Below are positions 1 to 64,000 of a DNA stretch of 64,000 nucleotides, in pieces (the stretch's first letter is position 1; every line of letters starts with the position of its first letter). The stretch comes from Perna viridis. Taxonomy: Eukaryota. The notes beneath the pieces were generated by a model. That model was not told the origin of the DNA, ran no database searches, and saw only the letters and a program-made list of their open reading frames with translations. The DNA lies in assembly GCA_037379345.1 (NCBI GenBank), contig CM074515.1, forward strand, positions 6,138,001 to 6,202,000. Direction: 5' to 3'. Position numbers and translations under genes: made by a program.

Positions 1-13356: not shown

Positions 13357-14966
13357 ATTAAAGAAAAGTGGCTTTTATGATACAGTTTATTTTTAAAGAA
13401 AAAAAAACGGTCGCGAAACTTAAGCCCAATATAATCGATGCCATGATGGGCTCTAGTATTGTAAAGTGTAATTTATCTGAATGTGTGTTTACTTTGAAGT
13501 GCCCTACTAAGGAACATATGGGCTATATTTTTTTCTATTTTCCTATCTATCCCTGATTTTGCTAGTTATCTCTCTTCTCGATTCGATAATTTTAATATTA
13601 CCTTGATTTCGGACAGGATTCATTTCAAGAATTAGGAAATGGAGCTTCTCGTATTAAGGTACAATCATAGATCATACCTATTACACGGAGCATACTTATC
13701 TGTCATCTTGCAAATTCATTCAGACATATATTTTTTCTGTTAATTGATAGTGTTTGAAATGGTGTAAAAATAATATATTAGATTATCTCAAATGATTTTT
13801 TACATAAAAATTTTAAACATTTATTTTAAAGAGCCTCTTTTAAGGGGATATAATTGGTGGGAAATTTTCTTTCAAAGGGGAGATAATTGGCGGGAAATTT
13901 TCTATTAAAATGTATAGGGTATTTCAGTTTTTTAGCGTTGCAAGTAAAAGAGTTCGATGACCCCCAGTTTTCGTTTTGAAATATGAAAGAATTCCAGTTA
14001 AGTGTTCTTTACATAAAGTTATAAAGAATTTTAAAAGGCAGGGTTCTTTTTAAGACGGTTGCAAAATATTGAAAATTCCCTCTACATTAAAATTCTAAAG
14101 TATGTTCATTCAGGGTCATCTTTGAGAAAAACTAGGAAAATTTATCTACTAGAAATATTAGGTCTCATCTATCTTAAATCAGGTAGATATATATATCAAT
14201 CAGTCATACTCTGTGTCGTTATTACCTAAGATCAGTACTACGTTGACCTTTTTGTAGCATTGTCTGGCTTTCCGTGATAGAAGAGATGACCAAGTACATA
14301 TACTAATGACCAAAAGCAATTTCTATTTCGAAGCAAACAAAAATGTTTTTACTTTTTAAAGCCGCCCGGAGAATGAGGTTCGAAAAAAAAATCTCCTGGT
14401 GCAATGATAAAGAATCGATCCTTTATTCCAATGATTTTTAGAATTGCTTTTTCAGATGGTAAAACAATATACTAGACGCAAACATATAAAAATCATCATT
14501 ATATGTTATTCGTGATCTTAATAATAATGAAAACAAATATATTCTATATGTCGTTGGTTTCATCCCCTTCTAACAGCTGCAGACAGGCCTTTCGGAGTTC
14601 TCTGTCATTATTCAAGGGAATCGTCATTTGACAATCGGATAACCAAATATTGTAAGATTCTTGCATTTTCTGAGAGGGCTGGCTGCAGCGTCTAGAGTGA
14701 ATTTCAAACATCAGACCCTGTTTCGGAGCTTGACATGATGTAAGAAGACTGTTTTCAGATATTCTTATTAAAAAAGATGTTGAATTTCCACATTATTACT
14801 ATGGTTGTATACTTATTTTAACTTCACTTTCATGAAAGCAGTAGATTTCCTTATCCACTTCCATACCCCCGGGTCTACCACGGGAATATGAGACCATATC
14901 CCCTATCAAGCTGACCAATCAAATTGAATGATTACTCCATTAGAATGTATCAAAATCACCATATCA

Positions 14967-15114
14967 AAGTAATCGAGGGAACCAAGATTCCAGCGGAAAT
15001 CAAATGAACGCAATCAAGGGACAAAAACAGGCACACTCAACAAAGGACATAAAATAACCAAAATAATCCGTACAAAGAAACAAAAGTAAATGAGCAACTC
15101 GAACCCACTAAAAC
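14967..15114 (-). mobile_element. Naiad-like Penelope-like element, 3' end fragment
   Basis: Matches the 3' terminus of the copies at 19184, 43799 and 49145 (GTAATC.AGGGAACCAAG..GAGCAACTCG..CCACTAAAA). Confidence 0.75.
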
Positions 15115-17478
15115 ATCTATTTTACGGCAAGGTGGATGTACTAATTTTACAATTTGTCGAAATTGTGACGTCATACCTAAAACAAAAGCCAATTCTATTT
15201 TCACCTCCATAATATGGGTAATTCCATATTTTATATGCGTTTCAGTGTTCACTTAATATATTAACTTTCCTCTAAAAGTACATAAAATTATTGTTTTCGA
15301 TATACCCGCCTCTGTTTTAAAAAAAAAACATTTTAAGTTCAAGGTAAAACAAACTGAAGAGATAATGACTGTTTACCAATACAAATTACCCCTATATTGA
15401 ACCGGAAAAAGGCGGCAACAAAGTATCAACTGCTTGAAATAACCGCGTTATTTCAAATTTATTGCAGTTTTTGCAGCTGATGTTAAAATGTTGCACTGGT
15501 ATCGCTCTAAAAGTACTTAGAAACGGAAAGTTAAATTCCTTCCGTCACGAAAAAGCTTTGTTTTGTATAGATTTAATGTGAAACGTGAATCTTTTCATTT
15601 ACATAAATGTAAAATGACACAACAAATTACAGGGTAGAAAAATCCACATGAGTTATTTGGAGAACGATTTAATTCCTTATAACCACATTTTGGTGTTTCA
15701 ATCGAAACTGATAAATCTGATTAATCAAAATTCAGGTTAGTTCCTACTTAATGCTTTGGTACATACGAAAGCCAACTGAGCTACCAAATATTTTTTAAGC
15801 AGAGGCATACAAATTAGCTGCTCCCGATTATATAGCGATCACCACGAAGTTTTGATATAAAAAAATGGCGCCCTGCTTGATTCAAAATGCTGTCACTTTC
15901 AAGGAGACGTTTATTCATGACTAAAATGGCAGCGAAGAAACTGAAAGACATTTGAAAAAAAAACTCGGTCTCCATTGATTTCTGAACACGTTTTTTTAAC
16001 TGTGTTTTCATAATACATTTATATATATAATATTTCGCGTTTTTTTCGCGAAAGTTTCGCGTTATTGCGCGAAAGTTTCGAGTTAATATTTTTTTAATCT
16101 ACGACTTTGTACACACTGGTTCATCATAGTGGTAAAAACTTTTTAATTTATAGTACCACAAGGGCAATGCTATCTCGGAGTTACTTCTAAAATTTACAAA
16201 ATGTAATACCATGGTTCTTATAGTTTTAATGAAATTATCATACAAACACTTCCTACAAAATACAACTTGGGGCGTAAATACAATTATGCGACATTAGTTT
16301 TTAATTTGTGAAAAATCAAGATTTCATGCAAGAAAAATATTTTTCGTCTATTTCAGATGGTAAGGCGTACGCCGGGTTCGCTACAAAGAATACTTCAACC
16401 ATAGTATCAAATAACTAAAAAGACGAACACCGCTGACCTGGTGGAAGCAGTCAGTGTATTTTGCTTGTTTATCAGCGAACAGTATGTGAATAATCAGTAT
16501 TTGCTGCCTGTTGTTCACGGTGAGTGTTTTACAGACAATCAAATGTTACGGCTCAAATATAATAACATAGAAAACAGACACAAACGAGAGCTTAACAACA
16601 ACGGATTTCTGTAACTAGTATAATGTCGTATCTCTGTACTACATCTTTGACCGTTTAAATATTTGTTCAAAAAGGTTCTCAGTATAAATAAAGATATCTC
16701 TGATCAAATGTTTTAAGTTTGTCCTTGGGACAGACTTTCTCTTTGGTCTACATGTTGTGCAATGAGATCTTTTGATTTAAAATAATCTTAAATAAATAAT
16801 TTGGCAAACTATTTCCTTGTTTTTATTCCAAACTCAAACCAGTTTGTCGTAAAATAAAAACATATAAATGAAGTAATACGAATTAATAGAAAGTCATCCA
16901 TAGTCTTAAAACCTGTTCGAAACCGACTCAACAATGCATTGTGTGTGAGCTGTTGATTTCTTGAGTGTTCGGAATAGATAAAAACTTACAATGTGACAAG
17001 TGAGGTATATAGAATCTTATGATACACTCGAAACGATTATTTTCCTTGATTACAACGCAAGGCTCATGGAGCATTTTAAAAATGAAAGATAACTATTTTT
17101 TCTTTACTAACTCGTACCTTTTTGCGTAACGTTATAAAACAAGTTTGACATGCTGAGATTAAGTATTATCGATATACTTGTTTTCCACTGAGTACAACAC
17201 GCGGAAAGTAGAATTTATCACACAAGTCCATAAAAGTGCGCAAAAAAAAAGAAAACAAAAACAAAAATGTAATAAACAATACAACAATCAATAAACAAAA
17301 GCGTCGGGAGGAGTTGCTGGTCGCTCTCGTTCCGGGTTTACTTTCAGCTTACTTAAGGTTATACTTTGGTGCACCATACTTGTTCTTTTTTTAAATGTAA
17401 TGTAGTGTTACGTTAATAGGAAGCATACACACTTTTATTTCTCTACGTGCATATTGAACATTTTGAATCTGCATTTAT

Positions 17479-17723
17479 CAGGGGCGGATTCAGGATTTTA
17501 AATTGGGAGGGGGACGCACAGTTCAATTTTTTTAGGTTAAATTTTTGAAATATTCTTCTAGAGTGGGTCCAATGTAGATATATCTTTTGTGGTAAAATTA
17601 ACGAGAAATTAAAGTTTCAACCTAAAACTAAAACCACCTAAATCTACCCCTGACAACCCATGCTTTGCAAATTTAAGGGGTGGGGGCGCACGCCCACCAC
17701 GATCCCGCCTGAATCCGCCCCTG
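17479..17723. mobile_element. hAT-related MITE with 16-bp TIRs and 5-bp TSD
   Basis: CAGGGGCGGATTCAGG (17479-17494) / CCTGAATCCGCCCCTG (17708-17723), flanked by TTTAT on both sides; extra internal TIR-like CCTAAATCTACCCCTG ~17637-17652. Confidence 0.85.
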
Positions 17724-19183
17724 TTTATGAAGTAAAAGGTAAATATATTTCGTTTCAAAACCTTAAAATGTACATACATAATTGAAGAATTTCCTCCTGA
17801 TGTTTGTAGGTGAACAGAAATCTCGTTTCCTGACACATTTATCTAAGCTTCAACACAAGTGGAACGCATGCATATTTTTATAAATGGGTGCTAGCGTGTG
17901 AAAATTAAGATACGAAATGTCTAGATGCCTGCACGTATTTCTAATGTTGGTTAATGGATTAATTTCAACAATACTGGCTCCAGAATATTTTTAATTTTGA
18001 GTTTTTGAAGAGCCGATGAATTTCGATGAGGTTGATTTTTAAGAAATACAATACTCTCACACAAAGTGATCATTCAACATCAAGAAATGGTGAAAGAAAC
18101 TAACTTTTCTCAAAAAGTACTTTTATTCTAAACACAATAAATAGCATTTATCAAAGTCAAGCATCAAATTAGAACTTCAAATGATTTTTAAAGCAATGCT
18201 CTATTGTAAAAACTTATCAGCTGTGTCGGTGTAGTTAATGGATAATTGTCACCATAATCTCTATATTGTGTGGTGTAACATTTGAAGATGGCCATTGAAA
18301 CCAAACAGATTATTTTACTTGTGTCTAAATTTAATGGATCACTGGGGATTTTTCTTGATCATTCATACCTTGCAACAATATCAACACCCGTGTTACAATT
18401 TTACAGCTTTTGTAAAGAGCTGACAGGTGAGCAGATAATTAAAACATCACTTGATCCTACCTTTCCTATAAACAATGATGTCTGTTCAGAACAGTTGTAC
18501 CTTTCAAATGACAGTCGTCTTCCATTGTCGTCCACTTCAATGATGATCAAGATAAAGATGATAATCCATAGCAATAGTACAATTAACAGGAAAGGGATCA
18601 AGACCGAAAACTTTACTAAAACCTAAACTCAATTCAGGCAACAGTTGATGATAGTTTTATACATCTGAAACACACAGCCAGAGAAGAAACAATTATAAAG
18701 TGCGGACAAATAACAGTCAATACAATGGTACTTCAATTTGTGATAAATACTAGAGCAGTCACGATATGTATATTTTTTTAGGCACCGTCCACATGGGGAT
18801 AGGTCTTTGACCAGATACAAACCGATCGAAAGCAGGGTTCTTTGTTACCAGCTTTTATGTAATTATGTACGTACATCGTGCTTCAGCTTTGTGTTAACAG
18901 TGCTTAAACTTATTGTTATTGACATCACCATGGAAATCGGTAAAAGAACAATGAGAAAATCATTTCAAAGGGAGAGAGGGCTTACATAGCCTTTACCTGC
19001 TGCCTAATCCTTTTCAATTTGTGTTGAATAAAATATGGTTTAGACTAATTAAACTAAACTTATCATTACATTTAATGTTTTTCCTCTTTTTCAGTTCTAT
19101 TAAGACACGATTTCTAAAAGGAGAAGGGGCGATAAAGGGTCTCATTGGCCTAAATTCAACTGAAAATTAATTATGCAGTGTTG

Positions 19184-19599
19184 AAGAGCAACCAAGGGAA
19201 CCAAGATTATAGCGGTAATCAAAAGAATGCAATCCAGGGACAAAGACCAGACATGGAAAACAGACACAGACAACAAAGGACATACAGTAACTAAAATCAT
19301 ACATACAAAGTAACAAAAGTAAATGAGCAACTCGGACTCCACTAAAAACTGGGAGCATGGACCAGGTGCACCGGTAGGGTAAGCGTCCTCTGCTTTTCTA
19401 GAACCACCCGCCGAGTTGCTCATAAAAAGTCATGTCCGGGGAAGACAAACGAGAAAAGGAAAACTATGACCCGTTGAATACATCAGTTTTAATGGTGCTG
19501 ATGGATACATCATAACGATCCACAAGTTCATGATGACGACCATAAAACTTCTGTAGTGATGACTTCAATCTTGTAGCAACATAACCCTATTCCAGAAGC
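19184..19599 (-). mobile_element. Naiad-like Penelope-like element, 5'-truncated (RT C-terminus plus 3' UTR)
   Basis: Encodes GYVATRLKSSLQKFYGRHHELVDRY; near-identical to 49145-49540. Confidence 0.88.
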
Positions 19600-20614
19600 A
19601 ATAATAAGAATGATTTAATTGTGAATTGGAGACTTGAATCCATCACAAATGAGAAAACGTAAAGTTACTGGCCATTTTGAGAGCGAGGGGAAAGGGCGTG
19701 TGGGGTTGGAATTTGGGGGGGGGATGTTGAAGTTATTCATTTATTGATTAAGTAACAAGACAGATTTTCAAATAGAAATATTGATTTTGCTTGCTGCTTA
19801 AATATAAATAAAACTTGCACTTGCGAAGCAAAAAATTTCACCTGGGTTGACACCCACCCCCTTCTTTGTAATGTCCTTTTTACGAGTCTCGCGCAGACGG
19901 TACATGTGTGGTAAAGCTCACGGTGCTCGCTGATTTAGGCAATGACTACCCCATATTATTTTTCCTGATATTTATATATTCTACTATGTTATGAACAACT
20001 TGTATGTTATTTTTTGTTAAGCTTCTAAATCAAATCATACAAAAATATGCATGACCAGCTTTATATTATTTGAATTGTCTTGATAAAGAAAAGTTTTAGC
20101 TATTCTGTATGCTGGTATAGATTCATACCGTTTGGTCAAACCTTAGTTACTGTGTAATGGTAGTAACAGTCAGTGCATACTTTTAAATGGACCAAAAATG
20201 AGAATCGGTGTAATTACAAAGCAGAATAATAGCTATTGAATCAAAATAATCTTTACACATCAAAGGCAGATAACTGACCTTTTCGATCTCTTCTTGAGTT
20301 ATGGTTGGTTAAGGACAAAGAATATTTCATGCGCTTCACACATAAAGCATCTCCTTTATCGGGTCGTAATAAATGGAGCACAAAATGAGCTGACAGATCA
20401 TCACCATGATAGCCGTCACTGATTTGTTGCTTTTAAATTCTCCTTTGAAATCATTTACACTTTCTTTTGTTTTCAAATAGAAATTGAAACTACCGTCTTT
20501 TTTTACTGAAATTTTATAGTCGTATGTTTCTTTCCATCACACAACTTCTGAAATTTGATGAGGCGGGTTATAAAAGAAACATGAAAATTAATGACAAACA
20601 AATGGTTAGTCGAA

Positions 20615-20930
20615 AAAGACCCATGGGTCTTCAATGAACGACGAGGAAACCCTCAAAACTGGTCCCAAAACAACATTATACACAAGCACAGCAAAATAGT
20701 TGCCTTTATATACTCCAGCAACAATAAAGTAAACTGGAAATAAAAACAAAACAAGACATACAGAGATCAGAAATTCCTGACTTAGGAAAAACGCAAAAAT
20801 GTGATGGAGTTAAAGTACTTTAGTGTGATCACAAGCCTTCCCTTTTTATAACTGGCCAATGTGGAAAAATATTACACATATAAACATACTACTACTAAGT
20901 TTAAAGAGGTCGGAATCCTTTGTTAAAACA
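20615..20930 (-). mobile_element. Interspersed repeat (twister-bearing family), decayed copy
   Basis: Reverse-complement alignment to 23110-23430 (shared TTCAATGAACGACGAGGAAACCCTCA, CAGAAATTCCTG, GTTAAAGTACTTT, GTGATCACAA). Confidence 0.85.
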
Positions 20931-23019
20931 TAAATTAAAAAAAAATATTATACGTTACCCACATGCACGAACGAAGGACGACTAGCAGATTCCAGTTCAC
21001 TAAGCTTGGAGCAAGTGCGAAGAAAGATAACCCTAATTCATTATATTGCATGCTTTTGTGTTTAGGTCTCAGTATCGTATTAATTTTCCCACAGACTTCT
21101 ATAGTGAAGTGCATATTTTTAGGATTTTTAAAAAAATATGTAATTTGATTCAATAAAACTTTCACTTATGTAGCATTTCTAAGGACATGTGAAAAATAAT
21201 TTTCCGCAAAGAAAATAGGGTGAGTCCACCAAGATCGGACAGAAAAGTAGCCTTGAACTATAAATAGCCATTTTCCGTACTTTCACTTTCGTTTTGCACT
21301 CATCAAACCAACCTTTTCAGTGGAACATTTTTATGTTATTATGATAGATTTTCTTTTTAAATAGTTCTTCATCTTACAGTGTGATGTTTGCTCTATTTTA
21401 TAAGTCATTGTTCATATCTTTTGACAAAACATTAGTTTGTAGAGAGGCAAAAAGAAAATGCACTATATTTTTCTAGCATCCATGTTTTGACGTACACCCG
21501 CTCAGGGATATGCAATACGATACTGGTACCTTAAGAGTTTATTATATAGTGCTAAAATGGTCCACGATACATGACTCGATTTCCTAGCTGGGATATTACA
21601 ACACATATTTTGTATTATATTGATATTATAACACATATTTTATATTGGCATTGATATTAATTGTACCTGTACTTTTTTATGTATGTATGTATATACGTTT
21701 CTTTGTTAATTGATGATAGATCAAGGTTTAGTCTTTATTTCAATAAAACTTACTTACTTAGTAAATATTTAAGCATTTTGGTCGCTAATATTGTTAGTGA
21801 CGTCTTGCACTGGTAATAACAGTACTGTGCATTAGTTTATGATTTGCATTATTGTATATTACTACACCACCTTAATCAGCAGATCGGTGCAGAAGAATCG
21901 TCAATTCTAGCTTCATCCAAGATCAAAATGTACCCCTTAAATACCATTCGTTTACATGTGTTCTATGTGTGTTTGTTTGTACTTGTTTTAGAGAGGGAAG
22001 TTTGCATTAAAAGATGACAAAGAACGGTTAGCATAGAACTTTCTGTTATATAGCTGTCCGAGTTGTTTTGATTGAGAAACTTCGGGTCATCACGGTTACG
22101 AAGTAACCCAATTTTAAATAGAGCATATCGTAATTTTGTTTGAGTTCGTACCATTTCGGACCCACTCGAAGTTAACCCGATTGACGAACTGTTGCGTTAC
22201 ACAACAAAGTTCAAAATTCAAAGTTTAATAGTAAAGTCGGTACATATAAAACATTACAACACAAACTTTAAAACGTTCTAAAATGTCAAGTATATTTTCG
22301 AAAAGGAATACACTTATTTTGCTAGTTAAATGTACAATGTCAAAAGATGTGAAATAGAAAAGAACATGAACGTATATTATCAATCGACCTAAAATCTTCA
22401 AATTTCAGCTCACTAAAATTTGTGATTTTTTTTAAATTTTGAACCAAATCCATACATATATCTACGCCAGGGTTTATGGTGAAAATGAGAAAATCACTGA
22501 TTGATTTGGAGTTAAGTTTAGTAGAGCATTGAATACGCATGGATGTTGCAAGCAAGCAAAAAATCAGTGGCATAGAATATTTGACGATTATCGACATTGA
22601 AGACTTCAGTCTTTGATTTATTTATCTCAAACTAAATTACATTTAAAAATAGAAGAACGTTATGAAGCCATCCTACCATCACCATCAATAATCATGATTT
22701 TTTACCGATTTGAATGTAATCATTTTTTCGCGATATAAGCTGGTTCTCGGCTGATTACTACATTACACTACATAGACTACAAGCGAGCAGTTTAATCGAG
22801 AAAGACTGGTTCCGATTGGTGAATAGAATACTCTAGGCAAACACGGAAACAGATACGTTCTTTTTATGGGTTAAAGTAGAGTAAATATTCATGATCTAGC
22901 CTAAAGGTAAAAAACGTAAACTTTTAATTTAAAACGTAAAAACCCATTTACTATGTATCATTCCGCTAGCGTACTGTACTTATTTACACACGATGGGGAC
23001 ATAACTCTTTGTATGTCTA

Positions 23020-23505
23020 AATTGGTCTTGAGCTGGCATGTCAGTTAACTGCTAGTAGTCCTTAGTTTGTACATTTGTGTAATTTATATTCAATTTCTTT
23101 ATTTCCGTTGTAACAAGGGACTTTGACCTTTCTGAACTGATTTTTAGGTGTGTTTAATTGTGTAATATTTGTTTCCACTGTGACCAGATTTTAAAAAGGG
23201 GAGGTTTGTGATCACGCCAAAGTACTTTAACCCCTCCGCATTTTTGCGCCTGTCCCAAGACAGGAATTTCTGGTCTTCGTATTCTTGTTTCGTTTTCACC
23301 TTTATTATTTTTTATGTTACTTGAGTATATAGTGGCAACTCTTTCGCTGTACTTGTGTATACTGATGGGGCCAGCGGCAGCCTGTCCTGTGGTATGAGGG
23401 TTTCCTCGTCGTTCATTGAACACCAATTTGTGGACTTGGGTTGACATTTTCATCCCGGTGGTGTTGTCTCTTTGACATATATACCATACCTTTTCTCGTT
23501 ATATC
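23020..23505 (+). mobile_element. Interspersed non-coding repeat (putative non-autonomous retroelement or solo pseudo-LTR) carrying a twister-like motif
   Basis: Second copy at 20615-20930; 3' end copies at 40555-40627 and 61071-61104; no ORF of note and no poly-A. Confidence 0.75.
23182..23275 (+). ncRNA. Candidate circularly permuted (P5-type) twister ribozyme
   Basis: P5 GACCAGA/TCTGGTC; P2 GGG/CCC; GAGG strand; U^AA cleavage motif 23228-23230; P3 CGCA-TTTT-TGCG; P4 CCT/AGG; L4 GTCCCAAGAC; T2 TC/GA. Confidence 0.65.
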
Positions 23506-23532
23506 ATTTGTTTAAAGGGGCGGGGTTCAGTA

Positions 23533-23597
23533 TTTAGGTTACAGACCACCAATTCAACCAATGAGCATTTGGAACGTACGCAAAAATAGTCCTACGC
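23533..23597 (+). repeat. Short dispersed repeat (second copy 56856-56917)
   Basis: TTTAGGTTACAGACCACCAATT..TTTGGAAC.TACGCAAAAA.AGTCCTACGC present at both sites. Confidence 0.75.
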
Positions 23598-25478
23598 AGA
23601 AATTACCCCTGTTCCTCATAGTGCTGTGAAAAAAGTTCTCATCTTATTTAAAAAATTCAAACAGTTTCTGAAAGGAAAAACATTTCTGTACATTTTATAG
23701 GTGCATTTTGCTTCTTGTGATGTGAAGCCTAATCTCCATAATGATTTTTAAATATACCCCTATCTTGTGAAAACACTGGGATTTCCCATGCTATTTATAG
23801 ACCCTTCACTTCCGGTGACCAGTACTGCACTGCAAGTCTGCTAACCCCACATGCCATTCTGAGGATTGTGAGCTGACATATGTAGAATCATGCTGATATA
23901 TAGTCATCTGCAGGTTAAAGTTAAGGTAAAGTCCAGAGAAGCCATTGAATATTGTGAAATTAGCATAGAAGCCTATGGGAAGTGGAATTAGTGGTTTTTA
24001 GCCTTTAGTGTGGCAGAGGGATATACCTTCTGTGTAGGAACACGAATATAAATCACTGATCACAAGATTTAAAATTTATGTTGAAAATAGCACTAAATTA
24101 TTGTGAAAATCGATATGATAAATAGGGTAATCGGTTTTCGTGAATAACAAAATATAATTACTAGTGCCAAGAACGCTTGGAGATTTAACTTGCATGTGGA
24201 ACAAATACCACTCACTCGTGAAATCCATGCGTTTTCCCGGGCATTCCTGGTCATGTTTTGGTTATTTTTTCTTTCCAATAAATTATCCCATTACTATTGA
24301 AAATTATTTCTTTCCATATCTTTTTTAACAACAGATCACTATATAATCACTATATTTGTTTCACCATTTTTCCAATCTCTTTACTACTTTTACTGGTTCT
24401 AAAGTTACTAAAGGAACCCAATGGATGCAATGATATGGAAACCCTCTGCCTCATTCTTAGATGAGCTTATACTTACAGGATTTAACTTTTCACAGTAGAC
24501 CTTTTCATCTAGTTTCTGATAATATTGTAACATGATATTGTGGCCCCTACACTGGTACAATGTGGGATATTTCACTCCCCTATAACAAAAATTTTTGAGA
24601 TAGTAAATTAAGGTCGACTATCATAGCAGTTCGTAGCGAGTTTTAGATTTGCATTATAATCCGAAGTATTTCTTCGCGGCATTTTTCTATTGGCAACTAA
24701 TTTTTTATGCCTAGAGAATACTTCGTGTTGACAAATATAAGATTCTACACCATATCATACATTTAAATCAGCCAGTAACCATGGAAACCAGTGTGTATGC
24801 AAGCATTTAAAAGTCACGCGGTTTTGAGTTGAATCTTTGTATGAAGAAGTTGCAATGTTTAGTTATATTTCAGCTTTTGGACTAACTTACTTACTTTCTT
24901 ATCCTTATTACAGTATACAGTTTGAAATGTGAAAATACATGTAAAAAATAACCTGTACTACTTCTATTACTACTACTCGAATTACATTTACAATATATTA
25001 ACTCAAAATCCTTGAAGTTCGCATTCAAATAACCATGCATGTGCCGAGTTATATTTGCAATGCCAAAGTTTTTACACCTTTGCTTAATCGGTGCTTAATC
25101 CTGCGTCTCTATGCAAATTGGTACAGTGCACTGGAAACAGCTTTGCATATATAATGAGTGTTCATGCCTTGTGAAAGTGGATATCAATAAGCTTGCAAAG
25201 TGATACATAGTAAATTAATAGGTGATTGGGCATTTGTCACGCCTTGTTAAAAGGCTTGATTGATAATGAACGTCTACTAACGTCTAAATAGAATAAATCA
25301 GGATCGTTCATAGAAGATTGATTCATTTGAATGAATAGCATTCAAACCCCCTCTATAAAAGATGACGCCATTTATTACCCAAAATACACAAGAACCCCAA
25401 CAAACAACGCTTAATAGTCGTATCAACAAATCCAAATCACTATCATCTATTCTAACAGATGCCACTTGAAAAGTTTTG

Positions 25479-25818
25479 TGTCGACTATGGCATGGTATCG
25501 GTTACAAACAAATAATATTTTTCATTTGAATGTATTATTTCTATTCAGTTTGTATAACTTTGTATTGGAATGCAATATTTTTTTTCATTCAATAGTTTTT
25601 TTTTTATCATTTGAATGACATCTTGGGGTCATACAAGTATCGCATAGATAAAATAAAACAGTCGAATATAACTATCGCATTTAAACGAAAAATCACACCA
25701 ATTAAATGACAAAATATTGCATTGAAATGAAAAAAAAAACAATTGGATTGAAAATATATAACTACATTTAAACGAAAATTATTGAATCTTTGCAAACATT
25801 AAAATGCCATAGTCGACA
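25479..25818. mobile_element. Inverted-repeat-bounded MITE-like element
   Basis: TGTCGACTATGGCAT (25479-25493) / ATGCCATAGTCGACA (25804-25818); internal TTTTCATT.AATG / CATT.AA.GAAAA motifs in mirrored orientation; 28-bp tandem duplication 25807-25862. Confidence 0.55.
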
Positions 25819-25834
25819 TTATAAACTCGTTGAT

Positions 25835-25990
25835 CCATAGTCGACATTATGAACTCTTTGATCGTCACCATATTCACCTTGATAACAGATTTGTTCACAA
25901 TGTCGTCCCCTCTTTTGTTTTAACAATCCAGAAGTTTGTAGAAAATCAGACCTTAGCGGTGCACCTGGTCCATTTTTTTTCAATTTTAGT
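25835..25990 (+). mobile_element. Old, degenerate Naiad-like 3' fragment
   Basis: TATGAACTCTTTGATCGT, GTAGAAAATCAGA and CGGTGCACCTGGTCCAT resemble the family 3' end. Confidence 0.45.
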
Positions 25991-27446
25991 GCAATTAAGT
26001 TTGATCATCATAGTAAAAGAATAAATAATGGAACGTAACTATCAATATGTATTTTTAAAAAATTGTTTTCCTTGATGTAGTCTTTCCCCGGGTTATGGAT
26101 ATCTTGTTCTTCGTTCTGTTCATGAAAAACAATATTTTTTAGGATTTTAGAATGTCACTTGTCTTGAGTTGAAAGTTCATACCAAGACCGTTCAATGGAG
26201 TATATTACAGGCTTAATATTTACTTAATAACAGTACAATTGTTGCTTTAGTTGAAAAGACAGAGTTCTGGACTAATCACATTTTGTAGTCATATTTTTTT
26301 TATTCGAAGATTAAAGTGGCGAAAACGCTACTGGGAAAATCGCAGGCTAATCGTTGGAAAAAATTACAATAATTGGAAACCTTGTCTGACGATGTTGTTT
26401 GTCAAACATCTTCATATATCTAATATCATGTAAAATTAAGCATTCAGCGATTTTATATGGCTTTCGAATCCAAAGGAGGGAAAGTTTTTTTCCAATCAAA
26501 CCTAAAGCGAAACCTGGAGGTTGGCGTTTGGTGTAATGCAGTATTAATTTCCTTACCATTTATTTCTTTTAAAAATATTTCAAAACTGTTTTTGAAATAA
26601 TTATTGCTACTGCAAAAGGTCAAATTATTTCTACTGAAAACAAATACTGATACCAAAATAAAATATTTTTGAAACAGTAAAATGTTTAATGAAAGACACC
26701 GATAAAACAGTATGGATTTTTTACTGGCAAAAAGCAACTATTTCTTTTCGACTAGTACTGCAATAGTTTTTGATGAATCACGTCAACGTTAATTACTGTT
26801 GGACATAATGGTATGTGTAACACGTGCACGAACTGTCAAATTTATTGTCTCATGTCAATTTAGTCAAATATTGCATCCATAATAAAAAATAACAATTTAC
26901 ATTTCAATCGCTGATAGCACTTATTGCATTCAAAAAAAATGTGCCAGATGAAAATATTCATTTCTTAAAAGATTAAAATAATCGGATGCGAAATATTTAA
27001 CAATAAAAAGTAACTGAAATTCCCCAAGGATACATATCTATGACAATCCTACATCATGATGTTTGATTAATGCACAATACAGGGTAAATAATCACTACAC
27101 ACAAACCCCTCATTTGCTCTACGATGTTGGTAGCTGAATTATTTATACGAAGTTGACAGATGACAGCACCGACGTTGATTTGATCGTCATCGATTACTTT
27201 AAATCTCTGAGAGGATTCGACGGAGTTCGTTCAATTTAATTTGCTCGATAATCTCTTTGGAAATGAGCTAAAAAATTTTGAATATATCTTGAATGTATTC
27301 TGAACTGCACTGGTAACGCTAATCATATAAAGAACAAGTTATTGTTTGTCTGGTTTTGGATTAAGTGTGTATTCGTAAGCTTATCTATTTTAAAAAGTTA
27401 GAAAAAGTCTATGATATATTGAACCTTAGCAGGAAAAAAACTTGAA

Positions 27447-28202
27447 ATGTTCAATATAACATGTAACGTGACAAATGAAACAGAAATGTGTGTATGTGTT
27501 GATGAATACGAGTATTATTCAGAATGTTACATCGTTCTTGCCGTATCTATCGTAGTTGTTATATTTGTTATGGGTTTTGTTGGAAATATTTTAGTCATTG
27601 TTGTCATAATTAAACGTAGGAGTATGCACACCACTACTAATTGTTACCTGCTCAGCCTAGCCTATGCTGACCTGCTGCTGCTGTTGTCCGCAGCGCTGCC
27701 GGCCACAGCAGATCCATTCTACAGGAGAGGAGAATGGCCGTATGGTTATGCTTTGTGCTCGCTAGTAGTATTCATTCAGTATTTCGGAGCTAACGCTTCT
27801 GCGCTTTCTATCACTGCATTCACAGTAGAAAGATACATAGCAATCTGTCATCCGATGAAGGCACAAATCATGTGCACAACTGAACGTGCAAAGAAGATTA
27901 TCGTGGGACTATGGTGCTTTGCGTTTATGTATTGTGGACCATGGCTAGGATTGAGTGAAGTACTTTGTAAAATAGATTTAAAGGGGAACAAAATGGAGCT
28001 ATGTGGCTACAGACTAGAGAGACACCAATACAGATTGTACTATGTGATAGATTTAGTGTTATTTTACATAATACCATTACTAATTACCGCTATTCTTTAC
28101 TCTTCTATAGTACACATGTTGTACAACACATCTATCTACTGCTCTCGCAGACAGAAATGTTTTGAAGAACGACGTCAAGCTACAGTGTCATCTAGAAGAC
28201 AG
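27447..28202 (+). CDS. TRHR: Thyrotropin-releasing hormone receptor-like GPCR, coding exon 1 (N-terminus to ICL3; TM1-5)
   Basis: GNILV, TNCYLLSLAYAD, QYFGANAS, ITAFTVERYIAICHPMKAQ..CT..RAKKII closely follow vertebrate TRHR; ends SSRRQ|GTAAG (phase 0 donor at 28203). Confidence 0.93.
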
Positions 28203-30019
28203 GTAAGTTCTAATATATTAAATGTTACTTGTGAAACATTTCTTTGGGTTTGCGGTTAAAAACTTCTATACTCACTAACTTGTTTCCTGATATTTACGTA
28301 ATGAATTGAATTTAGTTTACCTAAAAAAGAATAGTTCACCATTAGTTTTATTAATTGATACTTTCCTTACTGTTTTAAATAATTGAATTAAAATAAAACT
28401 TGGACTTCAGCAGCAATTGTTAAATAGAGAGGAACGAAGCAATCTTTTAACTTTGTTATAATTCTTATGATGCATATCACTTCTGCAAGTGAAAAATTTA
28501 TTCATCTTTTTTCACAGAAATTGGCATTATTTTACATTATAAGTTATTTCAATAGTTATGACTATGACAAAACCGTACAGTAATAAGACTAATGCCACGG
28601 GTGTTATGAGGATCGGTTTTTGAAATATGCATGGTTTTATCGACTTGGTTGTCCTTTTGTGTGGATTTTGTTATCTTGTAGCGAATTCGTTAAAATATCA
28701 AATGAAATATAATCGGTAATTGTTTCAGGTTTTCGTCAGTAAATTCGAAAGCGTTGTTGGTAGTGCCAATATCAGTTGTAACGACAGGCCAAAGGTTATT
28801 AAGGCCACGTGATACAATTAATTGTAGTTATCATGTCGTTTCTATTTTACACGGAAATATCAATAAAACATCAGCTTATACTAGAACTTTTTGGAGTGAT
28901 TTGCAGGTTGCGGTCTGCCAAGAGAACAAGTTTATTTTATTGAATTTAGCAAAAAAATAAATTAAAAAAAACAGCCTATATTCAACGTGCATGGCAAAGT
29001 AAAAACAAAATGGGATATGGATCAGGTACGCTGTAGGGGATGATTTTTCTTTCATTATTAGAATCATTCATCGAGTCGCACATGACCGGTAAAAATTTCC
29101 GAAAGTTAAATAAAATGTTGAATAGCTTGTTTTATTTTTATTAGAGACTGACACATCAAATTGTTCCACAAATCAGGATGTTTGCTCAGTAATAAAACTT
29201 CTATTTGTTAATACTACGCCGAGAGCATTAATGGTTTTATTATCAACTGGGTTCAATATACTTTTGGCCAAAAAAACATCAATATCCGGTTTGTGCATGT
29301 AAAATCGGGAGCTTAAAAATAGCATCATGGCAGCTTCATTCTCGAATATTTTGTAAATGCACTTGAGCACCACACCTTTCTAGGAAACATTAGCTAGCTT
29401 CGATGATTAAATGCAAATCGAATCTTAGCTTTTTCCCAGATAGGGGTGGTCAAAACATGGCACCCGAATGTTTACAAAAATAACTTTATCATGATCAGCT
29501 TATCAATAACCGAGACAATTAGATCCAAAGACATTTCGGACCATGCAGCCCACAGTTCCTTCCAAAGCCAGAAATTTTGACCCATACATATTTCAGACCA
29601 TGATAATAAGAGAATACATCAGGAAAAAAAACCGTATATCATAACAAATTTTATAATTTTAGAAGTAAATGAAAACAGGGCTGACAAAAATTACGAAAGA
29701 TGTTTCTTCGGGAGCGTTTACCTTCCTCATATTACCTTAAAATAATTTATCTATAAGATAATCTTAATTAGCTTCAGAAACATGCCAAAAGTGTTCGGTC
29801 ATTTGTAAATTTTCCCTTTGTTTCTATGCAAAATCGCATTTTTTTTTAAATTTGAAAGTTATTTCTAGATCCATTTTCATGATGTTTTACAAATTATAAG
29901 CGAAAGTTTTTGAAGTTTTGCTATTTATTTTGAAAAATGATTTTCTGGCTTAAAATGAATGACTATTGGCACTTTTATTACCGAGAGAACTGATGACGTT
30001 ACGATTTAACACTATTTTC

Positions 30020-31260
30020 AATAGAACGTATATAACCACGTAAAGTAAAATATTACGGTGACAAGCACTAGAATGTTTATAACCACGTGTTGCAAATTGT
30101 TATGGTGACAGGCGCTAGAATGTATATAACCACGTGTTACATATTGTTATGGTGACATGCGCTAGAATGTTTATAACCACAAATTAAAACGCTGACAGGC
30201 ACCAGGACGTATCAAACCACGTATAACAAACTGTAACAGCGACAAGCACCAGGACATATAAAACCACGTACAAAAAACTGTTACGGCGACAAGCACTACG
30301 TACATCAAACCACGTATGACAAACTATTACAATGGTAAGCATCGGGACGCATATAACCACGTATAACAAACTGTTACAGCGACAAGCGCCGGGACGTATC
30401 AAACCACGTATAACAAACTGTAACAGCGACAAGCACCAGGACATATAAAACCACGTACAAAAAACTGTTACGGCGACAAGCACTACGTACATCAAACCAC
30501 GTATGACAAACTATTACAATGGTAAGCATCGGGACGCATATAACCACGTATAACAAACTGTTACAGCGACAAGCGCCGGGACGTATCAAACCACGTATAA
30601 CAAACTGTTACAGCGACAAGCACCAAGACGTATATCAGCACGCATAACAACTGTTACAGTGACAAGCACCAGGACGTATCAAACCACATATAACAAACTG
30701 TTACAGCGACACAGCACCGAGACATATCAAACCACGTATAACAAAATTATACAGAGGAGATAAGCACCACGACGTATAGAACCACGTATAACAAACTGTT
30801 ACAGCGACAAAGCACCGAGACATATCAAACCACGTATAACAAAATGCTACAGAGGAGATAAGCACCAGGACGTATAGAACCATGTATAACAAAATGCTAC
30901 AGAGGAGATAAGCACCAGGACGTATAGAACCACGTATAACAAACTGTTACAGTGACGAGCACCAGAACGTAACAAACCACGTATAACAAACTGTTACAGT
31001 GACAAGCACCAGGACGTATATAACCACGTAAAACAAACTGTTACAGCGACAAAGCACCGGGACGTATCAAACCACGTAAAACAAACTGTTACAGAGACAA
31101 GCACCTGGACGTATAGAACCACGTATAACAAACTGTTACATTGACGAGCACCAGGACGTATCAATCACACATAACAAGCTGTTACAGCGACAAGCACCAG
31201 GACGTATCAATCACACATAACAAGCTGTTACAGCGACAAGCACCAGGACGTATATAAACA
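30020..31260. repeat. 47-bp minisatellite, about 26 copies, with an exact 187-bp (4-unit) duplication
   Basis: Unit ACCACGTATAACAAACTGTTACAGCGACAAGCACCAGGACGTATCAA with period 46-47; 30216-30402 reads identical to 30403-30589. Confidence 0.95.
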
Positions 31261-33404
31261 AGGAACATAATGACACTACGATTGTAGGTGTAACTTGTTA
31301 TTATATAGAATCTTGTTATTTAATCAATGCCTTTATATAAAATAAGTTAACAACTTTGAATTAACACTGTAGAAGTCATTTGAATGGCACTGTTTTGGAA
31401 AGACACATTCACCAGTGTTCTCTTCCATTTGCGATATCTTAAAACATGATCAGCATGCGTCATAAGAACCTTAAACATATTCATCTAAATACGTGTTTTA
31501 AAAAATGAGTTATCAATTATATGAACTATCTCCTGTTTGTTAAATATTGATCTCTGTAAATCTATCATATAGTTTTATGACTTCCGTGCTGAAAGAAAAA
31601 CATAAAACCGTTGTTCGTAGGCATATACATGTACTTGAAAATGTTCGCCAAGACAGATGTGTTGAAAGAAATGTCCGTAAAAAGTAAATTCAGATCCACA
31701 CGATACAGTAACGTGTTCTAGGATTAAACTGCATATTTTCATTTACCATGGAAACTGTTGTACAGACTGTGGTTGTAGTTTACTTTACTAGTGGTAAATA
31801 TGATACAACTGTCAGGTGTCTTATTTCATATATCATTAAACCGTAGGATATGACTCGATTTGAGTATTGTTAACTCAACCACCCTGTCCGAGTACACTTT
31901 ATTTAGACTTACTAAGTCTATAGGTACCGCTTATTTTATACCGTAATTTTATACAGGTCAAGGAAACACAAGTTCCAAAAGATTGAATGTTAAAGAATAT
32001 AAGTTCCTCGGGAATTTTGGTTGTAATATATGTTCCTAATGGAATAAACTTACTATAACAAATGTTCCCAAAAGAATTTTCATTATAAAATAATCTATAA
32101 GAAATGTTCCATCGGAAATTCTATTATAAAGAACACATTTACGTGCAGCAAAATAACGAACGCTTACAATACAAACCAAAGTAGACACCATTATAGTCGT
32201 TCACATTTTCAGTTTACACATATAACAGCCGCAAAATCAATTATAACAGATGGGTAAATTGTCGAGGCAAAGACAGATTAAATTATCAGAGGCCAATCAT
32301 GCTATTTATATTGACATGATCTCAAACGTTGTTCTTTCTGAATTTGATAATGACATTCATGAGAAAGATTAAGATAGGTTAAAGACGATTACAACTGATT
32401 TCACTGTGCACGGGAACTTCCTTTGAGATTAAAGCACGACGCCAAATTTTATTGCTTGAAACGTACATAGTAAATTGTTTCCTGGCCGATCGCGATAAAG
32501 TATGTTCTTGAGACTGATATGCCAGATATTAAGCTGTTCGACTATTTTATGGTAATTGACTCCAATAACTCCACGACATAAATAGATTCAGGAATCACTT
32601 AACTATTCTCGAGAGGGATATTCAATGGTTTCAGTAAATTGTTGTATTAAATAGCAAGTCATTAAAAAAGACATATATAGCTCTTGGGTTGCCATTTTCA
32701 GTCTTCTGGTTTTACTGAGGAATGACAAAACCCTCCTTACCATTAAATAATCTTATCATGGTTTCACATGATAACAGAAATATTGTGAACTATCATTAAA
32801 AAGATTTGCTATAAATTAGTGCTAAATATAGTGTTAATGGTTTGACCTGAATTTTAGTTTAACTGTGATTGGAACGATATAACCTCCACCCCAAAAATTG
32901 TGTTGCTTTGTCAAATCTATTCATTATGACAAGGATTATGTTTATGAGACTCTACATAAACACAAGCTTTATGACATTGATGCATTTTTAGTTACGACAA
33001 GAAAAAAGTACGATTTCCATTCTAAGATATACAAACTGTATTTCTTATAGAAAAATATGTATACTAGTAGTTTAAAATATAAAATTAACGTACCAACATT
33101 CTTCATAATGACCCAGTAACCACGAACCAGTTGACGTAGAAATTATTCACGATAAAGTGGATTCCACGCAGGTATAAACATGGCAGCAAGCAATGAAAAC
33201 CAAGTTTATTTAAGTTAATAGTTCATGTCACATTCACTAGAACTGCAAAAATAGTTTAAAGTTGTTATAAAATCCAGATTGCAATTCATGAATGAAGCCA
33301 ACGTAACAATATACAATATTTTATTTGATTATCTCAAACACAAGTGCACACATATACATTATAATCACAGCATGCACAAACAACACTTCAACATTGTGAC
33401 TTAT

Positions 33405-34045
33405 GAGTAATCAAGGGAACCGAGATTCTAGCCGAAGTCAAAAGAATGTAATCCAGGGACAAACACCAGACATAGAAAAGAGACACATACGACAAAGAAC
33501 ATAAAATAACAAAAAAAATACATACAAAGTAACACAAGTAAAAGAGCAACTCGGACTTCACTGGGAGCATGGACCAGGTGCACCGGTAGGGTAAGCGTCC
33601 TCTGTTTTTCTAGAAACACCCACCGTGTTGCTCATAAAAGGTTAAGTTCATGGTAGACGAAAGAGGAAAGGAAAACTATGACACATTGTACAAATAGGTT
33701 TTCATGGTGCAAATGTATACACCGTAACAATCCAAGAGTTCATTATTACGACCATAAAACTTCTGTATTGATGACTTCAATCTTGTAGCAACATAAACCT
33801 GTTCCATAAGCCTAATTGGAAGTACTCTAGAGCGACACAAAAAGTCTGCATGGTTACGGCAAGCTCTGGCATAACGCATGAGTTGTGATATGTAAACTCC
33901 CATACGCAGGTGCTGAAGGAATGCTGTCACATATGAAAGGAAAGTTGACAATACGGAATGAAAAGTCGTCGCGTATGTCGTATAATTTGGTCAATCGTTT
34001 TCCTTTACACTCGACTTCAAAGTGTAGATCAAGATAGGAGGTGAC
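33405..34045 (-). mobile_element. Naiad-like Penelope-like element, 5'-truncated (RT thumb plus 3' UTR)
   Basis: GVYISQLMRYARACRNHADFL..ATRLKSSIQKFYGR; same 3' terminus as the other copies. Confidence 0.88.
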
Positions 34046-35005
34046 AGATTGAGTACCAGAATATGTTAGGATACGTAAAGTCTAAGTAACAAACAATCTA
34101 TCTGAAAACTTTTGAAACTAGTAGACAAAATGTTGAAAAAAGCCAGAAAACAAACATCAAAGAATGGAAACCAAAGAACCAAGAAAACACAACAGAAAAT
34201 TCAATGAAAAATCGCACGGAGGGTCTTGCTGAGAACAGACATTCACTTGTCAACCCAATCGCTTTCACAAAATCTCTCAAAAAATATCAACCTTAAAAGT
34301 TTCGGTCCTCCTTTTCTGTATACAGTGGTGTAAAAGCTCTAAAGATACAGAATAAATTTTGAACCATCAGTATATCTATGCGTGGAAAGAGTAATCATGG
34401 AAACCAAGGTTCGAGTTGAAATCAATAGAAATATTCCTAGAACAAAAACAAGACAGGGAAAACAGACACACACAGCAAAGAGCATAGAACAACCGTAATA
34501 TGGAACATATGTTATGCATTACAATACAATTTAACCGTTGGGAATATTAAAGATTTTTATTTAATAAACATAAACGGCCAAAAGTCATGAGGACAATAAT
34601 TACGACCGATTGAAGGATACCTCATAAGTAACTTTACAGTCCTTATTGCAAGCTATAAACCCTCTAGTCAAAGATGCAGCTTCGAACTTTTTGCCATATC
34701 AAATTACAGTACACTTTCACATGAACTATATTTCTGTTATGGAAAACTATACTATTCATTAGCATCGACTTTATAATGATCTCAAAATAATAGTACATTT
34801 GCTATAAATAATCAATGTTTTGCTAATAATTAATGAAATAAAATTGCATTCCTTTGACATTTCATTACAATGATACATCCGTTTCTCTTAATGACATTTC
34901 AAATCCATAAAGTCCTAAAAGATATCCCATGTTTATGCATTTATAGGTCATTTTTGGTAAACTCCGAGATTTTATTAAATTTGTTCGAAAATGCCCTATG
35001 CACAC

Positions 35006-36113
35006 CAGGGTTGGGTTCAAATACTTCTGAAAGTAAATAGATACTCTCAGTTACTTTGGAATTTTTGTCAAATACATAACATTGCAATTACTTTGGTTTT
35101 CAAAAGGATTTTTTTCCTAAATGTGATTACACTACAAATAGGAAAAAAAATGATTTCACTATTAAATCACACTATCTAGGGGAAACAAGATTAATGACTG
35201 TCAAAGGTAGATTAAGAGATTAATCAGACAGAAACAAAAGTTTTTAACAGATAACAAATGATAAAAGGTTTGATCAATTTGTTTTGATGTTTGTCAATAT
35301 ACTCTTTTAAAACGTATTTGAAAATATATAGCTAATATACACTGATTATTGTAATTGATCAAAATATAATTATATGCAACATTTTTTTATTTACTATTCA
35401 TACTGTTTGATCAATCTTGTCCTTTTAGCTTAGATAACTAACTCCAGGAAACATATGGGATAGATCAATTTATCATTAAATTGCAATGTATTTGGAATGA
35501 ATCCTCTCAAGTCAGGGTTTTGAGTCCACCCTCGCTCCCTCAAACCCTTGACATCAATCGTTGATATTTAGCGGATATCGTCCAGCGCCATCTAGTGAGT
35601 TACCTAAATTTAACCCGGATCCAAAATCCAATGAAATCACTCGTAATAGAAACTCTTCGATATAACTTACAAAATGGCTACATACACGTAACGTCATTTT
35701 TTTCGCTAAAGACTCTAAACAGAATCTACAGTTATCATTTTTTTGGTCATATTGAATCATTTGTGACATCTTACAACTATCAGTTACTCGTATCATTGTT
35801 TACCTTTCACGGACATTTTATGTCAAATCAAGTTTCATTGGTGCTTCTCACTCGGAGAAGCAACTAATCAGAATTGACTGGACGCTAAATATGAATGCGT
35901 GATGTCAGGGGTTTTAGGGAGCGAGGGTGAACTCAAAACCCTGACTTGGGAGGATGTTGAAATGTAATTGTATTTAAAGTATTTAAAAAAAATTAAATAC
36001 TTTCAAATACAAGTAATTGAACATTCCTTCAATTACTTGTGCTTTGTAATTACTTCCGAAATATATCTAATTGTTATTGATTGCAATTACCGATTTTAAT
36101 TACCCAAAGCCTG
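35006..36113. mobile_element. Non-autonomous hAT element (outer) with perfect 8-bp TSD
   Basis: Starts CAGGGTTGGGT, ends ACCCAAAGCCTG; ATGCACAC at 34998-35005 and 36114-36121; subterminal GTAATT/AATTAC repeats. Confidence 0.85.
35500..35956. mobile_element. hAT-type MITE (inner, nested) with ~56-bp TIRs
   Basis: ATCCTCTCAAGTCAGGGTTTTGAGTCCACCCTCGCTCCCT..TGACATCA mirrored at 35900-35956; TSD TTGGAATG/TTGAAATG (1 mismatch). Confidence 0.85.
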
Positions 36114-37719
36114 ATGCACACTCTTAATAAATGACTTAAAGGAACCATGGAGATAGGTGTAAATGAAACAATAGTAATTAAACCGAAAGTCGACATGAAG
36201 TATATCAACAAAGCAAGGTCACAAATGGAAAATTATTTGCAGTACTTAAGGAATAATATTTTCACATGCACATAAAAGCAAAATCTTGAAAAAATCCAGA
36301 CAGTACCACATGAAAACTTAGTCACATATTGGTGAAACTGATTGAACTTTTTACGGTGACCAATTGTAATAACTGTGTTTTCTACATCTAATTTACATAC
36401 AGAGATATTTTCATATTGAGTATATTGTAGAAAAATGACAATTTCTTGGGAGTACATTCATATAAATAGTAATAAGAAAAGGTTATGAAGGTAACTACAT
36501 TCCAAACAACAAGATCAGTAACACCAGGTCTCTCCAAAAGGTTTCATACACGTGACACTCACATTAAAGAGTGAGATTTAATGACACAATGGGCTCGTAT
36601 GATTAGATGTAAATCTAATTATGGTTACAACACAATCGATGGTTTAATAGTCAAAATATGACTCGACATATAATACATTACAGAAAAAACGGAACATACA
36701 TGGCGAAACGCAACACATGTACCATTGTATAACATTTACAAAAATAGTAAATACTTAAAGAGATCACCAAAAAGGTCTTCAATATGTGTAAACACAGCTT
36801 CAAGTAAGCTTTAAAAGGCCCCACCAACAAAAGTAATTACTGTTAAAACTGAAATATATATTGTACATTTTGGCAGCTGTTGAAACATCCTTTCATTGGA
36901 AAATTCACTAGAATGAATAATGCAGGAAACATTTTTATATACTGTTTCTTAACACTTAAAAAAACACAAGTTTTCATTTGCATATTTCATATGCTTATAT
37001 GCATACGCTACCTTCCCATTATTGTGAAAAGCATGATGAAGCAGTGTAATGAATAGAGTGGTTCACATTCTGAAATATATACATTACAAACTAAAAAACT
37101 CAAAATCATAAAACCCCAACTTTGTTCAACGAAATTAAGCAAAATTTAACCAACATTTTCTTTCTCGTGTAATTTTCCTTGCTGATGTCTTGATTTTTAT
37201 ATCTGCCACAGAGAACTTGGACCATTCTTCTCTTAAAAACAAATCGGAAATTACATATGGAATACTCATAAGCAGTATTTTTTAAATGTTACTACAACAA
37301 ATATATAGAACACATATGCAGAGATTACAATTTTACGACGATTTGACATGAAATGAATGATACGTATCTTAAAATATCGCAATACGTGCAGATAAAGCCT
37401 TAACTCTATATATCTACATTTAAATTATTCCCTTGAGGAATTTTCTACAAAGTTTTATCACACCATATAGATTACATAGATGGTATCCAGAACATACGTG
37501 TAATGTGGTTGTGATAAAAAATTAAGAATCCCATATTTTATGATGGAAATTTTTTTTTAACACGTGAAAGTACACGTGGATAATATTTTAGTACAAAGAT
37601 ATTTGTAAACCTAAAGAGTGGCGGTATAAGTAGACTGGTTCCCGATATTCAGTATGTTAAACATATACAAATATAAATCGTGAGAGTGTATGGCTGTAAC
37701 AAAATACCTGGAACCAGGA

Positions 37720-37945
37720 TACACAGGCAAAATTATTTCACATGATTTTCACCTGAATTGAGCAAATAAACTAAGTGACAGAGTTCACGTGAAATTCGGG
37801 TGAATGAAGCCTTCACGTGAAATTCACAGGAAATGTTCACAAGAAATTCGTGTTTAGTGAATTTCACATGATAATCATGTTAATTGCATGTGAATTTCAT
37901 ATGATAATTATGTTAATTTCATGTGAATTTCACGTGAAAAATATT
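37720..37945. repeat. Cluster of palindromic TTCACGTGAA / CACATG-like motifs, probably a DNA-transposon remnant
   Basis: TTCACGTGAA at ~37784, 37812 and 37929 plus degenerate variants. Confidence 0.5.
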
Positions 37946-40554
37946 TGTTGTGTTCTGTAATGTGTCTTTTTTTATATTTGTGATTGTGACACGTAGGATT
38001 TTCTATCATAATCGTAGTCACTTACAGCATTAAGACAGAAGGGCAAAAAAGATGTTTGAAATTAGATTAGTTAAGTAGGAATAAAATGGAATTTATACCA
38101 GCAGGAATGTAATCACTTTTTAAACGAATAACCAAATTCAACGAATGCTCAAATTCGCATTATTAGTACACGACTAGAGTACAAAATTATAGAAAGAGAA
38201 ACAGAAATAGTAGCAAAAAAAAAAAGAATTGAATAAAATTTTATTCTTCGATAAGCGTTGAATATCTAATATATAATTGAAAATTCGTGTTAAATGTCCA
38301 ATTACTGTTTCTGTGACACAAGACTTTGTACTATAGTTATTGCCAATTAATTTAGCCACGCTCCCTAGATACATTGTCTAAACGAAACAAAATGGATATG
38401 TAACGACATAGAAGTAATGAGCTTGATATATTATGCATTTTTACCCGACATTAAATTTGAGTTAATCAACCTAAGTGCCAACCTTTGAAAAATATATATA
38501 TTGAAGATATGAACAATTCAGTTACTACAGCAAACAAATATTGTGAAGGTGTTTATAAGCATGCATGCTGGTATCCGCAATGACAACCATAATTCAGTTA
38601 GCAAACTAACAATAAAGAGAAAATAATCACAAACGTTTGTTGGTTTTATTAAAAAGCAACATACATCGTCCCATCACATAATAATGATTAGTTATATGTA
38701 CACACATGAGGTTTATAAGAGAATACATAACAGATCATTCTACAACCAAACGACCAAACGACAAAGAAATAGTCTTTGCGAAGTTCTGTTATCTGTTAGT
38801 ACATTACTTCGTTACTATATAAGTATATACTAGTAATGTGTTTTATGGAAAGGACTTCACTAAGTTAAAAATTACTTGTGTTTAATCTATTTGTTGTTTG
38901 ATGAAAAATAACATGTTTAAACTATCAGTGATTAAATAAAATAAGATTATTACGATAATTAGAAATGCACGCCACAAGTTTTCACAGATTTCATAGTAGA
39001 AATTGATTCCTCATTAGCTTAGCATGATTGAAGGTCGTTGACCTAGGGTATCCCCAAAATTTTCCCATAATTCAATTTTTTAAAATTATTTTTACATAAT
39101 ATTTCACAACTGTGGTACATTTTCTGATAATTTTTTAACATCGTGCTGATTTTAAACAATGGCAACTAAATTTTTTTTTCAGTATTCTGAAATCTAATTT
39201 ACCAAACTGAATGTCAGCATTCAAGTATGAAGGCAATTTCCTTCAATCATTTTTTTTTATATATCTTGCTAATTTGTAAAGTGAAGTTCCATATGGAAAG
39301 TTTACAAAAAGCAACGAATTTTGCAGGTTCAAAATGTCTGAATGTCAAAGTGCATTATAGTTTAATATGTCATTTACATTTATTTGATTCAGTTTCTGTT
39401 TATTCCGCCAGTTTCTTTTTATGCCCATTAGAAATTTGGAATCGGATAAACTCGCATAAATCTACGAATAAAATATTAGTTATGTTAATTTAAATTTCAC
39501 ATTGGAAAAAATCTGAAAATTTAAAAAAAAAATGAATCTGACCAATCTAATAGAATGGATATTTGTTTAATTGTATAAATATAGCAAAAAATCCAAACTA
39601 TCAAAGTAGGAAGCCAAAACCGAGAGGTTCTACCACGTTCAATATTTGATATGAAGCCTCGATGTTTTAGATTTTTTTAAAATTTGTATTATTTCAAATT
39701 TTGATAAATAAGATAACTAAAAACTGATATATTTTGGGTCAGCCAAGTCTTACTACTGGGTAACCTATAATTCCTTTTAAAAGGGGTTCTTTTCTGATGT
39801 TTTGTCTTTTGTTGTCATAAACCGTATTTGCTGCAGAAATTAACGAAAGTTATCACAATTATATTGGAGTTTTTCATTCAGCAAATTCATGTGAAAGTTT
39901 TGATTAGGTCCAGTGGAAGAAGGTCTAGATTTAGGAATTCCTTGTTGTTTATTTAAAATTTCAGTTCAAGTACAAAAAAGTATTTTTGATATTTAACCAA
40001 ACAAACTGAATTTAATTCAAGACTGTTAGTTTTCTTTGGTTTTCTCCTTCATCTTTTTGTTTTTGATTCTTCTTTTTTCTTTGTTTTTTTTTTTGTTTTT
40101 GTTTGCTATTGCTTCATTTTTTGTTTTAGATTTTTGGGGTTATTCAACTTATGTTTTATCCCTTCTGTTCTAACCATCGTTTGCCATTCAAAAATCTTGT
40201 GTACTCATCAATATTTACCAAGTCTTAAAGACAAACGCCTATATATTTGAATGTACAGCATGTTCTTTTGAATATACGGTTTATTTTTAGTATCTGTTTG
40301 AATATAATCTATCATTTTTCTTTCAAATGTTTTTAACAAGTAAAAATCCCTAAGTGTGATAATTTCTCTTCGCAGGCATTTAATTTTTTATGCATATTTG
40401 CATGTAGTGCCAAAGTATGCATGTAAAACTCTAAGTTTCTTACCGAAAACCAATCTAACCTCATTTCCTCATTTCTACTTTCAACAAGATCAAAACGAAA
40501 GGCAGTATTAAACATCTCTACTTCGTTTGGTTTATTTTCTATGTATACTTTAGC

Positions 40555-40627
40555 CGTGCTGACATTTTCATCTCGGTGGGGTTGATGTCTCTTTGATATA
40601 TCCTCCATACCTACTCTCGTTATATTC
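40555..40627 (+). mobile_element. 3' terminal fragment of the twister-bearing repeat family
   Basis: TGACATTTTCATC.CGGTGG..TTG.TGTCTCTTTGA.ATAT..CCATACCT..TCTCGTTATAT matches 23442-23504. Confidence 0.75.
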
Positions 40628-41148
40628 ATACTGATATTTAAAATGTATATGAATAAAAGAGTTCAACATATCAAAACTTTGTTACTCTGGACTCATTTCA
40701 TACTACACAGGTACATAAAACAATTTATGAAACGAGAACAAAAACAAAAACAAACGTCATTTGCTCAATAAATTTTGATATTATGATATCATAATGTTAT
40801 ATCTATCATTGGCTAGGTTATTGGTGCGTTGCTTGTATTATTGGTCTTAGGTGCAGCCTTGGGTAAATAAAACTGACCAAAGGCTAATGCCATAACCAAT
40901 GCAGACATCATTGGCTAATAATATATTTATTAATTAACCACGCCAACACGGCGAAGAAATGAAAAATACTTTATTCGAGAAAATATTCAGATCTGAAATA
41001 TGAACTCAAATTGATGTTGAACTATTCACCACAATATTGTATGTGTTCAGAAAATGATTCAGATGATAAAATGAGTACATCAAGTTCTTAATCATCTTAA
41101 ACCTCCTTTTTGCCCTCAAGGAAGAAACGAGGAATAACATTTCTTTCA

Positions 41149-41336
41149 GTGCACCTGGTCCATGCTCCAAGTTTTTAGTGGAGTCCAAGTTTCTCATTTG
41201 CTTTTGTTACTTTGTATGTATGATTTTAGTTACTTTATGTTCTTTGTTATGTATATCTGTTTCCCATTTCTGGTCTTTGTCCCTGGATTACATTCTTTTG
41301 ATTACCGCTTTAACCTTGGTTCTCTTGATTACTCTT
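41149..41336 (+). mobile_element. Naiad-like element, 3' UTR fragment
   Basis: GTGCACCTGGTCCATGCTCC..CCCTGGATTACATTCTTTTGATTACC..TTGATTACTCTT. Confidence 0.85.
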
Positions 41337-43798
41337 TCACTTTCAACAGGGTATCTTAAGAGTTATGAATTATCTTTATCAAGATCATGTTGTTGGATAG
41401 AGCTAACACGATACTACAAACATCCATTTCTTCGAAAACAATAAATGATTCATTTCTTCGAAAACCTGTAATCTTGTGGCGTATAGCCTCAGCTGCTATC
41501 TGTGCAGATAATTCATTGATATATCTGATGATATCCAAATTTTAAACATTTGGATTTTTTTCTTTGTAATCATTTTGTGTTTTTACTCCATTCATGATTT
41601 CCAGACATATGAAGAACCTACTGGTGTTGTAGGCGTGGCATAATGTAAAACTAATGATTTTTTCGCACGGATTTGAACCAGGCTAATATCGATATTGGTC
41701 CAGTTATTCTGCGTTTGCCTAGTATGGCAACAGTATGTCTTATCGACAATTTTGGTGTTAACTACGTTGACATCTTACTTAATAACATCCTGCATAACTG
41801 ATGAAGGTGATTGCTGTAAAAAATGACAGCATGCATCATGGATGAAACATAATTCTACAGAAGGAAAATATGGTTTTAATTTTATAAGCTTTGTAAAAAC
41901 TTTAGGAATGTCTTCATAACCCTTATCTGCCAGAAATCATGCGCGGTCATGATCATTGACTGCTGAACCTGAATACAATGTTTTTTCAAGAATAAATTCT
42001 GAGGTCATTTGAATTTTAGACAATCCAATCTAAATCGGAGAAAAAAACGCGATATCGGTAAACAGAACACACAGGGGCTTATTCGAGATAATAGATGTAA
42101 TTTACTACAGAAAATGAATGCTGATATATGATTAAAATATAATTATTCTTGAAAAAGAAACGTCAATTTTTCTATTATATATTCGTTAATAAATCTTGCA
42201 AGAAGAACAAATGAGTCTAAGATGTGATACATGCGTATTTAGGACATAACAATTAACATGTATATAATTTTATTAACTTGACTAATATATTTGTACAAAA
42301 ATATATTTATTGTTATATTCAGAAAATAAGAAACTGAACTGCGGTTTGGTGTTTTATCAGTGCATGTAGCAAGACAGTATACGAGCACACTTTTACGAGT
42401 CCAGTGAAAAATAAATAGATAAATCTTTGTTTATGTCTACATAGGTATTATACACAGAAATTTCAGTTCTTACGTTTAACGTTTATGATATACATCAAAT
42501 CAAAGAACAGTCGTTGGAAGTATGTATGATTAAAACCCTCTTCAAGCCACATTTATCTGTGACATCAATTGAGAGTCCAATAAGCCTTAAGCACGAGAGT
42601 CTCTTTATAGAAAATTTACCGTCGTAGAATTGTGACAAGAACATAACGCTGTGCGAATCGGAAATGTCCAGTCGTTAAATTACGAATGGGATCACCAGAT
42701 GACAGATATTGTTTTCCATATCCTACAGGATTGGCTTATTTAATGGTAGTAATCAAGGCTTACGAATACAGAAAGCAACCTACTTATGTCAACGCCGGAA
42801 ATACTATTACTTTTATGACAGTTTTCCATCATTAATGCAAAAAAAGCCTTTAAACCTAGAAATAAATAGGTTTATAAAAGAGTTTTCATTTTATTTTATT
42901 TTTGTTTTTGTTTTATGAACAATCAAATGTAGTTGGGAAATTCAAGGTAAAAGAAACCAGTACACACCAAACGCAAGACATTTAAAAGTTAACACAAAAA
43001 CGATAAACACAAACCCAACAAAAAAGAATCAGTTTCACCTTCTGGTTCACGACAGTGTAAATTCGTCTGAGAATGGGACACGTTTCTCGATGGGGTTATG
43101 CCATCGTTGTGCAGATGTATAAGGGAACAGTGTTTTAATCGTTTGCATTTATAAAACGATTGCCTATCATGTGTTGTATTTTACTAAACTACGAACCACT
43201 TTCAGCTTTTCTATATACATTACGTTTGACATATAATATGCTGATATATGGCGAAAATTTTCATAACAAAAATATAATCATTAATTTTAACAATCTTGGA
43301 TTCATTTTTAGAATCAGCTAGATATGATCTGTAAGCAATTGATTATATTTTGAAATGAAGAATCCGTGGCCATAACGTATCAGTGAGATACTATCACAAT
43401 GGTACAAATTACATAGGAAATACAATTGTCATTAATTTGACTTCAATTGGTACGTTTGCAGCGAGCAATAAACGCCTTTATTACTGACAGTTCAGTTGTG
43501 TTCTACTTTTAAAGCAAGAGCAAACCTTTACGCTCTCGAATCAATGAGACTGCATGGTCAGTGTTATTGCTATTTTCCTGTGGTGATATTTATATACGCA
43601 AAGGCACATGCACCGTTATCTATCAATGCTTCGATAAGTATTTATTACATAAATCAAACGAAAGTTTTGCGAGATTTGGAATGTATAATAAAAAAAGTAG
43701 ATAATGTTGGTAAAAAATTTTTACAAACTGTCCGTCGTTGTGTAATTATAAAGCTCGTGAATAGTTCTATTATCAAAATCTGTAAATAATCCATCTAA

Positions 43799-44190
43799 AA
43801 GAGTAATCAAGGGAACCAATGTTATAGTGGTAATCAAAAGAATGTAATCCAGGGACAAAGACCAGACATGGAAAACAGACACACACAACAAAGAACATAA
43901 AGTAATTAAAATCATACATACAAAGTAACAAAAGCAAATAAGCAACTCGGACTCCACTAAAAACTGGGAGCATGGACCAGGTGCACCGGTTGGGTAAACG
44001 TCCTCTGCTTTTTTAGAAACACCCGCCAAGTTGCTAATAAGAAGTCAAGTCCGGGTAGACAAACGAGGAAAGGAAAACTATGAACCGTCGAATAAATCAG
44101 TTTTCATGGTGCAGATAGATATACCATAACTATCCACGAGTTCATGATGACGACCATAAAACTTCCGTTGTGATGACTTCAATCTTGTAG
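43799..44190 (-). mobile_element. Naiad-like element, 5'-truncated
   Basis: Near-identical to 19184-19577 and 49145-49525. Confidence 0.88.
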
Positions 44191-45366
44191 TAAAGGTAGA
44201 TCATTTTCTTATACTTTCAGTAGACAGGTTTTTCCTATTAATTCTCAAAGATTATCCCTTGAACGAACATACTGCAAAATTTTAAGATAAAAAAATATAA
44301 GTCACCGAACTTAATTTCGAGATAATTGAGTCTATATACAGTCTATATAAATATATATATTTTTACAACATTTTATGTATTTCCCAGTTTCGTTTTTTGT
44401 ATTATGAATACCTATCTGACATTATTTCTTTTTTTTAAAAAAGAAAATAGGGGTCATCGATTTTTTACTTGTATTATCAAAACAAAAAACAAACAAAAAA
44501 ACAACTAAAATTCCCATTATGTTATGATACATTATTTTCCCCTCAATCATCTCCCCCCCTTGAAAGAGGTTTTGTAAAACCAATGTTTGTAGTTTTGCCA
44601 TATATAGGTTTGTGCCAAACTATCTTTTTGAATAATTTTAAGGACAATTGTTTTCCATCTTTTCAAACACTATTTGCTCATTGAAAATACATACTTTTGT
44701 ATAATTTTGCAAATTGACAGAAAAGGATGCGCCGTGTAAAAGTTTGATCCACTTTAAAGATAAAGAACTCAATTGTATTAAAATATTGATAACACAAATT
44801 CTCGGAAACCAATTTCCAGTGAAAGATTGAGAGAAATAAAGAGTGGTGTGTTATACAAGATAAGGAAACAGCTAAAAATGGTTGAATTAAATAATAGCTG
44901 TCTCCTAAAAATAGAAATAGCATATGTGGCCATGGAGTGTTTCCGTTAAAATTAAGCGTTTTAAAAAAGAAAACAGAAACACGAAACAGATGAGATATTA
45001 AAAAAGTAATTTCCTTGAGGAATTACCTTTTGACCAAATATGTGTCATTTTCTATTATGGGAATTTCTAATATAACGTCTTCATATCGTCAAATAGTATA
45101 TGTCGGTACAACCCCACCTTTACCACCTGCGCACTATCTCTTTTCTTTCATTGTCGCTTCGAGACAAGGCTCATTTAAAAACGTTCACACGATGACTTAA
45201 CGGCTAAGATGTTATCTAATTGAAATCCATTATATAAATACACACATTTAACACATACGATGACATAAATATACAAATTTAATCAAACTGCTGTACGGGG
45301 GAGGTTAAACGGAACAGCCGTTATTTCGGCTATTCCTAGGGAAATTTTTGTCAAAAAAAGAAAAAG

Positions 45367-45493
45367 AATAATTCGTGGAGGGGGTAGATTTGTACTCATT
45401 CTAACATAGGTTTGGCATTTATAATCTCATTTAAATAATCGAATATAAATGCCCATGTTAAAACGGGTACAAATATACCCTCCACGAATTATT
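45367..45493. repeat. Long imperfect palindrome (foldback/MITE-like)
   Basis: AATAATTCGTGGAGGG..TTTGTAC..TAACAT..GGCATTTATA mirrored by TATAAATGCC.ATGTTA..GTACAAA..CCCTCCACGAATTATT. Confidence 0.8.
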
Positions 45494-46295
45494 TCCTAAT
45501 TAAAACATAATTTAATGTTCTTAAGAAAAGAATTTTACATTGTATTCCTTTTCATAAATTAGAGATTCTTACTTTTTTTAGTGTTATTGTAATTTTATGT
45601 GTTTTAAATAATTTGTACCAGAAAATTTGGTTATTAAATGCGGTAAAATGACATATATGTGTACTTTAGTCACAAGGCATCCTTGTAATTATGGTTATGA
45701 AAAGGAATTCACTTGACGACTATCTTATGGAAATGACACGTTTTCTTTGGTATATAATTTTTGGGGGAGCACGACATGACATTTTGTATGAGCTGTATAA
45801 TATCTTGTTGGAACGACATACTACAACTTGTAAAATCCAGTGTAACCATTGCATTGTTGTGTGAAGTGAGCTGCTCATACATGAAATCTAACATTGTACC
45901 TCAAGATGATTCGTTAAACGTAACAATGCACAACGAAGGTCAACCGAAGATCAATGGAATGACGGGGACGTACAACGTCACTGTGGTTTTTTTTATGATG
46001 TTTTTAATAATTGCCCTAACAATTGTTTTGTTTTTTTTTAATTATATTTCCCTACCCTAAAATACATTTTGTCATTTGTTTACTGTTGTATGTAGATTAT
46101 AATTAGCTCATTAATTCATAGTGTTTTTCAACTCAGCAATCAGATTGGATGATAGCCGATGACCAGAATTACGTAGCGCACACACCGATATTCGATCGGG
46201 TTCTTTGGTTGGTCGTTGTGACATATAACTTTTCATCTTTGAATGGTTTCATTCATCGTGTGGTTTCGATGTCTGATTCCACGTCTGAGATTGTT

Positions 46296-48330
46296 TCAAG
46301 GGTAAAATATTGCATTAAATGCAATAAGCCCTGGATCTGGTAACCAACTTTTGTACATTGGAATTTCTGCATTGGTTCTGTCTGCAAACAGATCTGCCGT
46401 GATTACTACATTTCTCTGTAGACACCAAGTCCAGATATCTAATGCAATTTTGTTGCGTTGCAAACATTGGAAACCGTGCCACACATCCTGTTCAGGTATG
46501 TCAAAGTTGTTCTGTTGTCTGTTTGAACCAGAACGTGTACATTGTTTCTGTCCTTCAGGAAGGATTTTACAGCATGTGTTACTGCATTTATATGGAGAGG
46601 CTTCTCTGTTTCTAACCAAAGGCCCCCAGTTTGAACTTTGTCTGAAACAGCGCCTCACCCTTGATTGCTTGCATCTGTCTGAATCAACACAGCTGGTTGA
46701 ATGGATAACAGTGTCCGTCCGTTCCAATGAATTAGCTGAAGTATCCACCAGTATAACTCGTCTTTTTGCCTCCTCTGAGAGTACAATCTGAGAATTGTAG
46801 CTCATTGTCTGACGTAATCTTTGATTTTTTTCCCCATTTGAAGATGTCTGTAATGGAGGGGAGTAGAAAAATAGCTTGAATTGAAGCTGTTAAATTGCCT
46901 ATCACCTCTGACAAATTCCGAACTAATATTTTGTTTATGGCTTTGAATTTGATGCACATTTTCTAAATTTTCTGACTTTTTTGTGATTGATGTGATAATG
47001 CCATTTCTACTATGTTCAGGATAAACCTCAAAAATACCATTTCTTGAGACGGTATCAGAACTGAGTTGGTTTTGTTTATTAGAAAGCCTAGCTGTTCTAA
47101 TAGCTTCGAAGCTATCTGTGCCTCGGACAGACAAAGTTGTTCCGATTGATTTTATCAGGGGAATATCGTCCAGATAAACCACCAAATGAATGGCAATTCT
47201 CCGAGGAAAACTCATTGGAACTTTCATTGACTTTGTAAATACCAGAGGGGCCATCGAAATTCCAATAGGGGGTACCGATATCGAAATGTTTTTCATTTCC
47301 AATCGAACTGAAGGAACTTATTATGATTTTTTTTATATTGGTACTGTTAAATAAGCATCTGTTAGATCTAATTTGACCATCCAATCTGATTTTTTAATTA
47401 GATCCTTCACTAAATGAATCTCTTCCATTTTGAAATGATTGTAGACCAGATATTCGTTCAAATCTCTCAGATATATAACTGGTCTCTGACCTCCCCTTTC
47501 TTCTCGACAAGGAATAGGTGACTTAAATATATTATTGATCCTTGTTTATCTGACAAATTGCATATTTGTCTAAGAGAGATTGAACTTCTTTGTATGTTAG
47601 TCCTTCTTTTTCGTTGCTGAAAAAGAGAATTGGAACTTGTGATTGTTTTGGAGGGTCCTGACAAAACTCTTACTTCAGTTCCTTAACTGTTTGCAAAATC
47701 TAAGGATCTGAAATTAAGCATTGCCAATTTTTGAGAAAAAATTCATTCTTCCCCCTACATGTAGATGAATAAATTTGTCTGTCTGAATGAAGAAATTCTA
47801 AATCAGTAATATTTACCTGTTTGTTTTTTAATTCTTAGCACCCTGTCTCTTGAACTTCGGCTATTGTGTCCAACACCTCGACCACCACTGTAATGAAATT
47901 TTTTAGAGTTTTTGTAGGTGTGTTTGTTACCAGAACTACCAGCGAAAAAGCTCTAAAGTTCTTTATTGTCCTTGCTCTCCTCTGTCAAAAGTTTACGGAA
48001 CTGGGAAGTAGGAACTGGTTCTTCCCCAACATTTCTTTCCGAAACTCTCGCGGACTCTAATCGGACTCGTCAGACACACTCTCGTCTGAAATATGCCTTC
48101 TATCGTCGCTGTCCTGAATGGCATTATTTCTGCCGTGACTAGCAATTATCCATGAATTTTACTCCTTTTGCCCTGACTGGCATCTATATTGCCCTTATTG
48201 GCATGTGTTTTATCGCCCTCATTGGCGTCATAAAAGTGCCCTTCTTCGTGGCTAGACATTTCAGATATATAGTCTAAATCATGTGTAGGGGTATGTTTCC
48301 TCTTACACAAAAGCAACCTTCGAACCACAA
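46296..48330 (-). mobile_element. Decayed DIRS-type retrotransposon (gag remnant, RT, RNase H, start of the Dam-like methyltransferase region)
   Basis: Frameshifted RT motifs WMVKLDLTDAY and PIGISMAPLVFTK..LVVYLDD; RNase H-like remnants (TDAS-like motif, QTDN); DLFADRTNAEIPMYKSWLPDP as in the DIRS MT region; no tyrosine recombinase seen. Confidence 0.8.
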
Positions 48331-48539
48331 TACAAATTAAACATGCATTCTCGACGAGCTAAAATTGAAAAGCAGTTATAATATCTTACCTTCGTGTTAT
48401 ATACCTGTGGTCACTCAGGTGTCCAGTTGGTTTTTTTTTTTCACACTTGAGTGATTCTTTAAACAGCTGATTTATTCTCTCAATTTAGTAAATTTGAAGG
48501 CAATTGCAATGTTATATCTTATGAGCTTTCGGCTGTATA

Positions 48540-49010
48540 ATTATCATTTGGGTGTTGTAAGTGCAATGAAATGGGTTTGGATTAAGTATACGTTATTACA
48601 TTTAAACTTCTTTAGATTAAGTGCAATTAATATGTAATTTAGGATTTGGGATTTACATGAAGCGCATGATTTTCCTTGAATTCAAAGATTCGGATTTAAA
48701 TGTTGTTTTCCCTCAAACTTTTGTGGATTAATAAAGCGCAATCGTATGCATTTATATGATAAGTAGTTAGGGGTGTAGTGCAATGGTTTTCATTGAAATA
48801 AAAAGAAATGGACCAAGTGCTATTTCCATTTGAATTGCAGATTATGATTAAGTGATACGAGTTTCATGATTAAAAGGTAACCGTTTGGGATTTAGCGCAT
48901 TATTAAAGGGCAATGATTTTCATTAACATAATATGTAATTCGGGATGTGAGTTCAAGATTTGGATTAAGTGCTATTTTCATTGGAATTACAGCTTGGGAT
49001 TAAATTTACT
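48540..49010. repeat. Highly degenerate short-period repeat (GGATTAAGTGC.AT..TTTCATT.GAATT motif)
   Basis: Motif recurs many times with heavy divergence; period not fixed by eye. Confidence 0.4.
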
Positions 49011-49144
49011 GATATAACGGGAATTATATAGAGAATATTTTTAAGTTTTATTTTCATTCTAACTGTAGTTCTGTATTAAGTACATTCAATTCATCAGAAC
49101 TGTATATACATGTATAATGAAGAACTAGTTCAAGTAGATACTTT

Positions 49145-50535
49145 GAATCAAGGTTATAGGGTAATCAAAAGAATGTAATCCAGGGACAAAGACCAGACAT
49201 GGAAAACAGAAACACACAACAAAGAACATAAAGTAACTAAAATCATGCATACAAAGTAATAAAAAGCAAATGAGCAACTCAGACTCCACTAAAAACTGGG
49301 CGCTTGGACCAGGTGCACAGGTAGGGTAAGCGTCATTTGCTTTTCTAGAAACACCCGCCGAGTTGCTCATAAAAAGTCAAGTCCGCGGTAGACAAACGAG
49401 GAGAGGAAAACTATGAACCGTTGAATAAATCAGTTTTCATGGTGCAGATGGATACACCATAACGATCCATGAGTTCATGATGACGACCATAAAACTTCTG
49501 TAGTGATGACTTCAATGTTGTAGCAACATTACCCTGTTCCAAAAGCTTATTTGTTAGAGTTCTAGCGCGATACAAAAATACTGCGTAGTTTCGGCAAGCT
49601 CTGGCATAACGTATGAGTTGTGATATGAACACTCCATACGCAGGTGCCGAAGGAATGTTGCCACAGATGAAAGGAAAGTTGATAATTCTGAATGGAAAGT
49701 CATCACGTTTGTCGTAAAGTTTGGTCAATAGTTTTCCTTTACCATCGATTTCTATGTGTAGGTCAAGATATGAGGCTGACTTCACAGTGCCTGTAGTATC
49801 CTTTATCTCAAGTTCTTTTGGGTAGATGCGATGTATCGAATTCCCGAAATTAGGATTGTTTAAAGATAATACGTCATCTATATAGCGGAAACTGATTGTA
49901 ATTTTACCCGGTACCTTAGTTTCTTTTTTCAATATTTCAGACGGGTCAAACAGCTTACTATTATCATCACTGTCAGTATCAGAATTAGACGAGTCCTGTG
50001 AGGAAGACTCTGACTCTGATATTCCACCCTCTTCATGGTCAATTTTTCTCTTTCTACCGGAAATTTGGGAAGTAGGAACTGGTTCTTCTCCAACATTTGT
50101 TTCCGAAACCCAGTAAAGGAGCACAATTTGTTCCCATTGGAATGCCATGCCAACCGTTTGTTGAAAAACACGTCCACCACACTGGACAAATATGTTGTCG
50201 ATTAAAAATTCCAGCATTTTGTAAACATTTTCCTCTGTATATTTGGAAGATGATTTGGAATTATTTCTTACAAAGTATGAGAAACCTCTACCAAGAACTA
50301 TATATTGGAAAAAAACAACGATGTATAATGTTTTTAAGTCGGAATTTTAACTGAGTATGGAGAATAGAAGTATACAGTGTTGGAAAATTATAGGTTTTAA
50401 CGCTATTATATTCATATAATAGTCTTGAACTGATTGTCTCCAAAAGATCTTTCGAACTTTGCAGGATCCACATTGAATTAATACCACTACTGGTGTAACA
50501 AGTGTTGTAGTAGGACTGCAGACTAGTATCTCTAC
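49145..50535 (-). mobile_element. Longest Naiad-like Penelope-like element copy: disrupted RT with a DIRS-derived insert
   Basis: RT motifs KTYNFPTLYTSI, QQTVGIPMGTNCAPLL (after removing a GGCAT duplication), FRYIDD, SASYLDL, LYDKRDDF, GVFISQLIRYAR. The ORF ends after the thumb with no C-terminal GIY-YIG, as in N-terminal-EN PLEs. Confidence 0.85.
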
Positions 50536-53386
50536 GCATATATTTTGAATAAGAAAACTAGTATTCAATGGATTCAGATTTGAGGTGGGACGATTCAAAT
50601 AAATAGTAGCATAACATTGTAACATTTCATGAATGGGTTACTATAAGAAGTTTATTGTTTTTCTTTGACTTGCCATTACATATGTGCTATCCACTTGCGA
50701 ACCTGTGAATTTAAAGCTTTTTTTTCTTGGAAAAAGTTTTAAAAAATATTCAAAGTACAAACAAAACAACAAAAATTACTAAATTGAAACAAAAGCAAAA
50801 AATACCTCCAAAACACATTTTGAGTAATATTCATAAGCTGAGAAAATTCCATGATATGAAGTGAAACATAGAGGGTATTAGCTGCTTTACACTTTTACAT
50901 TTTACATTTTTACATTTTTACTTTACGCTTTCCGGTAATCTTTCATGGACGAATGGTTACCAAGTCATCAAATCTTACAATTACAACTCGTCAGTTTTTA
51001 TGTCCCAATAGCTTTGTCAATTCTTTGTATTGTTCAGCAAATTGGTGACAAGAGTCTTAGGGTTGTAGGAAAGTCACTGTAATGGAACGACATAACATCT
51101 TGCGGAACAACATACAAAGTATTGCTTACATGGCCGAATTCTGTCACCGTAGTACCGCACTCTCTTGCAATTAGTGATTATAAAGAACAATTATATTTCA
51201 ACGAGTTTAAAGTCGCCATTACTTTAAGTAAATCATGATATCTATCTCCACCGTGTGATAGATTATCTGTTTTCCTCCGATTATTATATGTCCTTACCAA
51301 ATCGAAATAATGGAAAGGCATACTTCGTTATAGATAGTGCTTACTTTACTTTACCTAGTTATGCTCATTTTGTTTCTAGGGGAAAATAGTGATACTCTTT
51401 GAAAGTATGTTGGCTCCAATGGGTGCCTTTGAGCAGACATTTTTCATTCCGATGGAGTTGTTGTTTTTTGTTTTTTTTTTGTTTTTTTTTTGTTTTTGTT
51501 TGTTTTTTGTTTTTTTTTAAATATTCACCACTTCCCTTTCGTTACATTCTGTACTATGTTATATCGTAATAATCATGGATTATCATCAGACTTTGACTGT
51601 TTGCGGGCGGAGTGAACGTAAAGAACGAAACTCTCTCGTGAAAGAATTATCAAAACACTTTTGTGTCACCTATCTTTCCTTTAACTGTATAGTCACCAAT
51701 CCTTTTTTTATCTTCTCTGTACAAAAGAGTATTTCATTACAAAGAAATTCCAATTACAACAATCAATCCCCTATAGATTTGTGTTTATAGCACCACACCT
51801 TTGATGTTCATTAATAATGAAACTTGCAGTGTTCGGGAATGGTGAAAATAGTTATATACATTAGAGGAAATTGAATTGAGGGGAGTAAAAAGATTATAAA
51901 ATTCGCTTGTCTATTTAGTTTTGAAATGAAGCTACTAATCAAGCACATCACATGCAGCTTACCAATGTTAAACATTTTATTTATTTTTTTTTTGTAATTT
52001 TTACTTAAATTTCATGACAATATTTCATCATGATTTCATATGAACATTACTTGTAAAATAAGTCGGTAAAAATACAGTGCTTATATCGTGGAATAGTCTA
52101 AGTTCAGTAGATATCCGTTCAAAACGGTATTATCTTTATAAAATGGATACGCATCATCTGAACACGTTTTAAAAAAATAAACACTTGATGTTTATCTTAT
52201 CAATTATGAAGAAAATGTTATAAGAGAGTAAAAGTATGAAAATCGTTGCATTTCCCCAGAACTGGTTTATTAAATTATTATCAATTTAATAAAACAGTTA
52301 CTACAAAGAATACGTATTGTAACAAATAAGAAATCGCTGAAATAAACATAACCGAAAACCTCATTATCAAATATCAGCTGATGCATATAGAAAATATTTA
52401 AGAAATATTTCCTTGTTTTGACAGGTTAAACGAAATATACCCATTCATTTGTATAAACTAACCCAAACCAGATCATTTCGTATAATATGCTCAAATATTA
52501 GAAACGTTTTTGTTATTTAATTTGTAATGTATTTCAATCAAATAATTTGGTTTCGTAATCAAAACACAACTTTCTTTGGAAATATTTGAGTCGCGGAATA
52601 CGAATTAATCGACATTATGATGTCAAAATGCCAAGCAAAATTATGCAACGCAACCTGGTTTGCTGAAAGAGAACCAACCAACTAGAAAGCTTCTCACAAA
52701 TCAAATTAAATTATATAAACCTTCTTTTATACTTACATTAATGCGTGTCGATTTTCATATGATATTTTTCGACATTCAAGAATTATTGATTAAAATATAA
52801 TAGAATATAATAAATCTTACGGTGTTATCGACTAGATTATTACAACACTTTGATACAATGTCCTCTTGAAACTTTTGAAAATTACTGAGGATGTGAATGA
52901 CAATATGGCTGTTATTAAAAGTGCAGTTTTTACATAAGGTCGAAAATGATTTACAGCTTAAACTACATTCATTACTTGAAAGTAATACCAAGGATAACCA
53001 TTATGAAGGGGATATCTAAATCTCAAATGGAAATAAACAATACAAAGCAAGAATGAATAGTGAAAAAAAAAACAGACACTTTAAAGCGAACTGTCAACCT
53101 TTACTACACTGCATCCTTTAGGCATTTGAAAATGAATACCATTGAGGTTGCTATCTTCCTTTAAATATCTAGCATGATTTGCCTACGTACATTAATGATG
53201 ATGTTTCGTTGAACTATTGAAAGAGGGATGGCTGCAATCTTGGAGTTACGAAAGCCGTTCCAAGAAATAATCTGTATGAAGATTTGTTCGTTACAAAGCA
53301 GTAATTTTTTTTATATTTGTTTGCGTTGTGCATTTGACGATCACAATTTGAATGCAAATAAAATGAATAAGATATAAAGATTAGGG

Positions 53387-53500
53387 AGAGTAATCAAGGG
53401 AACCAAGATTCCAGTAGTACTCAAAAGAATATATTCAAAGATAAAGACTAGAAAGAAAAATAGACATATACAACAACGAACATGAAATAACCAAAATAAC
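53387..53500 (-). mobile_element. Naiad-like element, 3' tip
   Basis: AGAGTAATCAAGGGAACCAAGATT..CAAAAGAAT matches the family terminus. Confidence 0.7.
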
Positions 53501-54327
53501 ACGTTAATACAAAAAATATAAATATTGAATGATGTAAACTATTTAGTAAAAATCATAAAACTTTATGAGCATAAAACTCACAAAACTTCACGAGCATAAA
53601 ACTCACAAAGTTCAAGATCAGAAGCTGAATCGCGTACGCTGTGGGTGATTGTACCTCTATCGAAGGCACACATAAGCAAATGATAAGGAGCCTGAATGAA
53701 AATAACAAAGGGGGTCTTTTTATCAAAATTAAAAGTAAAAATTAACTCTGGAAAACAATTTTTAAAAAAAGTTCAAATATAGTAGTACGGCATATTTATG
53801 TATAGCATGTAGTGCTGTACCAGCCTTAGACCAAGACCTAAAACTGAAATATTTTTTCTCGTTTATTCCGTCTGGAGTTGTTTGTAATTTCTTCATTCAA
53901 AATCTTTCCCGATATCTATAATATAAAGTCCAATTTAAGATGGAAAGTATTCTGCAATGTTATTTTAATTTTTGAAAAGCTCTACAATTATTTTTTTTTG
54001 TCAATGAAAACGGTTGTAGGTCAGAAGGTCAAAATATGAATTGCATTATAGTACTTATGGGCACATGTCTTATGAGATCAATCTTAGATTTGAGTACCTT
54101 CTCTAAGAAGACGTATTTTTTATCCTACTTTAATTCGTGTTATTATTACACATCTTGCTTTTCACGGGAAATAATTGATAACACTAATAATTGTAAATTT
54201 AGTTATATGAGAATAAACATATTTAAATGTAGTTTCATCAAGCCTGTGCTTCCCCACCCATTTCTAAGTGTCAAGTTTTCTTCATACATTTTTTACCCCA
54301 CCATGATAACTTATTTATACTTTGCAG

Positions 54328-54550
54328 GTAGTAAAGATGTTGATAGTTATAGTTGCTGTATTCTGTATAATGTGGTTACCGTACAGATCTGTTGTTGTCT
54401 ACAACTCCTTTAGTGATATTGGAATATCTAACGTCTGGTTCTGGCTAGTCTGTAGAATAATGGTATATACCAACAGTGCTATCAACCCTATTTTATACAG
54501 CGCAATGTCGGTCAAGTTCAGGGAGGCCTTCTCAACAATTCTGTGCCATA
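54328..54550 (+). CDS. TRHR: TRHR-like GPCR, coding exon 2 (TM6-TM7, helix 8)
   Basis: TTTGCAG acceptor; VVKMLIVIVAVFCIMWLPYRSVVVYNSF..WFWLVCRIMVYTNSAINPILYSAMSVKFREAF; phase 0 join to exon 1; phase 1 donor A|GTAAGT at 54551. Confidence 0.93.
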
Positions 54551-55348
54551 GTAAGTTGTTCAAAATATTTTTATCATCTCTTAAATTGGTGCACAACCGA
54601 ATAAAGATTAAGATATATTCTATGTTTTCATAATCTATATAAGTTGAAAAATAGTATGAACAATTACCATAACGATTATGATTCGTTCAAGAAACAGGAT
54701 ATAAATGATATAACAGAAAACTGTGGCGTACACAGTCATTACTAATTATCTTTTTAAGAGTCATTTAAGACATTTGTTTTTGTCATCGTGTCAAAGCAAA
54801 AAAAAAAAACAATTTTTAGCACAGAAATTCAACTTGTTTGCATGACAGGTATGGAATTAAAAATTATGTTCATGACCTTCATGTTTATCAAAATTCCCTC
54901 TTTAGAACTGTAGAAAATGCATGGGTAAAATGTATTATTTTAAACATATTTCAATTATTCTAATTTTGTTAAAGACGAACCATTTTTGATAAACACTATT
55001 CAAACATGCCAAAATTTTTTTGAAAAAAGTCTTCATCAGAAACTTGGTTCGTAATTTACTGAAATGGTAAATTTGAAATTAATAAGACAGAAAGCACTTG
55101 AAACGTTAAAAATAAAAAAAAAGGTAATGACTGTTAGATCTGTGCATAATTTATTTTGATTTATTAGGATCTTTGAGTCACCCACTTTGCATAACGAAAC
55201 AATCCTTGTTCTCTTCTTCATCGCGACGAGTTAAATATAATATTGAAACAGGATAACCAGTGGGATAAAATTTGCTATGTTTGCTCTTGTCATAGGACGT
55301 GCTTGGTTTCCACATAGACAGTTATAATACAAGTATTTCTGATTTTAG

Positions 55349-55596
55349 GATCAATTTCAAAGCAAAGATGTCGACGATGCAGTAAAAATTTTGGCACGCA
55401 CCATGATCACACCAGAACAGGAAGCTCAAACGCAAGACAATACGCCTTAACTACTTCAGCAGTAGGTCACGATCTGCAGTTAGATCAAAACGAAGAGTTC
55501 GAAATGCAAGACAAAATTTCTGATGAAGAAAAATGCAGTTCTTGTTTAGACCGTTATACTTCAGAAAGTGATAAAAGAATAAACGGATCTGTATAA
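55349..55596 (+). CDS. TRHR: TRHR-like GPCR, probable coding exon 3 (C-terminal tail; total 408 aa)
   Basis: TTTCTGATTTTAG acceptor is phase-compatible; open for 82 codons (RSISKQRCRRC..INGSV*), S/T-rich; AATAAA at 55949. Confidence 0.7.
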
Positions 55597-56519
55597 CATT
55601 AATGGAGCATAAAATATAACCTTGTGATGCTCAGTAACGATAGCTGATTTACCTTTGTAGAATTACTTGTCTGCACAAACTTCTCCCATAACTTTTCCAC
55701 TATGCGGCTTTGAATACAATTACTTTATGTTCTTATAGACGTTAGAATTTTCCATTTTGAGAAGACTACAGTAAAAAGACATTCCTAAACAATGTTCTAG
55801 TTGGCGGTTCAATCATACATTTTTTCTGTAGTTTTAATGTTAACGCAATGGATTGACTATGTTCTGTTTATGAGTTATATAATAATGCGACATTTATGAT
55901 CAAATTATCTATAAAATTTGATTTCATTACATTTTAATTATTAAATGGAATAAAAAAATAGATTTTAATCCAAGCGAAAATACATATCTGAAATTAATAC
56001 AGTAAAGTTGTAATATTGGAACGCACGAAAGGATGATTAAATTGTTCTTATCAAGTCTATTAATCATTTACATTGTATTTTTGTGGTGATTAACGAACAT
56101 ATTTCATGGACTCGATACGGATATTGAAATAGTTTTACCAGTATTCGACAGTGCTGTGTATGTTTTTTGCACTATATCGTGGCCTATTTGCTCCCAAAAA
56201 ACTGTGTATTCACAAGGTTTATTCATTATTACCTTCCATTTAATGGGATTACCTTCGGTTTTTGCAGCGACTGAGATCATGTTGAAAGTTTTAGGAGGTA
56301 TAACTTATATATTGTGGTTGATAATACTTTAATACAAAAAATAAGGTAAATATTCGTTGTATTATAGACAAATATTATAGGCGGGAACAGTAGCAGGCGC
56401 ACTTTAGTCATTATTATTATTGGAATTTTAGTGTCGATAAATGTTAATTTGTATAATTTTACCAGTGCAAATTATTTTGATCTTAAAAGAAAAAAACCAG
56501 AAACCTTTGAAAACAAATT

Positions 56520-56805
56520 AAAATGTAGAGGATGTTCTGATTAAGAAATAGATGTAAACATCCAATCAGCATTCGCTCTCCCGAAGGATAGGTTGTCGTA
56601 AACAAACAAAAAACGAAGAAAGGTATTCCACTTGTATTTATCATGAAATACAACCCTTACCTGCACAAATTCAGAAAACGCCTGATGAAACATTTGCACT
56701 TACTCTCAATATATGAGAAATGCAAAGACCTGTTTCAAAACCAAATATTGCGTATAAAAACATGAACATATTGAAGAAATTATCACATCTTCAAAACTAA
56801 AATAA
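56520..56805 (+). mobile_element. Fragment of a second Penelope-like family (post-RT region)
   Basis: Frameshifted KGIPLVFIMKYNPYLHKFRKRLMKHLHLL..CKDLF/KPNIAYK/EEIITSSKLK* resembles the PLE IPLV..YNP..P..AY..SKL segment. Confidence 0.55.
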
Positions 56806-56927
56806 ATTTCAGTTAGGAACACATGTAACGGTAGACTCCTGACGATACGGGACCGTTTAGGTTACAGACCACCAATTGCTTCATCAATTTGGAACATACG
56901 CAAAAAAAGTCCTACGCCAAGGTACAA

Positions 56928-57146
56928 ATGGTTTGCGGTCAGGTTTTCCGTATTATAACCTGACAACCCCAGCATGTAACACACCAGGGGTACCCCATTC
57001 CACCACCTGGGGCACACATCCCAGTTGCAATGTGGGCAGAGTGCCCTAGCCCCCGGATAGGGTTCTGAGCACTATTAAGTCGCCTTTTACGACAAGCTTA
57101 GCGCTGCTGCAGGCCTATTCCTTTAACACCCGGACCTGCAAGGGGC
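56928..57146 (-). mobile_element. Internal fragment of the SINE at 59899-60477
   Basis: Reverse complement aligns with 59958-60170. Confidence 0.9.
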
Positions 57147-57288
57147 AGGATATCTCTTTGAAATAATTTTATACTTGCATAAAGTTCTTTTTAACCAAGT
57201 ACATGTGTATATTTATAAATGTAAAAACATCTATTATCTCTACTACTTATTTGCTTTTAAATTCATGATATTTTAGGTCAGTATATTA

Positions 57289-57360
57289 AAGAGTAATCAA
57301 GGGAACCAAGGTTATAGCGGTAATCAAAAGAATGTAATCCAGGGACAAAGACCAGACATG
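57289..57360 (-). mobile_element. Naiad-like element, 3' tip
   Basis: AAGAGTAATCAAGGGAACCAAGGTTATAGCGGTAATCAAAAGAATGTAATCCAGGGACAAAGACCAGACATG. Confidence 0.85.
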
Positions 57361-58548
57361 CATTTACATTTTCTTAGTTGATGTATTGTTATGATTATGT
57401 GGTAATCAACAACAACGTTAAATTTAAAACCATTGCAAAATAAAAGGCAATTAAGGGAGTCCTTCATTAATTCTTTCATTTTTCAATGCTGCCAATCGGC
57501 TTTAAAAAGAGCAATATTTTTAAAATTGTTTCGACATATGCCACTTTACAAACTAAAAATACATTTACTTTTCATATTTGTCCCAGGATATGTCAACCTT
57601 TAGAACAAAACATTACAGAAGATAGCAAAATAAAATTCAATAAACTATGGTTTGTGATATTAACAAAACGATAATGAACGAAAAAGCTTAGCAAGCGTGA
57701 TATCATGTTAGCCAATTCACTTACTTTCATCACATCGGTGGTAGAAAGTCATGCTTGTCGTAAAATCAATATATTTTTAACAAAATTATCACATATGATA
57801 TTATTTAGCGATCACCGTTGGTGATGAAATATCAGTATACGTCATTAATCGGAGATTGTCTGCCTCTACAGAAAATGTATACTCAGCCTTCTAAATCACG
57901 AAGAAGAGTGTCATTTTAGAAAAAAAAAATAGGGGACTAATATGTGGTGCATTGTCTTATCGATTTTACAAAATAATGATAAGGACTTTTGAATTAAATA
58001 ATGAAATATTAGACAAATAAAGTTCTACGGATCTTGGCAAGAAATGTTCTAATTTAGGTAGTGACAATTACATAACAAACTCAAGCATAATAAAACTGAT
58101 CTTTTCTTACAAGTAATTAAGATGAGGTAAGAATAACTTTCATTGTTGCTTTACTAATATGATTTTCTTTTGTCGAAATGTCTTGTCTCAATAATAGGAC
58201 AATTCAGATACATTAACAGTCATGTACATGACCTAAACGTGGAAACTATGAAAGGTGACGATCTACATACATAATGTAGCCAGCAGAATAAAATCATAAA
58301 TCACTTTATTATACATTAGAAACGATAACTGGTTGGCCTTGAACTTAATCATCACATATTGATACACATGCGAAAAATTAACTTACCCAATATGGAGATA
58401 TTATTTTTAAAGAAAATCAAATGTCTAATTTTAACGCCCTGACATGATGGTAGCGTGACTGAAACTTATAACATCGTTTTTTTTTAGTCATTAAAGCTTC
58501 TCTGATACAGATTTTTACAGCAATATAGCAACATCAAAATTGGTCAAT

Positions 58549-58711
58549 AAGTGGAGTTCGAGTTGCTCATTTGCCTTTATTTCTTTGTGTGTACTATTTT
58601 AGTTAATTTTTGTTCTTTGTTGTCTGTTGTCTTTTTTCTATTTCTGATCTTTGTTCCTGGATTATATTCTTTTGATTTCTGCTAGAATCTTGGTTCTCTT
58701 GATTATTCTCT
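58549..58711 (+). mobile_element. Naiad-like element, 3' UTR fragment
   Basis: AGTGGAGTTCGAGTTGCTCATTT..CCTGGATTATATTCTTTTGATT..CTTGGTTCTCTTGATTATTCTC. Confidence 0.8.
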
Positions 58712-59744
58712 CAAAAGAGTTACACCACTGTTGGGCCAATTTCGACCGGTTGGCAATCTAGTTAGACGTGAAATTTGACTTACGATGGTATCTGTAAGAT
58801 TAGAATTTTTTGCTGGTCAATAGAGTAGCGTTAAGAATCGTAAATTTTTTGAGGCGATGACATCATTAAAGGCTGGACAGAACAATATCTTATAAGCTAA
58901 TTGCTAGTATCCATGCTTTACAAAGAAAGCCGTTGCCCTGACCATAGCTCGGCAATTATGGAACAACCTTGATGTTGCTATATTGCCGCTAAGATAAAGG
59001 AAGTGTACAATTAGTCATTGCAGTCAAAATCAATACGTTTGTCACAAAGTTTCGATTGCAAACATCCTGTATCATCTATGTGTTTTATTTCAAGTTCAAT
59101 TGAAACCAAAAACTCAAAATTTAACAACATCAGGCTTCAGACTTAGAATAAACTTTGTAAGAATCTGTGTGGTATTCACAAATATTTTTTTTTCTTTCCT
59201 AATACATGTTCTTGATAGTTCCTTGAATTGTATAGAATTTAAGGCATTTTCTAGACATCAAAGACATGGAAAAGATAGTAAATTCTGTTTGAAAAATAAC
59301 AAATTTATTTTTTTTTATCTTTGTAATCTATTACAAAAACTATTACATTGCACAAACAATGAGAAGTTTTTGCTTATTTCTCCCTTTTGATTAGGCCATG
59401 AGAAATATTAGTGAGAAAAGATCATTAATGAAATCCAAAGAATGATTGTTCAACATTCAGGTTTCTTGCATGTTACATCTTGGATTCATATTGGAAAGAC
59501 ATGAATTATGTTTTAAATAAACTGATTTATTATATGGCATGCATTATATGACATACAAGGCATTATATTTACCGGTTTTATTATATCATTTGACTATTTT
59601 GCAAGCGGCCATCAGTAATTTATGACATTGGGTTGTAGTAAATGACTACATAAAGACTAATTAATGTATATCAAGACATAACATTAGCCTGAAATAAAAA
59701 GGCAAAGGTATATAGTATTGGTTTCAGTTTTCAAAACATGTATG

Positions 59745-60885
59745 CAGGTTAGGTTTATTAGACAGGCCAACTTTCCCTTCATTTGTATCAATATGTTTCA
59801 GCACGTTCGTAAAGAGGTTCCATATCAATCCATATCAAAACTCATAGGTTATGTGAAAGATTGGCGAAACTGCACAGACTTTTTGTACTTTGCTATACTT
59901 CTGGTTTTCACCCAGACGGCCCGGGTTCGATTCCCGGCATCGGAGCTTAAATTTTTGCTTCGTGCAGGTCCGGGTGTTAAAAGAATAGGCCTGCAACAGC
60001 GCTAAGCTTGTTGTAAAAAGCGACTAAATAATGCTCAGAACCCTAGCCAGGGACTAGAGCGCTCTGCCCACAAAGCAACTGGAATGTGTGCCCCAGGTGG
60101 TGGAATGGGGTACCCCAGGCGTGTTACAGGTTGTCAGGCTATAATACGGAAAACCTGACTGCAAACCATAGTGGTGCACCGTGTTGGAAAGATGCCACGT
60201 TCCTCGCACGTTAAAGAACCCTGCTGTGGTATTCTCCCGGAGTAGGAACCATAGGGCTCCGCCACAGGAGGCTAAATTGCCCGACCCTACCCATCTCTCC
60301 CTATTTCCAGTGGCAATCAAAATTTGTCGACCCCATTGTCCTTGTGTCCCATCCCTTTTTTATTTCATCATCATTTCATGTTCATTTTATCATCAATTTC
60401 ATGTTCATCGTCTGAATATAGCTGAAATATTGCTGCTCGGACGTTAAACCCCAACAAACAAACAAACAAACAAACAATACAATTTTGCTCCTGGACAGGG
60501 CTATGTTGCTACTGGAGAAATGCTATTTACAAAAGTGTTATGGTCATCATAATGAACTCGCGGGTCTAATAATGTATCCATCTGCACAATGTGAACCGAT
60601 TTGTTCACCGTGTTATAGTTTTCTTTTCCTCTTTCCTCTTAACCGGACCTTAAATTTTAAGAGCAGCTCGGCGGGTGTTCCTTGAAAATCAGAAGACGCC
60701 AACCTTACCCGTGCATAGGTCAATGTTCCCAGTTTTAGTTGGTTGAGTCTGGGTTGTTCATTTTGTTTTTGTTTTTGTTTTTATTCTGATTATTTCATGT
60801 TTTGTTGTGTGTGTCTACTATCTAGTTTTGATCCTTGGTATATATTCTTTGGACTTCCGCTCCAATCTTGCTTAAATTGATTTCT
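59745..60885 (+). mobile_element. Old Naiad-like fragment interrupted by a SINE
   Basis: NFPFIC-like and CRNCTDFLY-like sequence before 59900 resumes at ~60478 (QGYVAT, YGHHNEL), followed by the family 3' UTR. Confidence 0.7.
59899..60477 (+). mobile_element. tRNA-Glu(TTC)-derived SINE (5'-clipped), Meta-domain-like core, (CAAA)n tail
   Basis: CTGGTTTTCACCCAGACGGCCCGGGTTCGATTCCCGGCATCGGA matches the 3' two-thirds of tRNA-Glu with the B box. GCACGTTAAAGAACCC core motif (recalled as MetaSINE-like); LINE-like tail ATATAGCTGAAATATTGCTG..CGTTAAACCCCAA plus (CAAA)n. Confidence 0.85.
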
Positions 60886-61104
60886 TTCAGACAACATTAT
60901 AACATCGTGTAAAGAGAATACCTAAATGGTCATTTGTTAAACAATATTCTTTGTAAGTAAAAGTTCCCTTTCTTCATGGCCTCAGATTTCCGTAATTTTG
61001 CCTCGGCGTTACTTCAAACCAATGCAATTATCCTCAGTCATTAAAAATACATCGGAAATGTAGCAGTAACACGAGAATGGATATGTCGAAGAGACAACAA
61101 TCCT

Positions 61105-64000
61105 CAGGGGCGTGTCCAGGATATTTGAAAGGGGGGCGTAGAATAAAATATTTCGCCGAGCGAAGCGAGGCGAAAAAATTTTTGGACCTTTTTTGGCTTA
61201 AAAACATAAAATAATAGAGAATTGCACTAATGTAACGGTTCCTGACTTGGAGCATGTATATTTTATAGTTAAAGTGTCAGGGTGTGACATTTTTTATGCC
61301 GAGTTTTCTCCATTAATTGTCTATGGTATATTAAAATGATTGGATGGATCTTAACAGCAGTAGACCAATAACGAGAAATTCCAAACTCAAGGGTATAAGG
61401 AGTAACTTAACATTTCAATACCTAGGCCAGGATTTTATGAACGAGAGGCGTGATTAAGGTTGAGGGTCCATGGGGAAAATCAGAAGCTCCTGAATTTCAA
61501 CAATTTAGCATCAAATTATGAAGTAATCCCTCTATTTTTGATTAAGTTCGGGTTTCGTTGAACGACACACATGATACAAGACAAATAAACACTGAAGAAT
61601 AAAGTTCTTTCGTTCTGAGTATTGCTTTAATGTGGAAATATACATATTTCTAGTATACATGTACCTTGACGCAAAACCTAAAATGAACACAGAAAAATAC
61701 TGACGGACTCTCATTTTCAATTACTAGAGTGGATTCATAAGAACCATTTTACGTGGATTTCTCATGGCGTAATCGTCAATAATTTTATCAAAATCAAGTT
61801 TAATGTCTCTGTGAATATACAAAAGAAGCAGAGCATTTAGGCGATCCTCCTTCATGGTGCTTCTCAAATCATTCTTGATCAACTTAAGGGATGAGTTAGC
61901 TCTTTCGGTGGAGCTTGACGTGACGCTCGTCAAAGCAAGTAAGAAGAGAACTTTCATGATGTTTGGAAATAAAGTCGAGCATGCCCTTACATCAGTTAAG
62001 GTTGATGTTATTGACTCTGGTTTGTCCGATTGATTTTCCCAAAACGACTTCCAGAGTCTCATCTCTTGCCTGAATGTTTCAGGCGAAGGCATATCAGTAT
62101 TGTAATAATCATAAACATCCTTCTCCATCTCTTCGGAAATGAGGTGAACTCGGAAAGGCAAAATTGACAAGGCACGAACAACAGAGACAGCCTCTTGACC
62201 AAAACGCATATCAAGTTGCTGAATTAGCTCATCAAGATAAGGTAAGTAGATTGCCCGTTTAAAGTATTCTTTATCTGATGAAGCGGGAACATTGTTACGA
62301 TGTGTCTGTCTAGCACAACGACGGGGCATTTTAAGCTCATCAAGTCCGGCCTTTACTGCCATGTCAGACGCATTACTGTAAACCAAGTCAAACTCTTGTT
62401 CATTTTTACGGGTTTCATCGATGATCTGTTTCACAGCTCCGATCATTTTATAACCTTCAACAATGTCTAAAGATGAGCCTTGAAGCTTAGAACTTACTCC
62501 ACGTACATAACCAAAAAAGTTGTGTACTGTTTGGAAGCAAATAATAAATGTACTATCTGTTATCTTGGACAGAATGCCATGAGCATCCGTAATAGCCTTT
62601 TGGTCCCACGAACGTCCCTCATTGGAGCTTATGCCTTCTAAACATGCTACCAATGCCTCATACATTGTCGCGAATGTGTCGAGTGTGGCGTGTTTCTCTG
62701 TCCACCTAGTTTCACAGAAGATTTTGAATTTTGATTTAGAAATTTTGTTATTTTCTTGTCGATTGTTGTTAATATCTTCTACCGCCGTTTCTAGTCGTCG
62801 GCTTCTTTTAGGGGAATATTTAAAAAATATCCCGAGTTGTTTGAGAGAATCTAGCATGAGATGGATTTCTGTAACCTTACAACTTTTACACAGCACTAAA
62901 CTTAGATTGTGACTAGCGCAATAATGATACATTGCGCGTGGAGAGATTCGTGTTAACCGTGCGGCACATCCAACGTTTTTCCCTGACATATTTCCTGCCC
63001 CATCCATAGTCTGCGATCTACATAACTGGATATCCAAACCATTACTAGCGAGGGACTGAACGACAAGATTACAAAGGGATTCGCCAGTGGTTTCCTCGGC
63101 CAAAATAAATTCTAGCAGGCGTTCTACTGGAACTCCATCGACGACATAACGTAAAACCAGTCCTAATTGTTCCCAATTGCTAGTGTCTGATACCTCGTCG
63201 CATTGGATTCCAAAGTATCCACCAAAAGGCTGGGACTTCACTTCTTCCACAATAGATTTCTGAATGTATGTCTTAATGCAAGTTAACAACTCGTTCTGAG
63301 AAGTGTTTGATGTGTAGGTTGCTACCTTTGAACACGTTTCAAAATGTTGTTTTAGGGTTGTATCGCCCGCATTTATTCTAAATTGAATAAGTTCTTTGAA
63401 ATTACCCTTGTTCTTACTATGGCCTGTATCATAATCCCGATGTCCCCTAAGCGCCATTCCACGCCTTCCACAGAACTCTAAACACTTAAGCATAGATCTG
63501 ATTATATCACGGTTATTAGCGATGATTGCTGCATTATTCGATTGCAGATTGACGTCGATTCTGTGTGACTGATTGACACACGATTTCTTGAACCCATTCA
63601 ATCTAACCATCGAGTCAGCGTGATTACCAGTCTGTGCATGCTTTTTCAAATCGACAGTGGTGTCTTTCCATTTATTGAATGGTTCTGTAACTAACACTCT
63701 TGGTCGGCGAACGGATGTGTCCGGAAAAAACTTACAAGCAAGGCAATATAACCCATCTTTCAACTTTGAATATGCTATGAATGGGAATTGCTCAAACCAA
63801 TCGCGACAACAAGATCTTTTAAAAGTTCCGTTTTTGCATCTTTTATCGTTATATAATTTAAACGGAAATTTAAAGCCTGGTTCCGGACACCGATTAGACA
63901 AAATCCTGAATTTTACATCGTCCGATAGGGTATGTACATCAATGACTCCAATATCATCTGATAATTGCGATCCAAAGGTATCGTCAACTGGAATTCCCGC
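61105..64000 (-). mobile_element. hAT DNA transposon, 3' TIR at 61105; the element continues beyond the window
   Basis: Terminus CAGGGGCGTGTCCAGG, subterminal GAGCGAAGCGAG, intact transposase ORF. Confidence 0.85.
61724..64000 (-). CDS. hAT transposase (ZMYM1/THAP12-like type: TTF Zn finger, DUF4371-like region, hATC dimerisation domain); 5' end outside the window
   Basis: WFEQFPFIAYS..DGLYCLAC, ALRGHRD, GNFKEL, QNELL, catalytic CDEVSD / MDGA / STERANS, YCASH, TRW, LRSTMKEDRLNALLLL. The frame stays open for 33 more codons to 64000, so the listed TTG start at 63901 is not the real start. Confidence 0.93.
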   Translation of the reverse strand, partial: AGIPVDDTFGSQLSDDIGVIDVHTLSDDVKFRILSNRCPEPGFKFPFKLYNDKRCKNGTFKRSCCRDWFEQFPFIAYSKLKDGLYCLACKFFPDTSVRRPRVLVTEPFNKWKDTTVDLKKHAQTGNHADSMVRLNGFKKSCVNQSHRIDVNLQSNNAAIIANNRDIIRSMLKCLEFCGRRGMALRGHRDYDTGHSKNKGNFKELIQFRINAGDTTLKQHFETCSKVATYTSNTSQNELLTCIKTYIQKSIVEEVKSQPFGGYFGIQCDEVSDTSNWEQLGLVLRYVVDGVPVERLLEFILAEETTGESLCNLVVQSLASNGLDIQLCRSQTMDGAGNMSGKNVGCAARLTRISPRAMYHYCASHNLSLVLCKSCKVTEIHLMLDSLKQLGIFFKYSPKRSRRLETAVEDINNNRQENNKISKSKFKIFCETRWTEKHATLDTFATMYEALVACLEGISSNEGRSWDQKAITDAHGILSKITDSTFIICFQTVHNFFGYVRGVSSKLQGSSLDIVEGYKMIGAVKQIIDETRKNEQEFDLVYSNASDMAVKAGLDELKMPRRCARQTHRNNVPASSDKEYFKRAIYLPYLDELIQQLDMRFGQEAVSVVRALSILPFRVHLISEEMEKDVYDYYNTDMPSPETFRQEMRLWKSFWENQSDKPESITSTLTDVRACSTLFPNIMKVLFLLALTSVTSSSTERANSSLKLIKNDLRSTMKEDRLNALLLLYIHRDIKLDFDKIIDDYAMRNPRKMVLMNPL

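What the first reader, a model, noticed from the sequence alone, without database searches (positions are those of the whole stretch)
23182..23275. Circularly permuted (P5-type) twister ribozyme embedded in an animal interspersed repeat
Seen: most twister core elements are present, in permuted order, with three deviations listed below. The order is P5 5' GACCAGA (23182-88); P2 3' strand GGG (23198-200); G-A-G-G (23201-04, general-base G plus T1 strand); a hairpin in the P1 position; U^AA (predicted cut 23228/23229); P2 5' CCC; T2 strand TC (23235-36); P3 CGCA-UUUU-UGCG; P4 CCU; L4 GUCCCAAGAC; AGG; P5 3' UCUGGUC (23269-75, 7 perfect pairs). Against the Oryza sativa twister (UAAC..GCC..GCCGGUCCCAAGCCCGG..GGAGGG), the T2 pseudoknot G-C pair becomes a compensatory U-A pair. 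Deviations: P1 is non-canonical (bulged, U-U), one T1 G is U, and the fourth P2 position is a C-A mismatch, so this copy may be slow or dead. Known: twister occurs as P1/P3/P5 permutations and P1 is dispensable. As I recall, eukaryotic retroelement-linked twisters (e.g. Schistosoma RTE) are P1-type. Inference: the host repeat has a defined non-poly-A 3' end and internal ribozyme placement, like hammerheads in Penelope pseudo-LTRs and retrozymes. It may be a twister-based retrozyme or the pseudo-LTR of a hammerhead-less PLE.
Basis: partly seen in the sequence, partly recalled or inferred. Interest (0 to 1): 0.88.

Follow-up and report, generated by a model that had tools for sequence, protein, structure and literature searches.

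The report
Decayed twister ribozyme of Naiad retroelement
This stretch is a worn, 5'-truncated copy of a Penelope-like (Naiad-type) jumping gene whose tail carries a circularly permuted twister-type self-cutting RNA. Related elements from other animals keep the same fold through compensating mutations, which matters because Naiads were thought to have no ribozyme.

Summary
Window 22983-23504 (+) is a 5'-truncated, roughly 15% diverged copy of an abundant repeat (more than 3000 BLAST candidates). Longer copies carry, directly upstream, the decayed C-terminal end of a Penelope-like reverse transcriptase.

The family majority sequence fits the twister core better than this copy does.

The same ~100-nt motif lies 270-300 nt after the stop codon of intact Naiad-type ORFs on six unrelated public contigs. 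These ORFs have an N-terminal GIY-YIG-like region, a C-terminal RT, in-frame UGA codons and a SECIS. Across seven lineages, 86 of 91 core cells pair. Eight of 13 pairs, including pairs in both pseudoknots (T1 and T2), change on both sides. P3 and P5 differ completely in sequence but stay paired.

P1 is replaced everywhere by two palindromes that change sequence yet stay self-complementary. The second palindrome ends at the cut site.

Rfam twister models do not score the motif, though they score two control twisters. Cleavage is untested, and this copy is probably dead. The scan had already noted this motif elsewhere in this genome. I found no paper linking twister to Naiads.

The parts
22983..23504 (+). 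5'-truncated copy (3' UTR part only) of a Naiad-like Penelope-like retroelement family. The 3' end is defined (...CUCGUUAUAU) and has no poly-A.
   Evidence: BLAST of the window against 30 family loci: homology runs from 22983 to 23503/4, the 3' ends are shared and the 5' ends vary. Longer copies extend upstream into a decayed RT end.
23177..23280 (+). The whole twister-like motif including the outer part of P5. Family covariance model R1 scores it 114.9 bits.
23182..23188 (+). P5 5' strand GACCAGA. The family majority is GGCCAGA; the G>A here is matched by C>U at 23274.
23197..23200 (+). P2 3' strand AGGG. The family majority is GGGG, so the outer pair is an A x C mismatch in this copy.
23201..23205 (+). 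L1 strand GAGGU (family majority GAGGG). The first G is the candidate general base. Letters 3-5 form pseudoknot T1 with CCC 23254-56, and the last of those pairs is lost in this copy.
   Evidence: review PMC5408937 for the roles
23208..23215 (+). Palindrome 1, GUGAUCAC, in the place of the P1 3' strand.
   Evidence: In the other lineages it has a different sequence but is always palindromic.
23219..23228 (+). Palindrome 2, AAAGUACUUU, in the place of the P1 5' strand. Its last U is the nucleotide 5' of the predicted cut.
23228..23230 (+). U^AA. The predicted scissile bond lies between 23228 and 23229.
   Evidence: Position equivalent to U-A-A of the Rfam-confirmed Twister-P5 controls. AA is invariant in all lineages.
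23231..23236 (+). P2 5' strand CCCC, followed by the T2 strand UC (family majority GC).
23237..23248 (+). P3 hairpin, CGCA-UUUU-UGCG.
   Evidence: P3 has a different sequence but stays paired in every lineage.
23249..23264 (+). P4 with loop L4: CCUG / U CCC AA GA / CAGG. CCC pairs in T1 and GA pairs in T2.
23269..23275 (+). P5 3' strand UCUGGUC.
20623..20988 (-). Second, more decayed copy of the same family. Its motif lies at 20760-20862 (-) and scores 83.7 bits with R1.
40560..40625 (+). Short fragment matching only the last ~65 nt of the family's 3' end.

Best explanation
Window 22983-23504 is an old, 5'-truncated insertion of a Naiad-type Penelope-like retroelement. These elements have a GIY-YIG endonuclease at the N-terminus and a reverse transcriptase at the C-terminus.

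The element's 3' UTR serves as the pseudo-LTR when units lie in tandem. It encodes a ~100-nt RNA with the twister ribozyme fold in type-P5 topology:
- P5 is open and P3 is closed by a loop.
- P2 and P4 are joined by the two pseudoknots T1 and T2.
- The U^AA cut site faces the GA of loop L1.

The canonical P1 hairpin is replaced by two palindromes, and the second one ends at the cut site.

Inferred mechanism: in the active ancestor the RNA cut itself between U and AA (23228/23229 here). This trims transcripts that start in an upstream pseudo-LTR copy and end in the 3' UTR to unit length. The palindromes most likely pair two ribozyme copies with each other, as the minimal hammerheads of other Penelope-like elements do.

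What is shown: the fold, its conservation and its location.
What is inferred: catalysis, dimer dependence and the processing role.

The window copy itself has lost one P2 pair and one T1 pair and is probably inactive.
For: 1. The sequence is as described.
2. The family majority has all core letters: GGGG-GAGGG ... U^AA-CCCC-GC ... CCUG-U-CCC-AA-GU-CAGG.
3. Two metagenome RNAs with the same order and core score 52.9 and 50.7 bits on Rfam Twister-P5, whose gathering score is 37.6.
4. Longer family copies encode a decayed RT end in the same orientation. It is PLE-like and 47-50% identical to P0066 and P0101.
5. Contigs carrying P0101, P0066, P0153, P0185, P0174 and P0164 have the motif 270-300 nt after the stop. 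Model R1 gives its top hit at exactly those places, at 14.7-40.2 bits.
6. Those ORFs are colinear with P0063, which has a weak Pfam GIY-YIG hit near the N-terminus and the RT at the C-terminus. They are interrupted only by in-frame TGA and are followed by SECIS hits.
7. Covariation over seven lineages: 86 of 91 core cells pair, against 67 in shuffles (0 of 5000 shuffles reach the observed value). Eight of 13 pairs change on both sides. T1 pair 1 is G-C, A-U, U-A or G.U; across those seven lineages T2 pair 1 is A-U or C-G (G.U in the family majority, U-A in the window copy).
8. Both palindromes differ between lineages by symmetric double changes.
9. L206 shows head-to-tail units of about 3.99 kb with the motif about 390 nt before the next ORF.
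Against: - No Rfam twister model matches the window copy, better family copies or the other lineages at E <= 10.
- No cis P1 hairpin is present.
- P2 pair 2 is mismatched in two lineages with intact ORFs (L206, L210), and T1 pair 3 is U x U in two lineages.
- Within the family, pairs vary no more than shuffles do, as expected for neutral decay, so the family alone gives no support.
- There is no evidence of cleavage. Only assembled contigs of probable RNA runs were available, and several of them bridge 23228/9.
- The lineages fall into about three clades, so independent compensatory events number roughly 9-10, not 8 x 7.
- N-terminal GIY-YIG was not seen for the window's own family, because only truncated copies were in hand.
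Confidence: 0.7

Rival explanations
1. The RNA has the twister fold by descent but no longer cuts. Under this reading it serves as a structured 3' UTR module that the element's own RT/EN recognises, or as an RNA dimerisation signal through its two palindromes, for example to allow the template switching that produces tandem and inverted PLE insertions.
For: - The palindromes are the most striking conserved feature and are not needed for twister chemistry.
- P1 is missing.
- Some lineages with intact ORFs carry mismatches in P2 and T1.
- Rfam models fail on the motif.
- Another abundant Naiad-like family in this genome has a palindrome but no twister core after its stop codon.
Against: - The letters needed only for catalysis are invariant in all lineages: the A after the cut, and the GA of L1 including the candidate general-base G.
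- L4 keeps U...AA-G in six of the seven lineages; the decayed L204 copy reads CA there.
- A purely structural role would not need the U^AA / GA juxtaposition.
- All other EN+ PLE clades carry a self-cleaving ribozyme at this same place (PMC8557442).
Confidence: 0.2
2. The repeat is a non-autonomous twister 'retrozyme' or SINE-like element, unrelated in origin to an autonomous retroelement.
For: - Most copies are short and non-coding.
- Three copies seemed to share a 5' end about 1.29 kb from the 3' end.
- There is no poly-A tail.
Against: - Copies continue upstream into a decayed RT reading frame in the same orientation, beyond that apparent 5' end (L032, L012/L035, L042).
- The 5' ends are scattered, as with 5' truncation.
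- Copies are dispersed rather than arranged in tandem arrays.
- Intact relatives are autonomous Naiads.
Confidence: 0.06
3. The match is a chance look-alike of the twister consensus in AT-rich repeat DNA.
For: - Rfam gives no hit.
- A loose descriptor finds about one hit per 0.7 Mb of shuffled sequence.
Against: - The family majority fits the core better than this copy does.
- The motif recurs at the same position in six other lineages with compensatory changes in every helix and in both pseudoknots.
- By my estimate the strict core is expected about 0.02 times per genome.
Confidence: 0.02

Closest known systems
Type-P5 twister ribozyme (Rfam RF02684, clan CL00120; Roth et al. 2014, recalled from my own knowledge; review PMC5408937)
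   Same: - The order of elements is the same: P5, A-rich joiner, P2 3' strand, GAGGG-type L1, P1 region, U^AA, P2 5' strand, a two-letter T2 strand, optional P3, then P4 with a U-NNN-AA-G-N loop, then P5.
- P2 has four pairs and P4 is closed by a G-C pair.
- T1 (3 pairs) and T2 (2 pairs) are supported by covariation.
- The layout is identical to controls L150 and L101, which Rfam scores above threshold.
   Different: - The P1 hairpin is replaced by two palindromes of 6-10 nt.
- The T1 and T2 letters vary (A-U, U-A, C-G, G.U) instead of the usual GGG/CCC and GC/GC.
- P3 and P5 are long.
- The motif scores below E = 10 on all Rfam twister models.
- The host is an animal retroelement rather than a bacterial or phage locus.
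- Activity is untested.
Minimal hammerhead ribozymes in the pseudo-LTRs of Penelope-like elements, which cleave as dimers (Lunse et al. 2016, cited in PMC6765202; Cervera & de la Pena 2014)
   Same: - Both are self-cleaving-type RNAs in the 3' UTR / pseudo-LTR of an EN+ PLE.
- In both, the helix next to the cut site is reduced and replaced by self-complementary sequence, which suggests that two copies must pair.
- Tandem unit arrangement is seen in a relative.
   Different: - The ribozyme class is different: twister, not hammerhead.
- There are two separate palindromes rather than one palindromic loop.
- Dimer dependence here is only an inference.
Naiad clade of PLEs (Craig et al. 2021, PMC8557442)
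   Same: - RT at the C-terminus and a GIY-YIG-like region near the N-terminus in relatives.
- Multiple in-frame UGA codons plus a SECIS, i.e. the selenoprotein-coding Naiads reported from clams.
- Heavy 5' truncation, partial tandems and very high copy number in a probable mollusc.
- No canonical hammerhead.
   Different: The paper reports that Naiads lack canonical ribozyme motifs and discusses their success without one. Here at least one Naiad sub-lineage carries a twister-fold RNA at the place where other PLEs have the hammerhead. One full-length Naiad contig (L080) and another family in this genome show no such motif, so it is not universal.
Twister variants at the 5' end of Perere-3 / RTE non-LTR retrotransposons of Schistosoma mansoni (PMC8501958)
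   Same: A twister-derived RNA carried by an animal retrotransposon and proposed to process its transcript.
   Different: Those variants are type-P1-like and truncated. They sit at the 5' end of a LINE, and their P1 is completed by the target-site duplication. The motif here is a full double-pseudoknot type-P5 form in the 3' UTR of a PLE.

Membership tests
Twister ribozyme, type P5 | Circular permutation with termini in P5, the P1 side continuous and P3 optional and closed | tested here: met
   The order of elements in the window and in all lineages equals that of the Rfam-confirmed Twister-P5 controls L150 and L101.
Twister ribozyme, type P5 | Helices P2 (4 bp) and P4 (3 bp plus a closing G-C pair), supported by covariation | tested here: met
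   P2 pairs 2 and 4 and P4 pairs 1-3 change on both sides across seven lineages. The closing G-C pair is invariant. In the window copy one P2 pair is lost.
Twister ribozyme, type P5 | Two pseudoknots: T1 (L1 with L4) and T2 (two letters after P2 with two letters of L4) | tested here: met
   T1 pair 1 is G-C, A-U, U-A or G.U. T2 pair 1 is G.U, A-U, U-A or C-G. T2 pair 2 is always C-G. T1 pair 3 is U x U in two lineages.
Twister ribozyme, type P5 | Conserved active-site letters: N^A-A at the cut, G-A at the start of L1, U...A-A-G in L4 | tested here: met
   Invariant in the family majority and in six lineages. Only the decayed L204 copy has CA in place of AA.
Twister ribozyme, type P5 | P1 helix next to the cut site | tested here: not met
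   No cis hairpin is present; there are two palindromes instead. At best a weak 3-4 bp cis pairing is possible. The review notes that P1 of env22 has only two Watson-Crick pairs, and P1 dispensability is known to me from the mini-twister work, recalled rather than checked.
Twister ribozyme, type P5 | Score at or above Rfam's gathering threshold | tested here: not met
   There is no twister hit at E <= 10 on 131 nt, on 2.5 kb, on 10 other family copies or on 6 other lineages. The best RF02684 hit in the genome scores 22 bits and lies elsewhere. That model has 58 positions, with no P3 and a short P1 hairpin.
Twister ribozyme, type P5 | Site-specific self-cleavage giving 2',3'-cyclic phosphate and 5'-OH ends | not testable with these tools
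   Only Logan contigs were available and no raw RNA reads, so RNA ends cannot be seen.
Naiad-type Penelope-like element | PLE-type RT at the C-terminus with no C-terminal endonuclease | tested here: met
   The decayed RT end sits upstream of the motif in family copies. The related ORF L032:3319-4032 is colinear with a canonical PLE RT and ends without an EN domain. Full-length relatives carry the matching region at their C-terminus.
Naiad-type Penelope-like element | N-terminal GIY-YIG endonuclease | tested here: inconclusive
   P0063 has a Pfam GIY-YIG hit at residues 118-203 with E = 0.0013, below the curated cut-off. The motif-bearing ORFs of L210 and L205 align to P0063 residues 130-548 and 555-970 but give no Pfam hit of their own. 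The window's own family was seen only as truncated copies.
Naiad-type Penelope-like element | 5' truncation, defined 3' end, partial tandems (pseudo-LTR), bias for (TA)n insertion sites | tested here: met
   The 5' ends are scattered and the 3' end is shared. Head-to-tail units are seen in relative L206, and adjacent same-strand partial copies in L004 and L007. A (TA)n flank was seen at only one copy, L035, so that sub-feature is inconclusive.
Retrozyme (non-autonomous, tandem, ribozyme-bearing) | Non-coding units without RT-derived sequence, in tandem, each carrying a ribozyme | tested here: not met
   Copies run upstream into RT remnants and are dispersed.

The most novel reading that the evidence does not exclude
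A large sub-lineage of Naiad Penelope-like elements, the clade reported to have no ribozyme, uses a permuted twister ribozyme whose P1 is replaced by two palindromes. Under this reading it is active only when two copies pair, either the two pseudo-LTR copies on one transcript or two separate RNAs. Paired cleavage would release unit-length RNA with 5'-OH and cyclic-phosphate ends that can be circularised and copied. PLEs would then have recruited two unrelated ribozyme classes for the same job, with the same dimer logic.
Probability: 0.35. Interest if true: 0.85.

Novelty: new variant of a known kind. Interest (0 to 1): 0.75.

Why it matters
Every endonuclease-bearing Penelope-like clade except Naiad/Chlamys carries a hammerhead ribozyme in its pseudo-LTR. 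The lack of one in Naiads has been taken to mean that the ribozyme is dispensable, or merely parasitic on the element (PMC8557442).

A twister-fold RNA at the same position would change that reading in several ways:
- It would point to convergent recruitment of two ribozyme classes, and so to self-cleavage being part of the PLE life cycle.
- It would add tens of thousands of animal twister copies that current Rfam models miss.
- It would give a natural twister without P1, in which palindromes may impose dimer-dependent activity. That is directly testable in vitro.

For genome annotation, it explains one abundant mollusc-type repeat as a set of Naiad tails.

Tried and rejected
- **Rfam cmscan.** I ran it at permissive thresholds on the window, on family copies and on the other lineages. 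No twister hit appeared, and RF02684 over the whole genome found only a 22-bit hit elsewhere. I do not take this as evidence against the fold, because the model has 58 positions with no P3 and a hairpin P1.
- **Within-family covariation.** It is no better than shuffles. Dispersed copies decay neutrally, so the test is uninformative.
- **Per-column conservation along the family.** The motif is 90-95% conserved against 82-87% in the flanks. I rejected this as evidence because the copies had been chosen by their match to the motif.
- **Family model R1 on the whole genome.** It returned only the same family, 150 hits of 95-133 bits.
- **Strict core regex over all held DNA.** No other family turned up.
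- **Further DNA from this genome.** I therefore could not fetch intact copies, other twister-bearing families of this genome, or an unbiased sample of 5' ends. The one by-catch truncated copy starts inside L4, not at the cut site.
- **Sequencing runs.** Only assembled contigs were served. No RNA ends can be read, and several contigs bridge the cut site.
- **Metagenome pattern scan.** Of 120 stretches, only 2 passed the pairing filter. Both are ordinary Twister-P5 and none is Naiad-like.
- **Contig of full-length Naiad P0063 (L080).** No motif lies in the 930 nt after its stop.
- **Contig look-ups.** Three look-ups gave no DNA because the sample file was too large, and two contigs ended before the expected position.
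- **RNAcofold.** Dimers of the motif are favoured by 11-18 kcal/mol through the palindromes, but one control twister also gains 14 kcal/mol, so the test does not discriminate.
- **MAFFT and CM alignments of the lineages.** Some rows were a letter out of register. I therefore counted pairs from an anchored regular-expression parse in a script rather than with the count of structure pairs.

Majority letters were used only to measure divergence and to describe the ~100-nt motif.

Full report
**Observation**

- GACCAGA 23182-88 pairs with UCUGGUC 23269-75.
- AGGG-GAGGU lies at 23197-23205.
- U^AA lies at 23228-30.
- CCCC-UC lies at 23231-36.
- A CGCA/UGCG hairpin lies at 23237-48.
- CCUG-U-CCC-AA-GA-CAGG lies at 23249-64.

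A plain energy fold gives P5, P2, P3 and P4, at -32.3 kcal/mol with z = -2.9. Rfam finds no twister at E <= 10 on 131 nt or on 2.5 kb, and nothing reaches a gathering score anywhere in the window.

**The repeat**

A 161-nt query finds more than 3000 candidates in the 723-Mb assembly, and the 40 that were scored are 84-89% identical. Homology to the window runs from 22983 to 23503/4. The 3' end (...CUCGUUAUAY) is shared, while the 5' ends are scattered. Other copies extend about 1.3-1.5 kb upstream of that 3' end. The window also holds a second, older copy at 20623-20988 (-) and a 3'-terminal scrap at 40560-40625.

The majority sequence of 32 copies reads, in short blocks:
- GGCCAGA / UUUUAAA / GGGG / GAGGG / UU / GUGAUCAC / GCCAA / AGUACU / U
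- U^AA / CCCC / GC
- P3
- CCUG-U-CCC-AA-GU-CAGG / AAUU / UCUGGCC

The P2 A x C mismatch and the lost third G of T1 in the window copy are therefore private mutations. Its U-A pair in T2 replaces a G.U pair of the majority, and 6 of 32 copies have A-U there. Contigs of other copies laid on the window read G at 23235 and T at 23260.

Among 66 loci only three distinct copies keep every core letter. Reading frames are broken in all 150 best protein matches. The family is old and inactive.

**Host element**

The 5' part of longer copies encodes a decayed RT C-terminal region in the same orientation as the motif. L042 frame 2 shows this clearly.

A related intact fragment, L032:3319-4032 (-), aligns colinearly with a canonical PLE RT from motif B through the thumb. 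That canonical RT is the L073 ORF, which has a C-terminal GIY-YIG. The L032 fragment ends without an endonuclease domain.

Searching 1.8 billion representative proteins gave 19,926 relatives, and in the long ones the match lies at the C-terminus. P0063 (996 aa) has a weak Pfam GIY-YIG hit at residues 118-203. This is the Naiad architecture of Craig et al. 2021. That paper states that Naiads lack canonical hammerheads, are heavily 5'-truncated, form pseudo-LTRs and dominate bivalve genomes (PMC8557442). A host protein from one locus is nearest to mollusc proteins, which is a lead only.

**Other lineages**

The family's RT remnant is closest (47-50% identity) to P0066 and P0101. I looked at contigs carrying these proteins and their relatives P0153, P0185, P0174 and P0164, all from unrelated ENA metagenome assemblies. 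Every contig that extends far enough shows the same motif 270-300 nt after the stop codon.

Model R1, built only from the window's family, puts its best hit in each contig exactly there:

| Contig | R1 score (bits) |
|---|---|
| L204 | 40.2 |
| L213 | 25.1 |
| L203 | 22.3 |
| L201 | 21.5 |
| L206 | 15.8 |
| L210 | 14.7 |

The ORFs of L210 and L205 are open for about 1080 codons apart from three or four in-frame TGA codons, and they align to P0063 along its length. Rfam SECIS_1 hits lie directly after the stops: 36.4 bits in L203, above the gathering score, and 26-29 bits in the others. These are the selenoprotein-coding Naiads described from clams.

In L206 the 3' UTR runs on into the 5' region of a next unit, with a period of about 3.99 kb. 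The motif therefore lies about 390 nt before the next ORF, in the pseudo-LTR position.

**Covariation**

I parsed each lineage by an anchored pattern and counted 13 core pairs: P2 (4), T1 (3), T2 (2) and P4 (4).
- Over seven lineages, 86 of 91 cells are standard pairs. Shuffles average 67, and 0 of 5000 reach the observed value.
- Eight pairs change on both sides; 0.3% of shuffles reach this.

| Element | States seen |
|---|---|
| P2 | GGGG/CCCC, GUGG/CCAC, GAGU/ACUC |
| T1 pair 1 | G-C, A-U, U-A, G.U |
| T2 pair 1 | A-U or C-G among the seven lineages; G.U in the family majority, U-A in the window copy |
| P4 | CCUG/CAGG, CACG/CGUG, GCCG/CGGC, ACCG/CGGU |

P3 (4 to 9 bp) and P5 (6-8 bp, often with a second outer helix) share no sequence between clades but are always paired. 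AA after the cut and GA at the start of L1 are invariant in all seven lineages. The U...AA-G of L4 holds in six of them; the decayed L204 copy reads CA in place of AA.

The lineages form about three clades. I therefore count roughly nine or ten independent compensatory events.

Exceptions:
- U x C and A x C at P2 pair 2 in L206 and L210.
- U x U at T1 pair 3 in L203 and L206.
- C x U at P4 pair 2 in L201.

**Comparison with real twisters**

A pattern scan of metagenome contigs for the permuted core gave 120 stretches. Only two also had P2 and P4 pairing. Rfam scores both as Twister-P5, at 52.9 and 50.7 bits against a gathering score of 37.6.

They have the same order and the same fixed letters as the Naiad motif, but a normal P1 hairpin and GC/GC in T2. 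The Naiad motifs get no Rfam twister hit in the same run. The model's 58 positions, with no P3 and a short P1, and the variable T1/T2 letters explain this. The failure is recorded as an unmet membership criterion.

**The P1 region**

In every lineage the strand between L1 and the cut holds two palindromes.

| Position | Variants seen |
|---|---|
| Palindrome 1 | GUGAUCAC, GGCGCGCC, GGCGCC, CAGUGCACUG, GGUGCACC, GGGCGCCC |
| Palindrome 2 | AAAGUACUUU, AACCGGUU, UCCGGA, AAACUGGUUU (self-pairs with G.U), AAGCCGGCUU |

The differences are symmetric double changes, so self-complementarity is what is kept. The G.U case argues for pairing at the RNA level. The second palindrome ends at the cut site or one letter before it.

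An 8-10 nt palindrome cannot fold on itself, so pairing between two copies is the simplest reading. This parallels the dimeric minimal hammerheads of other PLEs (cited in PMC6765202). It remains an inference for two reasons. A weak 3-4 bp cis P1 is possible in each lineage. And RNAcofold does not separate the motifs from one control.

**What could not be done**

I therefore have no unbiased sample of copy 5' ends and no intact copies from this genome.
- Only assembled contigs of probable RNA runs were served. They show that family sequence is present and that several contigs bridge 23228/9, but they cannot show RNA ends.

**Literature**

No paper in the library holds both 'Naiad' and 'twister'. 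Recent retrozyme, PLE and ribozyme papers do not mention such a motif. Known twister-retroelement links are the truncated 5' variants of RTE/Perere-3 (PMC8501958; PMC7761336). Roth et al. 2014 is not in the library, so I cannot exclude that some of these loci appear in its lists.

**Earlier notes of this scan**

Notes on other windows of the same genome had already reported a permuted twister-like or pseudoknotted palindromic RNA in Naiad tails. I used them as leads for the Naiad link and for the palindromes. I tested both independently here with contigs from outside this genome.

**Verdict**

- The twister and PLE interpretation is supported.
- The window copy is a dead relic.
- The class is a new structural and biological variant of a known ribozyme, and catalysis is still to be shown.

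Noticed in passing
L201:1700-1765, L203:1093-1155, L204:3231-3297, L206:1656-1718, L210:3266-3328: Rfam SECIS_1 hits lie directly after the stop codons of the motif-bearing Naiad ORFs. L203 scores 36.4 bits, above the gathering score, and the others 26-29 bits. The ORFs are interrupted only by 3-4 in-frame TGA codons, so these are selenoprotein-coding Naiads.
   Followed up: partly
window 49348-49935 (-), 33613-34078 (-), 19401-19598 (-), 44021-44191 (-), 60574-60678 (+); L032:3319-4032 (-): Several copies of a second abundant Naiad-like RT family (motif PMGTNCAPLLADLFL...FRYIDDVL). Its short 3' UTR shows no twister core, but it has a palindrome GGUGCACC about 40 nt after the stop.
   Followed up: partly
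window 61727-64000 (-): A 758-aa open frame running off the window end, with Pfam DUF4371 and a hAT C-terminal dimerisation region: a hAT-type transposase or a domesticated relative.
   Followed up: no
window 27423-28256 (+): A 278-aa open frame with a strong rhodopsin-family 7TM receptor match (E = 2e-41). It is probably a single-exon GPCR gene.
   Followed up: no
window 23500-24100 and 21100-21500: Other repeats flanking the element have very high summed contig depth in probable RNA runs of the species, 10-50 times that of the Naiad copy. These repeat families are highly represented or expressed and were not identified.
   Followed up: no
L037:3329-4771 (-): A host gene for a leukocyte-receptor-cluster-member-9-like protein with RWD, MJ1316 (RNA cyclic-end recognition) and AKAP7 2'-5' RNA-ligase-like domains. 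Its nearest protein cluster is mostly from Mollusca.
   Followed up: partly
L101:3213-8325 and 14326-14404 (-): This metagenome contig holds eight tRNA genes and a bona fide Twister-P5 (50.7 bits), so it looks phage-like. It was used here only as a positive control.
   Followed up: no
L201:1985-2106, L204:3517-3641, L213:3521-3637: In the GUGG/CCAC clade a second, outer 7-8 bp helix (for example UAAGACC with GGUCUUA) encloses P5 across an internal loop. The structured module is therefore about 120 nt long.
   Followed up: no
L004 (element orientation) 1929-2040; L007 557-992 and 1210-1846: Partial second copies of the family lie on the same strand within 80-220 nt of a first copy. In L004 the second copy is just the ribozyme region. 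This could be a pseudo-LTR-like arrangement or a nested insertion.
   Followed up: no
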